DNA from: Patescibacteria group bacterium
GTDB taxonomy: Bacteria; Patescibacteriota; JABMPQ01; JAQVVF01
Assembly: GCA_028699085.1 (NCBI GenBank)
Contig: JAQVVF010000001.1
Coordinates: 28,333-92,332, forward strand
Length of the DNA stretch: 64,000 bases
Reading direction: 5' to 3'
This document shows, in pieces, positions 1-64,000 of this stretch. Under the pieces are notes generated by a model, which saw nothing but the letters and a program-made list of their open reading frames with translations, ran no database searches and was not told where the DNA came from. The first letter of the stretch is position 1. Each line of letters starts with the position of its first letter. A program made the position numbers and the translations under genes.

Positions 1-157
1 TTTGGATGTTTGATACGAATTTTGATTTAGAAGCTATGATGAATGCCAGTAACGGTAAAATTTCAGTTGAAAAGCCTTGGTGGGAAACATTTGTCTTCTA
101 GAATTTAATTTCATAAAATACAAAAAATTGTGTTCCTGCATTTATCCACAAAAAACC

Positions 158-185
158 TTGACAGGTTTTTTTTTGTTGTTAAAAT
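158..185 (+). promoter_or_regulatory. sigma70-type promoter for hrcA: TTGACA (158-163), 16-nt spacer, TAAAAT (180-185)
   Basis: Hexamers read directly from the sequence. The promoter sits immediately upstream of CIRCE and the hrcA start. Confidence 0.5.
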
Positions 186-189
186 ATAA

Positions 190-216
190 TTAGCACTAAA
201 GGTAAGAGAGTGCTAA
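190..216 (+). promoter_or_regulatory. CIRCE operator (HrcA binding site): TTAGCACTA-N9-GAGTGCTAA
   Basis: Sequence ttagcactaaaggtaagagagtgctaa matches the CIRCE consensus TTAGCACTC-N9-GAGTGCTAA. It lies about 30 nt upstream of the hrcA ATG, implying autoregulation. Confidence 0.85.
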
Positions 217-243
217 CACTCAAAACATTAGAGTGCCAAATAT

Positions 244-993
244 ATGAATTCAAGACAAAAAACAATTTTAAATGCAATTATTAAAGAATATATCCAGACA
301 GCTGAACCAGTTGGCTCAAAAGTTTTAGTTGATAAATACAATTTCGATTTATCATCTGCGACTTTAAGAAATGAGATGAAAGAATTAGAAGACATGGGAT
401 TTTTAACTCAACCTCACACTTCAGCTGGCAGAACTCCAACTGATAAAGGGTACCGGTTTTTTGTTGATAGTTTGATGGGTGAAAAAGAGTTAACAGTCAA
501 CGAGCAAAGACAATTACAGACTGAATTAATTAAGACAAAAGCAAAATATAATCGATTAGCAAAATCAACTACAAGATTGTTATCTAGACTATCTGATAAT
601 TTAGTAATTTCTGGCGTTTTAGATTCACAAGATATTTGGGAAGCTGGCATGCCAAAATTATTAAAACAGCCAGAATTCAAAAATCCTGATGAGGTTTATG
701 ATGTTGCCGAAGCGCTTGATTTATTAGATGAAAATGTTGATACTCTTTGTGACAAAGCCAAGTCAAAATGCATTAAAGTCTATATTGGTAAAGAAAATCC
801 ACTTAACATAAAAAACTGTTCAATGGTTGTTTCCCAAGTAAAATATCCATCAGGCGAAAAAGGATTTATCGCTATCATCGGTCCAAAAAGAATGCATTAT
901 GATAAGAATATTTCTTTGTTGGAACATATAACTAAATTTCTTGGTTCTGGACTAATGGTTTCAATATTATTTATAGTTTTTAGTAATGTCTAA
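244..993 (+). CDS. hrcA: Heat-inducible transcription repressor HrcA
   Basis: N-terminal winged-helix region (ILNAIIKEYIQTAEPVGSKVL) is typical of HrcA. The gene is followed by grpE-dnaK and preceded by CIRCE. Confidence 0.85.
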   Translation: MNSRQKTILNAIIKEYIQTAEPVGSKVLVDKYNFDLSSATLRNEMKELEDMGFLTQPHTSAGRTPTDKGYRFFVDSLMGEKELTVNEQRQLQTELIKTKAKYNRLAKSTTRLLSRLSDNLVISGVLDSQDIWEAGMPKLLKQPEFKNPDEVYDVAEALDLLDENVDTLCDKAKSKCIKVYIGKENPLNIKNCSMVVSQVKYPSGEKGFIAIIGPKRMHYDKNISLLEHITKFLGSGLMVSILFIVFSNV

Positions 994-1098
994 ATGAAAA
1001 AATTAAAAATCAAAATGCAAAATGACAATTAAAAATAAAAGATTTACATTTTGCACTGTCATTTTACATTTTGAGATTTACATTTTAAATTTATAACA

Positions 1099-1572
1099 AT
1101 GTTTAAAAAAAAGAACGAAAATAAAGAACTTATCGAGGTCAAAAAGAAAGCAGATGAATATTTAAATGGCTGGAAACGTGCCCAAGCAGATTACCAGAAT
1201 TTAAAAAAGCAAACTGCTCAGAATCAAGTTGATTTTGTAAAATTTGCTAATGAAAATATTATTTTAGAAATAATTCCGGTATTAGACAATTTTCAGTCAG
1301 CATATAGTGCAGTATCAAAAGAGTTAGAAAACAATCCATGGGTTCAAGGAATAAAGCTTATCAAGAAGCAATTAGAAGATGTCCTAACAAGGAATGGCGT
1401 GAAGACAATTGAATGTTTAAACAAAGAATTCGATCCAAAATTCCATGAAGCTGTGAATTGTAAGAAAGAAGATAGCGCTAAAAAAGAAAAGCTAATTATT
1501 TGCAAAGAGATAAGTCGAGGCTATGAACTTAATGGCAAAATAATTAGACCATCTAAAGTTGAAGTAAAATAA
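1099..1572 (+). CDS. grpE: Nucleotide exchange factor GrpE
   Basis: Size 157 aa, coiled-coil N-terminus, position between hrcA and dnaK. Confidence 0.8.
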   Translation: MFKKKNENKELIEVKKKADEYLNGWKRAQADYQNLKKQTAQNQVDFVKFANENIILEIIPVLDNFQSAYSAVSKELENNPWVQGIKLIKKQLEDVLTRNGVKTIECLNKEFDPKFHEAVNCKKEDSAKKEKLIICKEISRGYELNGKIIRPSKVEVK

Positions 1573-1584
1573 TTTTTTAAGGAT

Positions 1585-1636
1585 CGCAGTAATATCAGAA
1601 AAAAATCAATGATTTTTTTCTGAAACCTACTGCAAA
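1585..1636. repeat. Nested perfect palindrome GCAGTA-ATAT-CAGAAAAAAATCA-A-TGATTTTTTTCTG-AAACC-TACTGC between grpE and hsp20
   Basis: Read directly: a 13-bp perfect inverted repeat centred at 1609, plus outer GCAGTA/TACTGC arms. Confidence 0.7.
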
Positions 1637-1644
1637 ATAAAAAT

Positions 1645-2058
1645 ATGCCAATAATTAAATGGCAACCATTTAACGATTTAGATCGAATGTTTGAGGAAAA
1701 CTGGTTCCCTCAAACAAAATCAGAAGAATATGTTCCAGCAATTAATGTTTCAACAACAGAAAAAGAAGTTATAATTGAAACACCACTAGCTGGAGTAAGG
1801 CCAGAAGACATAAAAATTAGCGTTGAAGACGATGTCTTAATGATCAGCGGTAAATACAAAAAAGAAGAAGAAACTGAAAAGAAAGATTATTACAAAAAAG
1901 AAATAAGAGAGGGTTCATTTCATCGTTCAGTTAATTTGCCTGTAGAGGTAAAACCAAGCGAAGCTTCTGCTGAAACAAAAAATGGCATGTTAAAGATTGT
2001 AATTCCGAAGCAAGAGGTTAAACCAAGAAGCGAGGCAATTGAAATCAAAGTAAAATAA
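1645..2058 (+). CDS. Hsp20/alpha-crystallin family small heat-shock protein
   Basis: 137 aa with the alpha-crystallin domain pattern (GMLKIVIPK C-terminal IxI-like region), inside the heat-shock cluster. Confidence 0.75.
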   Translation: MPIIKWQPFNDLDRMFEENWFPQTKSEEYVPAINVSTTEKEVIIETPLAGVRPEDIKISVEDDVLMISGKYKKEEETEKKDYYKKEIREGSFHRSVNLPVEVKPSEASAETKNGMLKIVIPKQEVKPRSEAIEIKVK

Positions 2059-2074
2059 TAGAATCTCAGAAATC

Positions 2075-2110
2075 GGAATTCAGAAATTAGAATTTCCGTT
2101 TCTGAATTCC
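2075..2110. promoter_or_regulatory. Perfect 12-bp inverted repeat GGAATTCAGAAA-N12-TTTCTGAATTCC upstream of dnaK
   Basis: Read directly. It shares the CAGAAA/TTTCTG arms with the palindrome upstream of hsp20. A related word (CAGAATTTAGAATTTCG) recurs at 55120-55150 upstream of ybaB. Confidence 0.5.
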
Positions 2111-2211
2111 ATTCTAGATTTTATTAAATCTAATTATATTAACAATTTAATCCGTATTCGAATATGTATTCGAGTAATAATATTCGGAATTGGATTAAAA
2201 AAGAATAAATT

Positions 2212-4140
2212 ATGCCAAAGATATTAGGTATTGATCTAGGAACAACAAATTCCTGTATGGCCATCATTGAAGGTGGCGAGCCAAAAGTTTTAGAAAACAA
2301 AGATGGTAATCGTACGACTCCATCAGTTGTTGCTATAAAACAAGATGGTGAAAGAATTGTCGGACAGCTAGCCAAAAGACAAGCTGTTACAAATTCTGAA
2401 AACACAGTTTACTCTGTAAAAAGACTTATCGGTCGAAAATTTGATTCCGATGAAGTTCAAAAAGATCTTAAGGTTTTACCTTACAAAATTATGCAATCTG
2501 GTGTAGGCGTTAAAGTCATTATGCATGGAAAAGAGTACACTCCCCAAGAAATTTCAGCCATGGTTTTGCAAAAACTAAAAAAAGATGCTGAAGAAAAAAC
2601 AGGCGAAGAAATTAAAGAAGCAATTATTACAGTTCCAGCATATTTTGATGATGCTCAAAGACAAGCAACAAAAGATGCTGGAAAAATTGCTGGCTTAGAA
2701 GTAAAAAGAATTATCAATGAGCCAACAGCTGCTGCATTAGCTTATGGTTTTAATAAGAAAAAGAACGAAAAAATTGCAGTCTATGATCTAGGTGGTGGTA
2801 CATTTGATATTTCGATTCTTGAAGTGGGGAATGATACAGTTGAAGTAAAATCAACAAATGGCGATACTCATTTAGGTGGTGATGATTTTGATCAAAAAAT
2901 TATCGACTATTTAGTTAGTGAATTTAAAAAAGAACAAGGTATTGATTTATCAACTGATAAAATGGCAATCCAAAGATTAAAAGAATCAGCAGAAAAAGCA
3001 AAACACGAATTATCAAGTGCTTTAGAAACTGAAGTTAATCAGCCATTTATTACAACTGACAGTACAGGTCCAAAGCACTTAAATATTAAAATCACTCGTG
3101 CTAAACTAGAAGAGTTAGTCGGTGATTTAGTTGAAAAGACTATTGAGCCATGCAAGAAAGCTTTAGAAGATGCAAAGCTAAGCATTTCTGATATTAATGA
3201 AGTTGTAATGGTTGGTGGACAAACAAGAATGCCAATGGTACAGAAAAAAGTTGAAGAATTCTTTGGAAAGAAGCCACACATGGGTGTAAATCCAGATGAA
3301 GTCGTTGCTGTTGGTGCAGCTGTTCAAGCAGGTGTCCTTCAAGGTGATGTTAAAGACATTCTATTGTTAGATGTTACGCCATTAACATTAGGCCTTGAAA
3401 CATTAGGTGGAATCAGAACTCCGTTAATCAATAGAAATACAACTGTTCCAACTTCAAAATCTCAAGTATTTTCAACTGCAGCTGATAATCAGCCACAAGT
3501 TGAAATCAATGTCTTGCAAGGTGAAAGAGAAATGGCCAACGATAATAAATCTTTAGGTAGATTCATCCTAGACGGCATTCCTCCAGCCCCACGTGGTATT
3601 CCTCAAATTGAAGTCACTTTTGATATTGATGCAAACGGTATCTTAAATGTAAAAGCAAAAGACAAAGCAACTGGCAAAGAACAAAAGATTACCATTACTG
3701 CCTCTTCAGGATTATCAGATGAAGAAGTAGAGAAAATGAAAAAAGATGCTGAAGCTCATGCTGAAGAAGACAAAAAGATTAAAGAAAAAATTGAAATCAA
3801 AAACAATGCTGAAACTTTAATCTATACTGCTGAAAAAACCTTGAAGGATTCAAAAGGCAAGGTTGATGAAAAAACTTCAAAATTGATTACTGAAAAAATT
3901 GAAGCTTTGAAGAAAGCCAAAGATACCGCAGAGGCTACAGTTGTCAAAAAAGCTACAGAAGAATTGTCTAGCGAACTTCAAAAGGTTGGTCAGAAAATGT
4001 ACCAAGATGCTCAGGCTGCTCAAGCTAAAGCACAACAGGCTTCACAAGCTCAAAGTCAGCAAGCTCAAACCGCTCCTCATGCTGATCCAAAAGGTCCAAA
4101 TACTGTCAAGGGAGAATACAAAGAAGTTCCAAAAAAATAA
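2212..4140 (+). CDS. dnaK: Molecular chaperone DnaK (Hsp70)
   Basis: Hsp70 signatures [16 protein letters not shown] and [11 protein letters not shown] are present. 642 aa. Confidence 0.95.
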
Positions 4141-4151
4141 TATAATATTTT

Positions 4152-4175
4152 GGGGGCGGAAATAATTTCGCCCCC
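4152..4175 (+). terminator. GC-rich stem-loop GGGGGCG-N10-CGCCCCC after dnaK (weak U-tract)
   Basis: 7-bp G/C stem read directly. Only two T residues follow, so this may be a partial terminator or attenuator ahead of dnaJ. Confidence 0.45.
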
Positions 4176-4185
4176 TTGAATAATC

Positions 4186-4320
4186 AATTACCAAGAAACA
4201 AGAAACAAGCAATAGTCAATAACCAAATTAAAATAATCAAACTCGTCGAATCGTTTGTCGGTTTGGTTATTGATAAATTGAAATTTGTTTGTATCTTGTT
4301 TCTTGTATCTTGGTTATTTT
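4186..4320 (+). repeat. Copy 1 of a roughly 130-nt structured intergenic repeat (outer arms ACAAGAAACAAG / CTTGTTTCTTG; inner AATAACCAAA / TTTGGTTATT; apex CAAACTCGTCGAATCGTTTG)
   Basis: Aligns with copies at 40660-40797 and 49984-50113. All three lie between co-directional plus-strand genes. Confidence 0.75.
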
Positions 4321-4331
4321 AAGAATCAAAA

Positions 4332-5471
4332 ATGGCAAAAGATTACTACGAAATATTAGGTGTTACTAAAGATTCATCAGAAGATGAAATTAAAAAAGCT
4401 TTTTATAAAAAAGCTCATCAATATCATCCTGATAAAAAAACAGGTAACGCTGAAAAATTTAAGGAAGCTAATGAGGCTTACCAAGTTTTGTCTGATAAAG
4501 AAAAAAAATCACAATATGATCAATTCGGTCAAACTTTCGAGCAGGCTCAATCAGGAGGTGGATCTTATGGGGGGAATCCTTTTAGCGGTTTTAATGGTCA
4601 AGGTTTCAATGTCAATATGGAAGATTTTGATTTAGGTGATATTTTTTCATCTTTTTTCGGTGGCAAAAGAAAATCAAAGGGCACTAGAAATGCAGTGGCT
4701 GGCAATGATATTAGCATTGATCTAAATATTAATTTTGAAGATCCAGCCAAAGCTTTAGAAAAAGAAATTGAATTGTATAAAAAAATAAAATGTGATCGCT
4801 GTACAGGACAAGGTAATGAACCAGGCACGAAAATTAATACTTGTAAGAATTGTCAAGGCAGTGGTCAAGTAACGCAAGCTCGTCAAACAATGTTTGGCGT
4901 ATTTTCGCAAGCTACAATTTGTCCAGAATGCCAAGGCAATGGACAGATATTCGAACAAAATTGTACAAAATGCAAAGGCAAAGGCCAAGTTCAAGGATAT
5001 GAAAAAGTATCAATCAATATTCCGGCCGGAATTAGAGACGGCCAAACGCTAGAATTGAGCAACAAAGGAGAAGAAGGACAAAAAGGCGGACCAGCTGGCA
5101 ATTTATATATTTCAATTCATGTTGCTTCTCACAAATATTTCAAGAGAAAAGAGGATAATTTAATTTACGAACTGCCTCTTAGCTTTACTCAAGCAGCATT
5201 AGGCGATGAAATTGAAATTCCTACTCTTAACAGCAATATTGCTTTAAAAATTCCAGCTGGAGTTCAGACTGGAAAAATTTTTGTTATCGATGGCAAAGGC
5301 TTTCCACATTTGAATCAGCAAGGAGCCGGAGATTTATTAATTCCTGTTCGAGTTATTACTCCAACAAAATTGAATAAAAAAGAAAAAGAATTGTTGTTAG
5401 AATTAGCAAAGAATAATGGTCAAACAGTTAAAGTCAAAAAGAAAAACTTTTTTCATGATTTATTTGAGTAA
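4332..5471 (+). CDS. dnaJ: Chaperone DnaJ
   Basis: J-domain with HPD motif (YHPDKK), G/F-rich linker, four CxxCxGxG zinc-finger repeats. Confidence 0.9.
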
Positions 5472-5600
5472 TTCTTGCTCTAGTTACTTGTTAATAATTA
5501 CTAGCTCCTTCTGTTCAAATTATCCACTTTCCATTTTACATAATTAGATATTATTGATATAATAAAAACAAAAGTTTAAGACTAATTAAAACAAAAATAT

Positions 5601-6140
5601 ATGTCTAGTGGATTAGCTGCCGCGGTAAATTGGAGTTTACCGTCTTGGGATTTATTTATAATAATCTTTTTTGTCTTGGCTATATTAATTTATGGCATGT
5701 CTTTAGGACGAGAAAGAGTTTTAGCTGTTTTAGTCAGTGTCTACATTTCTCTGGCTATTACAACTAATTTGCCATTCATTAATGAAAAGATGTCCATGAA
5801 ATTTGGATTAGGTCCGGTATTTGTTCTCCAAATCTTGTCATTTTTTGGTTGTATCGCCGGCATCTTTTTCTTGTTATCTAGAGTAGGAGCTTTATCTGGT
5901 TTCGTTGGTAAGCCAAGCATTCCTGTTATTGCTTTGTTTAGCGTATTACAAGTTGGTCTTATTATCAGTTGCGTATTATCATTTTTACCTCCAACAGCCT
6001 TAGCATATTTGTCTTCAATGGTTAGATTTGCTTTTGCATCTGATATCGGAAGATTCTTATGGATTCTTGCTCCAATGGGCGCATTATATTTAATCCGTGA
6101 AAAAGAGCCAACAACTCCAGAGGCTGATAAAAAGAAATAA
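5601..6140 (+). CDS. Polytopic membrane protein, CvpA-like
   Basis: 179 aa with 4-5 hydrophobic helices. The N-terminal pattern resembles the CvpA family. The assignment is weak. Confidence 0.35.
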   Translation: MSSGLAAAVNWSLPSWDLFIIIFFVLAILIYGMSLGRERVLAVLVSVYISLAITTNLPFINEKMSMKFGLGPVFVLQILSFFGCIAGIFFLLSRVGALSGFVGKPSIPVIALFSVLQVGLIISCVLSFLPPTALAYLSSMVRFAFASDIGRFLWILAPMGALYLIREKEPTTPEADKKK

Positions 6141-6253
6141 TCTTGTCATCAGAAAATTTTTGTGTTATCTTAATTAAAGAAATTTTATATTTCTTTTTTA
6201 TTTAAATTATAAACCTCACAGCCAAACGGGCTGTGCCCAGAACGAAAAATATT

Positions 6254-6332
6254 TGTCATTCTGAACTGCAGTGAAGAATCCCATAATTATTTATTTAATA
6301 ATGGGATCCTTTGCTTCGCTCAGGATGACAGA
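6254..6332 (+). repeat. GC-richer imperfect hairpin element (arms TGTCATTCTGAACTGCAGTGAAGAATCCCAT and ATGGGATCCTTTGCTTCGCTCAGGATGACA) 40 nt upstream of tRNA-Lys
   Basis: Read directly. A second copy of the same roughly 30-nt motif pair lies at 42726-42801, abutting lysS. Confidence 0.7.
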
Positions 6333-6372
6333 AAATTTATCATTTATAATTTGTAATTTTTAATTAGATATT

Positions 6373-6443
6373 GGGTCCGTAGCTCAATGGTAGAGCTGTA
6401 GCCTTTTAAGCTATAGATAAGAGTTCGATTCTCTTCGGACCCA
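6373..6443 (+). tRNA. tRNA-Lys (anticodon UUU)
   Basis: Cloverleaf folded by hand: acceptor GGGTCCG/CGGACCC, D-arm GCTC-AATGGTA-GAGC, anticodon stem GTAGC/GCTAT with loop CTTTTAA (TTT at 6405-6407), T-arm AAGAG-TTCGATT-CTCTT, discriminator A. No CCA is encoded. Confidence 0.8.
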
Positions 6444-6597
6444 AAAATATAATTTCTGGTTGCCAGAGTTCCGGAACGTCAGAACGACCGAAATGTCAAA
6501 TTTATTTAGGTTAATAATCTGCATATGAAGGCAGTTTTTTGTTGTCAAAATTTAGCTATTCCGAAATTCCGAAGCTCCAATTTCCAAAGTTCTAAAA

Positions 6598-6625
6598 TTA
6601 AAAAATCCTGTCAAATAACAGGATT
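6598..6625 (-). terminator. Rho-independent terminator for the minus-strand gene at 6638-7150 (AATCCTGT-N6-ACAGGATT, then T-run on the minus strand)
   Basis: 8-bp stem read directly. The A-run at 6599-6605 on plus becomes a U-tract on the minus transcript. Confidence 0.6.
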
Positions 6626-6637
6626 AAAAGGTACAAA

Positions 6638-7150
6638 TCAAAATGGCTGAATTGCTTTTTGAAACATAATACAATCCAGAACATCTCTTTGGTCTGGGCG
6701 TAGATGAATACAAGTAATGACTTTATTCTTATTCATTACGAAAATCAAAGTGTCATAACGACGGTATCGAATTGTCTCCTCCAAGCTTGGACTTTTAGTA
6801 CAAAAGCTCTTTAGAAACAGTTCGGCTTCCCCTGAAAGCTCAATAGCATCTGGTGCAGTGCACAAGGCAACAATTAGCATGCCTATTGTGGACAAACATA
6901 ATATACCTGTATCTTCCCACATTCTATCAAATGCTAGCAATGCTTCATCAATTCTGCCCAATTCCAGGAATCTTCTTAAGTAATTACATTGAGCTGCCAT
7001 TTCAATACGATGAGGCACTGAAATAACATGCTCTGGAGACTTAAAAAAGTTGAAAAAACCAATCTGTCCTTCTGGTATTCTCAACCTCCACTGGACAAAG
7101 CGTTCAATAGCATGAACGCTTACGTAAATCTCGGGAGTCGGGGAGCACAT
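6638..7150 (-). CDS. Hypothetical protein (170 aa), GC-richer, led by a strong SD (GGAGGG-N7-ATG), located right after tRNA-Lys
   Basis: Long ORF with its own terminator. The N-terminal HAIERF motif loosely resembles DUF4258-type small toxin motifs, which is speculative. Confidence 0.4.
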   Translation of the reverse strand: MCSPTPEIYVSVHAIERFVQWRLRIPEGQIGFFNFFKSPEHVISVPHRIEMAAQCNYLRRFLELGRIDEALLAFDRMWEDTGILCLSTIGMLIVALCTAPDAIELSGEAELFLKSFCTKSPSLEETIRYRRYDTLIFVMNKNKVITCIHLRPDQRDVLDCIMFQKAIQPF

Positions 7151-7296
7151 CTTTTTGCCCTCCTCTACTTGTTTCTTGTCTAGGGTGCAATAATATATAA
7201 TAAAACTTTTTAATTAAAAAGTCAAGTTATTTACCAAAATAAAAAAATATGCTAATCTAGATATAACAGTAAATATATTAAAAATAAAATAAAAAT

Positions 7297-7722
7297 ATGA
7301 AAGATTTTTTTCCAAAAGCATTTCGCATTTTTATGGTTGCAGCTATTTTAATTGGCGGCGGTCTCTGGTTAGATTATGAGGCCAAAAAAGGTACCAAAGA
7401 GGAATCAGCTTTGGGCAGTATTATTAAAGCATATCAGAATTTTACAAAAGTTAATAAAAAAACTACAGCTAAAAAAAAGAAGAAAAAGAAAACAACAGCT
7501 ACGAATGAAAAACAAGCAACTAATACAACTACAAATCAAGATACAACAAAGGAAACTGCCAAAAAAAAGAAAGCAACTACAAATACAGAGAATACTACAA
7601 CTCAACAAGATCCATTAAAAAGTACCGGTGGCTATATTGACGACACAATCAAAGAAAAAGCGCGACAGGAAGCTTTAGATGCAGCACGAGAAATTTACAA
7701 TCAAACACAGACTCAGCAATAA
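7297..7722 (+). CDS. Hypothetical membrane-anchored protein with a Lys/Thr-rich low-complexity region
   Basis: N-terminal hydrophobic helix, then a K/T-rich disordered stretch encoded by two A8 homopolymer tracts (about 7475 and 7562). Confidence 0.4.
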   Translation: MKDFFPKAFRIFMVAAILIGGGLWLDYEAKKGTKEESALGSIIKAYQNFTKVNKKTTAKKKKKKKTTATNEKQATNTTTNQDTTKETAKKKKATTNTENTTTQQDPLKSTGGYIDDTIKEKARQEALDAAREIYNQTQTQQ

Positions 7723-7723
7723 T

Positions 7724-8026
7724 ATGATTATCAAATTTACTACTAAATTTACTCAAAATTCTCTGAACTTAATGCGCAAAATTGGCTATATGCCATGGCG
7801 TGATCCAAGATCAAACACTAATAGTTATATTAGACACCTTGGAGCTTCTTATTATCCTCGTTTTCATGCTTATCCAAAACTTGATCAAGAGGGCAATTTT
7901 ATGATTGATTTGCATTTTGATTGGCGCAGACCAATGCACAAAATAGGCATCAAATCAACAGAAGGCGAGGAAAGTGATGTTGTCCAAAAAGAAGTAACTA
8001 GAATTAAATCAATTTTAGGACAATAA
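7724..8026 (+). CDS. Hypothetical protein (about 100 aa)
   Basis: ORF 7679-8026, trimmed to the ATG at 7724 to avoid overlap with the previous gene. An intrinsic terminator follows. No family was recognised. Confidence 0.35.
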   Translation: MIIKFTTKFTQNSLNLMRKIGYMPWRDPRSNTNSYIRHLGASYYPRFHAYPKLDQEGNFMIDLHFDWRRPMHKIGIKSTEGEESDVVQKEVTRIKSILGQ

Positions 8027-8049
8027 ATTATATACTAGATATAAAAAGA

Positions 8050-8074
8050 AAAACAGCATTTCGCTGTTTTTTTG
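8050..8074 (+). terminator. Rho-independent terminator AACAGC-ATTTC-GCTGTT plus T7
   Basis: Read directly downstream of the 8026 stop. Confidence 0.7.
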
Positions 8075-8210
8075 CGTAATTATTTTATTACTTGTTCGTA
8101 TAGTTTTTAACACTTTGCAATAGGACAATTAATCAATTTTTGCAATTAAGATTGGAAATGCTTGACATGTTATAAAATCAGTGCTAAATTAATATGAATA
8201 GCAAAACTAA

Positions 8211-8239
8211 TTGACAGATTTGTAAATTTATGCTATCAT
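8211..8239 (+). promoter_or_regulatory. Consensus sigma70 promoter TTGACA-N17-TATCAT upstream of the 8299 gene
   Basis: Read directly: TTGACA at 8211-8216, 17-nt spacer, TATCAT at 8234-8239. Confidence 0.6.
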
Positions 8240-8298
8240 TATCAAGTATAATAAATTAAATTATTTAATATAGTTTTTCACTATATTAAACCAATATT

Positions 8299-9330
8299 AT
8301 GACTAAGATTAATGAATTTAACCCAACTAAAGACATTCTAGAAATACTTAGTGGTTTGAAAAAAAGAACCAAAAGTATTTTGCTTAAAAGATTCGGTTTG
8401 GGAGAAAAGAATAAGATGACTTTAGAGAGCATCGGACAAGCTTACAAAATTACTCGTGAAAGAGTAAGACAAATTGAGTCTGTTGCTTTATCTGAATTAA
8501 AAAAATCTCCTAAAATTACTGAATTAAAAAAATATGAAGCAATGTTAGAAGACTTACTCAATGAACACGGCAAAATCATGGAGCATAATTTTTTAATGTC
8601 AGAATTTAGAAAAAAATATAATCTAGACCCTATTCACGATAATGCAATCGAATTTGTATTAAAAGTTTCTTCAAAATTTAGTTCAATCAAAGAAGATGAA
8701 GAGATTAAAAAGACTTGGTTATTAGTTGATGCAGATTTAAATTTTTCTAAAAAAGTTATTAATTCTTTTGTTTTAAATCTAGAAGGCAAAGGCAAACCAG
8801 TATTAGAAAATGAGCTTTCTAACAATTTTGAATTAGAAATCAAAGACAGTAAAACATTAATTTCATATTTATCATTGAGCAAAAAAATATTAAAGAATCC
8901 ATTCAACGAATGGGGATTATCTGATTGGAGAGAAATTGTACCAAAAGGTGTTAAAGATAAGGCATATATTGTTTTAGATAAATTTAATAAGCCAGCTCAT
9001 TTCACAAAAATTACGGAACTTATTAATTCTGCAAAATTTGATTGCAAAACCGCTATTCCTCAAACTGTACACAATGAATTAATCAAAGATCAAAGATTTG
9101 TGTTGGTCGGTAGAGGCATGTATGCTTTGAAGAAATGGGGTTTTCAACAAGGAACAGTTGCTGAAATTATTGAACAAGTTATCAAAGAATCTGGAAAAAC
9201 TTTATCTAAAGAAAATATTATAAATAAGGTACTAGAACAAAGATTTGTTAAAAAGAATACAATTGTTCTAGCTTTACAAAACAAACAAAGATTCCAAAGA
9301 GTTGATGGATTATATTGCTTGGCAAAATAA
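8299..9330 (+). CDS. Putative transcription factor: N-terminal sigma-70 region-4-like HTH plus C-terminal HARE-HTH-like domain
   Basis: N-terminal LKRFGLGEKNKMTLESIGQAYKITRERVRQIESVAL matches the sigma70 region 4 / RpoD C-terminal pattern. C-terminal FVLVGRGMYALKKWGF matches the HARE-HTH signature (FVKVGRGLFGLREW in RpoE-delta). It sits immediately upstream of the membrane + ATPase pair. Confidence 0.55.
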   Translation: MTKINEFNPTKDILEILSGLKKRTKSILLKRFGLGEKNKMTLESIGQAYKITRERVRQIESVALSELKKSPKITELKKYEAMLEDLLNEHGKIMEHNFLMSEFRKKYNLDPIHDNAIEFVLKVSSKFSSIKEDEEIKKTWLLVDADLNFSKKVINSFVLNLEGKGKPVLENELSNNFELEIKDSKTLISYLSLSKKILKNPFNEWGLSDWREIVPKGVKDKAYIVLDKFNKPAHFTKITELINSAKFDCKTAIPQTVHNELIKDQRFVLVGRGMYALKKWGFQQGTVAEIIEQVIKESGKTLSKENIINKVLEQRFVKKNTIVLALQNKQRFQRVDGLYCLAK

Positions 9331-9405
9331 TTAATATTTTGTAGAATAGATAATAAGAGTACTTGGCTTTGCCAACTAATTTATAAAACTAAAATTACAA
9401 AATAA

Positions 9406-10695
9406 ATGACTGATCTTCCGTCATTAGATATTGCTTCTCAATTGCGTGATTTTTTTAGCACGTTTGGTTTTATTTTTGTCCAAGCTTGGTGGGCAATTAT
9501 ACTTGGCTTAATTTTCTTAGCTTATTATGCTTTTTTTAGAATACAAAATAATAAATTTTTAGCTGGAATTGAATATGTTCTTCTGGCAATTTCTGTACCA
9601 GCAGATAGCGAAAAAAGTCCGAAATCAATGGAACAAGTTTTGGCCGGATTCCATGGTATTTATTCTCCGCCTAATTGGTCAGAAGTCTGGATCAAAGGAG
9701 AACAACAAGCTCATATTAGTTTGGAATTAGTTGGTATTAATGGTCATGTCAGATTTATTGTTAGAACTCCTATTAAGCTTCGTGATGCAATTGAGGCTCA
9801 CATTTACGCACAATATCCAGATGCCGAACTTACCGAAGTTGAGGATTATACAGAATTTATTCCTAACAAATGGCCGAATGATCAATATGAATTGTTCGGC
9901 ACAGATTTTAAATTAATGAAGCCAGATTCCTATCCGATTCGAACATATATGCAATTTGCTGAAGAATTCGATAAGGGTTTTATCGATCCGATTTCTGCCT
10001 TCACTGAAGTTATGGGCAAATTAAATAACGGCGAGCAAATTTGGCTACAAATAACGATTAGACCGGTCAATGATTCATGGAAAGAAGAAGGTGAAAAAGA
10101 AGTTGCAAAGCTTATTGGTAAAAAAGTTGAATTGCCAGAAGATTTTTTTCAAAAAACAGTTGTTAAAGGTTGGCATAACGTTTTAAGTGCAACTGATGCA
10201 ATTTTACAAGTTCCTGCTGCTGAATCTAAAGAAACAAAAAAAGAGTATGAGTCTTTGATGCAATTTTTATCTCCTGGAGAACAAGATGTTGTCACATCAA
10301 TTCAGAGAAATATTGCCAAAGTTGGTTTTGAAACAAAATTCCGTTTCATTTATGTTGCAAAAAAAGATGTCTATCAAAAAGGACGTGGTGTTGTTGCGAC
10401 ATTAGGCGCTTTAAAACTTTTGCACACTCAAAATCTTAATTGGTTTTGGTTAGACAAACATACTAAAACGAAACTTGATTATTGGAAATTTAGAATTCCT
10501 GGTAAGCAAAGAAAAATTGTTAGATATTATAAAGAGCGCGATATGGATGCTGGAGTGCCGCCTTGCATTTTGAGTATTGAGGAATTAGCTACTTTATTTC
10601 ATTTCCCTTATGTTTCAGTTGAATCTCCTTCAGTTATTAGCGCACAATCAAGTAAAGCCGAGCCACCTTCAGATTTACCTGTTGGCAGGCAATAA
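9406..10695 (+). CDS. Single-pass membrane protein (429 aa), paralog of the N-terminal domain of the fused ATPase at 61742 onward
   Basis: One TM helix (aa 20-44). The following domain aligns with the N-terminal 430 aa of the 61742 ORF (LAISVPADSEKSP...INGHVRFIVRTPIKLRDAIEAHIYAQYPDAE versus LISVPREVKQ...INGEIRFYVSTPKRLQDYIEKTIHSQYPKAY). Confidence 0.6.
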   Translation: MTDLPSLDIASQLRDFFSTFGFIFVQAWWAIILGLIFLAYYAFFRIQNNKFLAGIEYVLLAISVPADSEKSPKSMEQVLAGFHGIYSPPNWSEVWIKGEQQAHISLELVGINGHVRFIVRTPIKLRDAIEAHIYAQYPDAELTEVEDYTEFIPNKWPNDQYELFGTDFKLMKPDSYPIRTYMQFAEEFDKGFIDPISAFTEVMGKLNNGEQIWLQITIRPVNDSWKEEGEKEVAKLIGKKVELPEDFFQKTVVKGWHNVLSATDAILQVPAAESKETKKEYESLMQFLSPGEQDVVTSIQRNIAKVGFETKFRFIYVAKKDVYQKGRGVVATLGALKLLHTQNLNWFWLDKHTKTKLDYWKFRIPGKQRKIVRYYKERDMDAGVPPCILSIEELATLFHFPYVSVESPSVISAQSSKAEPPSDLPVGRQ

Positions 10696-10710
10696 TTTAA
10701 TTTTAAAAAC

Positions 10711-12186
10711 ATGGCAAATAATGATATATCCGTTTTCGCAACGACAAACTATCGTAACAAAAAAGTAGTTTTTGGTATCAAGCGCGATGATCGTCGCAGA
10801 CACATGTATGTGATTGGAAAAACTGGCATGGGCAAAACAAACCTTATGGAAAATATGGCGATTTCTGATATTCGTGCTGGTAATGGTATTTGTGTTGTCG
10901 ATCCGCATGGCGAGTTTGCTGAGAGAATGTTAGATTTTGTGCCTGCTAATCGTATTAACGATGTTATCTATTTTAATCCAGGTGATATGGATTATCCAAT
11001 TGCTTTTAATGTTATGGAGAATATCAATCCTGCATATAAACATTTAATATCATCAGGACTTATCGGCGTTTTTAAAAAAATCTGGGCCGATTCCTGGGGT
11101 CCTCGTCTTGAATATGTTTTAAGAAATTCAATTTTAGCCTTACTCGATTATCCAGGCTCAACAATGCTTGGCATTATGAGAATGCTTGTAGATAAAGAAT
11201 ACCGAAAAAAAGTTATTGATAAGATACAAGATCCAGTAGTCAAGCAATTCTGGGTTGAAGAATATTCAAAATATCCAGATAAATTTCAAACAGAAGCAAT
11301 CGCACCTATCCAAAATAAAGTCGGACAATTTTTATCAATTTCCTTAATCAGAAACATTGTTGGCCAGTCAAAGTCTACAATTGATATGCGTGAAGCAATG
11401 GACACAAAGAAAATTCTAATCCTCAATCTAGCAAAAGGAAGAATTGGTGAAGATGCTTCAGCATTATTTGGCGCTGTCATTATAACCAAGATTCAATTAG
11501 CCGCCATGTCTCGTGTTGATATTCCGGAAGAAGAGAGAGCTGATTTTTATCTTTATGTCGATGAGTTCCAGAATTTTGCAACTGAATCATTTGCTGATAT
11601 TTTATCCGAAGCTAGAAAATATCACTTGAATTTAATTATCGGCCATCAATATATCGGGCAATTAGAAACAGGAGGATCAACAAAAGTACGTGATGCTGTT
11701 TTTGGCAATGTCGGTACAATTGCTTGTTTTAGAGTTGGTGCAGCTGATGCTGAATTTTTAGTCAGCGAATTTGAACCAATTTTTACTGAAATTGATTTAG
11801 TTAACCTAACAAAATATAATATCTATCTGAAATTAATGATTGATGGTGTTGCTTCTCAAGCATTCAGTGCTACCACCTTACCGCCATCTACAAGAAAAGA
11901 GGGCAATGCTGAAAAAATTATTAAAGTTTCGCGTGAACGATATGCGACTGACCGCAAGATTGTTGAAGAAAGAATTTCTAAATGGTCAGAAAATATTGTC
12001 AGAGATGAAGCAACAATGCCACAAGCAAGATTTTTTCCAAAGAAAAAAGAAGCTCAGCAAAGTCATCAACCTTTCAAAAAAGCATTTGGTGAAATCTTCA
12101 AACAAAAATTACAAAAAGAAGAAACCAAGCAAGAAGAAAAACCAAGAGAGACATTAAAGCCAGGACAAGTAATAAAAATGGATTAG
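10711..12186 (+). CDS. P-loop NTPase of the FtsK/HerA/TraD-VirD4 (coupling-protein-like) superfamily, with a K/E-rich C-terminal tail
   Basis: Walker A (VIGKTGMGKT) preceded by DDRRRHMYVIG, Walker B (LYVDEFQNF), and motifs VVDPHGE and GHQY. Paralog of the C-terminal half of the 61742 ORF. Confidence 0.65.
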   Translation: MANNDISVFATTNYRNKKVVFGIKRDDRRRHMYVIGKTGMGKTNLMENMAISDIRAGNGICVVDPHGEFAERMLDFVPANRINDVIYFNPGDMDYPIAFNVMENINPAYKHLISSGLIGVFKKIWADSWGPRLEYVLRNSILALLDYPGSTMLGIMRMLVDKEYRKKVIDKIQDPVVKQFWVEEYSKYPDKFQTEAIAPIQNKVGQFLSISLIRNIVGQSKSTIDMREAMDTKKILILNLAKGRIGEDASALFGAVIITKIQLAAMSRVDIPEEERADFYLYVDEFQNFATESFADILSEARKYHLNLIIGHQYIGQLETGGSTKVRDAVFGNVGTIACFRVGAADAEFLVSEFEPIFTEIDLVNLTKYNIYLKLMIDGVASQAFSATTLPPSTRKEGNAEKIIKVSRERYATDRKIVEERISKWSENIVRDEATMPQARFFPKKKEAQQSHQPFKKAFGEIFKQKLQKEETKQEEKPRETLKPGQVIKMD

Positions 12187-12199
12187 CATAATAAATTTT

Positions 12200-12225
12200 A
12201 GCCAGGATATATTCCTGGCTTTTTA
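12200..12225 (+). terminator. Rho-independent terminator AGCCAGGA-TATAT-TCCTGGCT plus T-run
   Basis: Read directly after the ATPase gene stop. Confidence 0.7.
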
Positions 12226-12264
12226 ATATTTACAAAAATGCAATAAAAAGATATACTATCACGT

Positions 12265-13377
12265 ATGCAAAAGCATGTCATTTGTGCAATGTCTGGCGGA
12301 GTAGACAGTAGTGTCGCTGCCGCATTATTAAAAAAGCAAGGTTTTAAAGTAACCGGTGTTTTTATGCGCTTTTGGCATGAACAAAATAACAAAACCTGTG
12401 CAACAAATAGATGCTGTTCTCAAGATTCATTTGATTCTGCAAGACAAGTTTGCCAGAAATTAGGCATTAGATTATATTCGCTTAATTGTGAAAAAGAATT
12501 TAAAAATCATGTTGTTGATTATTTTTTGGATTATTCTAAAAAAGGTTTGACGCCAAATCCTTGTATTGCTTGTAACAAACACATTAAGTTTGGATTCTTG
12601 ATTAAGAAATTACAGGAACTTAATGCTGATTATTTGGCTACAGGACATTATGCTCAAGTCAAAAGTCAAAAGTCAAAAGTCAAAAGCGACAAGGAAAAAG
12701 TAAAAAAAACATATAAACTTTTACGGTCTAAAGATAAAAATAAAGACCAATCATATTTTCTATATAATTTAAATCAAAAAAAACTAGCCAGGATTTTATT
12801 CCCAATTGGAAATTATACTAAACCAGAAGTCCGTGAATTAGCGAAAAACTTTGGTTTGCCAACAGCCTCAAAAGAAGAATCGCAAGAAATTTGTTTTATT
12901 CAAGAAAAAAATTATCATAACTTTTTAAAAAGAAATTTAAAAAAAATCAAACCAGGTAAGATTAAAACAGTAAGCGGCAAAACAATAGGCGAACATCAGG
13001 GCTTATGTTTTTATACTATTGGCCAAAGAAAGGGAATAGGGCTTGGTTTAGAAAAAACTTTTTATGTTGCCAAGCTTGATTTTAAGCACAATATTTTATA
13101 TGTCACAGATAATCCGGATGATAAGCAATTATTTAGTAAAATAATTAAATTAAAAAATTTGAATCTAATAGGGGAAAGACTGACTCTCCCCTATTCTTGC
13201 CAAATAAAAATTCGTTCACATGCCTCGCCTGTTTCAGGAAAAATTATTAAAATAAACAAAAATCAAGCAATTATTTCCCTGCTTTCTTCTGTTCGTGCCG
13301 TAATGCCTGGACAATCTGCAGTTATTTATAAAAGAGAAATTTTAATTGGCGGAGGAGTCATTGCAAAAGCAGAGTAA
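12265..13377 (+). CDS. mnmA: tRNA-specific 2-thiouridylase MnmA
   Basis: PP-loop SGGVDSS motif and a Cys-containing catalytic region. Contains a K-rich insertion encoded by a heptamer repeat. Confidence 0.85.
   Translation: MQKHVICAMSGGVDSSVAAALLKKQGFKVTGVFMRFWHEQNNKTCATNRCCSQDSFDSARQVCQKLGIRLYSLNCEKEFKNHVVDYFLDYSKKGLTPNPCIACNKHIKFGFLIKKLQELNADYLATGHYAQVKSQKSKVKSDKEKVKKTYKLLRSKDKNKDQSYFLYNLNQKKLARILFPIGNYTKPEVRELAKNFGLPTASKEESQEICFIQEKNYHNFLKRNLKKIKPGKIKTVSGKTIGEHQGLCFYTIGQRKGIGLGLEKTFYVAKLDFKHNILYVTDNPDDKQLFSKIIKLKNLNLIGERLTLPYSCQIKIRSHASPVSGKIIKINKNQAIISLLSSVRAVMPGQSAVIYKREILIGGGVIAKAE
12657..12685 (+). repeat. Heptamer tandem repeat (GTCAAAA) x4 inside mnmA
   Basis: Read directly. It encodes QVKSQKSKVKS within a low-complexity loop. 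Confidence 0.8.
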
Positions 13378-13436
13378 TTGTTTTAAAATAGAAATAACAA
13401 ATAGTCAAAAATTTTAATTATAATTATTTTAAACCT

Positions 13437-13640
13437 ATGGATTTTACCGATCCAAAACGTCTTTTGCAATCAAAACTGGATGATTTTCGTGATGATATCG
13501 ATGAAAGGGAAAAAGAGCTTCGTGAAATAGATGGACAGCTCAAGGAATTAAGTAGAAAAAAGGAGCTCTTAGAAGCAGAATTAGAAGAGTTTTATGCTGA
13601 AGAAAAAAGATTGCAACAAGAAGTAAAGCGTCCAGAATGA
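13437..13640 (+). CDS. Small charged coiled-coil protein (67 aa), hypothetical
   Basis: ORF with heptad-like E/K/L content. No SD. Could be spurious. Confidence 0.3.
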   Translation: MDFTDPKRLLQSKLDDFRDDIDEREKELREIDGQLKELSRKKELLEAELEEFYAEEKRLQQEVKRPE

Positions 13641-13758
13641 TAAATATCAAAGTTCTAATGTCAAATCAAATTTAAATATCAAATGACGAATTTCGAAAAC
13701 GACGCCATTTGTCATTGAGCATTTAGCATTTGCAATTTGAATTTTGAAATTAAACTAT

Positions 13759-15549
13759 ATGACATCACAACAACTCATCGATAAATATTTAGAATTTTTT
13801 AAAAGCAAAGGACATCAAATTATTCCTGGCGCATCGCTGATTCCAGAGCATGATCCATCTGTTTTATTTACAACAGCTGGCATGCATCCTCTAGTTCCTT
13901 TTTTATTAGGCGAAAAACATCCGCAAGGAAAAAGATTAACAGATCTTCAAAGATGCATAAGAACTGTTGATATTGATAATGTCGGCGATAACTGGCATTC
14001 GACTTTTTTTGAAATGCTTGGCAATTGGTCTCTGGGTGATTATTTTAAAGAAGATGCAATTAAATTGGCTTATGAATTTTTAACAAACAAAGAATATCTT
14101 AATATTTATCCAGGCAAATTATCAGTAACAGTTTTTGCTGGCGACGATACAGCGCCAAAAGATGACGAAGCTATTAGAACTTGGTTAAGTTTAGGTATTC
14201 CAGAAGAACGGATTTATGCTTTACCGAAAGAAGACAATTGGTGGGGACCAGCCGGTGAAACAGGTCCATGCGGACCAGACACTGAAATTTTTTATGACAC
14301 AGACAAGGAAAAATGCAGTGATAAATGTCAGCCAGGTTGTGGTTGCGGAAAATATGTTGAAATCTGGAATCTTGTTTTTATGTGTTACAACAAAACAAAA
14401 GAAGGAAGGTTTTTACCTCTAGCTCAAAAAAATATTGATACTGGCATGGGAGTAGAAAGAACTTTAGCCATTTTGCATACATTCGATAATTCTTATGAAA
14501 CAGAATTATTCAAGCCGGTCATGGATTTATTGGAAGACAAATTAAGCGGACATTCTCAAGATTTTAACGATGTCAGCAAAGATCCGATTAAATCAAAAAG
14601 AATTATTGCTGATCATATTCGCGCTTCTGTATTTTTATTGATGGACGGAGTTACTCCTTCAAATCTTGATCAAGGCTATATCTTAAGACGCTTAATTAGA
14701 CGCGCAGTTCGACACGCAAAATTATTAGAAATTAAAAAAGAAGAAAAAGTTAATCAACAAATTGCCAAGCTTTACATTAATATCTATAAAGAACGTTATC
14801 CAAAGCTTTTAGAACAGCAAGATATTATTATTAACGAGTTGCAGAAAGAAGAAGACAAATTCGAAATTTCCTTAAATAATGGACTTAAAGTTTTTGCTAA
14901 AATTACCACAAATTTAAAGGATAATAAAATTACAGGCTTAGATGCTTTTCATCTTTATGATACATATGGTTTTCCAATCGAAATGACAATAGAGTTGGCT
15001 AAAGAAAAAAATCTGACCGTTGACGAAAAAGAATTTAATCAAGAATTTATCAAGCATCAAGAGCTATCACGGAAAGGCGCTGAAAAAAAATTCAAAGGTG
15101 GACTTGCCGATCATTCCGAGATGACGACAAAATTGCATACCGCCACTCATTTATTGCATCAAGCCTTACGCCAAGTTTTAGGCGAACAAGTACAACAAAA
15201 AGGCAGCAACATTAATCCTGAAAGACTACGTTTTGATTTTAATCATGGCGAAAAGATGACTCCTGAGCAATTAGCTAATGTAGAAAAAATAGTTAACGAC
15301 CAAATTCAAAAAGGTTTGGATATTAAAATGGAAGAAATGTCAGTTGACGAGGCTAAAAAATCTGGGGCTATTGGTTTATTTGCTGAAAAATACGGAGATA
15401 AAGTCAAAGTCTATTCAATTGGTGATTTTTCAAAAGAAATATGTGGCGGTCCACATGCCAAAAATACTAAAGAATTACATCATTTTAAAATAAAAAAAGA
15501 GGAATCAAGCTCTGCTGGAGTTAGAAGAATCAAAGCGATTTTACAATAA
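13759..15549 (+). CDS. alaS: Alanyl-tRNA synthetase (short form lacking the C-terminal C-Ala region)
   Basis: N-terminal class II catalytic core (FFKSKGHQIIPGASLIPEHDPSVLFTTAGM) and editing-domain HxxxH (TATHLLHQAL). The ATG at 13759 is preferred over the TTG at 13744. Confidence 0.85.
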   Translation: MTSQQLIDKYLEFFKSKGHQIIPGASLIPEHDPSVLFTTAGMHPLVPFLLGEKHPQGKRLTDLQRCIRTVDIDNVGDNWHSTFFEMLGNWSLGDYFKEDAIKLAYEFLTNKEYLNIYPGKLSVTVFAGDDTAPKDDEAIRTWLSLGIPEERIYALPKEDNWWGPAGETGPCGPDTEIFYDTDKEKCSDKCQPGCGCGKYVEIWNLVFMCYNKTKEGRFLPLAQKNIDTGMGVERTLAILHTFDNSYETELFKPVMDLLEDKLSGHSQDFNDVSKDPIKSKRIIADHIRASVFLLMDGVTPSNLDQGYILRRLIRRAVRHAKLLEIKKEEKVNQQIAKLYINIYKERYPKLLEQQDIIINELQKEEDKFEISLNNGLKVFAKITTNLKDNKITGLDAFHLYDTYGFPIEMTIELAKEKNLTVDEKEFNQEFIKHQELSRKGAEKKFKGGLADHSEMTTKLHTATHLLHQALRQVLGEQVQQKGSNINPERLRFDFNHGEKMTPEQLANVEKIVNDQIQKGLDIKMEEMSVDEAKKSGAIGLFAEKYGDKVKVYSIGDFSKEICGGPHAKNTKELHHFKIKKEESSSAGVRRIKAILQ

Positions 15550-15551
15550 AA

Positions 15552-15572
15552 AAATCACCACAAAGGTGATTA
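15552..15572 (-). terminator. Hairpin ATCACC-ACAAA-GGTGAT. A U-tract follows on the minus strand, so it terminates the minus gene at 15570-15947 and perhaps alaS
   Basis: Read directly. The A-run at 15546-15553 lies on the plus strand. Confidence 0.5.
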
Positions 15573-15947
15573 GAAACGTGCGCGCTTAGTTTTTCTTCGA
15601 GGCTTCCTTGCGAAAGTAAAAACAAATTTCGTAATTCCGAATTCTGAAGAGCTATGTCTTTTTTCGACATCTTCTTTCTTATCGAGGTTATAAAGACCTG
15701 CTAAAAATTCAGCAAAGAAAGTGGCAGTGAAGAATCGATTATTCAAGTCATGACATTGATTGTAATCCTGCAAAAAAGTTACACTTCTACTTCTCGTTTC
15801 TATTCCAAATGGATAAGTTTTATCATGAAAGCCAGGAAATAAAACTTCTTTGCCAACTTTATCAAAGAGTTCAACGTCCGTAGAACTTCCTCTTTTAAAA
15901 GTGATGATTAGCGTATAGCCAACTTTAATAAGCTTTTTTTGCCCCAT
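15570..15947 (-). CDS. Hypothetical protein (125 aa), GC-richer, strong SD (AGGAGG-N6-ATG), basic C-terminal tail
   Basis: The ORF starts at MGQKK at 15947. RBS read directly. No family was recognised. Confidence 0.4.
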   Translation of the reverse strand: MGQKKLIKVGYTLIITFKRGSSTDVELFDKVGKEVLFPGFHDKTYPFGIETRSRSVTFLQDYNQCHDLNNRFFTATFFAEFLAGLYNLDKKEDVEKRHSSSEFGITKFVFTFARKPRRKTKRARF

Positions 15948-16149
15948 CTTTTTCCTCCTGACTTTAGAGCTGGTCAATATAACATATCTTTAACAAAAGT
16001 CAAGACCAGAAAATATCTTGAAACATAGTTGTTTATAATAAAAATTAAAATGTGGTATAATAACATATAACAAGTTAACAATTAACAGTTAACAAATTTT
16101 AAGTTCGTATGTGTTAATTGTTAAATGTTAATAGTTAATTGTTTACGAT

Positions 16150-17415
16150 ATGGGATTATTCGATAAATTCTTCCCGCAAGAAAAACAAAATGGAAATTAT
16201 GCGCTCGCTTTAGATATTGGCACTGATCTTGTCAAAGCTTTGATTTTTGAAATAAAGCCAGATGAACAACGAGGTTATGTCATCGGTGTTGGCCGTCAAA
16301 AGCAAAAGCTTAGCGATATTCATGCGGGAGCTGTAACAGATATTCAAGGCGTTGTCAGATCAGCAGAAAAGGCAATTGAACAAGCCGAAAAAATGGCTGA
16401 TGTCAAACCAGACCAGGTCATCTTAGGCATTGCTGGCGAATTAGTAAAAGGTATTACAACAAATGTTCATTATGAAAGAAAAAAACCAAAATTTAAAATT
16501 GATTTTCCAGAACTAAAAAATATTTTACAAAAAGTTCAATGGCAAGCTTTTAACAAGGTTCGCAAGCAATTATCTTGGGAGACAGGCTTAGACGAGATTG
16601 ATGTAAAATTAATTAATGCTGCAATTGTTGATGTCCGCATTGACGGTTATAGAATTGCTAATCCAATTGGTTTCCAAGGCAAAGATGTCAGTATTTCGAT
16701 ATTTAACGCCTATGCTCCATTGGTTCACTTGGGTGCGCTAGAATCAATTTCAACAGATTTAGAAATGGATTTATTATCAATTGCTGCAGAGCCATACGCA
16801 GTTGCTTCCTGCCAGGATAAAGAAGACTCAAAAGAATTTTCGGCAATTTTTATTGATATTGGCGGAGGAACAACAGATGTTGCAGTTGTCAAAAACGGCA
16901 TTCTAGAAGGCACAAAAATGTTTGGTTTGGGAGGCCGTGCTTTTACTAAAAGATTAGCTAACGATTTAAAAATTAATTTTTCTGAAGCCGAAGAAATAAA
17001 AATAAAATATTCTAAGAATTTACTCAAACAAGATATCGTCAAGCAAGTTAAGAAAGCTTTAGATTCAGATTGCCAGGTTTGGCTATCTGGCGTTGAATTA
17101 GCTTTATCCGAATTTGATCATATCGATCATCTGCCATCAGAAATATTGCTTTGCGGAGGAGGCAGCGCTTTGCTTGGCATTAAAAATGCTTTGCAAAGTG
17201 ACAGCTGGGTAAAAAATTTGCCTTTTACCAAAAAACCAAAAATAAATTTTTTAAAGCCAGATGATGTAACGAGCATTGTTGATAAAACTGGTTTATTGAA
17301 AAGCCAGCAAGACGTAACTCCAATGGCTTTAGCAAATTTAGCATTAGATTTAGCTGGAGAAGAAGAACCTTTGCAAGGAATTTTGCGTAAAGTTGTCAAT
17401 ATGATGCACACCTAG
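16150..17415 (+). CDS. ftsA: Actin-like ATPase, FtsA-like (cell division)
   Basis: Phosphate-1 motif (LDIGTDLVKALIF) and phosphate-2 motif (FIDIGGGTTDVAVV). 421 aa with a C-terminal amphipathic tail. PilM cannot be excluded. Confidence 0.5.
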   Translation: MGLFDKFFPQEKQNGNYALALDIGTDLVKALIFEIKPDEQRGYVIGVGRQKQKLSDIHAGAVTDIQGVVRSAEKAIEQAEKMADVKPDQVILGIAGELVKGITTNVHYERKKPKFKIDFPELKNILQKVQWQAFNKVRKQLSWETGLDEIDVKLINAAIVDVRIDGYRIANPIGFQGKDVSISIFNAYAPLVHLGALESISTDLEMDLLSIAAEPYAVASCQDKEDSKEFSAIFIDIGGGTTDVAVVKNGILEGTKMFGLGGRAFTKRLANDLKINFSEAEEIKIKYSKNLLKQDIVKQVKKALDSDCQVWLSGVELALSEFDHIDHLPSEILLCGGGSALLGIKNALQSDSWVKNLPFTKKPKINFLKPDDVTSIVDKTGLLKSQQDVTPMALANLALDLAGEEEPLQGILRKVVNMMHT

Positions 17416-17536
17416 CTAATAACCAAATTACAATAATCAGAGAATAACCAATAATCAATAAACAATTCTAAAATCTCTGATCATTTAGCTATTGGATATT
17501 GGTTATTCTCTGGTTATTGGTTATTGATTATTAAAA
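17416..17536. repeat. Imperfect palindrome built from AATAACCAA / TTGGTTATT and CAGAGAATAACCAATA / TATTGGTTATTCTCTG words
   Basis: Read directly. The same word family occurs at 54670-54777 and in the 130-nt repeat copies. Confidence 0.6.
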
Positions 17537-17537
17537 T

Positions 17538-19175
17538 ATGCGCCACATTTATCTCGAAGAAGATGATGAAATAATATCCGTAATTGATAAAATAAAAAAC
17601 GTTCAAGATAATAACGTTGAGTTAATATTCCCAAATAAATCTCCATTAATCAGAAGTATTGTTAATTTAAAAATTCTAAAAAGGCAATCAGATATTTTGC
17701 AAAAAAATATTGTTGTTGTAACAGCAGACGAGATCGGCCAGGTATTAGCCAAAAAAGCAAAATTAAGAATAAAATCTGAAACAGAAAATAATTCTGAAGA
17801 GGAATCGTCTGGAATAGCTGATGTCTCAAAAGAACAGCCAATTTTTAAATCATATAAAGAAGAAGAAATATTGAAGAATATTAAAAAACTGAAAAAGCAA
17901 GAGACTCCGGAAGCAAATAAGCCAGACTATAAAGAAATTTCCAAAGACTCAAAAAGAAAACAAATTGAGCTTCTCAAAAAGAAATTCTCTGGAAATCAGA
18001 AATCAAAATTTGTATTGTTGCCATCTTTAACATCAAAAATTATTTTAGCATTTTTTGGAATCTGCATCGTTATCGGTGCGATCTCAATTATATTTATTTT
18101 GCCAGAAGCAAAAATTTCCTATTCACCAAAAACCGAGCCTTTCACACATAATGTAGAAGCATCTCTAATTCAAGGTCTAGGCTCGCCAAATATTTCTGAC
18201 AAACAAATTGCCTATGAGGTAGCAACTATTGAAAAAAATAGTGAAGAAGTAACCTTTAATTCAACTGGTGAAAAAGATATCGGAACAAAAGCAAAAGGTC
18301 AAATAACAATTTACAACAAATATTCATCTGATCCGCAACCATTAGTCGCAACAACTAGATTCATGGGAAATAATGGAAGAATTTATCGTTTAGTTGGCGA
18401 TGTTGATGTGCCAGGCGCAAAAATTGAAGAAGGCAAAACTGTTGCTGGCAGAACAACTGCAACAATCGAAGCTGACGCTTTTGGAAGTGAATACAATTTA
18501 GAAGCGGGTGCATTTGCAATTCCTGGACTTTCATTAGATAAACAGCAAGTTATTTATGCAGAAACAAGTTCTTCTATTATTGGTGGAGAATCAAAGAAAA
18601 TTACAATTATAACAGCTGATGATTTAAAAAAAGCAAAGGAAGATTTACAAGCTAAAGTCAGCCAAAAAATAATTGAGGAATACAAAACAAAGATACCAAA
18701 TGATAAAATAATTATTGATGGCGCAATAAAAAACGAAATTCTAGATTCCAAAACTTCTGGTGAAGAAAACAAAGAAACAAAAGATTTTAAAATGTCTATC
18801 AGTGTAAAAAGCACCGTTCCTTTTGTCTCCAAAAATGATTTGCAAAATATTGTTTTTGAAGATGCTAGAAAGTTTTTGCCAGAAAATAAACAATTGCTTG
18901 ATGAGAACCTAGATAATGGAATAAAATTTGAAAAAATTTCTCAGGAAGAAAATAAAATAAATATTAAAGTCTCTTTAGACAAAAAGATGTTCACAAAAAT
19001 TGATGAGCAGGAAGTAAAAGAAAATATCGTTGGCAAAAAATCACAGGAAGCAAAAGATTATATTTTGACCAATCCATATGTCTATAAAGCTGAAGTTAAT
19101 CTTTGGCCGTTCTGGGTGAATAAGATTCCTCGCATAAAAAGCAAGATTAAAATTAGTGAAAAAGAGCTTAATTAA
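17538..19175 (+). CDS. Hypothetical single-TM membrane protein (545 aa)
   Basis: Charged N-terminal region, one TM helix (ILAFFGICIVIGAISIIFIL), then a large C-terminal domain. No family was recognised. Confidence 0.4.
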   Translation: MRHIYLEEDDEIISVIDKIKNVQDNNVELIFPNKSPLIRSIVNLKILKRQSDILQKNIVVVTADEIGQVLAKKAKLRIKSETENNSEEESSGIADVSKEQPIFKSYKEEEILKNIKKLKKQETPEANKPDYKEISKDSKRKQIELLKKKFSGNQKSKFVLLPSLTSKIILAFFGICIVIGAISIIFILPEAKISYSPKTEPFTHNVEASLIQGLGSPNISDKQIAYEVATIEKNSEEVTFNSTGEKDIGTKAKGQITIYNKYSSDPQPLVATTRFMGNNGRIYRLVGDVDVPGAKIEEGKTVAGRTTATIEADAFGSEYNLEAGAFAIPGLSLDKQQVIYAETSSSIIGGESKKITIITADDLKKAKEDLQAKVSQKIIEEYKTKIPNDKIIIDGAIKNEILDSKTSGEENKETKDFKMSISVKSTVPFVSKNDLQNIVFEDARKFLPENKQLLDENLDNGIKFEKISQEENKINIKVSLDKKMFTKIDEQEVKENIVGKKSQEAKDYILTNPYVYKAEVNLWPFWVNKIPRIKSKIKISEKELN

Positions 19176-19204
19176 GCCAGTATACAAAAAATATCAAAAA
19201 TTCA

Positions 19205-19233
19205 TTGACATTAATAAAATTAAGATATATAAT
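19205..19233 (+). promoter_or_regulatory. Perfect consensus sigma70 promoter TTGACA-N17-TATAAT upstream of infA-rpmJ-rpsM-rpsK-rpsD-rpoA-rplQ
   Basis: Read directly: TTGACA at 19205-19210, TATAAT at 19228-19233. Confidence 0.65.
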
Positions 19234-19275
19234 TAACCTAAATAAAGTTTAACAGAGGTTAAACTCATTTCTTTT

Positions 19276-19503
19276 ATGTCTAAAAATTCGCAACGCAAGG
19301 AAATCATCGAGATGACTGGCAAGGTTGTTGAGACGTTACCTAATGCCAATTTCAAGATCAAACTTGAAAATGGTCACGAAATCTGGGGCTATGCTTCAGG
19401 CAAAATGAAGATTAATTTAATCAAGCTTTTGCCAGGAGATAAAGTTCTTATTGAGTTGAGCCCATACGATTTATCAAAAGGTAGAATCACAAGGAGGCTG
19501 TAG
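19276..19503 (+). CDS. infA: Translation initiation factor IF-1
   Basis: 75-aa S1-like OB-fold sequence typical of IF-1. Confidence 0.9.
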
Positions 19504-19575
19504 GTTTAGAGAAAAATATTTACATATCGCCTGATCAAGGCAGGCAAGAATTAGTATTAGCTATTATCTCAATAT

Positions 19576-19689
19576 ATGAAAGTACGTGCATCAGTAAAAA
19601 GATTTTGTAATAAATGTAAACCTGTTCATAGAAAAGGTCGTATTTATATTATCTGTGAAAATCCTAAACATAAACAAAGACAAGGATAA
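19576..19689 (+). CDS. rpmJ: 50S ribosomal protein L36
   Basis: Hand-translated [37 protein letters not shown], 37 aa with a C-x2-C...C...H zinc ribbon. Below the ORF-track size cutoff. Confidence 0.85.
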
Positions 19690-19718
19690 TTTTTTTAATT
19701 TTTTAGACTTTAATATTT

Positions 19719-20108
19719 ATGGCTAGAATCGCTAGTATTACAATCCCAGCCGAAAAAAGAATAGATGTCGCTTTGACATATATTTATGGTATCGGATTGC
19801 AACTCAGCAAAAAAATCTTAAAAACTGCTGATATAGCTTGGAAAAAGAAAACTAAAGAATTGACAACAGACGAAATCAACACATTAAAGAATCTTATCGA
19901 AAAGAGACACAAGGTTGAAGGTGATTTGCGTCGTGAAAAAATGCTTAATGTTAAAAGATTAAAAGAAATAAACTGCTATCGCGGCACTAGACACGCTAGA
20001 AATCTTCCTGTTCACGGACAAAGAACAAAAACCAATTCAAGAACAGTAAGAGGCAATGTAAGAAGAACAGCTGGCAGTGGAAGGCGCGCATCAGCAGAAA
20101 AGACTTAA
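19719..20108 (+). CDS. rpsM: 30S ribosomal protein S13
   Basis: MARIASITIP... is a typical S13 N-terminus. Confidence 0.9.
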   Translation: MARIASITIPAEKRIDVALTYIYGIGLQLSKKILKTADIAWKKKTKELTTDEINTLKNLIEKRHKVEGDLRREKMLNVKRLKEINCYRGTRHARNLPVHGQRTKTNSRTVRGNVRRTAGSGRRASAEKT

Positions 20109-20115
20109 AAATTTT

Positions 20116-20511
20116 ATGGCTAACACATTTACTAAAAAAAGCGCAAAGAAAAAAGTAATCCGCAAAATTAGCAAGGGTCGTGCTTATATTGCATCTACTT
20201 ATAACAACACCCATATTTCTTTAACAGATCTAAATGGCAATGTTATTTCTTGGAGCAATTCTGGAAAATTGGGATTCAAAGGCGCAAAGAGATCTACTCC
20301 ATATGCCGCAACTGAAATCGTTAAAGATGCAATTACAAAAGCAAAGCCAACAGGCATCAGTGAGATTGATGTTTTTGTTAAAGGCATCGGAGGCGGACGT
20401 GAAGCAGCAATTAGAGCTTTATATTCAAATGGCTTAAATATTGTTTCCATTAAAGACACTACTCCAATCCCACACAACGGTTGCAGACCTCCAAAAGTTC
20501 GAAGAGTATAG
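20116..20511 (+). CDS. rpsK: 30S ribosomal protein S11
   Basis: The S11 core (YIASTYNNTHISLTD) is present. The start is trimmed to the ATG at 20116. Confidence 0.9.
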   Translation: MANTFTKKSAKKKVIRKISKGRAYIASTYNNTHISLTDLNGNVISWSNSGKLGFKGAKRSTPYAATEIVKDAITKAKPTGISEIDVFVKGIGGGREAAIRALYSNGLNIVSIKDTTPIPHNGCRPPKVRRV

Positions 20512-20567
20512 TGGGCAAAAATTTTGATCAGTGTTAATTATTTATTCATACATTTTCTATTTACATT

Positions 20568-21191
20568 ATGCTATACAAGAAATGCAAAAAATGCCGTCGT
20601 TATGGTGAAAAACTTTTTTTGAAAGGTGATCGTTGTTATACAGCAAAATGCTCGATAACAAGAAGAAACTATGGTCCTGGCATTCATGGAGATACTGGAA
20701 AACCTAAAAAAATGTCTGAATTTGGTACTCAGCTTTTTGAAAAGCAAAAAGCTAAAAAGATTTATGGACTTCGTGAAAAACAATTTAGAGGCTATTACAA
20801 TAAAGCTAGCAAGCAAAAAGGCGTTACCAGTGAAAAGATTGCTCAATTATTAGAAACAAGATTAGATAACATTGTTTTTAGATTAGGATTTGCAAAGTCC
20901 AGAAATCTAAGTCGTCAGATAGTAAATCATGGTCATATTTTAGTTAATGACAAGCCAGTCGATATTGCTTCTCATCAATTAAAAATTAATGATGTTGTTA
21001 AGATTAAAGAAAAAGCAAAAGCTAATAAATATTTTATAAATATTCCAAAAACGATTGTTAAAGATTCAGTTCCTCGTTGGTTAGAAGTAAATTCAAAAGA
21101 TTTATCAGGCAAGGTGATCGCAATGCCAGGAATAGCTGATATGGATCATTCAATCGGCATGAAGCAAATTATCGAGTCATATTCTAAATAA
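20568..21191 (+). CDS. rpsD: 30S ribosomal protein S4 (zinc-ribbon form)
   Basis: CKKC...C..C zinc ribbon and an S4 domain. Confidence 0.9.
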   Translation: MLYKKCKKCRRYGEKLFLKGDRCYTAKCSITRRNYGPGIHGDTGKPKKMSEFGTQLFEKQKAKKIYGLREKQFRGYYNKASKQKGVTSEKIAQLLETRLDNIVFRLGFAKSRNLSRQIVNHGHILVNDKPVDIASHQLKINDVVKIKEKAKANKYFINIPKTIVKDSVPRWLEVNSKDLSGKVIAMPGIADMDHSIGMKQIIESYSK

Positions 21192-21215
21192 TTATTAACT
21201 AATATTAATAAATTT

Positions 21216-22175
21216 ATGGAGGAAATTATCATACCATCAAAAATTGCTGCTTTGAAAGAAGAAGGCAATGAGTCTACGATTGTTATAGAGCCTTGTTTTC
21301 CTGGATATGGCCTTACTTTAGGCAATGCATTAAGAAGAATTTTACTTTCTTCTCTTAAAGGTGCTGCAATTACTGCTATTAAGATCAAAGGTGTTGACCA
21401 TGAATTTACTGCGATTGAGCATATCAAAGAAAGTGTTATTGATATTATTTTGAATGTAAAGAAAATTAGAATTAAATCATTTTCAACTGAACCTGTTAGA
21501 GTAAAATTATCCCACAAGGGCACTGGTGAAATTACAGCTAAAGAGATAAAAGCAACTAGCGATATTGAAGTTATCAATAAAGATCAAATTATAGCTTCTG
21601 CTACAAGCAAAGATGCAAACTTCGAAATGGAATTTGTCATAGAACAAGGCATGGGTTATTTGCCAGTTGAACAAAGAAATGGCAAAGATTTAGAAATCGG
21701 CATGATTGCTATCGATGCTATTTTTTCTCCAGTTGTAGCAGTTGGCTACAAAGTAGAAAATACTCGTGTTGGACAGAGAACAGATTTTGACAAACTTATT
21801 TTAAATGTAAAAACAGACGGCTCTATTTCTCCTTTAGATGCAATTGCAAAATCAGCAAAAATTTTAGTTGATCAATTCTCAATTCTAGCTGGCAAGGAAA
21901 TGATCGAAAAGAAAATTAAAGAAGGAAAAGAAGAAAAAGATCAACCTGTAGCAGAAAAAGAAGAAACTACTACAGAGGCTGGCGACAAATTAGTTTCTGA
22001 ATTAAAATTATCAACAAGAACTTACAATTCATTAGACAAAGCAAAAATCAGAAAAGTTAACGACCTAATCAAGAAATCAGAAAAAGATCTATTGGAACTA
22101 GAAGGTTTTGGAGAAACAGCTTTGAAAGAAATCAAAAAAGAATTGAAGAAATTAGATTTAGATTTAAAAGCTTAA
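21216..22175 (+). CDS. rpoA: DNA-directed RNA polymerase alpha subunit
   Basis: Alpha N-terminal dimerisation domain and C-terminal helix-hairpin-helix domain (ELSTRTYNSL). Confidence 0.9.
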   Translation: MEEIIIPSKIAALKEEGNESTIVIEPCFPGYGLTLGNALRRILLSSLKGAAITAIKIKGVDHEFTAIEHIKESVIDIILNVKKIRIKSFSTEPVRVKLSHKGTGEITAKEIKATSDIEVINKDQIIASATSKDANFEMEFVIEQGMGYLPVEQRNGKDLEIGMIAIDAIFSPVVAVGYKVENTRVGQRTDFDKLILNVKTDGSISPLDAIAKSAKILVDQFSILAGKEMIEKKIKEGKEEKDQPVAEKEETTTEAGDKLVSELKLSTRTYNSLDKAKIRKVNDLIKKSEKDLLELEGFGETALKEIKKELKKLDLDLKA

Positions 22176-22205
22176 TGAGTTTATAATTACTTTAATTTAA
22201 CTGGA

Positions 22206-22553
22206 ATGCGACATCTTAAGAATACTAAAAAATTAGGACGCGATAGAGCACAAAGAAAAGCTTTAAAAAAAATGCTAGCTTCTTCTTTGGTTATGCATGG
22301 AAAAATTCAAACAACAGAAGCAAAAGCTTCTTTTGTTCAACCTTATATTGAAAAAATCATTACTGCCTGCAAAGAAAAAAGTTTAGTTTCTAAAAGAACT
22401 TTATATCAAGATTTAAATGCAAAAGCAGCTGAAAAATTTAGCAAAGACTTAACAGCAAAATTTTCCGGTAAAAAAAGTGGTTATACAAGAATTACAAAGC
22501 TATCAATTCGAAAAGGAGATAGCGCAAAAATGGTTTTACTAGAATTAATTTAA
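22206..22553 (+). CDS. rplQ: 50S ribosomal protein L17
   Basis: Size and conserved order after rpoA. Confidence 0.85.
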   Translation: MRHLKNTKKLGRDRAQRKALKKMLASSLVMHGKIQTTEAKASFVQPYIEKIITACKEKSLVSKRTLYQDLNAKAAEKFSKDLTAKFSGKKSGYTRITKLSIRKGDSAKMVLLELI

Positions 22554-22571
22554 TAATCAGTAGCAGATATT

Positions 22572-22964
22572 ATGAAAACATTTATCCCAAAAGCTGAAAA
22601 TATAAAAAGAGAAAAGCATGTTATAGATGCTTCAAAGGAATCTTTAGGAAGATTAGCAACAAAAGCTGCTACTTTTTTGATGGGCAAACACAAAGTTGAT
22701 TATACAAGTCATTTAGATATGGGAGATTATGTTTCTGTAATTAATACTAGTCAAGTTATTTTGACAGGAAATAAAATGGAAGATAAGAAATATCATCATT
22801 CTTCATATTATCTAGGAAATTTAAGAACATTTTCAGCTCAGGAAAAATATAATAAGAATCCTAACTTCTTGATCAAGAATGCAATTAAAGGTATGTTGCC
22901 AAAAAATAGGCTTCAAAATGCTAGATTAAAAAGATTAACAATATTCACAAATGACGGAAAATAA
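22572..22964 (+). CDS. rplM: 50S ribosomal protein L13
   Basis: Typical L13 length, followed by rpsI. Confidence 0.85.
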   Translation: MKTFIPKAENIKREKHVIDASKESLGRLATKAATFLMGKHKVDYTSHLDMGDYVSVINTSQVILTGNKMEDKKYHHSSYYLGNLRTFSAQEKYNKNPNFLIKNAIKGMLPKNRLQNARLKRLTIFTNDGK

Positions 22965-23406
22965 GAAACCAGAGACAATTAAAGAAGTTAAAGAAGAACA
23001 ACAAGCCAACGATTTAGCTGGAAAATATTATTATGGAACAGGCAGAAGAAAAAGAGCTATTGCTCAAGTTAGATTATATCGTGGCAATGGAAAATTTATC
23101 ATTAATAAAAAAGAATTAAAAATATATTTCAAAAATGCAGATTTAAGAGATATTATTTTAGAGCCTTATAAATCCGTTGGGCAAGAAGGAAAATTTGACA
23201 CAACAGTAAGAGTTTTGGGCGGCGGATCAAAAGGTCAAGCAGAAGCAGTTAGATTAGGAATTTCAAGAGCTTTAGTTGTCAAGAATCAAACTTATAAAGT
23301 TCCACTAAAGAAATTAGGATTCTTAACAAGAGATCCAAGAGAGACCGAAAGAAAAAAGCCAGGTTTGAGAAAAGCAAGACGAGCTCCACAATGGGCAAAA
23401 CGTTAA
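22951..23406 (+). CDS. rpsI: 30S ribosomal protein S9
   Basis: C-terminal GLRKARRAPQWAKR is the hallmark S9 tail. Confidence 0.9.
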   Translation: MTENKKPETIKEVKEEQQANDLAGKYYYGTGRRKRAIAQVRLYRGNGKFIINKKELKIYFKNADLRDIILEPYKSVGQEGKFDTTVRVLGGGSKGQAEAVRLGISRALVVKNQTYKVPLKKLGFLTRDPRETERKKPGLRKARRAPQWAKR

Positions 23407-23423
23407 AAAAGATTATACTTATG

Positions 23424-23447
23424 CCGCGAGATTTTCTCGCGGTTTTT
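23424..23447 (+). terminator. Rho-independent terminator CCGCGAGA-TTT-TCTCGCGG plus T5
   Basis: Read directly after the rpsI stop. Confidence 0.75.
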
Positions 23448-23506
23448 GTTTGCAAAAAAAACTGCACAACACAGCAGTTACAATTTAGTTATTAATAAAT
23501 AATCAT

Positions 23507-24937
23507 TTAAAATAAAGCATCATCCTCCGAAATTCTTGTTTCAAATAAATATTTATCTTGATTCAAAAATATCAAATTTTCGCCCTTAAGGTCAGGAGCA
23601 AAATCAGAAATCATAAAGTTATTAAATGTATACATATTTTTAGTGCTTCTTTCATCTAATTCAATCACGTTCAATCTCTTATCAATATTATACAAAACAT
23701 GCTCAAAATCTGGATACCAAATTGCTTTTTCAATTTTTGTTTGTGATCTAGCAATCAAATTTGCATTATTAATTTTGTATTCATTATGAATTATCGGAAT
23801 ATCAGAAGCACGATTTATCAACTCATAAAACCACATTTCAACATCATTATAATATAATAATTTATTTTCTTTTTCACTCCACACAAAACCTAATGGGTTT
23901 TCAAAAATTTTTGTTGCTAAAAAATCATTACTATTCTTTTTTTGTTTGACTAAATATAAAACATTATTTTCTAATTTGAATGCAACCGCATTCTTTAAAC
24001 CAACTTTAATTTCAACAATCTTAATGTTTTCAGGATTCTCAATTAAAAAAATATTAGATCCTAAAGAATTTTCTTTTGCTCTTTTTAAAACATATTTTTC
24101 ATTTTCAAATTTTTCTAAAAAAACATAATCATCACTGATCGCAAAATTTGAAACAGAAGTTAAAGCAACTGATGGAATTGATGAAGAGTCTGCATTATAG
24201 CTATACAAATTATCCTTATAGATCCAGTAAATCAAACTATCATTTTTCATTGACCAGTTAGGATTAGTTATTTCGTAACCAAAAACAGTATTCAAATTTA
24301 TAACTTTCTCAGAATTAGCAATCATATAATTCTTAGTCATTGATTTATCCTTCCAGCTAAAAAAAGCATATCTACCATTTAAAGATAATTTAAGATCAGA
24401 AAATTCTGCATTTTCGTAAATAACTGCATCGTCTTTTTCTGGAAAGATTTTGGTCAGTCTTGCTGAATCAATATTATATTCATATATGCCTTCTTTATCT
24501 TGATAGTTGCTTAACAAAAAAATCTTTTTTTCTGAAGCAATATATTTAAAATCATCAAATGTCTGATCCTTAACTAATTGTTTTAAGCTAGGATTTTCAT
24601 AGAACAATCTGACATGGCTTGCCCAATTGACCTTACCGCTTTTTACTGGCAATGTCTTTTTCCAAGCAAAAAAACCTTGTTTTTCAACTTTTATTTTATA
24701 ATTACCAGGAGTTAAAGAAGACGATTTAAATGGAGTACCATTATCAACAAATTTATTATTTAAAAATACATTAACGCTTTCTGGCTGGGACTCAACGACT
24801 AGCATACCGACCTTTGTAACTTCAAGTTTTCTAAAATCAAAACGAAAACCCATTGCATAAAAAACTAGCAATGGAGCGACAACAATAAAAATCAAAATAC
24901 TTAAAGTTAATAAAATTTGTCGATGCAATTTTCTCAT
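23507..24937 (-). CDS. Membrane-anchored PEGA-domain protein (476 aa)
   Basis: N-terminal TM helix. The PEGA-like segment (VVESQPESVNVFLNNKFVDNGTPFKSSSLTPGNYKIKVEKQGF) is present. Confidence 0.5.
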   Translation of the reverse strand: MRKLHRQILLTLSILIFIVVAPLLVFYAMGFRFDFRKLEVTKVGMLVVESQPESVNVFLNNKFVDNGTPFKSSSLTPGNYKIKVEKQGFFAWKKTLPVKSGKVNWASHVRLFYENPSLKQLVKDQTFDDFKYIASEKKIFLLSNYQDKEGIYEYNIDSARLTKIFPEKDDAVIYENAEFSDLKLSLNGRYAFFSWKDKSMTKNYMIANSEKVINLNTVFGYEITNPNWSMKNDSLIYWIYKDNLYSYNADSSSIPSVALTSVSNFAISDDYVFLEKFENEKYVLKRAKENSLGSNIFLIENPENIKIVEIKVGLKNAVAFKLENNVLYLVKQKKNSNDFLATKIFENPLGFVWSEKENKLLYYNDVEMWFYELINRASDIPIIHNEYKINNANLIARSQTKIEKAIWYPDFEHVLYNIDKRLNVIELDERSTKNMYTFNNFMISDFAPDLKGENLIFLNQDKYLFETRISEDDALF

Positions 24938-25056
24938 ATAATATATTACTTAAAAAATAACAATTTTAAACAAAATTGTAAATAGGAAGACCAGCAAGAT
25001 TATTGACTTAATGTGTTACTAAATGTAATATAATAACTGCCAGCAAGGAGGGAAAA

Positions 25057-25215
25057 GTGCCTGACCAAAATATTAAGACTGAACAATTAGAAGAAGGTAT
25101 TTCTTCAAATATTTTTGAAGAAGGCGTGCCTGAATGTTCCCCTGATCAATTACCTGATTTACCTGAATGTCCTCCCTCTTCAGACCCTCTAGACGAAGTA
25201 TGCGCCCAAGCTTAA
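25057..25215 (+). CDS. Small acidic Cys-containing protein (52 aa, GTG start) with an exceptionally strong SD (AAGGAGGG)
   Basis: Hand-translated MPDQNIKTEQLEEGISSNIFEEGVPECSPDQLPDLPECPPSSDPLDEVCAQA. SD at 25045-25052, GTG at 25057. A hairpin plus T7 follows at 25238-25260. GC-richer than the flanks. Confidence 0.35.
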   Translation: MPDQNIKTEQLEEGISSNIFEEGVPECSPDQLPDLPECPPSSDPLDEVCAQA

Positions 25216-25237
25216 AAAAATATCGTTCTTTAATTTT

Positions 25238-25260
25238 ACTGCATTATAAGCAGTTTTTTT
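25238..25260 (+). terminator. Weak rho-independent terminator ACTGC-ATTATAA-GCAGT plus T7
   Basis: Read directly after the small ORF. Confidence 0.4.
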
Positions 25261-25349
25261 ATATTGTAATTTCGATATTTTTATAGTATGCTTAAGCATA
25301 TTCGCGTAGGGGCACAAAATTTTGTGCTCCTACAATAATTAAATTTTTT

Positions 25350-26612
25350 ATGTCAAAATTCATAATCACAGGTCCAAATAAATTGTCAGGCGAAATCAGC
25401 GTTGCTGGTGCAAAAAATAGCGCCTTGAAAGCAATTGCAGCAACTGTTTTGACAGATCAAGAAGTTATCTTAAAAAATATTCCAAGCATTGAAGATGTTC
25501 ATGTAATGTTTGAAATTCTTAAAGATTTAGGCGGACAAGTTGAAAAAGTTAGCGAACATGAATATAAAGTCAAAGTTTCCGAAATTAAAAAAACAGAATT
25601 AGACAAAAATCTAGTTGCCAAATTGCGCGCTTCAATTATGTTTTTAGCTCCGTTATTAACTCGAGTTAGCGAGGTAAAATTTCCATTTCCAGGTGGCGAT
25701 ATTATTGGCAAAAGACCAATCGATATTTATTTAGACGGTTTAGATCAATTTGGTGTTGAGATAAAATATGAGCGAGATTATTATCATTTGAAAAAAACAA
25801 GCGAAAAATTAAAAGCGACAAAATTTGTATTTCCAATTATTTCTCATACTGTTACAGAAAGTTTAATTATGGCTGCAGTTTTGGCAGAAGGCAAGACAAC
25901 ACTTGTGAATACTGCCTGTGAGCCAGAGGTTACAAATTTAGTTGAATTTTTAAATTCTTTAGGCGCAAAAATTACTGGAGCCGGTACGCCAAATATTGAA
26001 ATTGAAGGTGTCTCAAAGCTTAGCGGCGGAGAATTCACTGCCATTCCAGATCGTATTGAAACTGGCACATTCGCCATTTTAGGCGCTTTGACAGGTGGCG
26101 ATCTAAAAATCACAAATTGTAATCCAAGTCATTTAGAAACTTTCTGGAAAATCTTAGAAAAGATTGGTGTTAATTTTGAAATTGGAAAAGATACTGTTAA
26201 AATAAATCCTTCCAATGATCTAAAAGCACATGAAGTTAGAACTCATGAATATCCAGGCTTTGCTACAGATTTGCAAGCTCCAGCAACAATTTTGTTAACT
26301 CAAGCCAAAGGATTGAGCATGGTTTATGAAACAATTTATGAAGGCCGTTTATTTTATACAGATATGCTAAACAAAATGGGAGCAAATATAATTATGTGCG
26401 ATCCTCATCGCATTGTCATTCAAGGTCCAACAAAATTTTATGGTGCAAAACTAGAAAGTCCTGATATTAGAGCTGGCATTGCCTTAGTTATTGCCGCACT
26501 TATAGCAGATGGCAAATCAGAAATTGACAATATTTATCAAGTTGATCGCGGTTATGAAAAAATTGAAGAAAGATTAAAAACACTCGGTGCAAAAATTGAA
26601 AGGCAAGAGTAA
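25350..26612 (+). CDS. murA: UDP-N-acetylglucosamine 1-carboxyvinyltransferase
   Basis: EPSP-synthase fold protein, 420 aa, with the conserved MurA N-terminus (GPNKLSGEISVAGAKNSALK). Confidence 0.9.
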   Translation: MSKFIITGPNKLSGEISVAGAKNSALKAIAATVLTDQEVILKNIPSIEDVHVMFEILKDLGGQVEKVSEHEYKVKVSEIKKTELDKNLVAKLRASIMFLAPLLTRVSEVKFPFPGGDIIGKRPIDIYLDGLDQFGVEIKYERDYYHLKKTSEKLKATKFVFPIISHTVTESLIMAAVLAEGKTTLVNTACEPEVTNLVEFLNSLGAKITGAGTPNIEIEGVSKLSGGEFTAIPDRIETGTFAILGALTGGDLKITNCNPSHLETFWKILEKIGVNFEIGKDTVKINPSNDLKAHEVRTHEYPGFATDLQAPATILLTQAKGLSMVYETIYEGRLFYTDMLNKMGANIIMCDPHRIVIQGPTKFYGAKLESPDIRAGIALVIAALIADGKSEIDNIYQVDRGYEKIEERLKTLGAKIERQE

Positions 26613-26649
26613 TTTTTACTTTTTCCTTTTGACTTTTTAATTTTTAAAC

Positions 26650-27660
26650 ATGTTCATAAAGAAAATCGGCATTGATCTTGGTACGGCAAATTCAGTAGTC
26701 TATTTACCAAAGAAAGGCATTGTTTTAAATGATCCTTCTGTTGTCGCTGTCTCATTAGATGATAATTCGATTCTAGCAGTAGGAAATGAAGCAAAACAAA
26801 TGCTTGGCCGAACGCCAGACACAATTGTTGCTTCTCGTCCAATGAAAGATGGCGTAATCGCTGATTATCGTGTTACTGAAGCAATGCTTCGTTATTTTAT
26901 TAACAAATCAATCGGTAATGTTAGATTATTCCGTCCTGAAGTCATGGTTTCTGTTCCAGCTGGCATTACTTCTACTGAAAGAAGAGCTGTCGTTGATGCT
27001 ACTATGCAAGCTGGTGCTAAAGCTGCTTACATTATAAAAGAGCCAATTGCTGCAGCTATTGGCGCTGGAATTCCAATTGCTCAATCATGCGGCAACATGG
27101 TCATCGATATCGGTGGCGGAACAACAGAAGTTGCTGTTATTTCTTTGGGAGGTATCGTTGCTGTTAATTCAGTTCGTGTTGCTGGAAATAAACTAGACGC
27201 TGCTATTGCCAATTATATTCGTAAAAAACATGGTTTAGTAATTGGTGATCGAACAGCTGAAGAAATTAAAATAAAAATTGGCACGTGTTTGCCAGTTGAA
27301 AAAGAAGACACAATTGAGATTCGCGGTCGCGATATGGTTCGCGGTCTGCCAAAAAATATTATTGTTACTTCAAACGAAACAACTGAAGCAATTCAAGACG
27401 AGCTTCGGGAAATAGTTCAAGCCGTTAAAGCTGTTTTACAAGAAACTCCTCCAGAATTATCAGCTGATGTTATGGACAAAGGCATGATTTTAACTGGTGG
27501 TGGGGGATTATTAAGAAATTTAGATCAGCTTTTAGCCAAGTCAACTGGTGTTCCATGTTATGTTGCTGAAGATCCATTGCTTTGTGTTGTAAAAGGTACT
27601 GCAGCAGCGCTTGAAAATTTGGACTCATACAAGAGAAGTGTATTAGCATCTAAAAGGTAA
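26650..27660 (+). CDS. mreB: MreB-like actin homolog (paralog 1)
   Basis: IGIDLGTANSVVY and DIGGGTTEVAVIS motifs are present. A second, more canonical copy is at 36197. Confidence 0.8.
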   Translation: MFIKKIGIDLGTANSVVYLPKKGIVLNDPSVVAVSLDDNSILAVGNEAKQMLGRTPDTIVASRPMKDGVIADYRVTEAMLRYFINKSIGNVRLFRPEVMVSVPAGITSTERRAVVDATMQAGAKAAYIIKEPIAAAIGAGIPIAQSCGNMVIDIGGGTTEVAVISLGGIVAVNSVRVAGNKLDAAIANYIRKKHGLVIGDRTAEEIKIKIGTCLPVEKEDTIEIRGRDMVRGLPKNIIVTSNETTEAIQDELREIVQAVKAVLQETPPELSADVMDKGMILTGGGGLLRNLDQLLAKSTGVPCYVAEDPLLCVVKGTAAALENLDSYKRSVLASKR

Positions 27661-27760
27661 TTATCAATTAGCAATTTCCAATTTTCAATCAATTATCAAT
27701 TTTCAATGATTATCAGCTCATTGTGAATTGTAAAATTGAAAATTTATTGTAAATTGATCA

Positions 27761-28885
27761 TTGAAAATTATGGTTATAGGCATTGACGCCTCGCGCGCCA
27801 ACAAACAAGTTAAAACAGGTACTGAATGGTATTCCTATAACCTTATTTTAGAATTAGCAAAAATCGATCATGAAAATGAATATTGGCTGTATTCTCCAGA
27901 CAAGTTAAAAGGAAAATTATCGCAACTGCCAGAAAATTTCAAAGAAAAAGTTTTGTCTTGGCCTCCAAAAAAACTTTGGACAATGGCAAGACTGTCTTTT
28001 GAAATGAAAAAAAATCCACCTGATTTATTATTTGTCCCTGCTCACATAATACCTTTAGCTTCACCAAAAAAAACTATTACTACAATTTGTGATATTGGTT
28101 TTGTCAGCAACAAGGAATTATATTCTCAAAAAGAAATTAAATATCATAATTTTGGATTAAAACAGGCTATCAAAAAAGCAACTTTAATTTTGACTATCTC
28201 CAAATTTACTAAAGAAGAAATGGTTAAATTCTGCAAGATTGATCCAAATAGAATCAAAGTTATTTATTTAGGCTTCAACCAGAATGATTATCGCAAAATA
28301 GAAGATCAAAAAAAGATTAAGCAGATTAAAAATAAATACAAATTACCAGATAATTATTTATTTTATACAGGTCGCTTAAATTTAAAAAAGAATATCCCGA
28401 ATTTAATCAAAGCATTCAAACAAGTCATTGATGACAATAAATTTAAAGATTATAAACTAGTCATGGCTGGTGTGCCTGAAAATGGTTATGAAGTAATTAA
28501 AGAAGAAATAAAGCTGCAAGGAATTCGTGACAAAATTATTGAGCTTGGCTGGACAAAAGAAGAAGATTTGCCCTATTTAATGAATGGCGCAAAACTTTTT
28601 GTTTTTCCATCAAATTATGAAGGTTTTGGAATCCCGCCACTAGAAGCCATGGCTTGTGGTACTCCCGTTGTTTCTTCAAACGCGGCCTCTCTTCCAGAAG
28701 TCTGTGGCAATGCTGCTTTATTATTTGATCCAAAAAATGTCGATCAAATGGCAGAAAAAATAAAATTAGGCTTAAGCGATGAAAATTTAAGGCATGATTT
28801 AATTCAAAAAGGTTTTTTGCAAATCAGAAAATTCTCATGGGAAAAATGCGCGAAAGAAACTCTAGATGCTTTAGAAGAAGAATAA
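27761..28885 (+). CDS. Family GT4-type glycosyltransferase (GT-B)
   Basis: C-terminal EGFGIPPLEAMACGTPVV is the GT4 signature. Confidence 0.75.
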   Translation: MKIMVIGIDASRANKQVKTGTEWYSYNLILELAKIDHENEYWLYSPDKLKGKLSQLPENFKEKVLSWPPKKLWTMARLSFEMKKNPPDLLFVPAHIIPLASPKKTITTICDIGFVSNKELYSQKEIKYHNFGLKQAIKKATLILTISKFTKEEMVKFCKIDPNRIKVIYLGFNQNDYRKIEDQKKIKQIKNKYKLPDNYLFYTGRLNLKKNIPNLIKAFKQVIDDNKFKDYKLVMAGVPENGYEVIKEEIKLQGIRDKIIELGWTKEEDLPYLMNGAKLFVFPSNYEGFGIPPLEAMACGTPVVSSNAASLPEVCGNAALLFDPKNVDQMAEKIKLGLSDENLRHDLIQKGFLQIRKFSWEKCAKETLDALEEE

Positions 28886-28952
28886 TTTTTAATTTGAGTA
28901 GTACATAATTTGTGTTATACTATATTTAAAATACTTAAAATATAAAATAAAA

Positions 28953-30815
28953 TTGATTATGAAAAAAAACAAAAAACAATTGTTATTAATTTTTCTATTT
29001 TTATTGATTGGCTCTCTAGGAATAGTAAAAGGTAGTTTAGCAGGAAGCTGGAGTGCCTTAAGTTCTGGTGTTAATAACTCGACTGCACTAGCTGTATACA
29101 ATAATGAATTATACGTCGGTGGTTCATTCTCAACTGCTGGCGGAATTACGGCCAATAACATCGCTAAATGGAATGGCACATCTTGGAGTGCGGTTGGTTC
29201 TGGCGTAAACCAAGGAGTTAATACACTAGCTGTATATAATAATGAATTGTATGCTGGAGGTTATTTCACAACTGCTGGCGGTAGTGCTGCATCTCATGTT
29301 GCTAAATGGAATGGCACTTCTTGGAGCGCGCTGAGTTCTGGCATTAACAGTCAGGCTTATGCAATGGCTGTTTACAATAATGAGCTCTATGTTGGTGGAA
29401 ATTTCACAACCGCTGGTGGTAATGTCGCATCTTATATTGCTAAATGGAATGGTGATTCCTGGAGCGCGCTAGGTACCGGAATGAATGCTGAAGTTGATTC
29501 CTTTACAGTTTATAATAACCAACTGTTCGTTGGCGGATTATTCTCAACTGCTAATGGGGTATCGGCAAATCGGATTGCGCAATTTGATGGCACTTCTTCT
29601 TGGAGTGCAGTAGGTTCAGGAATGGGGAGTGGCTATTATTATGTTTATGGCCTGACAGTTTATAACAATGAACTTTATGCAGCTGGAAATTTTACAACTT
29701 CTAGTGGCGCTCCATATAATTATCTAGCTAAATGGAACGGTTCCTCTTGGAGCTCTGTAGGTTCTGAAATGAATCAATCTATTAATGATTTAGCTGTTTA
29801 TAACGGTGAATTATATGCTGCTGGAGACTTCACGGCAGTTGGGGGTGTATCAACTGGTAGAATAGCCAGATGGAATGGTGCTTCATGGAATACAATAGAC
29901 CCAGGAACTAATAGTACCATCAATTCTTTAGCTACTTTTGGAGATGGATTATATGTGGGAGGAAATTTTTCTACTGCTGGTGGAAATACAGCGAATGGAA
30001 TTGCAAAATGGCTAGATGACATTGTAAGCCCTGTTACTACTGCTTCTCCGGCTGGTGGCACATATACAGAAAACCAGTCAGTTACTTTAACTGCTGTCGA
30101 TGTTAGTTCCAGTATTTCAGCAACCTATTACACAACCGATGGTTCAACTCCAACAACTTCTTCATTAGTTTATTCATCGCCAATTTCAATTACAGAAGAT
30201 ACAACATTGAAATTCTTTTCTGTTGATAGTGTCGGAAATACAGAAGAAGTTAAAACTGAAACATACATTATCAATAAAGATGATACTGCAGAAAAAGTAG
30301 CTGAAGCTGAAAGGAAATTAAAAAAAGGCAAAAAAATATATTTAGTTTCAGAATTAAATGGACAATCAATTTCTGGACAATCCCTGAAGATTACTTTTAC
30401 CAATTTGCCTTACAAGCTAACCAAAAATAGCAATTACTGGATTCAATTAGTCAAGCACAAAGCATATCCAGGCAGCCTCGAGCTCGGCTCGCATCTATCT
30501 TTGAAGAAATATTGGTTATTCAAAACTAATATTAATAAGTATAAAGTAAACAATTCAACACAGAAATTTAAAATCAAAATTGTATACAAATACACAGCCA
30601 AAGAATTAAAAGTTCTAAAAAATATTGAGCCTAGCCTGCCAACAAAAGATCTTAAACTCAAATATCGTGTCAAAGCTGGTTTGAATTGGTATCAACTTAA
30701 TAATCAATGGAAAAATGCAAAAGTAAAACACAACCTGTCAAAAAAGAAATTTACAGTAAAATATTTTAAGAAATTTCTCAAGAGCACCTATTACTTTGCG
30801 ATTATTAAGAAATAG
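28953..30815 (+). CDS. Secreted repeat protein: about 8 tandem 48-aa repeats (WNGTSWSALGSG...VYNNELYVGG.FTTAGG) plus a CHB_HEX_C-like domain and a K-rich C-terminus
   Basis: Signal peptide. The repeats are read directly. YTTDGSTPTTSS...FFSVDSVGN matches the chitobiase/beta-hexosaminidase C-terminal-like domain pattern. Confidence 0.6.
   Translation: MIMKKNKKQLLLIFLFLLIGSLGIVKGSLAGSWSALSSGVNNSTALAVYNNELYVGGSFSTAGGITANNIAKWNGTSWSAVGSGVNQGVNTLAVYNNELYAGGYFTTAGGSAASHVAKWNGTSWSALSSGINSQAYAMAVYNNELYVGGNFTTAGGNVASYIAKWNGDSWSALGTGMNAEVDSFTVYNNQLFVGGLFSTANGVSANRIAQFDGTSSWSAVGSGMGSGYYYVYGLTVYNNELYAAGNFTTSSGAPYNYLAKWNGSSWSSVGSEMNQSINDLAVYNGELYAAGDFTAVGGVSTGRIARWNGASWNTIDPGTNSTINSLATFGDGLYVGGNFSTAGGNTANGIAKWLDDIVSPVTTASPAGGTYTENQSVTLTAVDVSSSISATYYTTDGSTPTTSSLVYSSPISITEDTTLKFFSVDSVGNTEEVKTETYIINKDDTAEKVAEAERKLKKGKKIYLVSELNGQSISGQSLKITFTNLPYKLTKNSNYWIQLVKHKAYPGSLELGSHLSLKKYWLFKTNINKYKVNNSTQKFKIKIVYKYTAKELKVLKNIEPSLPTKDLKLKYRVKAGLNWYQLNNQWKNAKVKHNLSKKKFTVKYFKKFLKSTYYFAIIKK
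29040..30010 (+). repeat. In-frame tandem DNA repeats of about 144 bp (about 8 copies) inside the surface protein gene
   Basis: Periodic recurrence of aaatggaatggcac-ttcttggagtgc and tataataatgaattgtatg. Confidence 0.7.
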
Positions 30816-30908
30816 AATAAGTAATAATTTTTGGAAAACGGGACAAAAATCCCGTTTTTATTTACTCTTTTAACGAAAGTAAATCTATGTTAAATTATAT
30901 ATGAAGTT

Positions 30909-31796
30909 ATGAAAATCATCGGCAACGAAAGAATAGAGGAGGCAATCCAAAAAAGTGCTCAAAATCACCAGTTTTTTCATGCCTACTTATTCAGCGGACC
31001 TGCTAATTTAGGCAAAAAAACATTGGCTTTACAATTTGCAGAGCTTTTAAAATGCTCAAAAAATGACATTCATATTCTCGAAAAAAGTTCTGCTATAAAA
31101 ATTGACGAAGTTCGTGATTTACAGCACAAATTATTATTATCATCACAATCAGAATTCAAGATCATGATTATTGATGATGCATCAAATATTTCTAATCAAG
31201 CTGCAAGTGCTTTATTAAAAACATTAGAAGAACCAACTAAGAATACTGTTATAGTTTTAATCACTTCCAACAAATCAAAAGTTCTTCCAACAATTATTTC
31301 GCGATGTATCAATTATGAATTCAGCTTAGTTAGCAAAGAAAAGATAAATATTTTACTCGACGATTTTAATTTATCAGAACAAGAAAGAAACCAGATTTTA
31401 CAATTCTCACAAGGCCGTCCTGGAATAGCTCTTGCTCTCGCTAACAATAGGAAAGGGATTCTTGCTAGACAAAGCTTCATTTCAAATTTCTCAAATTTAT
31501 TAAATTCAGATATTAATTCCAAATTCATTTTTGTTGAAAAAATATACAAAGAATCAAAGGAAAATTATAATAAAATAATTAATCTTTGGACTTCTTTTTT
31601 CCGTGATTGTCTTCTACTAAAGTCAAATAATCAAGAACTAATTTTGAATCAAGCAAATTTAAACGAGTTAAATCAATATTCAAAAAATAATAGCAAAGAA
31701 AAAATAATTAACTTGATAAACTACCTTACAGAAATTAATAATGCAGCAATCATCAATGAAAAGCTTGCTCTAGAAAATTTCTTTTTAAAAGTTTAA
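30909..31796 (+). CDS. holB: DNA polymerase III delta-prime subunit (clamp-loader AAA+)
   Basis: AYLFSGPANLGKKTLA P-loop-like motif and an SRC-type motif (IISRC). Confidence 0.7.
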   Translation: MKIIGNERIEEAIQKSAQNHQFFHAYLFSGPANLGKKTLALQFAELLKCSKNDIHILEKSSAIKIDEVRDLQHKLLLSSQSEFKIMIIDDASNISNQAASALLKTLEEPTKNTVIVLITSNKSKVLPTIISRCINYEFSLVSKEKINILLDDFNLSEQERNQILQFSQGRPGIALALANNRKGILARQSFISNFSNLLNSDINSKFIFVEKIYKESKENYNKIINLWTSFFRDCLLLKSNNQELILNQANLNELNQYSKNNSKEKIINLINYLTEINNAAIINEKLALENFFLKV

Positions 31797-31823
31797 ATAA
31801 AAATTTCTAATAATTTAAAAAAT

Positions 31824-32864
31824 ATGTTTCAAAACAAAAAAATATTTCTTATCGCATTACTCGCATTATTTATATTAACAGGTGCAACTTGCAACAAGCC
31901 AAAGGATTTATTTGTTTATAAAACGGTTGATTCAGGAAAAAATTGGGAACAAAAAGCAGTAACTGATAACAAAAAATCATTAGCCTCAACAAGTGTCCTT
32001 TGTATTGCTATCGATCCCAAAAATCCTAATAATATAATTATCGGAACAGTCGGCAAGGGAATTTTAAGAAGCCAAAATGCCGGCGATACCTGGGAACAAA
32101 CATCGTTAAAACAAGGCACAATTAATACAGTCGCAATCAATCCAAAGGACAGTAATGTTGTTTATGCAGGTGGAAGTATCGGCAATCTTGGTAAAATGTA
32201 CAAAAGCATTGATAATGCTGCCAATTTTAACGAAATATATTCTGAAACTCACGCCAAAATTGATATAATGAGCATTCTTATTGATCATTACAGTCCAAAA
32301 ATTATTTATGCCGGTCTGACTAATGGCGGATTTTTAAAAAGCTCTGATTCTGGCCAGAGCTGGCTAGCAACAAATTGGTTTTCTGGCCCAGTTCAAGCGA
32401 TGGCCATGAGTCCAAAGGATTCTCGAAAAATGTACGTTGCTATCAAAGGTAGATATGCTTATTTAACAAAAGATGGCGGAAAAACTTGGGTAGATCTTAA
32501 AGAAAGCTTAATTGATTTTCGTGGCGCAAATTTAATTACAGCAATTGAGTTTGATCCTAAAGATGATCGAATCGCTTATTTAGGCTCTCATTTCGGAGTT
32601 ACAAAAACAATTGATGATGGAAAAAAATGGGTAGATACAGGATTATTGCTTGAACCAGGAAAATTTATCAATGTTGCAATGAGCGTTAGTCCAAAAACTC
32701 CAGACACAATTTATGTTGGCGTTGATACAACAATTCACAAATCAATTAATGGCGGAAAAGATTGGATTATTAAAAAAATTACTAATAGTGTAATTACAAG
32801 TCTTGCAATTGATCCAAAAAATCCGAAAAATGTTTTTGCTGGAGTCATGGAAGTTAAAGAATAA
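31824..32864 (+). CDS. Lipoprotein with BNR/Asp-box repeats (Ycf48/sialidase-like beta-propeller)
   Basis: Lipobox LTGATC. Six S-x-D-x-G-x-T-W-like repeats (SVDSGKNW, SQNAGDTW, SSDSGQSW, TKDGGKTW, TIDDGKKW, SINGGKDW). Confidence 0.55.
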   Translation: MFQNKKIFLIALLALFILTGATCNKPKDLFVYKTVDSGKNWEQKAVTDNKKSLASTSVLCIAIDPKNPNNIIIGTVGKGILRSQNAGDTWEQTSLKQGTINTVAINPKDSNVVYAGGSIGNLGKMYKSIDNAANFNEIYSETHAKIDIMSILIDHYSPKIIYAGLTNGGFLKSSDSGQSWLATNWFSGPVQAMAMSPKDSRKMYVAIKGRYAYLTKDGGKTWVDLKESLIDFRGANLITAIEFDPKDDRIAYLGSHFGVTKTIDDGKKWVDTGLLLEPGKFINVAMSVSPKTPDTIYVGVDTTIHKSINGGKDWIIKKITNSVITSLAIDPKNPKNVFAGVMEVKE

Positions 32865-32894
32865 TTAATATTTAATAAAAAATAATTTAAAAAT

Positions 32895-33452
32895 ATGTCT
32901 AATCAAATTGTTAGCCAAACAAAGAAAAATATGGACGAAGCATTGGACTTTATGCAGAATGAATTAAGAAAATTTAAAACAGGAAGAGCGCAATCTGCAT
33001 TAGTTGAAGATATTTTAGTTGAATATTATGGAACAAAAACACCTTTGAAACAAATTGCAACAATCAGCGTGCCAGAGCCAGCTATGATCGCGATTTCTCC
33101 CTTTGACAAGAATTCAATGAAAGATATCGAAAAAGCTATCTCAGAATCAAAATTAAATTTGACTGCAAGTAACGATGGACAAATTATCAGAATAAAAATT
33201 CCTCCATTAACTGAAGAAAGAAGACAAGAGTTAGCGCAAGTTTTGAATCAAAAAGTTGAAGAAGTAAAAGTTTCAATCAGAAGTTCTCGTGAAGAAACAA
33301 TGAAAAAACTTAAAGACATGGAAAACGCAAAACAAATTAGCGAGGATGAAAAATTTAAAATTAAAGAGGATTTAGATAAGCTGGTAGAAGAATATAACAA
33401 GAAGATAGAGGATATCAGAAAGACAAAAGAAGAAGAAATAATGACAGTTTAA
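32895..33452 (+). CDS. frr: Ribosome recycling factor
   Basis: 185 aa. The RRF N-terminus MDEALDFMQNELRKFKTGRA is present. Confidence 0.9.
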   Translation: MSNQIVSQTKKNMDEALDFMQNELRKFKTGRAQSALVEDILVEYYGTKTPLKQIATISVPEPAMIAISPFDKNSMKDIEKAISESKLNLTASNDGQIIRIKIPPLTEERRQELAQVLNQKVEEVKVSIRSSREETMKKLKDMENAKQISEDEKFKIKEDLDKLVEEYNKKIEDIRKTKEEEIMTV

Positions 33453-33545
33453 TCGTAAAAACTTAAAAATATAAAAAACTAAAAATAAATTCAAATTTTA
33501 TATATTTATTTTTTTAGGTTTTTATTAATAATCAATACAAATAAT

Positions 33546-34745
33546 ATGATAACTCTAATAACTTTTATAATAATTCTAGGCCTATTAATCTTTGTCCATG
33601 AGCTGGGCCATTTTGTTGCTGCAAAAAAATCAGGAATTAAGGTTGATGAATTTGGTTTTGGCTATCCGCCAAGAATCATCGGCACTTATAAAGATCCAAA
33701 AACTAAAAAATTTGTTTTAGTCTTGCCAAAGAGAGGCAAAGGAAAAAAACAACTTGCAGCTGTCGCTGGTCAAGAATCAGAAGAGAATTTTCCAGCCACA
33801 GTTTATTCATTGAATTGGTTGCCGCTTGGCGGTTTTTGCAAAATGAAAGGCGAGAATGGCGATGGCAAATCAGATCCTGATAGTTTTTCAGCCAAAAAAG
33901 CTTGGCAAAGAATTATTGTATTAATTGCTGGAGTTGCCATGAACTTTGTTTTAGCTACGCTTGTTTTAATGATTGGCTTCAAAGTTGGTCTGCCTACAGC
34001 AATAGATTCTCAAAACAAAAGCTATGCCAAAGATCAAAAAGTTCAAATCATGTCGATTGCCACAGATTCGCCAGCCGAAAAAGTTGGTTTAAAAATTGGC
34101 GATCAGATTGTCTCAATTAACGATAAAAAGCTAGAAAATGTTACCCAAGTTCAAAAAGTAATTGATAAAAACAAAGGCAAAGAAATTGATTTAAAAATTA
34201 AAAGATATAATGAGAATTTAGATGTTAAAGTTGAGCCCAGAAAAAATCCGCCCGAAGATCAAGGAGCAATGGGCGTTGGTTTAGTCGAAACAGGCATTGT
34301 CTCCTATCCATTTTTTACCTCGATTTGGAAGGGAATTACTGCTACTTTCAATTTGACAATTGCCATCCTTGTTGGTTTTTATGATATCTTTAAGAATCTT
34401 TTTGCTGGCAACAAGATCGGTGCGGATGTTGCCGGACCAATTGGCATTGCTGTTATGACAGGTCAGGTTTCTAAAATGGGATTTAGCTATTTATTACAGT
34501 TCGTTGCTTTATTATCTATAAATCTTGCAATAATTAATGCCTTGCCAATTCCAGCAATCGATGGAGGCAGAATACTATTCATTATCATTGAAAAAATCAG
34601 ACGCAAGCCGATTTCTATGAGGATCGAAAATTATATTCATACTATAGGCTTTGCCATATTAATTTTACTGATGGTCGTCGTGACTTTTCGAGATGTATTC
34701 AAATTCAAAGACATATTTATCAATTTATGGAACAAAATAATATAA
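33546..34745 (+). CDS. rseP: RIP metalloprotease RseP (site-2 protease) with a PDZ domain
   Basis: HELGH zinc motif in TM1, a PDZ segment, and a C-terminal LDGG motif (AIDGGR). Confidence 0.8.
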   Translation: MITLITFIIILGLLIFVHELGHFVAAKKSGIKVDEFGFGYPPRIIGTYKDPKTKKFVLVLPKRGKGKKQLAAVAGQESEENFPATVYSLNWLPLGGFCKMKGENGDGKSDPDSFSAKKAWQRIIVLIAGVAMNFVLATLVLMIGFKVGLPTAIDSQNKSYAKDQKVQIMSIATDSPAEKVGLKIGDQIVSINDKKLENVTQVQKVIDKNKGKEIDLKIKRYNENLDVKVEPRKNPPEDQGAMGVGLVETGIVSYPFFTSIWKGITATFNLTIAILVGFYDIFKNLFAGNKIGADVAGPIGIAVMTGQVSKMGFSYLLQFVALLSINLAIINALPIPAIDGGRILFIIIEKIRRKPISMRIENYIHTIGFAILILLMVVVTFRDVFKFKDIFINLWNKII

Positions 34746-34756
34746 AAAAGAAAAAA

Positions 34757-34838
34757 TCAAAATGGAAAATGACAATGAAAAATAAAAAATTAATTTTAAA
34801 TTTTAAATTGTTATTTTGATTTTTGATTTTTACATTTT
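34757..34838. repeat. Imperfect palindrome of the CAAAATG-N-AAATGACAAT / ATTGTCATTT-CATTTTG word family
   Basis: Related copies at 1011-1073 and 36153-36172. Confidence 0.5.
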
Positions 34839-34849
34839 AATTTAACTTT

Positions 34850-36139
34850 ATGTTACAATCACAATTATTTACAAAAACTAAAAGGCAGGCTCCTACTGAT
34901 GAAATATCAAAGAATGCTAGATTATTAATTCAAGCTGGATTTATAAACAAAGAAATGGCCGGAGTCTATGATCTTCTGCCTTTAGGCCTAAGAGTAGTAA
35001 ACAGAATTAGAAAAATAGTCAGTGAAGAGATGGAAAAACTAGGATCTGAAGAAATAAGCATGTCTAGCTTGCAAAACAAAGAGATCTGGAAAAAAACTGG
35101 AAGATGGGAAGATAAGGCTGTAGATGTTTGGTTCAAATCAAAATTCAAAAATGATACGGAAGTTGGTTTTGGTTGGTCGCATGAAGAACCAATTATAGAA
35201 ATGATAAAATCTTATGCGGAAAGCTATAAAGATTTTCCAAGATATGTACATCAATTTCAGAATAAAATGCGAAACGAAGTTAGGGCCAAAAGCGGAATAA
35301 TTAGATGCCGAGAATTTTTAATGAAAGATATGTACGCCTTTTGCGCTTCCGAAGAAGATAATTTAGCATTTTATAAAAAATCTACAGATGCTTATTTAAA
35401 AATATTCGAACATATCGGATTAGGAGATATTACTTATGTAACTTCAGCTTCAGGTGGTGTTTTTACGGATAAATTCAGTCATGAATTTCAAGCTCTTTGT
35501 GATTCAGGTGAAGACATTATTTATGTGAATAAAAATAAAAAAATTGCCGTTAATGAAGAAATCTATAATGAAGAAAATATCAAAAAGATGGGTATGGAAA
35601 TGAAAGATTTTGAAAAAAGGAAAGCTGCTGAAGTTGGCAATATTTTTAATTTTGGTACCGGCAAATGCGAGCAAATGGGATTTTACTTCATTGATAAAGA
35701 TGGAACTAAAAAACCAGCACATTTAAGTTCTTATGGTATTGGCATTACGAGACTAATGGGAGTATTAACTGAAGTATTCGCAGATGACAAAGGTATTATT
35801 TGGCCAAAAGAAGTTGCGCCATTTCAAATTCACTTATTATGTTTACAACAAGACAATCAGGAAGTTTCAAGTAAGGCAAAAGAATTATATATCGATTTAC
35901 AAGAAGCCGGATATGAAGTATTGTATGATGATAGGTCAGAATCAGCCGGATTTAAACTAAGGGATGCTGATTTACTTGGAGTACCGCTTCGAATTGTCAT
36001 TAGTGGAAAAACATTAGAAAAAGAATCATATGAAATTAAGGTTAGATGTCTAAAGGACCAAAAAATAATGCCTCTTCCAAAAAAAGATTCCATTGATTTT
36101 AAAGCCACAATTCAATCCTATCTCAACCAATCAATATAA
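34850..36139 (+). CDS. proS: Prolyl-tRNA synthetase (short form, no editing insertion)
   Basis: Class II motifs FRNEVRAKSGIIRCREFLMKDMYAF, plus a C-terminal anticodon-binding domain. Confidence 0.7.
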   Translation: MLQSQLFTKTKRQAPTDEISKNARLLIQAGFINKEMAGVYDLLPLGLRVVNRIRKIVSEEMEKLGSEEISMSSLQNKEIWKKTGRWEDKAVDVWFKSKFKNDTEVGFGWSHEEPIIEMIKSYAESYKDFPRYVHQFQNKMRNEVRAKSGIIRCREFLMKDMYAFCASEEDNLAFYKKSTDAYLKIFEHIGLGDITYVTSASGGVFTDKFSHEFQALCDSGEDIIYVNKNKKIAVNEEIYNEENIKKMGMEMKDFEKRKAAEVGNIFNFGTGKCEQMGFYFIDKDGTKKPAHLSSYGIGITRLMGVLTEVFADDKGIIWPKEVAPFQIHLLCLQQDNQEVSSKAKELYIDLQEAGYEVLYDDRSESAGFKLRDADLLGVPLRIVISGKTLEKESYEIKVRCLKDQKIMPLPKKDSIDFKATIQSYLNQSI

Positions 36140-36196
36140 TTTTTAATTTTGAATTGTCATTTCGCATTTTGATTTTTTACTTTTTATTTTTTTAAC

Positions 36197-37261
36197 ATGT
36201 CTATCGTAAATAATGTTTTAGGTCGCTTTTCCAAAGATATCGGAATCGATTTAGGCACAGCTAATACTTTGGTTTATGTCAAAGACAAAGGCATAGTTAT
36301 TAACGAACCTTCTGTTGTTGCAGTTAATAAAAGAACAAACCAAGTTCTAGCAATTGGTAATGAAGCAAAAAAAATGGTTGGAAAGACCCCAGCCCACATT
36401 GTTGCAACTAGACCTCTAGTTGACGGAGTTGTCTCTGATTTTGAAGTTACTGAACAAATGCTTCGTTATTTTATTGAAAAAGTTCATCAAGAAGGCTTTA
36501 CAATCTTCCCTCGTCCAAGAGTTGTGATTGGCATTCCATCTGGCGTTACTGAAGTTGAAAGAAGAGCAGTAGAAGATGCTTCAATCAGCGCTGGAGCAAG
36601 GCAAGCATTTTTGATTGAAGAGCCAATGGCAGCTGCAATTGGCGCGCGTCTTCCAGTTCAAGATGCTTCTGGAAATATGATTGTTGATATCGGTGGTGGC
36701 ACGACAGAAGTTGCCGTCATCTCTTTAGGCGGTCTAGTTACCGCAAAATCATTAAGAATAGCAGGCGATGAATTAAACCAAAACATTATTGAATATGCTC
36801 GCTCAGAATTCAATTTACTTTTAGGTGAAAGAACAGCCGAAGATATAAAAATTGCAATTGGTTCAGCTGCAAAAATTGACGAACCGCTTGAAACAACGAT
36901 GCGTGGACGTGATTTAGTGACTGGCTTGCCGAAGGAGGTTGTCATTAATGACGAACAAGTTCGCGAAGCCTTGATGCGTTCAGTCAGAATAATTGTTAAT
37001 AGCATCAAAACAACAGTTGAAGAAACGCCTCCAGAGTTAGTTGCTGATATCATGAAAAGAGGAATCGTCTTGGCCGGTGGCGGATCACTGCTTCGTGGCT
37101 TAGATAAGGTATTATCAGAGCAGACTCAAATGCCTGTTCATATTGCTGATGATCCATTGACTTGCGTTGTTCGTGGTTGCGGTATTGTTTTGGAAGACAT
37201 CGACGCCTTGAAAGATGTTTTGATTCCAACTCAATATGAAAAGCCTCCAAGAATATTTTAA
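36197..37261 (+). CDS. mreB: Rod-shape determining protein MreB (canonical copy, followed by mreC and mreD)
   Basis: IGIDLGTANTLVYV and DIGGGTTEVAVIS motifs. Operon context mreBCD-mrdA. Confidence 0.9.
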   Translation: MSIVNNVLGRFSKDIGIDLGTANTLVYVKDKGIVINEPSVVAVNKRTNQVLAIGNEAKKMVGKTPAHIVATRPLVDGVVSDFEVTEQMLRYFIEKVHQEGFTIFPRPRVVIGIPSGVTEVERRAVEDASISAGARQAFLIEEPMAAAIGARLPVQDASGNMIVDIGGGTTEVAVISLGGLVTAKSLRIAGDELNQNIIEYARSEFNLLLGERTAEDIKIAIGSAAKIDEPLETTMRGRDLVTGLPKEVVINDEQVREALMRSVRIIVNSIKTTVEETPPELVADIMKRGIVLAGGGSLLRGLDKVLSEQTQMPVHIADDPLTCVVRGCGIVLEDIDALKDVLIPTQYEKPPRIF

Positions 37262-37275
37262 ACAAACACTATTAA

Positions 37276-38079
37276 ATGATTAATAAATCAGATTCATCAA
37301 CAACATTATTTATAGTCAGCGGAGCAATAATTATATTGTTGATAATTCTTCATGTCTTTAAAATATTAAGTCCAATTGAAAATGTATTTATTCGGATTTT
37401 TTCGCCAATTCAAAAATATATTTATCTTTCTGGCAATCGTTTTTCCGGCAGTATAAAATTTTTTACATCAATTAAAGATTTGAGAAAAGAAAATAAAGAA
37501 CTAAATGAAAAGGTAAATAAACTAACTTTCGAAAACTCAAAATTAATTCGTTTAGAAAAAGAAAACAAAGATTTGCTTTCTCAATTAGGTTTATTAAAAA
37601 AAGAAGAATTTAATTTAGTTGCCGCCAATGTTATTGGCCAAGATCCAAATAATCTTATTCAATTCATCAATATTGATAAAGGGAGCAGCGATGGAATAAA
37701 AAACAATCAGCCAGTAATTATTGCTAATAATTTTTTGATCGGCAGAGTTTCGGAAGTTCAAAGTCATTCTGCAAAAGTAATTTTAATTACTGATGCCAGG
37801 AGCAAAGTTAATGCTCAAATTCAAGGTGCTGATGCTAATGGTATTGTCAAAGGAGAGCATAATTTAGGCTTAATGATGGAAATGATTCCGCAAGATAAAA
37901 TTATTCAGCGTGGTGATAAAGTAGTCACATCCGGAGTCGGCGGAGATATGCCAGTCGGTCTCTTTATCGGTGAAGTCGAAGAAGTTAAGACCACAGATAA
38001 CGAATTATTCCAGACAGCCAGAATAAAAACACAAGCCGATTTCAAAAGCCTAAAAATTATTTTTGTTATTCTTGAATAA
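37276..38079 (+). CDS. mreC: Rod-shape determining protein MreC
   Basis: N-terminal TM helix, a coiled coil, then a beta-rich domain. Position after mreB. Confidence 0.75.
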   Translation: MINKSDSSTTLFIVSGAIIILLIILHVFKILSPIENVFIRIFSPIQKYIYLSGNRFSGSIKFFTSIKDLRKENKELNEKVNKLTFENSKLIRLEKENKDLLSQLGLLKKEEFNLVAANVIGQDPNNLIQFINIDKGSSDGIKNNQPVIIANNFLIGRVSEVQSHSAKVILITDARSKVNAQIQGADANGIVKGEHNLGLMMEMIPQDKIIQRGDKVVTSGVGGDMPVGLFIGEVEEVKTTDNELFQTARIKTQADFKSLKIIFVILE

Positions 38080-38085
38080 AATAAT

Positions 38086-38619
38086 ATGCGTATTGCAATT
38101 TCAATAATTAGTTTAATATTGCTAGCTTTTTTACAAATCTCTTTTTTACCGAATTTTATAATTCTAGGATCAATTCCAAATTTAATTTTAATTGTTGCAA
38201 TAGCTTGGTGTATTGCTGGCAATTTTAAAGAAGCAATCTTTTGGGGAATAGCTGGGGGAATCATTCTAGATCTCTTTTCTCCTTTTTATTTTGGAATAAT
38301 ATCATTGACTAATCTTGCAGTAATCTCTTTAGTTTATTTTATTGCAAAAAATATTATTAACAGCGATGACCGGATATCTGTTGCGGCAATATGTGCCATT
38401 GCAACATTATTATATAATTTTTTTCTAATTTTTTTCATTCTAATTGCAAAATTAGTCAAGCTCGATGATTTAATCCAGCCTTTCAATTTTAGTTTTCTAC
38501 TAACTATTTTTGTTCAAATGATTTTTAATACAATAATAATTTCATTGATTTATAATTACGTAAAATCAATTCAAGAAGTAGAAAATTATTATGAACAACG
38601 CCGTCAAATCAAAGCATAA
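38086..38619 (+). CDS. mreD: Rod-shape determining protein MreD (polytopic membrane)
   Basis: 177 aa, 5-6 TM helices, located between mreC and mrdA. Confidence 0.55.
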   Translation: MRIAISIISLILLAFLQISFLPNFIILGSIPNLILIVAIAWCIAGNFKEAIFWGIAGGIILDLFSPFYFGIISLTNLAVISLVYFIAKNIINSDDRISVAAICAIATLLYNFFLIFFILIAKLVKLDDLIQPFNFSFLLTIFVQMIFNTIIISLIYNYVKSIQEVENYYEQRRQIKA

Positions 38620-38630
38620 TTTTGCATTTT

Positions 38631-38657
38631 CCTGCCTGCCGGCAGGCAGGGATTTTT
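38631..38657 (+). terminator. Perfect palindrome CCTGCCTGCC-GGCAGGCAGG followed by a T-run
   Basis: Read directly between mreD and mrdA. It may attenuate rather than fully terminate. Confidence 0.6.
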
Positions 38658-38673
38658 AAATTTTAAATTTATT

Positions 38674-40653
38674 ATGCGCGACCCTTTTGAAATAAAAAAC
38701 TCATTAAATTTTGATAGCCACTCTACCGGCTCGGACTATGGATCAGATTGGGACGTCGATCCTTTTTTTTCCTCTAAAAGCTCGCGTCCTGATATCAAAA
38801 AACCTTTTTATAAACATCAAAAAATTAGATGGCTTTATTTTGTTGTTCTTGGCGTTTTTATTGTCTTGATAAGCCGCACATTTTTTTTACAAATTGTTCA
38901 GGGAGATTCACTGAAAGCTGCAGCTGAAGAAAATCGATATAGAGTTAATATTACAAGAGCGCCTCGCGGTGTCATATATGATTCAAAAAAACAATTGCTT
39001 GTTAAAAATGTTCCAAGTTTTGACGCTACAATTATTCCTGCAGATTTACCATTAGAAAGAAATACTGAAACTAGAGAAAGAGAATGTAAAAGCAAATGCG
39101 AAGATGTATTTTATTTACTGAAAACTGTCTTAAATATTTCTGATGATGATTTTAATAAAGCTATTAAAAAAATAGATTATAATTCATACGAGCCTTTGTT
39201 AATTAAAGAAAATATTTCAAGAGATGAAACGCTAATAATCAATTCAAGAGATGCAGATTTATTAGGCGTTGTAGTTGAAAAAAATCCGATTAGAGATTAT
39301 CAGTTCTCTAGTACTTTTGCGCATATGATGGGCTATATCGGAAAAATTACAGAAGAAGAATTAGAAGAAAAACAGAATGCTTCAAAAAAATATTTATTAA
39401 ATGATTATATCGGAAAACAAGGACTTGAATTATCATATGAAGAAATATTAAAAGGCATCAACGGCCAACAGCAAGTTGAAGTAGATTCTACCGGACGTGT
39501 TAAAAAAATAGTAAAGCAAGATGAACCACAAGCAGGAAATGACATTGTTTTGAGCATTAATAAAGATTTTCAAATTCAGCTAGAAAAATCACTAAAAGCA
39601 GGAGCCGAAGTTACAAGCTCTAAAAAAGCTGCCGCAGTAGCTTTAAATCCTCAAAATGGTGAAATATTAGGCTATGTTTCTCTGCCAACATATGATAATA
39701 ATCTTTTTGCAAAAGGAATTTCAGAAAAAGATTATCGCCAGATTGCTAATGATGAGAATAAGCCATTAATTGATAGAATTATAAATGGTCTGTATCCGCC
39801 AGCTTCAACAATTAAGCCAGTAGTTGCTTCGGCAGCTTTAACAGAGGGATTAATTGATCACAATACAACTGTTGATGATAAAGGATCAATTAAAGTTCCA
39901 AATAAATATAATCCAGATATTATTTATAATTTTGTTGGTTGGAATTTACAAGGCTTAGGTCCAGTAAACATTTATAGCGCAATTGCAAAATCATCAGACA
40001 TCTACTTCTATTATGTTGGCGGCGGTTTTGATGAATTTCCAGGTCTTGGCGAAAAAAAGTTAGAAGAATATTATAAAAAATTTGGTATGGGTTCTCAAAC
40101 GGGAATAGATCTTCCAAACGAATCTGAAGGCTTAATACCAAATCCAGCATGGAAAGAAAAAACAAAAAATGAAGTCTGGTATTTAGGCGATACTTATCAT
40201 ATGGCAATCGGACAAGGTGACGTTCTGTCTACCCCATTACAAGTTGCTAATTGGACCTCAATTTTTGCTAATGGCGGAACATTTTATAAACCGCACTTAG
40301 TAAAAAAGGTTATCAATAATCAGCAGAATATGATTAGTGAAACAGAGCCAAGAATTATTAGAGAAAACTTTATACCCCAAGGTCATATTGAAACAGTTAG
40401 ACAAGCAATGAAGCAAACGGTTGAAGATGGTTCTGCTAAGATGCTTCAAGGCTTAAAAGTTTCAACAGCAGGCAAGACAGGAACAGCTGAACATAGCGGT
40501 AGTGATAAAAACCATGCCTGGTTTACAGTTTTCGCTCCTTATGAAAATCCAGAGATAGTGCTTACAGTTTTAGTTGAGGAAGGCATCGGCGGAGAATCGG
40601 CTGCTGTTCCTATTGCCAAAGAAGTACTTCAGTGGTATTTTGATAATAAGTAA
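38674..40653 (+). CDS. mrdA: Penicillin-binding protein 2 (transpeptidase)
   Basis: Motifs SxxK (STIK), SxN-like (SSD) and KTGT (KTGTAE) are present. N-terminal TM anchor. Confidence 0.85.
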   Translation: MRDPFEIKNSLNFDSHSTGSDYGSDWDVDPFFSSKSSRPDIKKPFYKHQKIRWLYFVVLGVFIVLISRTFFLQIVQGDSLKAAAEENRYRVNITRAPRGVIYDSKKQLLVKNVPSFDATIIPADLPLERNTETRERECKSKCEDVFYLLKTVLNISDDDFNKAIKKIDYNSYEPLLIKENISRDETLIINSRDADLLGVVVEKNPIRDYQFSSTFAHMMGYIGKITEEELEEKQNASKKYLLNDYIGKQGLELSYEEILKGINGQQQVEVDSTGRVKKIVKQDEPQAGNDIVLSINKDFQIQLEKSLKAGAEVTSSKKAAAVALNPQNGEILGYVSLPTYDNNLFAKGISEKDYRQIANDENKPLIDRIINGLYPPASTIKPVVASAALTEGLIDHNTTVDDKGSIKVPNKYNPDIIYNFVGWNLQGLGPVNIYSAIAKSSDIYFYYVGGGFDEFPGLGEKKLEEYYKKFGMGSQTGIDLPNESEGLIPNPAWKEKTKNEVWYLGDTYHMAIGQGDVLSTPLQVANWTSIFANGGTFYKPHLVKKVINNQQNMISETEPRIIRENFIPQGHIETVRQAMKQTVEDGSAKMLQGLKVSTAGKTGTAEHSGSDKNHAWFTVFAPYENPEIVLTVLVEEGIGGESAAVPIAKEVLQWYFDNK

Positions 40654-40659
40654 CGTAGT

Positions 40660-40797
40660 AACAAGATACAAGAAACAAGATACAAACAATATTCAATACT
40701 CAAAAATCAATAACCAAATCGTCATCCGTCGAGTTTGGTAATTGATTATTCTAATTTGAAATTTGTTTGTTTCTTGTTTCTTGTTTCTTGGTTATTT
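40660..40797 (+). repeat. Copy 2 of the roughly 130-nt structured intergenic repeat
   Basis: Aligns with 4186-4320 and 49984-50113. Shared stretches are AATAACCAAAT, a CGTC-containing apex, TTTGGT, TTGAAATTTGTTTGT and CTTGTTTCTTG. Confidence 0.75.
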
Positions 40798-40802
40798 ACC
40801 AC

Positions 40803-41636
40803 ATGTTAAAAATCATAAACGGCACTCAATCTGCCAAAAAATTATTATCGCAAATCCAACGCAAAGTAACCCTGCTTAAGCAACAAGGTCGTCATTTGAA
40901 AATGGCGGTAGTTTTGGTTGGCGAAGATCTTGCTTCTCTGAGTTTTATTAGAAAAAAAGAAGAATCATGTAAAAAAATTGGCATTGCATTTGAACTCTTT
41001 AAATTTCAGGCAGACATCGATACTCTTAGTCTTTGTCAAAAAATTAAAATTATCCAAGAAGATCCTAGATTATCAGCCTTAGTTGTTCAGCTTCCTTTGC
41101 CTCCAAAAGTTAATACGCGCCAAGTTTTAGAAATGATCGATCCAAGACTCGACGTTGATTGTCTGACATCCCATAATTTAGGAAAATTAGCTTCAGGGAT
41201 TTATAAAATATTACCTCCAACTCCAGCTGCAATCTTGCATCTTATCAAGGAATATAATATTAATTTACAAAGAAAACATATTGTAATTGTCGGTAAAGGA
41301 GAATTAGTTGGAAAGCCATTGGGAATTTTGCTTACTCAAGACCAAAATACTTTAACAATTTGTACTAAATTCACTAAAAATTTAGGTAATTATACTAGAC
41401 AAGCTGATGTTTTAATTACTGCAGTCGGCAAGCCAAATTTAATAAATGCTGGCATGATTAAGGATAATATTATTATTTTAGATGCTGGAACAAGCTACAA
41501 AGGCAAGAAGCTTTGCGGTGATGTCAACTACAAACAAGTTTTAGAAAAAGTTAAAATGATTACTCCAGTTCCAGGAGGTATTGGTCCAGTCACAGTTGCC
41601 AAGTTGCTCGAAAACATTATTATTTTAAACTCTTAA
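40803..41636 (+). CDS. folD: Bifunctional methylenetetrahydrofolate dehydrogenase/cyclohydrolase
   Basis: Motifs VVLVGEDLAS, VQLPLP and VGKGELVGKPL match FolD. The start is moved to the ATG at 40803, because the 40767 start lies inside the repeat. Confidence 0.8.
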   Translation: MLKIINGTQSAKKLLSQIQRKVTLLKQQGRHLKMAVVLVGEDLASLSFIRKKEESCKKIGIAFELFKFQADIDTLSLCQKIKIIQEDPRLSALVVQLPLPPKVNTRQVLEMIDPRLDVDCLTSHNLGKLASGIYKILPPTPAAILHLIKEYNINLQRKHIVIVGKGELVGKPLGILLTQDQNTLTICTKFTKNLGNYTRQADVLITAVGKPNLINAGMIKDNIIILDAGTSYKGKKLCGDVNYKQVLEKVKMITPVPGGIGPVTVAKLLENIIILNS

Positions 41637-41722
41637 ATACAAAAAGAAAAATATAGAAATTTTTTGGAAATATCTAATATTTCAAGGTTTTTAATTATTT
41701 CATAAATTGTGGATAAGCCTAT

Positions 41723-41751
41723 TTGACAATAATTATAAACCAGCGTATATT
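41723..41751 (+). promoter_or_regulatory. sigma70 promoter TTGACA-N17-TATATT upstream of greA
   Basis: Read directly. Confidence 0.5.
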
Positions 41752-41784
41752 ACTAACATTATTATCATACATAATCATACGAAA

Positions 41785-42240
41785 ATGACACCATTTTACA
41801 TCACTAAAGAAGGTCTTGAAGAACTGAAACAACAACTAGCTACATTAAAAACTTCAAAAAGGCAAGAAATTGCCGCCCGTCTTAAGCGTGCTTTGGAACA
41901 AGGCGATTTATCTGAAAATGCAGAATATCAAGATGCCAAAGATGAACAAGCCTGGTTAGAGGGAAAAATTGCAGAGCTAGATTCTAAAATTAAAAATGCT
42001 CAAATTATCTCAAAAGATAAAAATGGTAATATTTCCATTGGCTCTCAAATCAAAATCAAGAATGGCGGAAAAGCTCTAGAATATACTATTGTTGGCTCTC
42101 AAGAAGCTAATCCAGCTGAAGGAAAAATATCCAATGAATCACCAATTGGCATGGCATTCTTAGGTCACAAAAAAGGAGAAAAAGTCAAAGTTCAGACTCC
42201 TGACGGCTTTATTGAATACAAGATTTTACAAGTTAGCTAA
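41785..42240 (+). CDS. greA: Transcription elongation factor GreA
   Basis: N-terminal coiled coil (ITKEGLEELKQQLATLK...DLSENAEYQDAK) and C-terminal FKBP-like domain. Start at the ATG at 41785. Confidence 0.85.
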   Translation: MTPFYITKEGLEELKQQLATLKTSKRQEIAARLKRALEQGDLSENAEYQDAKDEQAWLEGKIAELDSKIKNAQIISKDKNGNISIGSQIKIKNGGKALEYTIVGSQEANPAEGKISNESPIGMAFLGHKKGEKVKVQTPDGFIEYKILQVS

Positions 42241-42276
42241 TTGCAACGAAACACAAAAAACAATAAAACACTTAAA

Positions 42277-42303
42277 CAATCGCTACTAAAGTGGCGATTT
42301 TTG
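42277..42303 (+). terminator. Rho-independent terminator AATCGCTAC-TAAA-GTGGCGATT plus T5
   Basis: Read directly after greA. Confidence 0.7.
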
Positions 42304-42416
42304 TTGAACTATATTGGCTTATTTAAAGAAAAATTAAGTTAAAGTATTGACAATAATAATAAAATATGCAATACTAATATGCTAGCCGTGGGATAAAAAA
42401 GAGAGGGGAGAAAACA

Positions 42417-42593
42417 ATGCAGAACAATGCAGATCTGAGCTGGGTGAAAGAGATAAAAAACACACCTGAGGAAAAAGAGGTAAATGAACTCCTGAGGAAC
42501 GGATGGAAACTCATAGCAATCACTCCTACTACACTTTTTTGTCCGGGAATACAAGTGTGTGAAACTTACAACATTTATATTCTTGGACGTTAA
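42417..42593 (+). CDS. Small protein (58 aa), possibly DUF4177-like, with its own promoter, a strong SD (GAGGGGAG) and a terminator
   Basis: Hand-translated MQNNADLSWVKEIKNTPEEKEVNELLRNGWKLIAITPTTLFCPGIQVCETYNIYILGR. ELLRNGWKLIAITP and YILGR loosely match the DUF4177 pattern (LNE.G.EGWELV...FKR). GC-richer. Confidence 0.35.
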   Translation: MQNNADLSWVKEIKNTPEEKEVNELLRNGWKLIAITPTTLFCPGIQVCETYNIYILGR

Positions 42594-42620
42594 ATGAACC
42601 CTTTATTGTTTTTTTGCTGA

Positions 42621-42646
42621 AGAGCCAGATAACTGGTTCTTTTTTT
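42621..42646 (+). terminator. Rho-independent terminator AGAGCCAG-ATAA-CTGGTTCT plus T6
   Basis: Read directly after the small gene. Confidence 0.65.
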
Positions 42647-42725
42647 ATGGCTAAAATTTCAAAATTTTATAGCCAAAAGCATCAAAACTTGATAAAATAA
42701 TTATATTAGAAAATCTAAATAATTT

Positions 42726-42801
42726 ATCATTCTGAGCCAAAGCTTCGAATCCCATTGGTTTTTGGAAAGCATGGGATCCCTCACTTCGTTCGGGATGACA
42801 G
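42726..42801 (+). repeat. Second copy of the GC-richer hairpin element (arms ATCATTCTGAGCCAAAGCTTCGAATCCCAT and ATGGGATCCCTCACTTCGTTCGGGATGACAG), ending 9 nt before the lysS ATG
   Basis: Read directly. It is homologous to 6254-6332, upstream of tRNA-Lys. Confidence 0.7.
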
Positions 42802-42810
42802 CTTTTAATT

Positions 42811-44889
42811 ATGCAAAGTGAACTTCGCCAAAATAGAATTAAAAAATTAGAAGAAATTAAAAATTTAGGAATTAATCCTTATCCTGCCAAGGCAGAAAGG
42901 ACGAATACTTGCCAAGAAGTCATTGATAGTTTTGACAAGCTTAAAGATCAAAAAAATATTATTGTTGGTCGTATTTTTTTGTTTCGTCCATTTGGCAAAG
43001 CAACATTTGCTCAACTTGGTGATGAATCAGCTAGATTGCAAATTTATTTTAAAGAAGAAACTTTAGGCAAAGAGCAATATAATTTAGTTAAAAAATTAGA
43101 TATTGGTGACTTCATCCAAGTTAGCGGTACATTATTTTTAACTAAAACCAATGAAAAAACTTTGCAGGTTAGTGAAATAAAATTATTAACCAAATCAATT
43201 TTGCCTCTTCCAGAAAAATTTCATGGCTTAAAAAATGAAGAGGAACGTTATCGCAAAAGATATTTGGATTTGATTTCTAACAGAGAAACTTTTGAATTAT
43301 TTAAAAAAAGAACTCAATTTGTTAATTCGATCAGAAACTTTATGCAGGACTCTGGCTTCATGGAAGTTGAGACTCCAGTTTTAGAGCACATTCCAGGTGG
43401 AGCAGATGCAACTCCATTTGTCACTCATCACAATAGCTTAGACATCGATTTGTATTTGAGAATTTCACTTGAGCTTCATTTAAAAAGGTTAATTGTTGGC
43501 GGTTACGAAAAGATTTTTGAAATTGGCAAAGTTTTTCGTAATGAAGGAATTTCAACTCAACATTTGCAAGAATTCACATTATTGGAATATTATTGGGCTT
43601 ATGCAAATTGGGAGGATTTAATTGGTTTTATAGAAAATTTTTATACTAAAATAATTAATGATACTTTTGGAACATTAAAAATTAAATATAAAGACCAAGT
43701 TTTAGATTTTACAGCTCCATGGAAACAATATGATTATACAGAGCTAATCAAAGAAAAAACCGGTATTGATTTGAACAAAGCCAATACTTTTGAAAAATTA
43801 ATAGAAGAAATAAGAGCTAAAAAAATTGATGTTGAAAATGTAATTGGTTATGGCAGGTTAGTTGATAACCTTTACAAGAAAACAGTCAGACCAAGTTTAA
43901 TTCAGCCATGCTTTTTAATTAATCAGCCCGTTGCAATCTCTCCATTAGCTAAAAAGAATGAAGAAAATCAAAATACAACTCAACGCCTGCAAGTTTTAAT
44001 TGCAGGTTCAGAATTAGGCAATGGTTTTTCTGAGCTTAATGATCCATTAGATCAGCGACAGCGATTCGAAGAGCAAGCAAAATTACGCAAAGAAGGCGAT
44101 GCAGAAGCGCAAATGATGGACGAAGACTTTGTAGAAAGTCTAGAATATGGCATGCCTCCAACAGCTGGATTTGGTGTTGGTATTGATCGATTATTTGCGA
44201 TTTTAACAAATTCAGAAAATATTAGAGATGTCATCTTTTTTCCATTGATGCGTCCAGAGAAAAAATCAGAAGAAATTAAATTTAAACCTTCAAAATCTTT
44301 AGAAATTGAAGAAGTAAAAGAATTAGATTCAGTCATTGATCGCAAAACAGCTTGGGAATTATTGAAACAAAATATTAAGACTGAAAATTTAATTAAACAT
44401 TGTTTAGCATCAGAAAGCATCATGAAGGCTTTAGCTAAAAAATTAAATAAACCAGAGCAAGCTTGGGGCATTACTGGTCTTGTTCATGATTTAGATTTTG
44501 ATTATACAAAAGACAAACCAGAAAAGCATACTTTAATGACAGCCGAGATTTTGGAAGAATATGATCTGCCAGAAGACATGATTGATGCAATTAAGTCACA
44601 TAATTACGAAAATACTGGCATTACCAAAAAAACAGATTTAGATTTCGCTTTGTCAGCTTCCGAACAGCTTAGCGGTTTAATTGTTTCTGCTGCCTTAGTT
44701 TTGCCAGACAAAAAATTAGCATTTTTAAAACCAGAATCAGTTGTTAAAAAAATGAAAGAAAAATCTTTTGCCAGAAATATTAACAGGCAAGATATTCAAG
44801 ATATCGAAAAATTAGGAATTAGTTTAGATGAATTTGTTGCTCTTGCTGTCAAAGCAATGCAAGAAATTAATAATGATTTAGGATTATAA
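42811..44889 (+). CDS. lysS: Lysyl-tRNA synthetase (class II) fused to a C-terminal HD-domain phosphohydrolase (about aa 520-692)
   Basis: N-terminal anticodon-binding domain and class II core (GINPYPAKAERT...FRNEGISTQHLQEFTLLE...GMPPTAGFGVGIDRL). The C-terminus carries the HD motifs H...HD...H...H...D (KHCLASE, GLVHDLDFDY, KHTLMTAE, KSHNYE, DLDFALS). Confidence 0.85.
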   Translation: MQSELRQNRIKKLEEIKNLGINPYPAKAERTNTCQEVIDSFDKLKDQKNIIVGRIFLFRPFGKATFAQLGDESARLQIYFKEETLGKEQYNLVKKLDIGDFIQVSGTLFLTKTNEKTLQVSEIKLLTKSILPLPEKFHGLKNEEERYRKRYLDLISNRETFELFKKRTQFVNSIRNFMQDSGFMEVETPVLEHIPGGADATPFVTHHNSLDIDLYLRISLELHLKRLIVGGYEKIFEIGKVFRNEGISTQHLQEFTLLEYYWAYANWEDLIGFIENFYTKIINDTFGTLKIKYKDQVLDFTAPWKQYDYTELIKEKTGIDLNKANTFEKLIEEIRAKKIDVENVIGYGRLVDNLYKKTVRPSLIQPCFLINQPVAISPLAKKNEENQNTTQRLQVLIAGSELGNGFSELNDPLDQRQRFEEQAKLRKEGDAEAQMMDEDFVESLEYGMPPTAGFGVGIDRLFAILTNSENIRDVIFFPLMRPEKKSEEIKFKPSKSLEIEEVKELDSVIDRKTAWELLKQNIKTENLIKHCLASESIMKALAKKLNKPEQAWGITGLVHDLDFDYTKDKPEKHTLMTAEILEEYDLPEDMIDAIKSHNYENTGITKKTDLDFALSASEQLSGLIVSAALVLPDKKLAFLKPESVVKKMKEKSFARNINRQDIQDIEKLGISLDEFVALAVKAMQEINNDLGL

Positions 44890-44919
44890 AATTTGAACCT
44901 TAAACAAGGAGAGAAAAAC

Positions 44920-45504
44920 ATGAACCAACTCCTTATCGCCACACATAATCCAGGTAAATTGAATGATTACAGAATCCTTCTAGCAAATTCAGGACTTGCT
45001 TTAGTTAGCTTGACTGATCTAGGAATTACGACTGAGCCAGAAGAAACTGGCAAGACTTTCCTAGAGAATGCAGAACTAAAGGCGAGATACTATTTCGAAC
45101 TATCAAAAATTCCTACTTTAGCTGAAGACGGTGGTCTTGAGATTGATTATTTGAATGGTGAACCAGGAGTAAGATCAAGAAGATGGCCAGGCTATGAAGC
45201 TACTGATGAAGAGCTAATTGCATTTGCGTTGCATAAAATGGCTGGGGTTCCTGATGAACAAAGAACATGCAACATGACAGCAGCCGCAGTATATTTCGAT
45301 GGAAAAAATATGAAAACAGGGCAGGGATTTACGAAGGGCATATTGACGCAACAGGCTGATTCAAAAATAGAAAAAGGATTTCCATACAGATCAATATTTT
45401 GGTCAACAAAATTTGGAAAATTAGCTGTTCATCTTTCAGATAAAGAAAAAAAACAGCTCCACCATCGCAAAGAAGCATTACAACAATTAGGCTTAATTAA
45501 ATGA
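44920..45504 (+). CDS. rdgB: Non-canonical purine NTP pyrophosphatase (RdgB/HAM1 family)
   Basis: LLIATHNPGKLNDY and the SRRW motif are present. GC-richer, with SD AAGGAGAG. Start at the ATG at 44920. Confidence 0.8.
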   Translation: MNQLLIATHNPGKLNDYRILLANSGLALVSLTDLGITTEPEETGKTFLENAELKARYYFELSKIPTLAEDGGLEIDYLNGEPGVRSRRWPGYEATDEELIAFALHKMAGVPDEQRTCNMTAAAVYFDGKNMKTGQGFTKGILTQQADSKIEKGFPYRSIFWSTKFGKLAVHLSDKEKKQLHHRKEALQQLGLIK

Positions 45505-45908
45505 AAAAAGTTCTCATCTTCGGCGCGTTTGATCTTTTGCACCCAGGCCATCTTGATTTTTTTAAACAAGCTAAAAAATTAGGGGATAGTCTAACTGTTA
45601 TAGTTGCACGTGATCAAACAGTTAGCGCCATCAAAAAACATCGCACATTGTTTAACGAGCAAGAAAGATTGGCTAATGTTAAAAATCAAAAGATAGTTAA
45701 TGAAGCAAGATTAGGCAATTTAGATGACCCGTACAAGATAGTGAAGCAGGAAAAGCCAGATATTATTGCTTTAGGCTATGATCAAAATTCATACACCGAA
45801 GAATTAGAAGACAAAATCAAAGAATTTGGTTTTAAAACAAAAGTTGTCAGACTGAAACCATTCAAGCCAGAAAAATATAAATCATCAAAGCTAAAGCTTA
45901 ATTTATGA
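45501..45908 (+). CDS. Cytidylyl/adenylyltransferase-family protein (RibL/TagD-like nucleotidyltransferase)
   Basis: IFGAFDLLHPGHLDF matches the (H/T)xGH nucleotidyltransferase signature. 135 aa. Overlaps rdgB by 4 nt. Confidence 0.6.
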   Translation: MKKVLIFGAFDLLHPGHLDFFKQAKKLGDSLTVIVARDQTVSAIKKHRTLFNEQERLANVKNQKIVNEARLGNLDDPYKIVKQEKPDIIALGYDQNSYTEELEDKIKEFGFKTKVVRLKPFKPEKYKSSKLKLNL

Positions 45909-46222
45909 CCATGTTTTATGATATTCACACAACTTGCAAAAATGTAGCTGAAGCCAGAAAAATTGGCAAGAATTTAGTCGAGCAAAAAATAGCAATTTGT
46001 GTTAATATAATAGAAAAGGTTAATTCAATTTATTGGTGGGGGGGAAAGATTGTTGATGAAGATGAATCATTGTTATCATTAAAAACAAAAAAAGAAAAAG
46101 TTAATCAGGCAATCAAATTAATTACCAAAATGCATAGTTATAAATTGCCAGGCATTTCTGTTTACAAAATAGACAAAACAACACCAGGCATTGAAAAATG
46201 GATCAATGAAACATTAAAATAA
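45905..46222 (+). CDS. cutA: Divalent-cation tolerance protein CutA
   Basis: 105 aa, CutA1-like (AICVNIIEKVNSIYWWGGKIVDEDESLL). Confidence 0.7.
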   Translation: MTMFYDIHTTCKNVAEARKIGKNLVEQKIAICVNIIEKVNSIYWWGGKIVDEDESLLSLKTKKEKVNQAIKLITKMHSYKLPGISVYKIDKTTPGIEKWINETLK

Positions 46223-46237
46223 TTAATTTATAAAAAA

Positions 46238-47473
46238 ATGAAAACAAAAATTATCATTTTTGCTTTCTCCTTGCTTTTACTGCTTCCAGTTGGCTTTGTA
46301 TCTGCTTATGATATCAGGAGCACAGAAGGAACAACAACAATCGAAAGCACAGAAACTGTTCAAGATGATTTAATGATTGCTGGGCAATCAGTTCAGATCG
46401 ATGGCGTAATTAGTGGTGATGTTTATGCTGTTGGTCAGACAGTTACAGTTAGTTCTAATGCAAAAATTTTAGGAAATCTTTTTACAGCTGGTCAAATAAT
46501 TAATATCGATGGAATTGTAGAAGGTGATCTTTTTACAGCAGGTGCAAATGTTAATATTACAGGTTCAGTAAAAAATGGCATCATGGCTTTTGCCGGAATG
46601 ATTTCAGTAGCTCCAAAAGCTACATTAGATAGCAACAATGCAACATTTTTTGGCGGAACTATAGATATCAGCAAAAATGCAAATTTTTCTAGAGACATGA
46701 TTGCAAATGGCGGAGCAATTAATTATAAAGGCACAGTTGATAATAATTTAACAATCAATGGCGGAACAGTTGACGTTTCTGGTTTAGTTAAAAAAGACGC
46801 AACGATCACAGCTTCAGAAAAAATGGTTTTTAATTCCGGTGCAAAAGTTGATGGAAATTTGAATTATTCATCTCCAAAGCAAGCTGAATTCAAAAACGGC
46901 TCACAAGTTGTTGGCGAAACAAAATTTACGCAATTAGTCGAAACACAGAAAAAAGCAGGAAAGAAAAACAGCATGAATTGGTTTGCGATGTCAGCTTTCA
47001 AAGTCGTAACAAATTTTATCTCAATGATTTCTTTGATGATTGTTGCGATTGTAACAGCCGCAATTTGTAAGAAGTATAGTCTCAATGTTATTGATAAATT
47101 GAAAACAAAAACTTGGGCATCATTGGGTTGGGGATTATTAGTACTTTTTGTAACACCAATTGCTTTTATAATATTATTAATCACAATTTTAGGCATGCCG
47201 ATTGCTTTTCTGATTTTGCCAATCTACCTTGTTTTGATTTATTTTGCTAAGGTATTTGCTACAATCTGTACAGGCTATTTTATTCTCAAATCAATAGGCA
47301 AGAATGAACCAAATTTGATCTGGTCAGCAGTTCTTGGCGTTATTGTCTTGAGTATCATCATGATGATCCCATTTATCGGATTTTTGGCAAAATTAGCAGT
47401 AATTTCACTTGGAATTGGAGCTATGGTTTTAGCTTTGAAGGCATATCACAAAAATTCATCAGCAAAAGCCTAA
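46238..47473 (+). CDS. Signal-peptide protein with bactofilin-like beta-helix repeats and a C-terminal 4-TM domain
   Basis: Repeated G.V.I.G.V.GD-type units (VQIDGVISGDVYAVGQTVTVSS...). C-terminal hydrophobic helices. Confidence 0.45.
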   Translation: MKTKIIIFAFSLLLLLPVGFVSAYDIRSTEGTTTIESTETVQDDLMIAGQSVQIDGVISGDVYAVGQTVTVSSNAKILGNLFTAGQIINIDGIVEGDLFTAGANVNITGSVKNGIMAFAGMISVAPKATLDSNNATFFGGTIDISKNANFSRDMIANGGAINYKGTVDNNLTINGGTVDVSGLVKKDATITASEKMVFNSGAKVDGNLNYSSPKQAEFKNGSQVVGETKFTQLVETQKKAGKKNSMNWFAMSAFKVVTNFISMISLMIVAIVTAAICKKYSLNVIDKLKTKTWASLGWGLLVLFVTPIAFIILLITILGMPIAFLILPIYLVLIYFAKVFATICTGYFILKSIGKNEPNLIWSAVLGVIVLSIIMMIPFIGFLAKLAVISLGIGAMVLALKAYHKNSSAKA

Positions 47474-47569
47474 TTTTGACTACAGATTGACAATTCTGTG
47501 GTTTTCTTATAACTTATAGCTGTTAGTGGTTGTTTTGAATTTTTACTTTTAACTTTTTAATTTTTAAAC

Positions 47570-48835
47570 ATGCTTGATATTAATTTAATCAGAAAAGACA
47601 AAAAATTAGTCATGAAAGCACTTCATGACCGTAATATGAAGTTTGATATTGATAAACTTCTTGATCTTGATTTTGAAAAAAGAAAACTACAAACGAAAGT
47701 TGATGAACTTCGTGCTAAACAAAATACAGCCTCAGATGAAATTGCCAAACTTAACGGACCAGAAAAACAACAAGCGATTCTTGATATCAAAGGCACATCA
47801 GAAAGATTGAAAGATTTAGAATCAAAATGTAGCAAGCTTGATGAAGAGCTATCGAAATTAATGCTTGAACTTCCAAATATTCCGCGACCTGATGTCAAAG
47901 TTGGTAAGAATGAATCAGAAAATGAAATTATAAAAAAAGTTGGCGAGCCAACAAAATTTGATTTTGAGCCAAAAGATCATTTAGCTTTAGGCGAAAAATT
48001 AGATTTAATTGATACAAAAAGAGCTGGCAAGGTTTCTGGTTCTCGTTTCAATTACTTAAAAAGAGAATTAGTTTTATTGGAATTTGCTCTAGCAAGATTT
48101 GTTATTGATGAATTAACAAAAGAAGGATTTATTCCAGTAATTCCGCCTCAAATTGTTTCTGAAAAAGCAATGCAAGCAATGGGCTACCTTGCTCATGGCG
48201 GAGAAGAAGAAACTTATCATTTTGCCAAAGACAAACAATACTTTGTTGGCACTTCAGAACAATCAGTGATTCCAATGCACATGAACGAAGTTTTGAAAGA
48301 GTCAGACTTGCCAAAACGTTACATTGCTTTCTCAACTTGTTTTCGCCGAGAAGCAGGATCTTATGGTAAGGATACATACGGAATTTTACGTCAGCACCAA
48401 TTTGATAAATTAGAGATGCTGGTGCTTGCAAAACCAGAGGATTCTGAGAAAGAACAAGAATTTCTATTGAATATAGAGGAAAGATTAGTTAAAGCTTTAA
48501 ATTTGCCTTATCAAGTTGTTAAAATGTGCACTGGAGATCTAGGCGATCCTGCAGCTCGCAAATATGACATTGAAACTTGGATTCCATCACAAAAAAAATA
48601 TCGCGAAACGCATTCTTGTTCGACTTGTACTGATTTTCAAGCTCGTCGTTTAAATATTAAATACCGAGATACTAAAAAAAATAAAAATGAATTAGTCCAC
48701 ACATTAAATGCTACAGGATTTGCTATCGGTAGAATTTTGATTGCTATCATGGAAAATAATCAACAAAAAGATGGCTCCATAAAAATTCCAGAGGTTTTGT
48801 GGGGTTATTCTGGAATTAAAGAAATCAAGCGATGA
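47570..48835 (+). CDS. serS: Seryl-tRNA synthetase
   Basis: N-terminal coiled-coil arm plus class II core (FRREAGSYGKDTYGILRQHQFDKLE). Confidence 0.9.
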   Translation: MLDINLIRKDKKLVMKALHDRNMKFDIDKLLDLDFEKRKLQTKVDELRAKQNTASDEIAKLNGPEKQQAILDIKGTSERLKDLESKCSKLDEELSKLMLELPNIPRPDVKVGKNESENEIIKKVGEPTKFDFEPKDHLALGEKLDLIDTKRAGKVSGSRFNYLKRELVLLEFALARFVIDELTKEGFIPVIPPQIVSEKAMQAMGYLAHGGEEETYHFAKDKQYFVGTSEQSVIPMHMNEVLKESDLPKRYIAFSTCFRREAGSYGKDTYGILRQHQFDKLEMLVLAKPEDSEKEQEFLLNIEERLVKALNLPYQVVKMCTGDLGDPAARKYDIETWIPSQKKYRETHSCSTCTDFQARRLNIKYRDTKKNKNELVHTLNATGFAIGRILIAIMENNQQKDGSIKIPEVLWGYSGIKEIKR

Positions 48836-49983
48836 TTAATCACAAAACTTGGGTTGAAATAAGCAAGCAAGCTTTAATTTTTAATCTAAAACAATTTAGA
48901 AAAATAATTGGCCAAGATAAAAAATTGGCTGCAATTATAAAATCCAATGCTTATGGCCATGGACTGCAAGATACAGCCCAAATTTTAGCTAAGTCAGAAG
49001 CAGATTGGTTTGGTGTTGATTCAATTGATGAAGCAATCGCAATAAAACAAGAAAACAATAAAACAATAAAACAAATTATTATTTTAGGCTATACTGTTTA
49101 CAATCATTTATCTGAAGTTATTAAAAATGAGTTTAGGCAAATAGTTTATAATTCAGAAACTATAAAAAAACTTGGCGAGCTTTCTTCAAAGTTAAAAAAG
49201 AGAACTTATCTTCATATCAAACTAGAAACAGGTACATCAAGGCAAGGAGTTTTGGAAAAAGATTTATCAAAAATTGTTAAATTAATTAAGAAATATCCTT
49301 ATCTAGTTTTAGAAGGCGCATCAACTCATTTTGCGAATATCGAAGATACAACTGATCATTCTTATGCTGAACAACAATTAAAAAATTTTCAGCGTCTAAT
49401 AAATTTAGCAGAAAAAGAATACGGCCAAAAAATAAAAATAAAACATACTGCTTGTTCAGCTGCAACAATATTATTTCCAGAAACTCATTTTGATTTAGTA
49501 AGACTTGGAATTAGCATGTATGGATTATGGTCATCTAGCGAAACAAAAGTTTCGGCTTCCCACAAAAAGATTAATTTAAGTTTAAAACCTGTATTATCCT
49601 GGAAAACAATAGTTGCCCAAGTTAAAAAGCTGAAATCTGGGACACCGATTAGTTATGGACTTACAGAAACCTTGCATCATGATTCAACAATCGCAATATT
49701 ACCAATCGGATACAATGACGGTTTTGATCGTAAATTATCAAACATCGGCAATGTTTTAATAAAAGGTAAACGTTGTAAAATATTAGGTCGTATTTGCATG
49801 AATATGTGTGTTGTTGATGTTAGCCATATCAAAAACCTCAAACCAGAAGATGAAGTAGTTTTAATCGGCAAGCAAGGTAAAGAACAAATAACAGCTGATG
49901 AAATTGCTAAGAAGATAAATACGATAAATTACGAAATTGTAACAAGGATTAATCCACTAATAAAAAGAGTAATAGTTAAATAA
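48832..49983 (+). CDS. alr: Alanine racemase
   Basis: PLP site AIIKSNAYGHG is present. 383 aa. Confidence 0.85.
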   Translation: MINHKTWVEISKQALIFNLKQFRKIIGQDKKLAAIIKSNAYGHGLQDTAQILAKSEADWFGVDSIDEAIAIKQENNKTIKQIIILGYTVYNHLSEVIKNEFRQIVYNSETIKKLGELSSKLKKRTYLHIKLETGTSRQGVLEKDLSKIVKLIKKYPYLVLEGASTHFANIEDTTDHSYAEQQLKNFQRLINLAEKEYGQKIKIKHTACSAATILFPETHFDLVRLGISMYGLWSSSETKVSASHKKINLSLKPVLSWKTIVAQVKKLKSGTPISYGLTETLHHDSTIAILPIGYNDGFDRKLSNIGNVLIKGKRCKILGRICMNMCVVDVSHIKNLKPEDEVVLIGKQGKEQITADEIAKKINTINYEIVTRINPLIKRVIVK

Positions 49984-50113
49984 ATAACCAAGAAACAAGA
50001 TACAAACAATTCTCAAATTACAAATTAAAATAATCAAACTCGTCGTCGTGTTTGGAAATTAGTAATTTGGATTTGAAATTTGTTTGTCAATTGTATCTTG
50101 TTTCTTGATTATT
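49984..50113 (+). repeat. Copy 3 of the roughly 130-nt structured intergenic repeat
   Basis: Aligns with 4186-4320 and 40660-40797. Confidence 0.75.
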
Positions 50114-50125
50114 AATTAGAATATT

Positions 50126-50917
50126 ATGATAGGTATTTTTGATTCAGGAGTTGGCGGATTGACAGTCGCTCGCCAGATAATTAAAAAACTGCCAGAGTAT
50201 CAGATAATTTATTTTGGCGATACTGCCAGAACTCCTTATGGCAATAAAAGTAAAGAAACAATTATTAAGTATGCTATTCAGGATACAAAATTTTTATTAA
50301 AAAATGGCGCTAAAATAATTGTTATTGCTTGTCATACCGCATCTGCCGTTGCTGCATCAGAATTAAGAAAAAAGTTCCCAGATGTTCCAATTTTTAATGT
50401 GGTCAAGGCTGGATTAATCAAAGCAGAACGAGTAACAAAAAATAAAAAAGTCGGTATTATTGGAACAAGAGCAACGATTTTCAGCCAAGTTCATGAAAAC
50501 TATTTAAAAAAAATAGATAAAGATATCAAAGTCTACACTGAAGCTTGTCCTCTTATTGTTCCCTTAGTAGAAGAAGACTGGATCAATCGTCCAGAAACAA
50601 AAAAGATTGTAAAATTTTATTTAAAACCATTTAGAAAGGAAAAAATAGATACTTTGGTTTTAGCCTGCACACATTATCCACTTGCAAAAGAAGCGATCAA
50701 AAAGGCGATTAAGCGGAAAATAAATATCATTGATCCAGGAGAAGAAGTGGCAAAAGAAGTTGATCTTTTTTTAAAAAATCATCCAATCATTGAAAAAAGA
50801 TTAGCAAAAAGCAAAAAACACAAATTCTTTGTTAGCGATATTCCTTTTAAATTTCAAGAATTTTCTGAAAAAATATTAGATCAAAAAATAAAAGTCAAAC
50901 AAATAAGTCTTGATTAA
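50126..50917 (+). CDS. murI: Glutamate racemase
   Basis: IGIFDSGVGGLTV and VIACHTAS motifs are present. Confidence 0.85.
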   Translation: MIGIFDSGVGGLTVARQIIKKLPEYQIIYFGDTARTPYGNKSKETIIKYAIQDTKFLLKNGAKIIVIACHTASAVAASELRKKFPDVPIFNVVKAGLIKAERVTKNKKVGIIGTRATIFSQVHENYLKKIDKDIKVYTEACPLIVPLVEEDWINRPETKKIVKFYLKPFRKEKIDTLVLACTHYPLAKEAIKKAIKRKINIIDPGEEVAKEVDLFLKNHPIIEKRLAKSKKHKFFVSDIPFKFQEFSEKILDQKIKVKQISLD

Positions 50918-52020
50918 TGGAGATATTCTTTACTAAATTTAATTTTATTCTAGCCTTTGCTTTGGCTTTTTTGATTACTGTATTATTTACATATTTAGTT
51001 AGAAAATTAGCTCTTCAATATAATATAGTCGATCGTCCAAACAGGAAAAGAAAAATCCATAAGAGCAATATTCCACTTATGGGAGGTTTAGCCGTTTTTA
51101 TCGGCTTTTTTATTACCTTAAGTTATTTTGTTTTAATAGACCGTGATTTCTTCGGCGGTTATATGCTTCCAAAATATATTCTAGGCCTAGCATTAGGCGG
51201 ATTAATCTTAATTATTGGTGGAATAATTGATGACAAATATAATCTAAGTCCAAAACAGCAATTTATTTTTCCGATAATTTCTTGTCTTGTTGTCATTATT
51301 TCTGGCATTGGCATTACTTTTATCAGTAATCCAATTGGTAACACAATAAATTTAGACGAAATCAGAATTAAGCTTTTTACAATTAATAATATTCCTTATT
51401 TTTTTACAGTTTTTGCTGATATTTTCACCATGATTTGGTTATTAGGCATGATTTATACTACAAAATTTTTAGATGGCATGGATGGACTTGTTTCCGGAAT
51501 ATCTGTAATTGCTTCAGTGATATTATTCTTTTTAAGTTTAAGTACGAAGGTAATGCAACCAGAAACTGCATTGCTTTGCATAATTCTAGCTGGAGCATCT
51601 TTAGGATTCTTAATCTTTAATTTTCATCCTGCCAAGATCTTTTTAGGAGAGGGAGGCAGTACATTCATTGGATTTATGTTAGGATCTCTAGCCATAATTT
51701 CTGGCGGAAAAATTGCTACAGCATTATTAATAATGGGCATTCCAATTCTTGACGTAATCTGGGTAATTTTAAGAAGAATTTTTAAACACAAATCTCCATT
51801 TCAAGCTGATCGTCAACATCTGCATTTTCGTCTTTACGATCTAGGATTCTCACAAAGGAGTGCTGTCATCTTTTTATGGTCAATTTCTGCATTATTTGGG
51901 CTTTTTGCGTTGTTTGTCCAAGGAAAAGAAAAGATACTAGCTTTTATCATTTTAATCGGCTTGATGACAATTATGGCAATATTACTATTAATTTTTTACA
52001 AGAAAAAACAGACTAGATAG
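50917..52020 (+). CDS. MraY/WecA-family polyprenyl-phosphate sugar-1-phosphate transferase (GT4)
   Basis: 10-11 TM helices. DRPNRKRKIHKSNIPLMGG is closer to WecA/TagO than to the MraY TPTMGG motif. Confidence 0.7.
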   Translation: MEIFFTKFNFILAFALAFLITVLFTYLVRKLALQYNIVDRPNRKRKIHKSNIPLMGGLAVFIGFFITLSYFVLIDRDFFGGYMLPKYILGLALGGLILIIGGIIDDKYNLSPKQQFIFPIISCLVVIISGIGITFISNPIGNTINLDEIRIKLFTINNIPYFFTVFADIFTMIWLLGMIYTTKFLDGMDGLVSGISVIASVILFFLSLSTKVMQPETALLCIILAGASLGFLIFNFHPAKIFLGEGGSTFIGFMLGSLAIISGGKIATALLIMGIPILDVIWVILRRIFKHKSPFQADRQHLHFRLYDLGFSQRSAVIFLWSISALFGLFALFVQGKEKILAFIILIGLMTIMAILLLIFYKKKQTR

Positions 52021-52024
52021 TCTG

Positions 52025-52426
52025 TTAATGAGCAATCGATTGAGGAGCAATCTGTTGTGGAAAATGTAGTCCAAATCTAGAAATCTTATAAACCGTATTG
52101 TCATCAATTATTTCAAGAGGAATTTCTTGTTCTTGACAATGCAAACTGATTATTTTCATATAACCGTCACGACCATCAATAGTTGGAGCAATAAGTGCAA
52201 ATCCAAGCGTGTAACCAGCTTTCAAAACATGCATGCAAGAGCTTAAATCATTGCACACATAAACATCGAATCCTGCATCTTCCAGCGCTTTCAAAAGTGC
52301 TCTACATCTCTTTACTTCACATTCCATCAAGAGTACCATCATTTTTTTTCCAGAAGTACAGCCTGCAGTTTTACTGCCAGGATCCTGGCCGTTTGCAGGC
52401 TTCTCGGAAGCTTTTTTCGCTGGCAT
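52025..52426 (-). CDS. Degenerate receiver-like (pseudo-REC) protein, GC-richer, SD GGAGGG
   Basis: REC-like alpha/beta layout, but the phospho-acceptor Asp position reads LIAPTIDGRDG (D replaced by A). Confidence 0.4.
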   Translation of the reverse strand: MPAKKASEKPANGQDPGSKTAGCTSGKKMMVLLMECEVKRCRALLKALEDAGFDVYVCNDLSSCMHVLKAGYTLGFALIAPTIDGRDGYMKIISLHCQEQEIPLEIIDDNTVYKISRFGLHFPQQIAPQSIAH

Positions 52427-52546
52427 GTTGATTTCCCTCCAACCATCAGCGACCCAACCTTAGTTTAACAGATTATTTACAACCACACAAAAATTTTTAA
52501 AGTGGATATCTAATAAAAAAAGACAGGCAACTGTCTTATATAGTAC

Positions 52547-52888
52547 TCAAGCTAGAATTAAAAGAACAATTTCGATCAAAATAGAAATATCTGTTTTGCC
52601 CCAAAAATAATCATAATATCCCTCGAGATCTTCTCTTGCAGTGCTCATTACAATACAAGGAATTTTATGCTCATCGCAATAGGCCTTTACAACATCGCCA
52701 TTTGCAATCGGCATATAAAAGTCAGTGACTGCCAAATGAATATTTCTTTCTGTTTGAAGTACTCTTAGTGCATCATGCCCATTTCGCGCATGCACTACTT
52801 CAAACCCCTTCATTTCCAACTCTATTTCAATCAAATCACGCAAGTCAATATTATCGTCAACAACTAATATCTTTTTGCTTCCCCGCAT
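52547..52888 (-). CDS. Stand-alone response-regulator receiver (CheY-like REC) domain protein, with a G8 tract abutting the start codon
   Basis: Motifs ILVVDDN, LAVTDFYMP...NG and IVMSTA are present. A C8 run at 52889-52896 (G8 on the coding strand) lies immediately 5' of the ATG. Confidence 0.6.
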   Translation of the reverse strand: MRGSKKILVVDDNIDLRDLIEIELEMKGFEVVHARNGHDALRVLQTERNIHLAVTDFYMPIANGDVVKAYCDEHKIPCIVMSTAREDLEGYYDYFWGKTDISILIEIVLLILA

Positions 52889-52994
52889 CCCCCCCCTGTT
52901 GTCGCTGACAGCAATTTATATATACAACATTATAATAAAAAAGTCAATACAAAAAGTCTTGACCAAAGTGGAAAACAAGCATATACTTAAATAT

Positions 52995-53309
52995 ATGACA
53001 AAATTTGCAATTATAAAAACAGGCGGAAAACAATACAAAGTCTCTGAAGGAGATATTATTTTGATTGACAAAATCATCGAACCTAAAAAGACTTTAGAAT
53101 TTAAAGAAGTACTTTTATTTGCTGATGAAAAAGATACTAAGATTGGCGCTCCAAAAATATCTGGAACAAAGGTTGAAGCTGATGTTCTAAGAGCAGAAGT
53201 AAAAGGGGACAAGGTCTTAACTGTAAAATATAAATCTAAAAAAAGATTCAAAAAAACAGTTGGTTTCAGACCAAGGTATACAGAAGTAAAAATAACAAAA
53301 ATTTCTTAA
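52995..53309 (+). CDS. rplU: 50S ribosomal protein L21
   Basis: MTKFAIIKTGGKQYKVSEGD is the typical L21 N-terminus. ATG at 52995. Confidence 0.85.
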   Translation: MTKFAIIKTGGKQYKVSEGDIILIDKIIEPKKTLEFKEVLLFADEKDTKIGAPKISGTKVEADVLRAEVKGDKVLTVKYKSKKRFKKTVGFRPRYTEVKITKIS

Positions 53310-53320
53310 AGAATATTTAA

Positions 53321-53350
53321 AAGACTGCATTAAAAAGCAGTCTTTTTTTT
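53321..53350 (+). terminator. Rho-independent terminator AAGACTGC-ATTAAAAA-GCAGTCTT plus T9
   Basis: Read directly after rplU. Confidence 0.8.
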
Positions 53351-53395
53351 TGTATAAAAAAAGACATATATTATGTCTAAAAAAGTACGTATTAA

Positions 53396-53932
53396 TTAAG
53401 ATGTCGAAGATATTCTCCTGTACAAAATCAAGTCATTTAACGAAATGTTAAGATGTGTAGCTTTATCATGAGAATTAAAAACTTCATAAAGGTTATTTCC
53501 GATTATGTTTGCAATGTGCCCTTCAATGTAAGCACCTTTTTTAAATGCTCTGATAAAATCTCCAACCTTAAGCTCAACGAATACATTTTTGCCTTCAGCA
53601 AATATCATCTCTGAACTAGGTATTTCAAGTATTTCTGCCGAACCATTTTTCAACATTTTTTCCAAAAAGAGTAATGAATATTTTCGAGTTTGTTGAATGC
53701 CATCGATGCAATAACAAACTTCGACAAAACTGTGGAAAAATGGTTGTGCTAATCCGTCAATAACTCGTTTTACAATTTCAACATCTTGAGCAACAACTGT
53801 TGCAGAAACAATAAGAATTTTCTTCTTAAGCCATAAAAAGCCACATCTATGAGTTAATATCAATCTTAAAGTAGTGCCCAACGGAAACTTTTCAAAAGCA
53901 GCACCAGTTTCCCATTGCAACTGCTCGCTCAT
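53396..53932 (-). CDS. Hypothetical protein (about 178 aa), GC-richer, SD GGAGG-N4-ATG
   Basis: ORF starting at MSEQLQWETG. No family was recognised. Located downstream of ybaB-recR. Confidence 0.35.
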   Translation of the reverse strand: MSEQLQWETGAAFEKFPLGTTLRLILTHRCGFLWLKKKILIVSATVVAQDVEIVKRVIDGLAQPFFHSFVEVCYCIDGIQQTRKYSLLFLEKMLKNGSAEILEIPSSEMIFAEGKNVFVELKVGDFIRAFKKGAYIEGHIANIIGNNLYEVFNSHDKATHLNISLNDLILYRRISSTS

Positions 53933-54065
53933 TTTTCCTCCATAACCTGCCGACTTCGGCAGGCAAAATAGAATGTGCAAGTATCTAATTTAGCAAACAT
54001 AGTATTTAATGTCAAATAAAAAAAAGCTATTCAGCTCTTTCAAAATTACATATTTTTGTTATATG

Positions 54066-54665
54066 CTAATATTCTTTACGACCTTTCATTGCATTGCTTA
54101 AAGTTACTTCATCTGCATATTCTAAATCTCCTCCTGAAGGCAGACCTCTAGCTATTCTAGTCGTTTTTATGCCAAGTGGTTTAACTAATTTTGCAATATA
54201 CATTGCCGTAGCTTCACCTTCCAAATTCGGGTTAGTTGCCAATATGATTTCCTTTATATCTACATTTTGCTTTAAGCGATTTAACAATTCATTAATCTTA
54301 AGATCTTCTGGACCTACATTATTTATAGGAGAAATCGATCCATGCAACACATGATAAAGTCCATTAAATTCGCCAGAAGAATTAATTGCCACAATATCCA
54401 TTGGTTCTTCGACAACGCAAATCAACGATTTATCTCGTCTTAAATCAGCGCATATTGGGCAAGGATTTTTTTCAGTCAAATTAAAACAACAAGAGCAAAA
54501 AGTTACTGTCTTCTTTAATTCAGATAGAGCCCTTGCAAAAGATTCGACATCAGTAGCCTTAGATTTTAATAAATAAAAAGACAACCTAGAAGCAGTTTTT
54601 GGACCGATTCCAGGAAGTTTTGAAAACTCAATTATCAAATTTTGAAGCGGTATTGGTAGTATGTT
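54066..54665 (-). CDS. recR: Recombination protein RecR
   Basis: HhH motif (LPGIGPKTASRL), C4 zinc finger (CSCC...CPIC) and Toprim domain. Confidence 0.85.
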   Translation of the reverse strand, partial: NILPIPLQNLIIEFSKLPGIGPKTASRLSFYLLKSKATDVESFARALSELKKTVTFCSCCFNLTEKNPCPICADLRRDKSLICVVEEPMDIVAINSSGEFNGLYHVLHGSISPINNVGPEDLKINELLNRLKQNVDIKEIILATNPNLEGEATAMYIAKLVKPLGIKTTRIARGLPSGGDLEYADEVTLSNAMKGRKEY

Positions 54666-54669
54666 CATA

Positions 54670-54777
54670 AATAACCAATTATCAATAACCAAAAAATAAT
54701 CAATATATAATAACCAATAATCAAATTTTAGTTATTAGATTTTTGGTTATTCGTTGATTATTAGTTATTGATTATTT
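54670..54777. repeat. Imperfect palindrome of AATAACCAA / TTGGTTATT and AATCAATAA / TTATTGATT words between ybaB and recR
   Basis: Read directly. Same word family as 17416-17536. Confidence 0.55.
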
Positions 54778-55069
54778 ACATCTGTGGCATCTGAATTTCG
54801 CCAGCTTGCATTTTTCTAACCATCATCATCTGTAATTCTTTATTTGCTTTAGAAAAAGCATCTTTAATTGCATTTTGTAATTTGTCTTGATTGGAAGCTT
54901 CTAATAATGATTCATCAATAAAAACTTCTTTGATTTTTTGGCTGCCATCCATAGAAATTTTTACTTGGCCGTTCAAACTCTCTCCAGTGATTAATTCAGA
55001 TTCTAATTGTTTTTTCATTTCACTAGCTTGCTTTCTTAAGCTAGCTAAATTTTTTAATTGTTCAAACAT
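54776..55069 (-). CDS. ybaB: Nucleoid-associated protein YbaB/EbfC
   Basis: 97 aa. N-terminal MFEQLKNLASLRKQASEMKKQLE is typical of the family. Sits upstream of recR. Confidence 0.8.
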   Translation of the reverse strand: MFEQLKNLASLRKQASEMKKQLESELITGESLNGQVKISMDGSQKIKEVFIDESLLEASNQDKLQNAIKDAFSKANKELQMMMVRKMQAGEIQMPQM

Positions 55070-55216
55070 AATTTTAAATTAATATTTAATTTTGAATTTA
55101 GAATTTTAAATCAATTTTGAAATCAGAATTTAGAATTTCGAAACAGTTAGCCGCATTTAAAAATTAAATTATTCAAAATTCATTCTAAATTTAAAATTCG
55201 AAATTCAAAATTATAG

Positions 55217-56569
55217 CTAGATTTCACGTCTTTTTTCAAGATTTCTAAAGCTTGCAACATTCTGTTCAAAGAATAGATCAACAACACCTGTTGGTCCATT
55301 TCTATGCTTCTTTATATGAATCTCAGCAATATGTTTACGATCTGTATCTTTTTTATAAACTTCTTCACGATAAATAAACATTACTACATCGGCATCCTGT
55401 TCAATACTACCACTTTCTCTTAAATCTGACAATTGTGGAATTTGCGGTGTTCTATTCTCTACGGCACGAGATAATTGAGATAAAGCCAAAACAGGTACAT
55501 TGAGTTCGCGAGCTATACCTTTTAGTGCTCTAGATATTTCGGAAACTTCTTGGACTCTGCTTTCTGTATTTCGGCCTTCCATTAATTGCAAATAATCGAC
55601 AACCAAAAAACCTAATCCATGTTCAGCATGCAATCTTCTTGCTTTCGTTCTTATTTCCATGATATTTGAAGAAGGGGAGTCATCAATAAATAATGGCGCT
55701 TCCGAAAGCACACCCATCGCATGTCCGATTCTTGGAAAATCATCATCTTCTTCGCGATCGGAAAGTTTTCCTGTTCTCATTCGCCATAAATCAACATTTG
55801 CTTCAGAGCAAAGTATTCTATCAACAAGCTGCTCTTTCGACATTTCTAAACTAAATATGCCAACAGGAATTTTTTGTTTAGCAATATTCTTTGCAAAATC
55901 TAATGCTAGAGAAGTTTTACCCATAGATGGTCTAGCAGCTAGAATAATCAAATCAGATCGCTGAAAACCAGCCAAGACATTATCTAGATCTGGAAAGCCA
56001 GTTGGAATTCCACGCAATTTACTGCCATCTCGATGCAATTCATCAATCCTTTCAAAGGCGTCAGTCAAAACATCTTTAATAACAATAAAATTTTGCTTTA
56101 AATATTTTTGCGAAATACCAAACAGTTTTTGTTCAGCTTCATCCAGAAGTTTTTCAATATCTTTTCCTTCTTGATATCCTAATCTCGAAATATCACCAGC
56201 AGCAGTAATCAATTTTCTTAATGTCGATTTTCTTTGAACTATTTTAGCATAATGAATAATATTTCCAGCAGTTGGCACAATATTTGCTAAAGAAACTAAA
56301 TAGCTTCTTCCGCCAATCAAATCAAGATGTCCTTTGTCAGTTAGAGAATTAGCCAAACTTACGACATCAATAGGTTCACGTTTTTCATACAATTCCAACA
56401 TTGAAGAAAAAATAATGCTATTTTTTTCTTCATAAAAATCTTCCGGACGTAAAAAATCAGAAACTTTTATAACTGCATCTTTATCAATCAAAAGTGAGCC
56501 TAAAACAGATTTTTCAGCTTCTTTATTTCTTGGCGGTAATTTTTCAACAACGTCGTTTTGGTTTTCCAT
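55217..56569 (-). CDS. dnaB: Replicative DNA helicase DnaB
   Basis: N-terminal primase-interaction domain (EAEKSVLGSLL) and RecA-like core with Walker A (ARPSMGKTSLAL). Confidence 0.9.
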   Translation of the reverse strand: MENQNDVVEKLPPRNKEAEKSVLGSLLIDKDAVIKVSDFLRPEDFYEEKNSIIFSSMLELYEKREPIDVVSLANSLTDKGHLDLIGGRSYLVSLANIVPTAGNIIHYAKIVQRKSTLRKLITAAGDISRLGYQEGKDIEKLLDEAEQKLFGISQKYLKQNFIVIKDVLTDAFERIDELHRDGSKLRGIPTGFPDLDNVLAGFQRSDLIILAARPSMGKTSLALDFAKNIAKQKIPVGIFSLEMSKEQLVDRILCSEANVDLWRMRTGKLSDREEDDDFPRIGHAMGVLSEAPLFIDDSPSSNIMEIRTKARRLHAEHGLGFLVVDYLQLMEGRNTESRVQEVSEISRALKGIARELNVPVLALSQLSRAVENRTPQIPQLSDLRESGSIEQDADVVMFIYREEVYKKDTDRKHIAEIHIKKHRNGPTGVVDLFFEQNVASFRNLEKRREI

Positions 56570-56666
56570 ACAAAATTTAGTGATATATCAATATATCATT
56601 TTTACATAAAAAAACAATCCTCTACATTGAGGATAATTTTTTAAATAAATATTCAATATTAAATAT

Positions 56667-58007
56667 TTAATATTTTAAAATTTTTGATCCTTTTTCAGTA
56701 TCTTCTACTTCATATCCTAACTTTATAATTTCTTTTCTCAGTTCGTCAGCTTTTTGCCAATCTTTATTCTTTCTTGCATTTTCACGTTCTTTAACAAGTT
56801 TCAAAACTTCTTCAGGAATTATGATCTCATCAACTTTATTTAGATTTAAACCTAATACTTTATCAAAATCAATCAGAGTAGCTTTTTTGTCAGAATCATC
56901 TAAACCAGATTTCAATAATTCCCAAACAATCGTTAAAGCTTTTGGCATATCCAAATCATTATTGATCGCTTCCAAAAATTTTTCTTTATATTCTTTAGAA
57001 ATTTCGCCAGAATCTTTAAAATCTTTAATTCTTTCGCAAAGTTTATTCAAAGAATTTTTAGCAGACTTTAAACCAGACCAATTAAAATTTAATTTTGTTC
57101 TATAATGTGCTTGCAAACATAAATATCTAAAATCAAGAGGGGAAAAGAATTCTTTTTCAAGATCTTTCAACGTATAAAAGTTATGTAGACTCTTAGACAT
57201 TTTTGCATTATCAACAAGCAAATGTTCACCATGTATAAAATAATTTGCAAAAGGTTTATCTGTTTTAGCTTCTGCTTGAGCAATCTCATTTTCATGATGA
57301 GGAAAAATTAGATCAATTGCTCCGGCATGAATATCTAAAGTATCACCAAGTATATCTTGAGCCATTGTTGAACATTCAATATGCCATCCTGGCCTGCCTT
57401 TTCCTAATTTTGTTTCCCAATAAATTTCGCCGTCATCTTGATCATAACTTTTCCACAAAACAAAGTCAGACAAATTTTCTTTTTCGTAATTATCATGCTT
57501 GACTCTTGCACCAACCTTTAAGCCAGATTTATCAAGCTTTGCTAATTTTCCATAATCTTTGAATTTCTCAATTTTAAAATAGACTGATCCGTCAATTGCT
57601 TTATAAGCAAAGCCTTTATTAATTAATTCTTGAATAAAATCAGCCATTTTCTCAATATATTTTGTGGCATTTGTAATAACATCAGGCTTAATAATGTTTA
57701 AACTTTTTAAATCTTCAAAAAATTTATTTTCAAAATCTTTTGTTAATTTTGCAAATTCTTTTTTATTACCATTTGAAGCTTTAATAGTTTTATCATCAAC
57801 ATCAGTAATATTCATAACGTGTTTGACTTCAAAGCCATCATATAGTAGGACACGTTTTAATAGATCTTCAAAAATGTAAGTTCGAAAATTTCCAATATGG
57901 GCATAATCATAAACTGTTGGCCCGCATGTATATAATCCAACTTCTTTGTCTTTTAGCGGTTTAAATTCCTCAATTTTTCTCGATAATGTATTGTATATTT
58001 TTAGCAT
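56667..58007 (-). CDS. cysS: Cysteinyl-tRNA synthetase
   Basis: Class I HIGH motif (HIGNFRTY), KMSKS motif, and Cys-binding CGPTVYD. Confidence 0.9.
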   Translation of the reverse strand: MLKIYNTLSRKIEEFKPLKDKEVGLYTCGPTVYDYAHIGNFRTYIFEDLLKRVLLYDGFEVKHVMNITDVDDKTIKASNGNKKEFAKLTKDFENKFFEDLKSLNIIKPDVITNATKYIEKMADFIQELINKGFAYKAIDGSVYFKIEKFKDYGKLAKLDKSGLKVGARVKHDNYEKENLSDFVLWKSYDQDDGEIYWETKLGKGRPGWHIECSTMAQDILGDTLDIHAGAIDLIFPHHENEIAQAEAKTDKPFANYFIHGEHLLVDNAKMSKSLHNFYTLKDLEKEFFSPLDFRYLCLQAHYRTKLNFNWSGLKSAKNSLNKLCERIKDFKDSGEISKEYKEKFLEAINNDLDMPKALTIVWELLKSGLDDSDKKATLIDFDKVLGLNLNKVDEIIIPEEVLKLVKERENARKNKDWQKADELRKEIIKLGYEVEDTEKGSKILKY

Positions 58008-58143
58008 AGTAATTTAAAAATAACATTAAATTCAATAATTTTCAAATATAATAGGGAAGGTAAGCAGTCCATCTTGTGTTTTTCAGACAAAAGATTATAA
58101 TATTACAAACAAGTTCTTTCAAACCAAGAAGGAGGAAAAGAAA

Positions 58144-58494
58144 ATGGGACTGATAGTTGGAATCATTGTTGTCATCATACTTATTTTTGGAGTCTTTTTT
58201 GTTCTTGGCGCTGCAATTGGCGGAATCTTAGGAGTTCTTGGCGTTGTCGCTTTGATTTGGATTACCGCTGGATTTATTATTTCCAATACTAAAGAAGGCA
58301 GTATTAGCGCAATAGTTGGTATTATTGCTTTAGTTTTGACTATCCTTTTCTTTTCAACTGGAGCTTGTAAGCATGTATATGTTGCATGCAATAATGTTCC
58401 TTATGGCGTTTTAGATTCCATCAGTCCATTCCCAGGAAAATCAATGGTCTGTAACGGAAAAGTAGTTTGGAGATCAAACGGAAAATGTCCATGA
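58144..58494 (+). CDS. Small membrane protein (116 aa) with a Cys-rich C-terminus, SD GGAGGA
   Basis: Three hydrophobic helices followed by C...C...C...C. A terminator follows at 58524-58554. Confidence 0.4.
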   Translation: MGLIVGIIVVIILIFGVFFVLGAAIGGILGVLGVVALIWITAGFIISNTKEGSISAIVGIIALVLTILFFSTGACKHVYVACNNVPYGVLDSISPFPGKSMVCNGKVVWRSNGKCP

Positions 58495-58523
58495 TAATGG
58501 AATCTTAAAATTTTGCGCAATCA

Positions 58524-58554
58524 AAAACCGGCATTCAATCTACCGGTTTTTTTT
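58524..58554 (+). terminator. Rho-independent terminator AACCGG-N11-CCGGTT plus T8
   Basis: Read directly. Confidence 0.65.
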
Positions 58555-58581
58555 AATATAAATATTTATTTGATATTTTAG

Positions 58582-59988
58582 TTATCTCATGTCTCCACTA
58601 TTTCTAACATCAGCTCTCTTCATCGGCCACCAATTTTTTCCTGATTTATCATAAAAATCAGATAGATTCCAGATATAAACAGAATTATCAGTTAGGCTAG
58701 AAATAACTTCTAGAACCTTATTATTATCAATATCAGATAAAGTTGGATAAGTTAAAAAATTTCCGCCAGAAGATTCCGTCATTAATGGCCAGCTATCTTT
58801 GATAGCATCGCCATTATTTTTCCAAGCATAAATTCTATCATCAGCAGTACCTAAGATTTCGCAACTTCCATCATTATCAACATCAGCTAGATTTACAAAT
58901 TTTATGCCCTTATCAGATTTCTTTGGCCAGCCTTTTATTTCAGCTCCGAAATTACCAAGAACATGAACACCAGATTTATTTGCAAAAGCAATATTTGCAA
59001 TTCCATCGCTATCAATATCTCCAAGTGCAAGATCAGAAACCCCATCTTCATTATTTATTGTTAAAATCTGCTGACCATCTTTTGTATAGACTAAAATACT
59101 ATTTTCTTTCGTGCTTACAATAATATTAGAGTCAGCTTTATTTATAACATTACCTAATACAATTTCCATATCTACAGATTGCGAATTAATTTCCTGCGGA
59201 AATCCAGATAGCATCTGTCCATCTTCTTTTGCCACAAAAAGATTTGTTTTCCCAGATGATAAAGCTGTATAAATAATTTCTGATTTTGTATCATTATTCA
59301 AATCTCCAGAAGCTACTGAAGAATTAATTTTTTCGCCTGTTTCTTTCGGCCAACCAGAAATTATTAAACCATTATCTGAAAGTGCATAAATTATCCTGTC
59401 TCCAAAAGCAATTACTTCCATTTTATTATCTGATGTAATATTAGAAATTACAGGAGTATTCTCATTGCCTAAATTGCTCAGAGCTCTTGGCCAGCCTTCA
59501 ATAATTTCAGCATCACCGGAAAAAGCGTATATCGAATTACTTGTTCCAATTATAACATCTAACTTGCCGTCTGCATTCAAGTCAGCAATCGATGGAGTTG
59601 ATTTTCCTAAATATTCATCAATCTTAATAGGCCAATTTGGAACTTCTGATCCGTCATCATTTAGAGCATAAATCAGATGATCGCTTGTGCCAAAAATAAT
59701 TTCTGGTTTTTTGTCCGCATCAATATCGCCAACGGTTGTTCTTGAAGGTATTCCGCTAATACTTCTTGGCCAGCCTGCTTTATAAACCAAAACAGGAAAC
59801 AAATCCTTGATATTTGGACCTTGATTTTTCTTCTTTACAATTGATTGAGGAATGATTGGTTCGTTTTTGTAGGCACCTTTATAAACAGTGTATCCCATTG
59901 CTGCCATCATTGCAGCACCAGCAAATAAAACGCCAATCAAAGTCCCAACACGAACCTTAGTTTTTGTTTGTGTCAGTGTCTCTGGCAT
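58582..59988 (-). CDS. Membrane-anchored FG-GAP/VCBS-repeat beta-propeller protein
   Basis: N-terminal TM helix. Repeated D.D.DG-type FG-GAP motifs (ADLNADGKLDVIIGT, GDLNNDTKSEIIYTA, GDIDSDGIANIAFAN, ADVDNDGSCEILGTA). Confidence 0.55.
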   Translation of the reverse strand: MPETLTQTKTKVRVGTLIGVLFAGAAMMAAMGYTVYKGAYKNEPIIPQSIVKKKNQGPNIKDLFPVLVYKAGWPRSISGIPSRTTVGDIDADKKPEIIFGTSDHLIYALNDDGSEVPNWPIKIDEYLGKSTPSIADLNADGKLDVIIGTSNSIYAFSGDAEIIEGWPRALSNLGNENTPVISNITSDNKMEVIAFGDRIIYALSDNGLIISGWPKETGEKINSSVASGDLNNDTKSEIIYTALSSGKTNLFVAKEDGQMLSGFPQEINSQSVDMEIVLGNVINKADSNIIVSTKENSILVYTKDGQQILTINNEDGVSDLALGDIDSDGIANIAFANKSGVHVLGNFGAEIKGWPKKSDKGIKFVNLADVDNDGSCEILGTADDRIYAWKNNGDAIKDSWPLMTESSGGNFLTYPTLSDIDNNKVLEVISSLTDNSVYIWNLSDFYDKSGKNWWPMKRADVRNSGDMR

Positions 59989-60020
59989 AATTTTTTATTT
60001 AGTTATTTTTTATTTAGTTA

Positions 60021-61136
60021 TTATTCAACGTCCTTGCCAATCCATTCTTCCAATACATCTTTGATATCAATTGCTTTAACTTCAGGAAGTTTTGTTCCAG
60101 CTTTATCTTCTTGTGCTGATAATTGTAACCGTTCAATCTTTTCGTTAATTGCTAATTCTTTCTGTGACAATTTTTTAATCTCAATTTCATCAGTTGATTT
60201 TTCTCTTTTTTGCTGAACATCTGAAAGTGTAGCTTCTAATTGTTTTATTTTTCCAGGAGCATCAATAATCTGTAATCTAACCATAGCTGAAGATTCATCA
60301 ATTAGATCAATAGCTTTATCAGGCAAATATCTATTTTTAATATACTTATCAGATAATTTCGCGGCAGCTTCAATTGCATCAGAAGAAATAATAACTTTAT
60401 GATGATCTTCGTAAACTTTCTTCAAACCATCTAATATTCTTATTGTCATCAAAACATCAGGCGGGTCAACCATTACTGGTTGAAAACGTCTTTCTAAGCT
60501 TGCTTCTGGTTTTATATATTGATTATATTCATCTAACGTTGTTGCACCAACAGCCTGTAAATCGCCGCGAGCTAATGCTGGCTTAATAATATCCGAAGGA
60601 TCCAAAGCTCCTTCAGCGCCTTTTGATTGGACAATTAAATGGACTTCATCAATAAACAATATAATAGTTCTATTGGAAGCTTTAAGCTCATCCATTACTT
60701 TTCTTAACCTTTGTTCAAATTCACCTCTGTATTTTGTTCCTGCAATTAAACTGCTGACATTCAATGCTAGTACTCTTTTATTTTGCAAACTTTCTGGCAC
60801 TTTTTTTTCTACAATTCTTTGCGCTAAACCTTCCACAATTGCCGTTTTTCCAACACCAGCTTTTCCTAATAAAATTGGATTATTTTTAGTTCTTCTAGAT
60901 AATATCTGGGTAATTCTCTCTATTTCCGATTCGCGGTCAATGACAGGATCTAATTTTTTGTCTCTTGCATCAGCTGTAACATCTATAGAATAAGAATCTA
61001 GTATTGGTGTTTTACCTCCGCCAGAGATTTTAGAGCCAGATCCTGGAGACCTTTTAAATCGATCGCGATTTAGCCAAATTAAATAAGCAATCGCTACAAC
61101 AACTAAAAAAATAATTGCCCATATGCTTGTCGTCAT
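60021..61136 (-). CDS. Membrane-anchored AAA+ ATPase corresponding to the ClpB/ClpC first nucleotide-binding domain (NBD1) plus the start of the middle domain. There is no NBD2
   Basis: N-terminal TM helix. Strong collinear similarity to ClpB NBD1 (NPILLGKAGVGKTAIVEGLAQRIV, ILFIDEVH, GATTLDEYNQYIKPEASLERRFQPV, LPDKAIDLIDE). The ORF ends after the coiled-coil start. Confidence 0.6.
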   Translation of the reverse strand: MTTSIWAIIFLVVVAIAYLIWLNRDRFKRSPGSGSKISGGGKTPILDSYSIDVTADARDKKLDPVIDRESEIERITQILSRRTKNNPILLGKAGVGKTAIVEGLAQRIVEKKVPESLQNKRVLALNVSSLIAGTKYRGEFEQRLRKVMDELKASNRTIILFIDEVHLIVQSKGAEGALDPSDIIKPALARGDLQAVGATTLDEYNQYIKPEASLERRFQPVMVDPPDVLMTIRILDGLKKVYEDHHKVIISSDAIEAAAKLSDKYIKNRYLPDKAIDLIDESSAMVRLQIIDAPGKIKQLEATLSDVQQKREKSTDEIEIKKLSQKELAINEKIERLQLSAQEDKAGTKLPEVKAIDIKDVLEEWIGKDVE

Positions 61137-61269
61137 ATAAATTTTATTTTAATTTTAAAAATTGATAGCCAACTAACTATAAAAACATTATATAACAAAT
61201 TATTAAAAAATAAAAATATTTGTTGCATTTTAAAAATATGCTATTATAACAATAAGTTAATCTTTACCC

Positions 61270-61737
61270 ATGATAAAAAACATACAAGAAAAAACTCCAC
61301 AAGGAAAAGAGCCTCAAGATGTAGAATCAGAAATCGAAAGGTTAAAAAGAGATTTAGCAGAAAAGGAAAAAGCTCTCAAGGAACAAAAAGAAATAAAACC
61401 AGAAGCAGAAACGCTCAAGCCAGAAAAACAGGAGCAAGAAGAAGTTACAAAAGCTGAAGAAAAAAAGGAAACCTCAGAAGCGCCTAAAAAAGAAAAAGCA
61501 CCAGAACAATTATCTCCAAGAATGAATGATCCTGAAATTTTAAAAGAACTAACCGAACTTAAAGAATCAGGACAACCGAGGCAAGTCATTGAGCTTGCTT
61601 ATCTTGCTTTTGAAAAGGGTACTTCCTATGCGCTTGATATTGCTAACAAAACAAAAGATCCTTCTATTATTGCGGGATTTCGTGGTATACTAACTAGTAA
61701 GTTGGGCGAAAGATTAAAAGAAAAAAACAAACTTTAA
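61270..61737 (+). CDS. Hypothetical K/E-rich protein (155 aa), immediately upstream of the fused membrane-ATPase gene
   Basis: ORF with a charged low-complexity N-terminal half. The 4-nt gap to the next gene suggests an operon. Confidence 0.35.
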   Translation: MIKNIQEKTPQGKEPQDVESEIERLKRDLAEKEKALKEQKEIKPEAETLKPEKQEQEEVTKAEEKKETSEAPKKEKAPEQLSPRMNDPEILKELTELKESGQPRQVIELAYLAFEKGTSYALDIANKTKDPSIIAGFRGILTSKLGERLKEKNKL

Positions 61738-61741
61738 AAAA

Positions 61742-64000
61742 TGCAAAATCAAATCGAAAACATAACTAGTTCTATAAACGAGTCGTATCTTGGCATTATT
61801 TTTATTACTGCAGTTTTTCTTGTCGGAATATTATTAATTATCAGCTTATTAAAAATAATGCGAAAAAGGAATATTATTCCACATTCTTTGAATATGGTTA
61901 CTTTGCTAATTTCTGTCCCAAGAGAAGTCAAGCAAGTTACAGAAGAAGCAAAAAAAGAAGAAAAAGAAATGATTTCAATCGCAGAAACAATGTTTGCTAA
62001 TATCTATTCTATTGAAACTGCGTCGAATGGTTTGATGTCTGGACTCTATGGAAAAGAATATGTTTCTTTTGAAATAGTCGCCATTAACGGTGAGATTCGT
62101 TTTTATGTCTCTACTCCGAAAAGATTGCAGGATTATATTGAAAAGACAATTCATTCTCAATATCCGAAAGCCTATATTTCCGAAGAAGGCGAGTACAATG
62201 TGTTTAAACCCAAAAGTCAAGTTAGGGGTGTTATGCTTGTAACTGAAAAACAAAACTATTTGCCATTTAAAACATATCAAACAATAGAAACCGATCCTCT
62301 GAATGCTATTACAAATGCATTAAGCAAATTAGATGAAAAAACAGAAGGGGCAGCAATTCAATATTTAATTAGACCAGCTGGAAAAAAATGGATGAAAAAA
62401 GGTCCTCATATTGCTAGAGAAATGCAACGCGGAAAAACTTATGAATATGCATCAGCAAGCCTTTTAGGCAAACTTTTTAAAAGAAAAGAAGAAGGCAAAT
62501 CTAGTGTCCTAGAGCAAGCAGTGTTGCCTGGAGCTTCAGAACAACAAATGTCTGGAGGAGCGCCAATGCTTTCTCCGATGATTCAAGAACAAATTAAAGC
62601 TTTGGAAGTAAAATCTTCTAAGCTTGGTTTTGAAACAAATATTAGAATTATTTCCTCATCAGATTTAGATACAAAAGCAGAAGCAAATTTAAGAAATATT
62701 GTCGGCGCTTTTACAGAATATACGGATCCAAACCTGAACAAATTTGTTGAAAAGAAATTGAATGTTCAGAAACTAATTCAGGCTTTCATTTTTCGCACTT
62801 TTGACGAAAAAAGAAAAAGCATTTTGAACACTGAAGAATTAGCATCTGTATTCCATTTGCCGACAAAATTTGCCGAAACACCAAATATTCATTGGCTATT
62901 AGCAAGAGATGCTCCGGCTCCACATAATGTTCCTAAAGAAGGATTATTATTAGGTAAAAACACATTTCGAGGTATCGAAACACCTATTCGGATTAAAGAT
63001 GATGATCGAAGAAGACACATGTATATTATTGGCCAAACTGGTGTTGGTAAATCAAACTTTTTACAAAACATGATTGTTCAAGATATTAAAGATGGCAAAG
63101 GTCTTTGCGTTGTTGATCCACATGGAGATTTAGTTGAAAGTGTCTTGCCATTTATTCCAAAAGAAAGAGTTGATGATATTATTCTTTTTGAACCTTTTGA
63201 TGTTAATCGACCGATGGGCTTAAATATGCTTGAATTTAAAACTGAAGACCAAAAAGATTTTGCTGTCCAGGAAATGATGCAAATTTTTTACAAACTATTT
63301 CCGCCAGAAATGATTGGCCCAATGTTCGAGCATCAAATGAGAAATGTCATGCTGACATTAATGGCTGACAAAGAAAATCCTGGAACTTTAGCCGAAATTC
63401 CAAGAATGTTCACAGATAATGAATATGCCAAAGAATGGATTGAAAAATTGAAAGATCCTGTTGTTAAAGCTTTTTGGGAGAAAGAAATGGCAAAGACTTC
63501 AGATTTTCACAAATCAGAAATGCTTGGTTATCTAATTTCTAAAGTTGGTCGTTTTGTTGAAAATGAAATGATGAGAAATATAATTGGCCAAAGCCATTCT
63601 TCTTTTGATCTTAGAAAAATCATGGATGAGGGTAAAGTCTTGCTTGTAAATTTATCAAAAGGAAAAATTGGTGAAACAAATTCTTCTTTATTAGGCTTAA
63701 TTATTGTTTCTAAAATTCAGATGGCAGCTTATTCACGTGCTGATATTCCAGAATCAGAAAGAAAAGACTTTTATTTATACGTTGATGAGTTCCAAAATTT
63801 TGCTACCGACAGTTTTGCTTCAATATTATCCGAAGCCAGAAAATACAGACTTAATTTAATCGTCGCTCACCAATATGTTAAACAGCTTGAAGAGAAGATC
63901 AGAGATGCTGTCTTTGGAAATGTCGGTACTTTTACTGCATTTCGTGTTGGTGTAGAGGATGCTGAGATTGTCGCCAAAGAGCTTGAACCTGTTTTTACAG
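61742..64000 (+). CDS. Fused single-TM membrane domain plus TraD/VirD4-like P-loop ATPase (partial, runs off the window end)
   Basis: Hand-translated open frame from the ATG at 61742 with no stop to 64000. The N-terminal 430 aa is paralogous to the 9406 protein. The C-terminal part is paralogous to the 10711 ATPase (DDRRRHMYIIGQTGVGKS, VVDPHGD, LYVDEFQNF, AHQY). Confidence 0.6.

What the first reader, a model, noticed from the sequence alone, without database searches (positions are those of the whole stretch)
9406..12186. Paralogous membrane-domain + TraD/VirD4-like ATPase system present twice, once as two genes and once fused
At 9.4-12.2 kb a 429-aa single-TM protein is followed by a 491-aa FtsK/HerA/TraD-superfamily ATPase with Walker A, Walker B and VVDPHG motifs. 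At 61.7 kb onward the homologous two domains form one continuous ORF. The fusion argues that the membrane domain and the ATPase act together. The 430-aa membrane-proximal domain is much larger than the 2-TM anchor of classical coupling proteins, and I did not recognise it. It could be a conjugation-like or DNA/protein translocation machine, or a host-interaction system typical of episymbiotic CPR bacteria. Two diverged copies in one 64-kb window suggest functional specialisation.
Basis: partly seen in the sequence, partly recalled or inferred. Interest (0 to 1): 0.75.

Follow-up and report, generated by a model that had tools for sequence, protein, structure and literature searches.

The report
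VirB4-headed coupling-type ATPases of Patescibacteria
The window holds two old copies, one split into two genes and one fused, of a membrane-anchored motor ATPase found in nearly all Patescibacteria, whose unrecognised front half folds like the front half of the type IV secretion ATPase VirB4 and whose back half is a coupling-protein (VirD4/TrwB) motor.

Summary
Gene A (9406-10695, 429 aa) has one TM helix and Pfam DUF8128. Gene B (10711-12186, 491 aa) is an intact T4CP-type ATPase. Their homologues form one ORF from 61741 (840 aa in full).

The split is not a pseudogene. Sixty of 80 other species have the same two genes with varying spacing and frame, and dN/dS is about 0.05.

New here:
- The two copies are ancient paralogue lineages with different partners. 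The split lineage follows a Sigma70_r4/HARE-HTH gene in 48 of 80 species. The fused lineage follows a small ORF.
- Fused forms also exist in the split lineage, so the split is a gene fission.

Published work already counted about two unlinked 'T4CP homologues' per Patescibacteria genome. Published Tn-seq tables show one such gene essential and one dispensable in Southlakia epibionticum.

I read this as a new variant of a known kind: probably a T4SS-associated or T4SS-derived translocase. Its substrate is unknown.

The parts
8211..8239 (+). Promoter-like site (TTGACA-17-TATCAT, TG-extended) upstream of the Sigma70_r4/HARE-HTH gene
   Evidence: 11 of 12 consensus matches. This is a consensus match only, and the number of such sites in the region is not above shuffles.
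8299..9330 (+). 343-aa Sigma70_r4 + HARE-HTH DNA-binding protein, the conserved upstream partner of the split lineage
   Evidence: Pfam Sigma70_r4 1.3e-11 and HARE-HTH 5.4e-9. It lies directly upstream on the same strand in 48 of 80 GTDB species loci, whereas downstream mnmA is kept in 15 of 80 and alaS in 8 of 80. The same adjacency occurs in S. epibionticum (SEML1_0294/0293).
9406..10695 (+). Gene A: a single-TM (aa 16-47, N-out by charge) DUF8128 protein. Its cytoplasmic domain has a VirB4-N-terminal-domain-like fold. The disordered C-terminal tail ends in a conserved EPPxxLP motif.
10693..10710 (+). Junction: TAA stop of A plus 15 nt (TTTAATTTTAAAAAC), in frame with B
   Evidence: spacing and frame vary among species. 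One search shows the AT-rich start context is typical of this Shine-Dalgarno-less genome.
10711..12186 (+). Gene B: a T4CP-type (TrwB/VirD4/TraD-like) ATPase with no TM segment. Walker A lies at nt 10816-10839 and Walker B at nt 11545-11568. The C-terminal tail is K/E-rich.
   Evidence: Pfam TrwB_AAD_bind 7.5e-13, DUF87 2.7e-10 and TraG-D_C 1.2e-5, all above gathering scores. PDB sequence hits are TrwB 1.1e-8 and DotL 0.0099. Motifs are. dN/dS is 0.042.
12200..12220 (.). Bidirectional terminator-like hairpin closing the operon
   Evidence: 8-bp stem with 5 GC pairs and T-runs on both strands, 14 nt after the stop of B.
61270..61737 (+). 155-aa ORF ending 3 nt before the fused gene. It has a charged, low-complexity N-half and a helical C-terminal motif (..DPYLLDxFHD-like). 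It is a candidate partner of the fused lineage.
   Evidence: No Pfam hit. Homologues lie directly upstream of the fused gene in 18 of 68 metagenome loci and nowhere else in those loci. A second, unrelated small-ORF family takes the same position in 18 further loci. S. epibionticum has a 139-aa ORF 12 nt upstream of SEML1_0142.
61741..62940 (+). Fused paralogue, N-half: TM helix (aa 12-43) plus DUF8128 domain
   Evidence: PF26449 precomputed for P0121 and all 120 listed homologues; AF2 pLDDT 85.3.
62941..64000 (+). Fused paralogue, C-half: T4CP-type ATPase (Walker A at nt 63031-63054), cut by the window end. The full protein is 840 aa.

Best explanation
SHOWN:
- The window carries both ancient paralogue lineages of a Patescibacteria-wide, chromosomally inherited, membrane-anchored ATPase.
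- Each unit has three parts in order. First, one N-out TM helix. Second, a roughly 370-aa cytoplasmic DUF8128 domain whose predicted fold is that of the VirB4/TrwK N-terminal domain. Third, a catalytically intact motor that by sequence belongs with the type IV coupling proteins (TrwB/VirD4/TraD), including their all-alpha insertion.
- In lineage 1 (9406-12186) the gene has been split in the inter-domain linker into a real, selected two-gene operon. It travels with a Sigma70_r4/HARE-HTH gene.
- Lineage 2 (61741 onward) is fused and preceded by a small ORF.

INFERRED (how it works):
- The motor forms a hexameric ring under the membrane and uses ATP to thread a macromolecular substrate (protein or DNA), as T4CPs do.
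- DUF8128 acts as the VirB4 NTD does in R388. There it mediates subunit pairing and docking to small membrane partners (VirB3, VirB8 tails). Here it would hold the ring at the membrane. Most likely it plugs the ring into the chromosomal Patescibacteria T4SS, whose gene cluster lacks a coupling protein of its own, possibly through NTD-NTD pairing with VirB4.
- In the split form, the conserved C-terminal EPPxxLP tail of A binds B in trans along the surface that the linker occupies in the fused protein.
- The two lineages serve different substrates or adaptors.
For: Homology of both halves.

The split is real:
- 60 of 80 species have A and B as separate genes, with gaps from -14 to +228 nt. They share a frame in 23 of 60, against one third expected.
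- dN/dS is 0.05 for A and 0.04 for B.
- B has a normal start context for this genome.

Family size and conservation:
- 1,368 hits to A and 3,155 to the fused protein.
- Fused orthologues are 53-66% identical across Doudna-, Kuenen-, Parcu- and Saccharibacteria.

Both lineages lie on the same contigs in at least four other genomes.

Fold of DUF8128:
- AF2 pLDDT 85.5.
- Foldseek top 14 hits are all TrwK chains, probability 1.0, including a 457-residue partial chain.

Motor type:
- Pfam PF10412 and PF12696 above threshold.
- Best PDB sequence hits are TrwB and DotL, with no VirB4.
- hhalign gives TrwB Prob 96.4 over 252 columns, against TrwK Prob 4.9.
- An all-alpha block lies at aa 502-615 of the fused model.

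Linker and tail:
- P421, L424 and P425 are invariant in A.
- The tail is disordered in A alone.
- The equivalent linker is ordered in the fused model.

Fission within lineage 1: 59 of the 150 best representative relatives of B carry a fused DUF8128.

Role of the VirB4 NTD in R388: PMC9259494.

T4SS context:
- The Se T4SS lacks a recognisable coupling protein (PMC10633639).
- 5,713 T4CP homologues occur in 2,918 of 3,035 genomes (PMC12102498).
- SEML1_0142 and its small upstream ORF are essential, like the T4SS.
Against: - No T4SS gene lies in the 64-kb window. Only 148 of 5,713 T4CP homologues lie near virB4.
- T4CP homologues occur in more genomes (2,918) than VirB4 does (2,417).
- The lineage-1-type gene SEML1_0293 is dispensable in S. 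epibionticum although the T4SS is essential.
- DUF8128 has no sequence-level similarity to TrwK (hhalign Prob 0.4; no PDB hit with the profile).
- Foldseek TM-scores are low (0.35-0.38).
- Fold similarity rests on predicted models. The exact TrwK residues aligned were not reported by the tools. The NTD assignment is inferred because A has no P-loop and the ATPase half separately matches the VirB4 C-terminal domain.
- Orthology between the window genes and the S. epibionticum genes is inferred from synteny and architecture only.
- The substrate is unknown.
Confidence: 0.55

Rival explanations
1. This is a T4SS-independent housekeeping translocase. The same architecture works on its own at the membrane, with DUF8128 self-pairing. 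It moves DNA, protein or another polymer for a core Patescibacteria process. The Sigma70_r4/HARE-HTH protein (lineage 1) or the small ORF (lineage 2) acts as substrate adaptor or regulator.
For: - It is more widespread than VirB4 (2,918 against 2,417 of 3,035 genomes).
- It is almost never linked to virB4 (148 of 5,713).
- Both copies sit among core genes such as dnaK/dnaJ, mnmA, alaS, cysS, dnaB, recR and dnaX.
- Conservation is very high and vertical (mean column identity 61%).
- Each lineage has its own conserved neighbours, which are not T4SS parts.
- The authors of PMC12102498 themselves say that exaptation cannot be ruled out.
Against: - MAG incompleteness could explain the 500-genome difference.
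- T4CP genes are often unlinked from virB4 in ordinary systems too.
- The essential T4SS of S. epibionticum has no other candidate coupling ATPase.
- The VirB4-NTD-like module is otherwise known only inside T4SSs.
Confidence: 0.3
2. It is an FtsK-like chromosome or DNA segregation pump that replaces or assists FtsK at division.
For: - The fused copy lies near dnaB, recR, dnaX and, in a relative, the ftsQ/ddl/mraY genes.
- Lineage 1 is linked to a DNA-binding protein.
Against: - A genuine four-TM FtsK with alpha, beta and gamma domains exists and is essential in S. epibionticum (SEML1_0096).
- The Pfam FtsK_SpoIIIE match is below threshold and covers only the Walker A region.
- There is no gamma (KOPS-reading) domain.
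Confidence: 0.05
3. It is the coupling protein of an integrated conjugative or mobilisable element.
For: [quoted passage not shown] The best NCBIfam hits are to TraD and VirD4 families.
Against: - All NCBIfam scores are far below the curated cut-offs (45-55 bits against 250-650).
- The window has no relaxase, integrase or T4SS genes and has a core-gene context.
- Synteny is kept between genomes with 45% identical proteins.
- Only 109 relaxases occur in 3,035 genomes.
- Orthologues track Patescibacteria lineages at 53-66% identity.
Confidence: 0.03
4. It is a HerA- or DndH-type anti-phage defence ATPase.
Against: - The hits cover only the generic motor and are no stronger than the T4CP hits.
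- DUF8128 and both neighbouring genes hit nothing specific.
- There is no nuclease, Sir2 or other effector partner.
- The family is near-universal, vertically inherited and partly essential, which is unlike defence islands.
Confidence: 0.03
5. The 9406/10711 pair is a nonsense-mutated pseudogene of a fused gene, or a fused protein made by stop-codon read-through.
For: A and B are in the same frame with a single TAA between them. The same 15-nt in-frame spacing occurs in one 45%-identical relative.
Against: - Across 60 species the two genes share a frame in only 23, with gaps from -14 to +228 nt and often further stops.
- dN/dS is 0.05 and 0.04.
- More than 1,300 stand-alone homologues exist.
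- TGA, TAG and TAA are all used as stops, so the genome uses the standard code.
Confidence: 0.01

Closest known systems
Type IV coupling proteins (TrwB of R388, VirD4, TraD, DotL, Cag-beta)
   Same: - Walker A, Walker B, the Arg of the EARKY motif and the HQ motif are intact.
- The all-alpha insertion is present.
- The protein is membrane-anchored with a cytoplasmic motor.
   Different: - It has one TM helix plus a 370-aa VirB4-NTD-like domain instead of a two-TM stub.
- It has no linked relaxase or T4SS genes.
- It is a core chromosomal gene in two paralogues per genome.
- One lineage is often split into two genes.
- Scores are far below every curated TraD or VirD4 NCBIfam cut-off.
VirB4 (TrwK of R388; VirB4 of Thermoanaerobacter pseudethanolicus)
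   Same: - The overall architecture is NTD plus a RecA-like C-terminal domain of about 800 aa.
   Different: - There is no sequence-level relation to the VirB4 NTD or C-terminal domain beyond the Walker A region.
- There is no Pfam CagE_TrbE_VirB hit.
- Patescibacteria have a separate, bona fide VirB4 inside their T4SS cluster (PMC12102498).
TrsD + TrsE (VirB4) arrangement of pGO1-type and Patescibacteria T4SS clusters
   Same: A VirB4-NTD-like protein is encoded as its own gene beside its ATPase (PMC12102498). This is the same logic as A plus B.
   Different: TrsD sits beside VirB4 within T4SS clusters, at about one per genome. DUF8128 sits beside a T4CP-type motor outside those clusters. Homology between DUF8128 and TrsD was not tested here.
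SEML1_0142 / SEML1_0141 and SEML1_0293 / SEML1_0294 of Southlakia epibionticum ML1 (Wang et al. 2023, Tables S1 and S2)
   Same: - That genome has two T4CP-like proteins whose P-loop domain starts near residue 380-400.
- One is preceded by a 139-aa ORF, and both of those are essential.
- The other is preceded by a 349-aa Sigma70_r4 + HARE-HTH gene. There the ATPase is dispensable and the sigma-like gene is essential.
- All are flagged as Patescibacteria-enriched core families.
   Different: - Both S. epibionticum proteins are fused and longer (1,019 and 921 aa).
- The paper does not discuss these genes in its text.
EccE of mycobacterial ESX type VII secretion
   Different: The score is much weaker and only part of the domain aligns. 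No sequence relation was seen. The match may reflect a shared sub-fold only.

Membership tests
Type IV coupling protein (VirD4/TrwB/TraD/TraG) | Nucleotide-binding domain homologous to TrwB, with Walker A and B motifs | tested here: met
   Pfam PF10412 scores 48.6 bits against a cut-off of 20.5. phmmer to TrwB gives 1.1e-8. hhalign gives Prob 96.4 and E 1.3e-9 over 252 columns.
Type IV coupling protein (VirD4/TrwB/TraD/TraG) | All-alpha domain inserted in the NBD | tested here: met
   The hhalign alignment to TrwB runs through the insertion. The AF2 model has only helices at aa 502-615, between the Walker A and Walker B strands.
Type IV coupling protein (VirD4/TrwB/TraD/TraG) | Short N-terminal anchor of two TM helices directly preceding the NBD | tested here: not met
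   There is one hydrophobic segment followed by a roughly 370-aa folded domain. B alone has no TM segment.
Type IV coupling protein (VirD4/TrwB/TraD/TraG) | Encoded with a relaxase and/or T4SS genes, and recruits their substrate | tested here: not met
   The 64-kb window and 20-kb flanks in relatives hold no such gene. In the literature, 148 of 5,713 lie near virB4 and 39 near a relaxase. Substrate recruitment itself cannot be tested with these tools.
Type IV coupling protein (VirD4/TrwB/TraD/TraG) | Reaches a curated family score (NCBIfam TraD, VirD4 or CD1115 models) | tested here: not met
   The best scores are 48-55 bits against cut-offs of 250-650.
VirB4 | N-terminal domain with the VirB4 fold | tested here: met
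   [not shown]
VirB4 | Sequence signature of VirB4 (Pfam CagE_TrbE_VirB; homology to the TrwK C-terminal domain) | tested here: not met
   There is no Pfam hit at E<=1. hhalign to TrwK gives Prob 0.4 for the NTD and Prob 4.9 for the Walker A region only. No VirB4 appears in the PDB sequence search.
VirB4 | Encoded within a T4SS cluster beside VirB3, VirB6 and VirB8 homologues | tested here: not met
   Searches show only housekeeping neighbours.
Pfam DUF8128 (PF26449) | Match to the family model | tested here: met
   Precomputed Pfam hits exist for the window protein and nearly all listed homologues, split and fused. The local Pfam copy lacks this model.
FtsK/SpoIIIE | FtsK alpha/beta motor above the Pfam threshold, a gamma domain and a four-TM anchor | tested here: not met
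   PF01580 scores 18.5 bits against a cut-off of 24, over the Walker A region only. There is no gamma domain. A true FtsK exists in S. epibionticum.
HerA-based defence systems (PADLOC) | Specific HerA or partner models, an effector partner and an island context | tested here: not met
   Only generic motor hits were found (mad8 about 1e-14, HerA 1e-6). A and the neighbouring genes hit nothing relevant. The context is core genome.

The most novel reading that the evidence does not exclude
The DUF8128-T4CP proteins form a distinct third branch of the VirB4/VirD4 ATPase radiation. They combine a coupling-protein motor with a retained VirB4-type N-terminal domain. They could be a living intermediate showing that coupling proteins arose from a VirB4-like ancestor by loss of the NTD. 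In Patescibacteria they would work as essential translocases in one of two ways: docked to VirB4 by NTD-NTD pairing, or independent of the T4SS. The two lineages would be specialised through different adaptors, a sigma-like HARE-HTH DNA-binding protein and a small helical protein.
Probability: 0.3. Interest if true: 0.8.

Novelty: new variant of a known kind. Interest (0 to 1): 0.6.

Why it matters
Patescibacteria make up a large share of bacterial diversity and live attached to host cells. Their chromosomal T4SS is essential in the one species studied genetically, yet it has no recognised coupling ATPase and no known substrate.

The family examined here is present in about 96% of their genomes, usually twice. 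In the published Tn-seq table one copy is essential, although the paper does not discuss it.

Two results turn an anonymous 'T4CP homologue' into a testable hypothesis about how the motor is mounted and what feeds it:
- The uncharacterised half (DUF8128) has the VirB4 N-terminal fold, the module that in R388 pairs VirB4 subunits and binds VirB3 and VirB8.
- Each paralogue keeps its own conserved partner gene.

The work also adds a chimeric VirB4/VirD4 architecture to the debate on how these two ATPase families diverged.

Tried and rejected
- Pseudogene or read-through: rejected by the junction survey in 80 species and by dN/dS.
- Alternative genetic code: rejected, because TAA, TAG and TGA all end genes.
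- Sequence-level link of DUF8128 to VirB4: none found by hhalign to R388 TrwK or by a profile search of PDB sequences.
- Local Pfam and NCBIfam scans of gene A: only noise. The local Pfam copy lacks PF26449.
- Literature search for 'DUF8128' and for 'HARE-HTH + Patescibacteria': zero papers.
- The look-up of encoding contigs for the full fused protein P0121: not on record.
- R388 under accession BR000038: absent. NC_028464 was used instead.
- AFDB50 fold search: library unavailable. The spread of the fold outside Patescibacteria was therefore not examined.
- Homologue search with the 155-aa upstream ORF: found only itself. Local jackhmmer was used instead.
- Common origin of the two small upstream ORF families: hhalign Prob 0.1, so they are treated as unrelated.
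- Defence-system reading: PADLOC gave only generic motor hits.
- FtsK replacement: weakened because a true, essential FtsK exists in S. epibionticum.
Full report
**Observation**

- Gene A is 9406-10695 (+, 429 aa). Its only hydrophobic segment is aa 16-47. The N-flank is acidic and the downstream flank is neutral to basic, so the bulk of the protein is cytoplasmic.
- Gene B is 10711-12186 (+, 491 aa). It has no TM segment. It carries Walker A GKTGMGKT, VVDPHG and Walker B FYLYVDEF.
- From ATG 61741 a single ORF runs off the window end. Its full form is the 840-aa protein P0121 from a Patescibacteria MAG.
- A aligns to the N-half of that ORF at 26% identity, E 2e-27. B aligns to the C-half at 49% identity, E 8e-124.

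**Is the split real?**

A and B are in the same frame, separated by TAA and five codons. A nonsense pseudogene or programmed read-through therefore had to be considered. I fetched 80 loci from GTDB species representatives and examined every junction.
- In 60 loci a B homologue directly follows A, and in all 60 the two are separate ORFs.
- The gap ranges from a 14-nt overlap to 228 nt.
- The frames coincide in 23 of 60 loci, close to the one third expected by chance.
- Extra stops are common in the spacers.
- Against the 88%-identical relative L004, dN/dS is 0.052 for A and 0.042 for B.
- This genome uses no Shine-Dalgarno sequences (0 of 35 genes). The AT-rich leader of B resembles other starts in the genome.
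- All three stop codons are used.

The split is a selected two-gene arrangement.

**Family and distribution**

- A has 1,368 detected homologues. The best 120 are all stand-alone proteins of 390-530 aa, and nearly all carry Pfam PF26449 (DUF8128).
- The fused protein has 3,155 detected homologues. The best 120 are nearly all about 780-890 aa, and all have DUF8128 followed by T4CP-type domains. They are 53-66% identical across Doudna-, Kuenen-, Parcu- and Saccharibacteria. Mean column identity is 61%.
- Both types lie on the same long contigs in several other genomes. These are therefore two old paralogue lineages, not a recent duplication.
- An exhaustive HMMER search with B found 22,803 representative clusters at E<=1e-3 and 6,481 at E<=1e-30.
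- The top 150 representatives all score higher than the window's own fused paralogue. Of these, 59 have a DUF8128 fused in front, for example P0250 (956 aa). The rest are stand-alone ATPases.

Lineage 1 therefore exists both fused and split. With lineage 2 always fused, the simplest history is a fused ancestor followed by fission in the linker.

**What the two halves are**

*Motor, by sequence.* It belongs with the coupling proteins.
- Pfam TrwB_AAD_bind, DUF87 and TraG-D_C all score above gathering thresholds.
- The best NCBIfam hits are TraD and VirD4 models, although far below their cut-offs.
- The best PDB sequence hits are TrwB (1.1e-8) and DotL, with no VirB4.
- The family profile aligns to R388 TrwB with hhalign probability 96.4% over 252 columns, from Walker A through the all-alpha insertion to the HQ motif. 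It aligns to R388 TrwK/VirB4 with only 4.9% probability.

*Front half.* It has no sequence relative outside its own family.
- Its AlphaFold model is confident (pLDDT 85.5, pTM 0.79).
- Foldseek independently gives TrwK chains as its top 14 hits, with probability about 1.0 (0.85 for the fourteenth). One is a 457-residue partial chain.
- A has no P-loop, and the ATPase half separately matches the VirB4 C-terminal domain. The match must therefore be to the VirB4 N-terminal domain (residues 15-400 of TrwK; PMC9259494). This last step is an inference, because the tools do not print the aligned residues.

The architecture is thus a chimera: a VirB4-like head on a VirD4-like motor.

**Neighbours**

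The window is core chromosome and holds no T4SS-sized genes. Its genes include hrcA-grpE-dnaK-dnaJ, ribosomal proteins, rpoA, mreB, murA, dnaB, recR and cysS.

*Lineage 1.*
- It is preceded by a 343-aa Sigma70_r4 + HARE-HTH protein at 8299-9330.
- That gene is directly upstream on the same strand in 48 of 80 species. The downstream genes mnmA and alaS are kept in only 15 and 8.
- A strong promoter-like site precedes it, and a bidirectional hairpin follows B. Both are consensus matches only.

*Lineage 2.*
- It is preceded by a 155-aa ORF that ends 3 nt before its start.
- Most of 80 metagenome loci have a small same-strand ORF in that position.
- These small ORFs belong to at least two unrelated families of 18 loci each.

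About 14 species have a stand-alone DUF8128 gene with no ATPase within reach.

**Literature**

- No paper mentions DUF8128.
- Quinonero-Coronel et al. 2025 (PMC12102498) counted 5,713 VirD4-type T4CP homologues in 2,918 of 3,035 Patescibacteria genomes. Only 148 lay near virB4, and VirB4 was found in 2,417 genomes. They suggested possible exaptation and did not describe the N-terminal domain.
- Wang et al. 2023 (PMC10633639) state that the essential T4SS of Southlakia epibionticum lacks a recognisable coupling protein.
- Their supplementary tables list two T4CP-like proteins.
  - SEML1_0293 is 921 aa, with PF10412 at residues 402-719, and is non-essential. It follows the essential 349-aa Sigma70_r4 + HARE-HTH gene SEML1_0294.
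  - SEML1_0142 is 1,019 aa, with its P-loop at residues 381-800, and is essential. It follows the essential 139-aa ORF SEML1_0141 with a 12-nt gap.
  - A true FtsK (SEML1_0096) is also present and essential.
- These genes are not discussed in the paper's text.
- By synteny and architecture they correspond to the window's lineage 1 and lineage 2. That correspondence is an inference.

**How it most likely works**

*Shown:* a single-TM anchor, a VirB4-NTD-like cytoplasmic domain and an intact T4CP motor; two lineages with distinct partners; and a real split.

*Inferred:*
- The motor hexamerises under the membrane and threads a protein or DNA substrate.
- DUF8128 plays the role of the VirB4 NTD. 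In R388 that domain forms the VirB4 dimer interface and is wrapped by VirB3 and VirB8 tails. Here it would mount the ring at the membrane, most economically on the chromosomal T4SS that lacks its own coupling protein.
- In the split form, the invariant C-terminal ...P..LP tail of A is disordered in A alone. The equivalent linker is ordered in the fused model. The tail should therefore clamp B in trans.

The main rival is a T4SS-independent machine. Four observations favour it:
- The family is more widespread than VirB4.
- It is unlinked from virB4.
- It has its own conserved partners.
- The lineage-1-type gene is dispensable in S. epibionticum.

I give the T4SS-associated reading 0.55 and the independent reading 0.30. 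The mobile-element, defence, FtsK-substitute and pseudogene readings are each at or below 0.05, for the reasons listed under the rival explanations.

**Membership and novelty**

- The proteins meet the motor-domain criteria of T4CPs. They fail the anchor, the genomic-context and the curated-score criteria.
- They meet the VirB4 NTD-fold criterion. They fail every VirB4 sequence and context criterion.
- They are members of Pfam DUF8128.

I file them as a new variant of a known kind.
- The existence and copy number of 'T4CP homologues' in Patescibacteria is published.
- As far as the searched literature shows, four things are new:
  - the identification of DUF8128 as a VirB4-NTD-like module;
  - the two-lineage structure with lineage-specific partners;
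  - the fission within lineage 1;
  - the link to the unremarked essentiality data.

**Limits**

- All fold evidence rests on predicted models.
- The rest of this genome could not be inspected for its T4SS.
- Orthology to the S. epibionticum genes was not checked by sequence.

Noticed in passing
window, all gene starts (e.g. 26650, 36197, 47570, 10711): None of 35 checked genes has a Shine-Dalgarno-like motif. Several starts, including that of gene B, are preceded by a recurring AT-rich string (TTTTAATTTTTAAAC-ATG). This suggests SD-independent initiation with a conserved leader motif.
   Followed up: partly
window 61270-61737; loci L084-L165 upstream of the fused gene: The small same-strand ORF immediately upstream of the fused paralogue belongs to at least two unrelated sequence families. 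One has ..DPYLLDxFHD.. and the other has ..WLKIIPGVNRFFLEQEAKIK... Each occurs in 18 of 70 loci. Both have a disordered charged or proline-rich N-half and a helical C-half.
   Followed up: partly
GTDB loci L022, L028, L029, L031, L034, L038, L043, L049, L052, L057, L059, L064, L072, L083: These loci have stand-alone DUF8128 genes (about 450-520 aa) with no T4CP-like ATPase within 1.3-6 kb. They sit next to varied housekeeping genes such as secF, dnaG/rpoD, dnaJ and cysS. They are either a third class, or the ATPase partner is encoded elsewhere.
   Followed up: partly
[not shown]
   Followed up: no
window 60021-61136 (-) and 58582-59988 (-): A 371-aa protein has an N-terminal TM helix and a single ClpA/B-like AAA + AAA_lid_9 module, so it resembles a membrane-anchored half-Clp. 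It lies next to a 468-aa FG-GAP repeat protein. The same pair sits beside the fused gene in the 85%-identical relative L085.
   Followed up: no
L085:1-2663 versus window 55217-56569: DnaB of a close relative carries an intein with a LAGLIDADG endonuclease (946 aa). The window's DnaB is intein-free (450 aa).
   Followed up: no
loci L006, L010, L017, L021, L022 and others (record titles): Many GTDB records that carry this Patescibacteria-type operon are titled 'uncultured Gammaproteobacteria', 'Candidatus Binatia' or 'Bdellovibrionales'. NCBI names of two fused homologues mention Methylomirabilota and Binatia. These are most likely mislabelled or contaminated MAGs rather than real occurrences outside Patescibacteria.
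   Followed up: no
representative homologues of gene B (P0241-P0390): Stand-alone B orthologues range from about 440 to over 900 aa because of long, variable C-terminal tails after the motor. The window's B has a 90-aa K/E-rich tail. These tails may act as substrate- or partner-binding extensions, like the TraD C-terminus.
   Followed up: no
window 8299-9330: The Sigma70_r4/HARE-HTH protein also hits the PADLOC MzaA model (1.3e-10) through its sigma region 4. Its S. epibionticum counterpart (SEML1_0294, annotated RpoS) is essential. It may be an RNA-polymerase-associated factor rather than a dedicated partner of the ATPase.
   Followed up: partly

What the first reader, a model, noticed from the sequence alone, without database searches (positions are those of the whole stretch)
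42811..44889. Lysyl-tRNA synthetase fused to a C-terminal HD-domain phosphohydrolase
LysRS is the main cellular source of Ap4A. This gene carries a roughly 170-aa C-terminal extension with the full HD-motif series H...HD...H...H...D (KHCLASE / VHDLD / KHTLM / KSHNYE / DLDFA), like YqeK-type Ap4A hydrolases. A producer fused to a candidate hydrolase of the same alarmone is an unusual architecture. It could give built-in Ap4A homeostasis, or act in tRNA or nucleotide processing.
Basis: partly seen in the sequence, partly recalled or inferred. Interest (0 to 1): 0.7.

Follow-up and report, generated by a model that had tools for sequence, protein, structure and literature searches.

The report
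Lysyl-tRNA synthetase fused to HD hydrolase
A Patescibacteria lysyl-tRNA synthetase carries a real, conserved, catalytically intact HD-type metal hydrolase on a flexible C-terminal tether; the hydrolase family is widespread and unstudied, and its substrate (possibly the synthetase's own by-product Ap4A) is still unproven.

Summary
ORF 42811..44889 (+) encodes 692 aa in three parts: a complete class II LysRS (aa 1-482), a disordered linker (aa 483-506), and a complete HD/HDIG protein (aa 507-692). It is not an assembly artefact. More than 40 sequence clusters from independent assemblies, 47-91% identical, carry the same fusion with both active sites conserved.

The HD module belongs to a large uncharacterised family of ~184-aa stand-alone proteins found in many bacterial and archaeal phyla. 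It has the six-ligand dinuclear motif: H530, H559-D560, H573, H597, E618.

YqeK Ap4A hydrolases are its closest solved relatives, but only distantly. It is not a YqeK member: YqeK's catalytic Lys is replaced by an invariant HDxD signature.

The fusion grew out of a Patescibacteria gene string, lysS-(HAD)-HD-Ham1, which occurs unfused and in other fusion states (HD::Ham1, LysRS::HAD::HD). A PAS-GGDEF-HD protein also exists. These partners point to a nucleotide or dinucleotide substrate.

An Ap4A-type hydrolase coupled to LysRS is the leading reading, at about 0.35. An RNA-end or nanoRNA role, or a neutral fusion of neighbouring genes, remains possible. I found no publication on this fusion.

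The parts
42811..44889 (+). Complete lysS::HD fusion gene (692 aa + stop)
   Evidence: Single ORF. Exact protein is in NCBI as MDD3887215.1 'lysine--tRNA ligase [Patescibacteria group bacterium]'.
42961..43188 (+). OB-fold anticodon-binding domain of LysRS (aa 51-126)
   Evidence: PF01336, 52.5 bits.
43234..44250 (+). Class II catalytic core of LysRS (aa 142-480), with motif 2 (R243-N244-E245-G246) and motif 3 (G453-F454-G455...R460)
   Evidence: PF00152, 277.5 bits. TIGR00499 578.4 bits vs cut-off 427.6. These residues are invariant in 40 fusion proteins.
44257..44328 (+). Flexible linker (aa 483-506), derived from the former lysS-HD intergenic space
   Evidence: pLDDT < 50 for aa 479-506 in the full-length AF2 model, pTM 0.56. 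Length is 15-40 aa, unconserved and uncharged across fusions. Unfused pairs have a 37- or 73-nt spacer or a 4-nt overlap at this point.
44329..44886 (+). HD/HDIG dinuclear metal-hydrolase module (aa 507-692), equivalent to a whole stand-alone ~184-aa protein
44398..44400 (+). Codon of H530, metal ligand 1
   Evidence: H in 154/154 family sequences.
44485..44496 (+). Codons of H559-D560-L561-D562: the HD doublet plus the family-specific invariant Asp (HDxD)
   Evidence: H, D and D each 154/154. The position of YqeK Lys62 (563) is Y/V/W/F here.
44527..44529 (+). Codon of H573, metal ligand
   Evidence: H in 153/154.
44599..44601 (+). Codon of H597, metal ligand
   Evidence: H in 154/154.
44662..44664 (+). 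Codon of E618, the last acidic metal ligand
   Evidence: E 90 / D 64 of 154. Aligned to the Asp of YqeK 'ADYI' in the profile alignment.
44893..45504 (+). Downstream Ham1/RdgB-type non-canonical NTP pyrophosphatase gene, a partner in the lysS-HD-Ham1 gene string
   Evidence: PF01725, 140 bits. Same order LysRS|HD|Ham1 in L031. Fused to the HD domain as HD::Ham1 in P0372/L093.
42670..42698 (+). Promoter-like site upstream of lysS::HD (consensus match only)
   Evidence: TAGCCA-17-TAAAAT with TG, following a terminator-like hairpin at 42619-42642. The number of promoter-like sites in the region does not exceed shuffles.

Best explanation
The gene encodes a bifunctional enzyme.

Shown:
- The N-terminal 482 residues are the organism's housekeeping class II LysRS, sitting at the orthologous greA-lysS-...-serS position.
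- The C-terminal 186 residues are a complete member of a widespread, uncharacterised HDIG family. It keeps all six ligands of a dinuclear metal centre (H530, H559-D560, H573, H597, E618) plus a family-specific invariant D562.
- A 15-40-aa disordered linker joins the two, so the hydrolase is tethered to the synthetase dimer and not docked on it.
- The fusion arose when the stop codon was lost between adjacent genes of a Patescibacteria gene string, lysS-(HAD)-HD-Ham1.

Inferred:
- The HD module is an active phosphohydrolase working on a nucleotide-type small molecule.
- The most likely substrate class is dinucleoside polyphosphates (Ap4A, Ap3A, Ap4N). LysRS makes these when lysyl-AMP is attacked by ATP or another nucleotide.
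- Tethering would place the degrading site within a few nanometres of the producing site. That would limit Ap4A accumulation and recycle it to ADP, working alongside the neighbouring house-cleaning enzymes Ham1 and HAD.
- The design resembles producer-degrader fusions such as GGDEF-EAL, GGDEF-HD-GYP and RelA/SpoT.

The architecture and its origin are near certain. The Ap4A substrate is a hypothesis.
For: Architecture and reality of the fusion. More than 40 fusion clusters, 47-91% identical, keep LysRS motifs 2 and 3 and the HD ligands invariant. The 90% cluster has four members from NCBI, JGI and Logan assemblies.

Intact dinuclear motif. The six-residue motif diagnoses a dinuclear site, and YqeK is the only dinuclear HD phosphatase (PMC8177086).

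LysRS is the classic Ap4A source (PMC10148737).

Tethering: linker pLDDT < 50 and pTM 0.56.

Origin from neighbouring genes:
- L031 LysRS|HD|Ham1
- L067 and L078 LysRS|HD
- L093 LysRS|HAD|HD::Ham1
- P0293 LysRS::HAD::HD

Nucleotide or dinucleotide theme of the other partners: Ham1, HAD and PAS-GGDEF-HD. The acidic domain and the uncharged linker argue against a nucleic-acid-binding appendage.
Against: - The relationship to YqeK is distant (17-20% identity; only 124 of 207 residues superpose).
- YqeK's catalytic Lys62 is absent.
- TIGR00488 is not hit by the window domain.
- HD-GYP, PgpH, GlyRS-beta and RNase Y HD domains are about as close.
- The stand-alone family is common in Bacillota and occurs in a Pseudothermotoga genome. 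YqeK is widespread in Firmicutes and Thermotoga (PMC10148737). The family may therefore not simply substitute for YqeK. Per-genome co-occurrence was not tested.
- lysS-HD linkage is seen only in Patescibacteria-type synteny, and close unfused relatives lack the HD gene at this locus. The module is therefore dispensable, and the fusion could be incidental.
- Outside Patescibacteria the commonest neighbour is RNase R (9/63), which hints at RNA.
- No biochemical data exist.
Confidence: 0.35

Rival explanations
1. The HD module is an RNA-directed phosphoesterase. One version removes 2',3'-cyclic or 3'-phosphate ends from tRNA or RNA, like the HD domain of class II CCA-adding enzymes. Another version hydrolyses the di- and oligonucleotides (nanoRNA, pApA, pGpG) left by exoribonucleases. 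On LysRS it would heal or clear tRNA(Lys)-related RNA ends.
For: - The commonest neighbour of the stand-alone gene is RNase R (9 of 63 downstream genes), followed by SmpB in Caloramator.
- Other neighbours are translation genes: ArgRS and TyrRS in Dictyoglomus, eIF-1A in 3 archaeal loci and SerRS in 2.
- 38/39 family members weakly match the HD part of the archaeal Trm56-HD model PRK12703, and 36/39 match RNase Y.
- The PAS-GGDEF-HD fusion would fit a pGpG or dinucleotide phosphodiesterase.
- Dinuclear HD sites are typical of phosphodiesterases acting on dinucleotides or nucleic acids (PMC8177086).
Against: - The domain is acidic (pI 5.5 here, family mean about 6), and the linker is uncharged.
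- The HDIG Lys that RNase Y, PgpH and CCA-enzyme-type HDxGK motifs carry (my recollection of those motifs) is absent.
- The fusion partners Ham1 and HAD act on small nucleotides.
- The RNase R adjacency appears restricted to loci labelled Bacillota or Clostridia, so it represents few independent events.
Confidence: 0.25
2. The HD module is a general nucleotide house-cleaning hydrolase (for example of damaged or excess NTP, dNTP or NDP). It has no mechanistic link to LysRS. The fusion is a neutral by-product of stop-codon loss between tightly packed neighbouring genes in a streamlined genome.
For: - The same gene string occurs in every fusion state (LysRS::HD, LysRS|HD, HD::Ham1, LysRS::HAD::HD), as expected if adjacency drives fusion.
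- Linkage is confined to Patescibacteria synteny.
- In the LysRS tree fused and unfused proteins interleave, and unfused relatives simply lack the HD gene.
- The linker is unconserved and disordered.
- Three stand-alone loci have CYTH and three have H+-PPase upstream, a phosphate or polyphosphate theme.
Against: - The fusion has been kept over deep divergence (down to ~47% identity) with both active sites intact.
- The fused HD domains fall in up to six groups on the HD tree, suggesting recurrence (a weak NJ tree).
- LysRS is by far the commonest partner among the long proteins in the top 150 family representatives.
Confidence: 0.25
3. The HD domain is a non-catalytic tRNA-binding or allosteric module, like the HD domain of the bacterial GlyRS beta-subunit.
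Against: - GlyRS-beta has lost the HD doublet (Ser393-Lys394). Here all six metal ligands are invariant in 154 fused and stand-alone sequences.
- The same domain lives as an independent 184-aa protein in hundreds of genomes.
- The domain is acidic and flexibly tethered.
- Close relatives charge tRNA(Lys) without it.
Confidence: 0.03
4. The HD domain is a diiron oxygenase (MIOX/PhnZ/TmpB type) and not a hydrolase.
Against: These matches are much weaker than those to YqeK, HD-GYP or PgpH. No phosphonate or inositol genes lie nearby. The family is common in strict anaerobes such as Desulforudis, Syntrophomonadaceae and Thermodesulfobacteriota (that they are anaerobes is my own knowledge).
Confidence: 0.03
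5. The join is a sequencing or assembly frameshift between two separate genes.
For: Unfused adjacent lysS and HD genes do exist in some relatives. There is an A6 run in the linker DNA.
Against: The reading frame is continuous. The same 691-692-aa protein occurs in NCBI, JGI and Logan assemblies. Relatives at 89-91%, 70% and ~50% identity, from dozens of independent assemblies, have the same fusion with different linker sequences.
Confidence: 0.01

Closest known systems
YqeK, the HD-domain symmetrical Ap4A hydrolase of Firmicutes (TIGR00488; PDB 2O08, 2OGI, 3CCG, 8JJA, 8WMY)
   Same: - All-helical HD fold, similar size (~185-195 aa).
- Same six-ligand dinuclear motif H...HD...H...H...D(E).
- YqeK is also found fused to or next to a nucleotide-handling enzyme (NadD; model PRK07152).
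   Different: - Only 17-20% identity, with 124 residues superposed.
- The HD-to-third-His spacing is 14 residues here, against 33 in S. pyogenes YqeK numbering.
- Catalytic Lys62 (HDxxK) is replaced; this family has HDxD + aromatic or Val.
- The C-terminal third, with conserved PDKKL, KxKxFA and R659, has no YqeK counterpart.
- The window domain does not hit TIGR00488.
- Activity is untested.
HD domain of the bacterial GlyRS beta-subunit (PDB 7EIV, 7YSE, 8IE2)
   Different: The GlyRS domain is internal, has lost the catalytic HD doublet, and acts in tRNA acceptor-arm binding or allostery (PMC8464048). Here the domain is C-terminal and flexibly tethered. It keeps every metal ligand and is also a free-standing protein.
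Producer-degrader fusions of nucleotide messengers (GGDEF-EAL, GGDEF-HD-GYP, RelA/SpoT synthetase-HD hydrolase)
   Same: One polypeptide would carry both the maker and the HD-type breaker of a nucleotide signal. One member of this very HD family sits behind PAS-GGDEF (P0252).
   Different: Ap4A synthesis is a side reaction of an essential synthetase, not the job of a dedicated cyclase or synthetase. No regulatory domain is present. The degrading activity has not been demonstrated.
PgpH and HD-GYP dinuclear/trinuclear phosphodiesterases (PDB 4S1B, 4MCW)
   Different: No GYP motif, no HDIGK lysine and no 7TM or REC partner. The sequence profile does not detect them in the PDB search.
Other appended domains on CPR/Patescibacteria LysRS
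   Same: C-terminal additions to LysRS recur in this superphylum: a DUF2000 domain in 635-aa proteins, and a PheRS-B2-like OB domain reported in Microgenomates (PMC5370408).
   Different: Those additions are not HD hydrolases. The HD fusion is not mentioned in that paper or in any other paper found.

Membership tests
Class II lysyl-tRNA synthetase (bacterial LysS, TIGR00499) | Full-length match to the equivalog model above its curated cut-off | tested here: met
   578.4 bits vs 427.6, aa 4-484 on model 4-496/496. NF001756 scores 630.3 vs 468.
Class II lysyl-tRNA synthetase (bacterial LysS, TIGR00499) | N-terminal OB anticodon-binding domain plus class II core with motifs 2 and 3 | tested here: met
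   PF01336 52.5 bits, PF00152 277.5 bits. R243, N244, E245, G246, G453, G455 and R460 are invariant in 40 fusions.
Class II lysyl-tRNA synthetase (bacterial LysS, TIGR00499) | Housekeeping orthologue (genomic position) | tested here: met
   Same greA-lysS-...-serS synteny as unfused relatives. No second LysRS in the window. The rest of the genome was not available.
Class II lysyl-tRNA synthetase (bacterial LysS, TIGR00499) | Lysylation of tRNA(Lys); Ap4A synthesis as a side reaction | not testable with these tools
   Needs an enzyme assay.
HD superfamily / HDIG domain (PF01966, TIGR00277) | Model match above the curated cut-off | tested here: met
   PF01966 34.4 vs 22 on the isolated C-terminus (not reported in the full-length scan). 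TIGR00277 40.8-43.6 vs 27.6 in both scans.
HD superfamily / HDIG domain (PF01966, TIGR00277) | Conserved H...HD...D metal ligands | tested here: met
   H530, H559-D560 and E618 (D/E), conserved in 154/154 sequences.
HD superfamily / HDIG domain (PF01966, TIGR00277) | All-alpha HD fold | tested here: met
HD superfamily / HDIG domain (PF01966, TIGR00277) | HDIG-type 'HD[IL]GK' lysine after the doublet | tested here: not met
   The sequence is HDLDF here. Across the family position +2 is D in 154/154 and position +3 is Y/V/W/F.
YqeK symmetrical Ap4A hydrolase (TIGR00488) | Match to TIGR00488 at or above its cut-off | tested here: not met
   No hit for the window domain at E <= 0.01. Only 22/39 family members hit, best E 4.1e-8. 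That is comparable to their hits to RNase Y and to Trm56-HD, which are far below those models' cut-offs.
YqeK symmetrical Ap4A hydrolase (TIGR00488) | Six-ligand dinuclear site H, HD, H, H, D | tested here: met
   H530, H559-D560, H573, H597, E618. The motif is diagnostic of a dinuclear site (PMC8177086).
YqeK symmetrical Ap4A hydrolase (TIGR00488) | Catalytic/phosphate-binding Lys (Lys62 in S. pyogenes YqeK, HDxxK) | tested here: not met
   The equivalent position 563 is F here and Y/V/W/F in the family.
YqeK symmetrical Ap4A hydrolase (TIGR00488) | Adenine-pocket residues in the C-terminal helices (L172, F180, T183) | tested here: inconclusive
   Only the ~124-residue core superposes on YqeK.
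YqeK symmetrical Ap4A hydrolase (TIGR00488) | Linkage to nadD | tested here: not met
   The nearby PF01467 gene (45501-45908) is a generic adenylyl/cytidylyltransferase and does not match NadD. The neighbours are Ham1, CutA and SerRS.
YqeK symmetrical Ap4A hydrolase (TIGR00488) | Symmetrical hydrolysis of Ap4A to 2 ADP | not testable with these tools
   Needs an enzyme assay.
Uncharacterised ~184-aa HDIG family (JGI name: 'predicted hydrolase (HD superfamily)') | End-to-end alignment with the invariant residues H, W, G, HDxD, H, H, D/E, G, P, F, R | tested here: met
   46-57% identity over 89% of the query to 120 listed members. Invariant columns are shared. The profile retrieves 472 clusters at E <= 1e-30.

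The most novel reading that the evidence does not exclude
This HD family would be a third, unrecognised class of bacterial and archaeal dinucleoside-polyphosphate (Ap4A/Np4N, possibly Np4-cap) hydrolases, beside ApaH and YqeK. In Patescibacteria it would have been welded to LysRS to form a self-contained synthase-hydrolase module that sets Ap4A levels at their source. That makes it an alarmone 'governor' built into an essential translation enzyme, comparable in logic to RelA/SpoT or GGDEF-EAL proteins. The HD-RNase R linkage in Clostridia would then reflect Np4-decapping ahead of RNA decay.
Probability: 0.25. Interest if true: 0.8.

Novelty: new variant of a known kind. Interest (0 to 1): 0.55.

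Why it matters
Synthetases with appended domains are common. A synthetase carrying a catalytically intact metal phosphohydrolase is not, and I found no paper describing this one. NCBI names the protein simply 'lysine--tRNA ligase', and the precomputed Pfam annotations miss the HD domain in roughly half of the fusion clusters.

If the HD module degrades Ap4A, the protein would be the first case of Ap4A production and removal on one polypeptide. It would give a direct handle on an old question: is Ap4A a signal, or a damage product that cells must clear?

Whatever the substrate, the work assigns testable partners (LysRS, Ham1, HAD, GGDEF, RNase R) to a large uncharacterised HD family. That family has at least 472 clusters at 50% identity and occurs in at least 596 species-level genomes across bacteria and archaea.

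If the fusion is only a neutral neighbour fusion, it is still a clean example of gene-string fusion and fission in streamlined CPR genomes.

Tried and rejected
- Single-sequence search of the PDB with the C-terminus found nothing. Only the family profile reached YqeK.
- The afdb50 fold library was unavailable.
- Rfam and ARAGORN found no RNA element near the gene.
- A weak HD-like tblastn hit at 63728-63844 is a chance match in a 51-aa ORF.
- Unannotated small ORFs next to unfused lysS genes (L088 161 aa, L089 193 aa) are not cryptic HD domains.
- Motif scans found no Nudix, HIT, ApaH or HDxxK protein in the window. The window is only a fraction of the genome, so this says little.
- The GTDB scan patterns miss the HDIDW-type sequences carried by most fusions. 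The fraction of genomes with the fusion could not be estimated from that scan.
- The NJ trees of the HD and LysRS halves suggest repeated gain or loss. They are too crude to count events.
- Literature searches for COG2316, DUF2000, Trm56 + HD domain, and HDIG/Ham1/aaRS fusion returned nothing.
- The nadD idea for the nearby nucleotidyltransferase was rejected.
- Per-genome co-occurrence with YqeK or ApaH could not be tested with the tools available.
Full report
**Observation.** The window has about 32% G+C. At 42811..44889 on the + strand it carries one uninterrupted 692-aa ORF. Residues 4-484 are a complete bacterial class II lysyl-tRNA synthetase. TIGR00499 scores 578.4 bits against a cut-off of 427.6. 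The OB anticodon-binding domain covers aa 51-126 and the catalytic core aa 142-480. The C-terminal part passes the curated thresholds of the HD models. PF01966 scores 34.4 against 22 on the isolated tail, and TIGR00277 HDIG scores 40.8-43.6 against 27.6. Pfam did not report HD when the full-length protein was scanned. The precomputed annotations of about half of the related fusion proteins also lack it. This is probably why NCBI calls the protein just 'lysine--tRNA ligase'; the accession is MDD3887215.1, from a Patescibacteria group bacterium.

**Not an artefact.** The exact protein and three near-identical versions come from NCBI, JGI and Logan assemblies. One search lists about 45 full-length fusion clusters (685-740 aa), 46-91% identical, named Patescibacteria, Pacebacteria, Paceibacterota or Minisyncoccia where named at all. 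In an alignment of 40 of them, the LysRS motif-2 and motif-3 residues are invariant (R243-N244-E245-G246, G453-F454-G455, R460). So are H530, W552, G556, H559, D560, D562 and H597, and H573 is at least 90% conserved. Linker sequences differ between lineages: they are 15-40 aa long, unconserved and have no net charge. There is no internal start codon before the HD part.

**What the C-terminal module is.** Residues 507-692 align end to end, at 46-57% identity, with a family of stand-alone proteins of about 183-190 aa. An exhaustive profile search finds 472 clusters (50% identity) at E <= 1e-30 and 2,767 at E <= 1e-10. A scan of one genome per species found at least 596 genomes with a relative. 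These include Planctomycetota, Thermodesulfobacteriota, Elusimicrobia, Bacillota, Bacteroidota, Spirochaetales, Actinomycetota, Patescibacteria, Pseudothermotoga, and archaea such as Thermoplasmata, Bathyarchaeia, Aenigmatarchaeota and Nitrososphaeria. Source names are generic, for example 'HDIG domain-containing metalloprotein' or 'predicted hydrolase (HD superfamily)'. I found no paper on the family.

Across 154 fused and stand-alone sequences the following are invariant or nearly so: H530, H559, D560, D562, H597, G556, G622, F653, R659 (all 154/154), H573 (153/154) and W552 (153/154). Position 618 is always acidic (E 90, D 64). E618 aligns with the final Asp of YqeK. The set H / HD / H / H / D(E) is the six-residue signature that diagnoses a dinuclear metal site in HD proteins (PMC8177086).

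- HDIG 39/39
- the HD part of the archaeal Trm56-HD model PRK12703 38/39
- RNase Y 36/39
- the NadD-YqeK model PRK07152 34/39
- TIGR00295 31/39
- the DVU_1551 NTP-transferase-HD model 30/39
- YqeK TIGR00488 only 22/39

YqeK's catalytic Lys62 (HDxxK; PMC11857287) is not present. The family has an invariant HDxD followed by Tyr, Val, Trp or Phe. So the module is an HD enzyme with a YqeK-like dinuclear centre, but it is not a YqeK family member.

**Domain arrangement.** The full-length model has two well-folded parts joined by a segment of pLDDT < 50 (aa 479-506), and an overall pTM of 0.56. This indicates a tethered domain and not a docked one.

**Origin.** In the Patescibacteria locus L031 the order is LysRS (492 aa), a 37-nt spacer, HD (183 aa), then Ham1. 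That is the window's order, unfused. L067 and L078 have LysRS then HD, with a 73-nt spacer and a 4-nt overlap respectively. L093 has greA | lysS | HAD | HD::Ham1 (a 395-aa fusion, P0372) | ksgA | serS. P0293 is a 918-aa LysRS::HAD::HD triple fusion. All of these loci, and the fused loci L090-L092, share the greA-lysS-...-serS backbone. L078's 'Gammaproteobacteria' label is therefore doubtful.

Close unfused relatives (L086-L089) have the same backbone without any HD gene. In an NJ tree of the LysRS halves, fused and unfused proteins interleave. In an NJ tree of HD domains, the fused ones form six groups. Repeated fusion and/or loss is therefore likely, though these trees are too crude to count events. 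The lysS-HD linkage is confined to this superphylum.

**Clues to function from other contexts.** Among the long proteins in the top 150 family representatives, LysRS is by far the commonest partner: P0269, P0282, P0291, P0302, P0340 and P0149, plus six N-terminally truncated fragments. The other partners are:
- Ham1
- HAD
- PAS-PAS-GGDEF (P0252, seen on 12 contigs)
- AMMECR1 (P0271)
- a PQQ-type beta-propeller (P0248)

Immediate neighbours of 80 stand-alone genes were also surveyed:
- RNase R downstream in 9/63; the ~705-745-aa downstream ORFs lie in loci labelled Bacillota or Clostridia
- LysRS upstream in 3/68
- eIF-1A in 3 archaeal loci
- SerRS in 2
- H+-PPase, CYTH and MoCF-type proteins upstream in 3 each

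Caloramator has H+-PPase - HD - RNase R - SmpB. Dictyoglomus has ArgRS - MBL - HD - QueT - TyrRS. The HD domain is acidic: pI 5.5 here, with a mean of 6.7 for fused and 6.0 for stand-alone domains.

**Interpretation.** The architecture, the intact dinuclear site and the neighbour-fusion origin are shown. That the domain is an active phosphohydrolase is a strong inference from residue conservation in both free and fused forms. The substrate is inferred only.

The leading candidate is the dinucleoside polyphosphates that LysRS itself produces. Four lines point that way:
- LysRS is the classic Ap4A source (PMC10148737).
- YqeK is the closest characterised relative and the only dinuclear HD phosphatase.
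- Partners such as Ham1, HAD and GGDEF point to nucleotide or dinucleotide chemistry.
- The review notes a trend for multinuclear HD enzymes to process bulkier substrates or compounds with several hydrolysable bonds (PMC8177086).

The missing Lys, the equal similarity to phosphodiesterase-type HD domains, the RNase R linkage, the family's presence in phyla where YqeK is widespread, and the lineage-restricted linkage to lysS all keep my confidence near 0.35. An RNA-end or nanoRNA phosphoesterase (0.25), or a house-cleaning enzyme fused by mere adjacency (0.25), are serious rivals. A non-catalytic GlyRS-beta-like role is unlikely. That domain lost its HD doublet (PMC8464048), whereas this one keeps every ligand and also exists as a free protein.

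**Novelty.** No paper describing a LysRS-HD fusion was found. One study noted a different C-terminal addition, a PheRS-B2-like OB domain, on a few Microgenomates LysRS proteins (PMC5370408). The proteins are in public databases but are annotated only as LysRS. I rate this a new variant of a known kind: a synthetase with an appended catalytic domain, and a possible producer-degrader fusion. Its interest is moderate and rests mainly on a clear, cheap biochemical test.

Noticed in passing
P0170, P0218, P0224 (LysRS relatives found): Sister Patescibacteria/Parcubacteria LysRS proteins of 635 aa carry a different C-terminal appendage, PF09391 DUF2000 (70.5 bits). As I recall, DUF2000 is grouped structurally with peptidyl-tRNA hydrolase 2-like folds; I did not check this here. 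No PDB sequence match and no literature were found.
   Followed up: partly
L093:4001-5188 (P0372) and P0293: An HD::Ham1 fusion protein (395 aa) sits in a greA|lysS|HAD|HD::Ham1|ksgA|serS locus. Separately there is a 918-aa LysRS::HAD::HD triple fusion. So the lysS-(HAD)-HD-Ham1 gene string exists in several fusion states.
   Followed up: partly
P0252 (656 aa; 12 contigs) and P0390: A PAS-PAS-GGDEF protein ends in a full-length member of this HD family (242.7 bits to the family profile), in the position where EAL or HD-GYP domains usually sit. This hints at dinucleotide (c-di-GMP or pGpG) chemistry for at least some family members.
   Followed up: partly
L003, L004 (Caloramator) and L032, L047, L056, L071, L073, L075, L076, L080: In Bacillota/Clostridia loci the stand-alone HD gene lies directly upstream of a ~705-745-aa ORF. 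Pfam finds RNase R downstream in 9 of the 63 loci surveyed. In Caloramator the order is H+-PPase - HD - RNase R - SmpB.
   Followed up: partly
P0271 (370 aa) and P0248 (555 aa): AMMECR1-HD and PQQ-beta-propeller-HD architectures contain this HD family. P0271's 90%-identity cluster has a single member on one contig; P0248 was not looked up. Their significance is unknown.
   Followed up: no
window 42347-42642 (+): The 570-bp gap between greA and lysS holds a 58-aa ATG ORF (42417..42593). A promoter-like site (42347-42375, TTGACA-17-AATACT with TG) precedes it, and a terminator-like hairpin (42619-42642) follows it. A second terminator-like hairpin lies at 42278-42299, just after greA. This could be a small-protein gene or an sRNA. 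There is no Rfam match.
   Followed up: partly
window 6372-6444 (+): The only tRNA gene in the window is tRNA-Lys(UUU), a cognate substrate of the synthetase, about 36 kb upstream.
   Followed up: no
L078 (CAZUWK010000024.1): This contig is labelled 'uncultured Gammaproteobacteria bacterium' but has the Patescibacteria-type greA-lysS-HD-serS synteny and 40% G+C. The bin may be mislabelled or chimeric.
   Followed up: no
window ~50000-62000: Cumulative GC skew rises steadily to about 52 kb, falls until about 62 kb, then rises again. AT skew also changes sign. This is probably a block of minus-strand genes, less likely a replication landmark.
   Followed up: no
L086:678-3712: In one unfused relative, lysS is preceded by a run of nucleotide-metabolism genes: NUDIX, a thymidylate-synthase-like gene, thymidylate kinase and dUTPase. 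A Nudix hydrolase near lysS could play the Ap4A-clearing role in lineages that lack the HD module; this is speculation.
   Followed up: no

What the first reader, a model, noticed from the sequence alone, without database searches (positions are those of the whole stretch)
52025..52910. Orphan receiver pair (REC + pseudo-REC) with a G8 homopolymer at the ribosome-binding site
There are two adjacent minus-strand receiver-like genes with no histidine kinase or output domain in the window. One has the canonical DD...D...T residues. The other has lost the phospho-acceptor Asp (LIAPTIDG). The canonical one is preceded by an 8-G run directly abutting its ATG. Slipped-strand length changes in that run would alter SD spacing, which is a candidate phase-variable switch. 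Both genes are GC-richer and interrupt an otherwise housekeeping region between the MraY/WecA gene and rplU.
Basis: partly seen in the sequence, partly recalled or inferred. Interest (0 to 1): 0.55.

Follow-up and report, generated by a model that had tools for sequence, protein, structure and literature searches.

The report
Receiver plus pseudo-receiver gene islet
Two small neighbouring genes in an ultra-small (Patescibacteria) bacterium encode a genuine signal-receiver protein and a degenerate copy of the same fold; they form an old, fast-evolving pair whose true receiver has been deleted in most relatives, and the run of eight G's in front of it is most likely a variant of the gene's G-rich ribosome-binding site rather than a shown on/off switch.

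Summary
REC1 (52547-52888, minus strand, 113 aa) is a true stand-alone receiver with D11/D12, D56, S82/T83 and K98. The next gene (52025-52426, minus strand, 133 aa) is a receiver-like protein with Ala at the phospho-acceptor position. A G8 run (52889-52896) abuts the REC1 ATG, and the window contains no histidine kinase.

The pair is ancestral. Two relatives (L015, L019) carry REC plus a pseudo-receiver at the same place between rplU and a WecA/MraY-type transferase. At least six other lineages keep only the pseudo-receiver. Two of them (L004, L010) still hold remnants of the REC 3' end. So REC is dispensable and the pseudo-receiver is always retained. Both genes evolve far faster than their neighbours. 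Each has its own promoter-like site, a strong Shine-Dalgarno-like site (rare in this genome) and a terminator.

The leader of the REC gene is G-rich in all three orthologs:
- L019: GGGGGAGGGAG plus 7 nt.
- L015: G7 plus 4 nt, with further G6 and G7 runs.
- Window: G8 plus 0 nt.

This fits a ribosome-binding site whose spacing has collapsed. Slipped-strand phase variation is possible but untested, because no population data were available. Overall this is an ordinary kind of system with a few interesting evolutionary features.

The parts
52547..52888 (-). REC1: stand-alone receiver domain protein, 113 aa. It has D11 D12, D56, S82/T83 and K98, a compact alpha4 (7 residues shorter than canonical) and a hydrophobic alpha5.
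   Evidence: Pfam PF00072 at 42.8 bits. PDB sequence hits to CpxR and RR468 receivers. Foldseek best hit 3dge_C, E 3e-5. hhalign of the three-ortholog alignment against canonical REC: 99.6%, E 2e-23, full length. Orthologs in L015 (56% identity) and L019 (42%).
52889..52896 (-). G8 homopolymer directly 5' of the REC1 ATG. It is the local form of a G-rich, Shine-Dalgarno-like leader.
   Evidence: Sequence. Only G/C run of 8 or more in the window, 0.05-0.08 expected. Orthologous leaders: L015 GGGGGGG-TGAA-ATG, plus G6 upstream and G7 in codons 1-3; L019 GGGGGAGGGAGAGAAA-ATG.
52897..52913 (-). Remaining 5' leader of REC1 (UGCUGUCAGCGACAACA). It is predicted to pair with codons 9-12, which would enclose the G8-AUG region.
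   Evidence: Inverted repeat found. ViennaRNA MFE -13.6 kcal/mol, z -1.7 against shuffles. Inference only.
52919..52947 (-). Promoter-like site for REC1: TTGACT, 17 nt spacer, TATATA.
   Evidence: Read from the sequence. Counterparts are L015 TTGACT-17-TATCAT and L019 TTGACT-16-TATACT. The consensus scan did not report it because the second hexamer lacks T at position 6. Inferred, not shown.
52510..52537 (-). Intrinsic terminator after REC1: AAGACAGTTGCCTGTCTT followed by a T run.
   Evidence: Conserved after the REC gene in L015 (GACAGTAAACCTGTC-T8) and L019 (GACAGCTATATGGGGCTGTC-T7). Retained in REC-less L004.
52472..52501 (-). Promoter-like site for the pseudo-receiver gene: TTTAAA or TTAAAA, 17-18 nt spacer, AATAAT.
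   Evidence: AAATAATCTG is conserved in L004, L010 and L015.
52435..52440 (-). GGAGGG Shine-Dalgarno site of the pseudo-receiver gene, 8 nt before its ATG.
   Evidence: Conserved in relatives.
52025..52426 (-). Pseudo-receiver, 133 aa. It has a basic disordered N-terminal tail (residues 1-27) and a receiver-like (beta-alpha)4 core. The active-site positions read E35 C36, A80 and D108.
   Evidence: No Pfam hit. AF2 pLDDT 62 with strand/helix alternation over residues 28-118. Foldseek hits to the AdiA wing domain, CheY3, CRE1 and ArcA receivers at E about 1e-3. A family profile hits REC domains of hybrid kinases at E 1.3e-6 to 4.5e-4 in 1.84e9 proteins. hhalign against REC E 1.2e-4. dN/dS 0.19-0.33.
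52007..52026 (-). Hairpin terminator between the convergent pseudo-receiver and transferase genes.
52959..53309 (+). Divergent neighbour rplU (L21) with promoter TTGACC-17-TATACT ending 7 nt before its ATG (52998). This is the upstream border of the islet.
   Evidence: Pfam Ribosomal_L21p in relatives.
50917..52020 (+). WecA/MraY-family glycosyl-1-phosphate transferase. This is the downstream border of the islet.
   Evidence: Pfam Glycos_transf_4 E 9.8e-30. NCBIfam wecA-like E 3.4e-39, below the cut-off.

Best explanation
This is a small, fast-evolving two-gene signalling islet. It has been fixed between rplU and a WecA/MraY-type transferase since before this Patescibacteria clade diversified.

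**Gene 1 (REC1).** A complete single-domain response regulator of the CheY/Spo0F type, with the full phospho-acceptor pocket. It most likely takes a phosphoryl group from an unlinked kinase or a small-molecule donor and acts through protein contacts. This step is inferred.

**Gene 2.** A stand-alone pseudo-receiver that cannot be phosphorylated on Asp (Asp to Ala). It carries a basic disordered tail and presumably acts by binding partners. This step is also inferred.

**Organisation.** Each gene has its own promoter-like site, a strong Shine-Dalgarno-type site and an intrinsic terminator.

**Evolution.** REC is an optional input. It has been deleted in most relatives while the pseudo-receiver is always kept, so the pseudo-receiver does not depend on REC.

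**The G8 run.** It is the window lineage's version of a conserved G-rich ribosome-binding leader of the REC gene. The 4-7 nt spacer seen in orthologs is missing here, which probably gives weak translation. Length change by slippage could tune translation, but that is not shown.
For: **REC identity and completeness.**. D11, D12, D56, S82 and K98 are invariant in the three orthologs.

**Pseudo-receiver.**
- REC-like fold and homology, with A80 at the acceptor position.
- It is a real gene under purifying selection: dN/dS 0.19-0.33, against 0.01-0.10 for its neighbours.

**Ancestral pair.**
- L015 (transferase 90% identical) and L019 (80%) both have rplU, then REC (115 and 121 aa, Pfam Response_reg), then a small receiver-like gene, then the transferase.

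**Loss of REC.**
- REC is absent from L002/L003, L004/L005, L006, L009, L010-L013 and L017/L018.
- L004 and L010 keep recognisable remnants of REC codons of about 83-88 and 102-113, and L004 also keeps the terminator.

**Separate expression signals.**

**G-rich leader in all three orthologs.**
- In L015 the only G/C runs of 6 or more in 9.1 kb are the three at the REC 5' end.

**Shine-Dalgarno usage.** SD-like motifs are rare in this genome and occur almost only before lineage-specific genes.
Against: - No kinase, phosphatase or target was identified, so the signalling role is inferred from family membership only.
- hhalign places K98 one column away from the canonical Lys. The single-sequence AF2 model is poor over residues 85-106.
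- With zero spacer, G8 is badly placed for Shine-Dalgarno pairing. It may therefore not work as a ribosome-binding site at all.
- The window REC1 may already be decaying: the spacer is lost and the polar C-terminal residues of the orthologs are replaced by VLLILA.
- Similarity between the window-type pseudo-receivers and those of L015/L019 is weak (hhalign E 0.04). Their orthology rests mainly on position.
Confidence: 0.65

Rival explanations
1. **Phase-variable switch.** Slipped-strand mispairing changes the G-tract length. This alters the effective Shine-Dalgarno to AUG spacing and switches or tunes REC1 translation within a population.
For: - G8 is very improbable by chance in a 32% GC window.
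- G homopolymers cluster at the 5' end of the same gene in a second lineage. L015 has G6, G7 and G7, one of them inside codons 1-3, where slippage would shift the reading frame. These are the only runs of 6 or more in 9.1 kb.
- Tract form differs between lineages: G8 with no spacer, G7 with 4 nt, and G5AG3.
- Runs of 8 or more G's are hypermutable in other bacteria (general knowledge of Campylobacter, Neisseria and Treponema tpr genes).
Against: - No within-population length data were available. L015 and L016 have identical tracts, though possibly from the same sample.
- The L019 ortholog has an interrupted tract containing a normal GGAGG. G-richness is therefore explained by ribosome binding without slippage.
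- In the window the tract lies outside the ORF and always abuts the ATG. Length change would only move the 5' edge of the tract, which gives graded rather than on/off control.
- The gene is dispensable in most relatives.
Confidence: 0.15
2. **Gene on its way out.** REC1 in this genome is no longer functional or barely expressed. The G8 abutting the ATG would be a degenerate leader left after loss of the spacer, and the ORF is intact only because decay is recent.
For: - REC was deleted in at least six related lineages, including the closest one, whose pseudo-receiver is 98.5% identical.
- The spacer present in orthologs is missing here.
- The C-terminal helix has lost the polar residues of the orthologs.
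- GC3 has fallen to 0.30, against 0.57 and 0.46 in the orthologs.
Against: - The 113-codon ORF is intact, with all five active-site residues and every position that is invariant among the orthologs.
- The promoter-like site and the terminator are intact.
Confidence: 0.15
3. **RNA G-quadruplex over the start codon.** The G runs would fold into a quadruplex that controls translation of the REC gene.
For: - ViennaRNA with quadruplex energies predicts a three-layer quadruplex across G7-UGAAAU-G7 in L015. The MFE is -29.2 kcal/mol, against -16.8 without the quadruplex term.
- It predicts a weak two-layer quadruplex in the window, worth about 1 kcal/mol.
Against: - No quadruplex is predicted in L019, and the gain in the window is negligible.
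- The feature is not conserved across the three orthologs.
Confidence: 0.05

Closest known systems
Single-domain response regulators (CheY, Spo0F, DivK, CpdR type; Pfam PF00072)
   Same: REC1 is a stand-alone receiver of about 115 aa. It has the acidic pair, the acceptor Asp, Ser/Thr, Lys and the aromatic switch residue (Y94 aligns with CheY Y106), and it has no output domain.
   Different: - Alpha4 is 7 residues shorter than canonical.
- No che, spo or div genes and no kinase lie nearby.
- No homolog above about 56% identity was found in 5.8e9 proteins.
- The gene is frequently deleted among close relatives.
Bacterial pseudo-receivers / aspartate-less receiver (ALR) domains (Maule et al. 2015, PMC4395418; Bourret et al. 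2025, PMC12632262)
   Same: The second gene is receiver-like but lacks the acceptor Asp (Ala80), one residue of the acidic pair (Cys36) and the Thr/Ser (Asp108). Like most characterised atypical regulators, it is an orphan.
   Different: - It is not recognised by PF00072 or by any other Pfam model at E up to 1.
- It is stand-alone, with no output domain, and has only four clear beta-alpha units.
- Within its syntenic set it diverges beyond sequence recognition.
Wing domain of acid-inducible Orn/Lys/Arg decarboxylases (AdiA; Pfam OKR_DC_1_N)
   Same: It is the best Foldseek match of the pseudo-receiver model (5xx1, E 1.4e-3, TM about 0.5). It is a receiver-like fold without phospho-chemistry that is used for protein assembly.
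   Different: It forms part of a 730-aa enzyme. There is no sequence relationship, and the match was made with a model of only moderate confidence.
Homopolymeric-tract contingency loci (Campylobacter, Neisseria and Haemophilus poly-G/C; Treponema pallidum tpr poly-G)
   Same: A G run of 8 lies immediately upstream of a non-essential gene in an AT-rich genome (from general knowledge).
   Different: The defining feature, tract-length polymorphism linked to expression, was not tested here. The tract position (abutting the AUG, outside the ORF) is unusual for such loci.

Membership tests
Receiver domain (PF00072), REC1 | Profile match above the curated threshold and a (beta-alpha)5 fold | tested here: met
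   42.8 bits against a cut-off of 30.2. hhalign 99.6% over the full length. Foldseek matches to RR468, CheY4 and PrrA. The AF2 model is weak in residues 85-106.
Receiver domain (PF00072), REC1 | Five active-site residues: DD, D, T/S and K | tested here: met
   D11, D12, D56, S82 and K98 are invariant in the three orthologs. K98 sits one column from the canonical Lys in hhalign, so the Lys assignment is probable rather than certain.
Receiver domain (PF00072), REC1 | Phosphorylation on Asp by a partner kinase | not testable with these tools
   No HisKA or HATPase_c in the window, nor in the flanks of L015 and L019. The rest of the genome was not available.
Pseudo-receiver / ALR, second gene | Receiver-like fold | tested here: inconclusive
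   AF2 pLDDT 62 with beta-alpha alternation. Foldseek E about 1e-3 and TM about 0.5 to receivers and the AdiA wing domain. The family profile hits REC domains at E 1.3e-6. hhalign E 1.2e-4 with probability 55%. All results are consistent, but none is strong.
Pseudo-receiver / ALR, second gene | [quoted passage not shown] | tested here: met
   A80 aligns to D57 of CheY, E35 and C36 to the acidic pair, and D108 to Thr. Ala is invariant in the five close homologs.
Pseudo-receiver / ALR, second gene | Recognised computationally as a receiver (PF00072 or a minor pseudo-receiver Pfam family) | tested here: not met
   No Pfam family at E up to 1 except a chance FSIP1 hit. No relevant NCBIfam hit.
Classical two-component operon | Kinase gene adjacent to or co-transcribed with the regulator | tested here: not met
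   The neighbours are rplU and a WecA/MraY-type transferase in all lineages.
Simple-sequence contingency (phase-variable) locus | Homopolymer of about 7-8 or more in a promoter, leader or 5' coding region | tested here: met
   G8 at 52889-52896. L015 has G6, G7 and G7 at the same gene's 5' end.
Simple-sequence contingency (phase-variable) locus | Tract-length polymorphism within or between closely related populations | not testable with these tools
   The only other assembly of this strain (L001) stops inside REC1, before the tract. L015 and L016 have identical tracts but are 100% identical overall. No reads were available.
Shine-Dalgarno-led initiation | Complementarity to the anti-SD with a spacing of about 5-9 nt to the start codon | tested here: inconclusive
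   G5 can pair with CCUCC through one G-U pair. The spacing is adequate in L019 (7 nt) and L015 (4 nt plus the tract) but only 0-3 nt in the window. The 16S 3' end is not in the window.

The most novel reading that the evidence does not exclude
The rplU-transferase gap may be a hypervariable host-interaction or signalling cassette of ultra-small epibiotic bacteria. In this reading the pseudo-receiver is under diversifying selection and is exchanged between lineages, and the true receiver is switched by G-homopolymer slippage: a leader G8 here, and a leader G7 plus a G7 in codons 1-3 in L015. This would be the first contingency locus described in the Candidate Phyla Radiation.

The evidence that leaves this open:
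- The pseudo-receiver is only 30% identical between the window and L015, while the flanking genes are 90-97% identical.
- Its tree disagrees with the tree of the flanking genes.
Probability: 0.12. Interest if true: 0.65.

Novelty: new member of a known kind. Interest (0 to 1): 0.33.

Why it matters
**Known parts.** Orphan single-domain receivers and pseudo-receivers are common and already described. NCBI already labels REC1 'response regulator'.

**What is of some value here.**
- This is a natural series in which a true receiver is repeatedly deleted while its pseudo-receiver neighbour is always kept. That bears on how pseudo-receivers work without phosphorylation, an open question raised in PMC12632262.
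- The pseudo-receiver family is invisible to Pfam and evolves 6-10 times faster than its neighbours in reduced genomes.
- In this genome, strong Shine-Dalgarno sites mark lineage-specific genes, while housekeeping genes have none.

If the G tracts prove to vary in length, this would be a first phase-variable gene in Patescibacteria.

Tried and rejected
- What suggested it: REC1 is absent from all first-found relatives, the flanks are conserved, tblastn and MAFFT homology ended at residue 100, and AF2 confidence was low at the C-terminus.
- Why it fails: more distant relatives found through the transferase gene carry REC orthologs whose C-termini align with the window's tail, and K98 is invariant. 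The 'resident' DNA in L004 and L010 is therefore a deletion remnant.

**2. REC and pseudo-receiver as a recent tandem duplicate (rejected).** They share only 25% identity over 61 aa, E 0.012.

**3. Anti-phage defence component (rejected).** There are no PADLOC hits.

**4. Origin from phage or plasmid (rejected).** There is no relative in IMG/VR. Plasmid hits are generic receivers at 40% identity or less.

**5. RNA quadruplex (rejected).** It is not conserved among orthologs.

**6. Rfam families.** No match in the region.

**7. Searching for strain variants of the G tract (led nowhere).**
- The exact REC1 protein is on record on one contig only.
- The one independent contig ends inside the gene.
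- The single genome and metagenome scans each returned only one locus, and neither carries REC.

Full report
**What is in the sequence.**
- The minus strand of 52025-52910 holds two small ORFs: 52547-52888 (113 aa, called REC1 here) and 52025-52426 (133 aa).
- Eight G's (52889-52896) directly precede the REC1 ATG. The nearest in-frame upstream codons contain no alternative start before a TAA.
- The run is the only G/C homopolymer of 8 or more in the window. About 0.05 are expected under an iid model, and dinucleotide shuffles give a mean of 0.08.
- The window is an AT-rich (32% GC) stretch of a Patescibacteria MAG. NCBI names the two products 'response regulator' (MDD3887225.1) and 'hypothetical protein PHN19_00415'. 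One relative is labelled Candidatus Saccharibacteria in its record title.
- The surroundings are housekeeping genes: hrcA-dnaK-dnaJ, alaS, rpoA, murA-like, mreBC, PBP2, folD, lysS, serS, alr, murI and a WecA/MraY-type transferase on one side; rplU, recR, ybaB, dnaB and cysS on the other.
- No ORF of 250 aa or more has HisKA or HATPase_c.

**REC1 is a real and complete receiver.**
- It passes the Pfam threshold and hits dozens of solved receivers. Its model matches RR468, CheY4 and PrrA.
- The Pfam and BLAST alignments stop near residues 87-100, and the single-sequence model is poor at the C-terminus. This first suggested a truncated domain.
- Two orthologs found later resolve this: L015 (115 aa, 56% identity) and L019 (121 aa as called, 42% identity). 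They align to the very end, and D11, D12, D56, S82 and K98 are invariant.
- The three-sequence profile aligns with canonical receivers over its full length (hhalign 99.6%, E 2e-23). There is a single 7-residue gap in alpha4, Y94 aligns with CheY Y106, and K98 sits one column from the catalytic Lys.

**The second gene is a pseudo-receiver.**
- It has no Pfam match.
- A profile of its five close homologs was searched exhaustively against 1.84 billion representatives. Apart from its own family, most of the few hits were receiver domains of hybrid kinases (E 1.3e-6 to 4.5e-4).
- hhalign against canonical receivers gives E 1.2e-4 in the expected register: E35/C36 at the acidic pair, A80 at the acceptor Asp, and D108 at the Thr.
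- The AF2 model (pLDDT 62) shows a disordered basic N-terminal tail and four beta-alpha units. Its best structural matches are the receiver-like wing domain of AdiA, CheY3, and the CRE1 and ArcA receivers, at E about 1e-3.
- It is a real gene. dN/dS is 0.19-0.33 in three comparisons, which is clearly below 1 but 6-10 times higher than the 0.01-0.10 of its neighbours.

**Comparative genomics changes the interpretation.**

*First set of relatives.* Contigs carrying close homologs of the pseudo-receiver all show rplU, a 190-250 bp gap, the pseudo-receiver and then the transferase, with no REC:
- L002/L003 (66% identity)
- L004/L005 (76%)
- L006 (52%)
- L009 (65%)
- L010-L013 (98.5%)

I first read this as a 310-bp insertion in the window lineage.

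*Second set of relatives.* Homologs of the transferase were used to reach further out.
- L015/L016 (transferase 90% identical) and L019 (80%) carry both a Response_reg gene and a small receiver-like gene in the same order and orientation.
- L017/L018 (74%) has only the latter.
- Because the REC proteins are orthologous along their whole length, REC is ancestral and was lost repeatedly.
- L004 and L010 still contain remnants of REC codons of about 83-88 and of the last dozen codons. In L004 the REC terminator also survives. The L004 junction fits a deletion between two CTG microhomologies.

The 'pair' is therefore genuine and old. The true receiver is dispensable, while the pseudo-receiver is kept in every lineage.

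**Rates and exchange.**

| Comparison with the window | Flanking proteins | REC | Pseudo-receiver |
|---|---|---|---|
| L015 | 90-97% identical | 56% | about 30% in pairwise alignment (16% in the multiple alignment) |

- The L015 and L019 pseudo-receivers resemble each other (41%) more than either resembles the window type. This conflicts with the flanking-gene tree.
- Their similarity to the window family is only marginal (hhalign E 0.04, in register).
- The L017 version still has the acidic triad VDDD and matches canonical receivers at E 3.9e-6.
- dS between the window and L010 is mosaic: 0.13 at the pseudo-receiver and about 0.5 at the transferase, rplU and alr.
- GC3 of REC is 0.57 in L015 and 0.46 in L019, against 0.2-0.3 for their neighbours. 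It is 0.30 in the window.
- Together these points indicate recombination or replacement at this locus and perhaps a foreign, GC-richer origin of REC.

**Expression signals.**
- REC has a promoter-like TTGACT-17-TATATA (52919-52947). Counterparts are TTGACT-17-TATCAT in L015 and TTGACT-16-TATACT in L019.
- A GACAG...CTGTC-T7 terminator follows REC in all three lineages.
- The pseudo-receiver has its own promoter-like site and a GGAGGG site 8 nt before its ATG.
- The two genes are therefore probably separate transcription units.
- Of about 59 genes in the window, SD-like motifs occur before only a handful, and nearly all of these are lineage-specific ORFs without Pfam hits. Housekeeping genes have AT-rich leaders, and rplU looks leaderless.

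**The G run.** The leaders of the three REC orthologs are:

| Lineage | Leader |
|---|---|
| L019 | AGAGGGGGAGGGAGAGAAA-ATG: contains GGAGG with a spacer of about 7 nt |
| L015 | CCTGGGGGGTGGCAAAGGGGGGGTGAA-ATG-GGGGGG-AGC: G6, then G7 with a 4-nt spacer, then a G7 spanning codons 1-3 |
| Window | CAACAGGGGGGGG-ATG-CGGGGA: G8 with no spacer |

- G-richness at this spot is thus conserved. The simplest reading is a Shine-Dalgarno-type site.
- The window version has lost the spacer, which should weaken initiation.
- On the other hand, pure runs of 7 or more occur in two of the three lineages, and in L015 they are the only such runs in 9 kb. This is what a contingency locus would look like.
- I could not test length variation. 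The only other assembly of this strain ends inside REC1, and L015 and L016 are identical throughout.
- A quadruplex over the start codon is predicted strongly only in L015.

**Verdict.**
The REC plus pseudo-REC pair is real and orphan. The phase-variation proposal remains an untested possibility, with a simpler alternative available.
- The system belongs to known kinds: an orphan single-domain response regulator plus a pseudo-receiver (PMC4395418; PMC12632262).
- Its modest interest lies in three features: repeated loss of the true receiver beside an always-retained, hyper-divergent pseudo-receiver; the restriction of Shine-Dalgarno sites to accessory genes; and the recurrent G homopolymers.

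Noticed in passing
whole window; examples 7150-7165, 15947-15958, 52426-52440, 53932-53941, 58131-58144, 62554-62566: Housekeeping genes have AT-rich leaders without Shine-Dalgarno motifs. Perfect GGAGG or GAGGAGG sites occur almost only before lineage-specific ORFs without Pfam hits: 6638-7150(-), 15570-15947(-), the pseudo-receiver, 53396-53932(-) and 58144-58494(+). One also occurs before a TrwB/VirD4-like ATPase starting at 62566.
   Followed up: partly
53396-53980 (-): This is a variable ORF between rplU and recR. Its true start is probably the ATG at 53932 (178 aa, with GGAGG 4 nt upstream), not the TTG at 53980. It has no Pfam, PDB or PADLOC match. It is present in L010-L012 (90% identity) and L002/L003 (44%) and absent from L004, L006, L015 and L019. 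L017 has two other unknown ORFs at this position.
   Followed up: partly
52959-53000 (+): rplU appears leaderless. Its TTGACC-17-TATACT promoter ends 7 nt before the ATG. The -35 box is back to back with the TTGACT box of the REC promoter, and the GTCAA...TTGAC arrangement is conserved in all relatives.
   Followed up: no
6372-7150: A 170-aa ORFan (6638-7150, minus strand) lies next to tRNA-Lys (6372-6444). It has the highest GC3 in the window (0.339, z 2.85) and a strong GAGGAGGG site. It may be an integrated foreign gene.
   Followed up: no
46038-46044 (+): This G7 run is the second-longest G/C homopolymer in the window and lies inside the CutA1-like gene (45905-46222). It could serve as an internal control for homopolymer length error in read pileups.
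   Followed up: no
10711-12186 (+) and 62566-end (+): Two TrwB/VirD4/HerA-like coupling-ATPase genes occur in one 64-kb window of a reduced genome. There are also two MreB paralogs (26650-27660 and 36197-37261).
   Followed up: no
L015 7633-9125: In the relative L015, DnaB is 946 aa and carries an intein with a LAGLIDADG domain. The window's DnaB (55217-56569) is 450 aa and has no intein.
   Followed up: no
window versus L010, 48832-56569: Synonymous divergence between the window and its closest relative is mosaic. It is 0.13-0.28 for the pseudo-receiver, ORF178, murI, ybaB and dnaB, but 0.45-0.51 for the transferase, rplU and alr. This indicates recombination among these lineages.
   Followed up: partly
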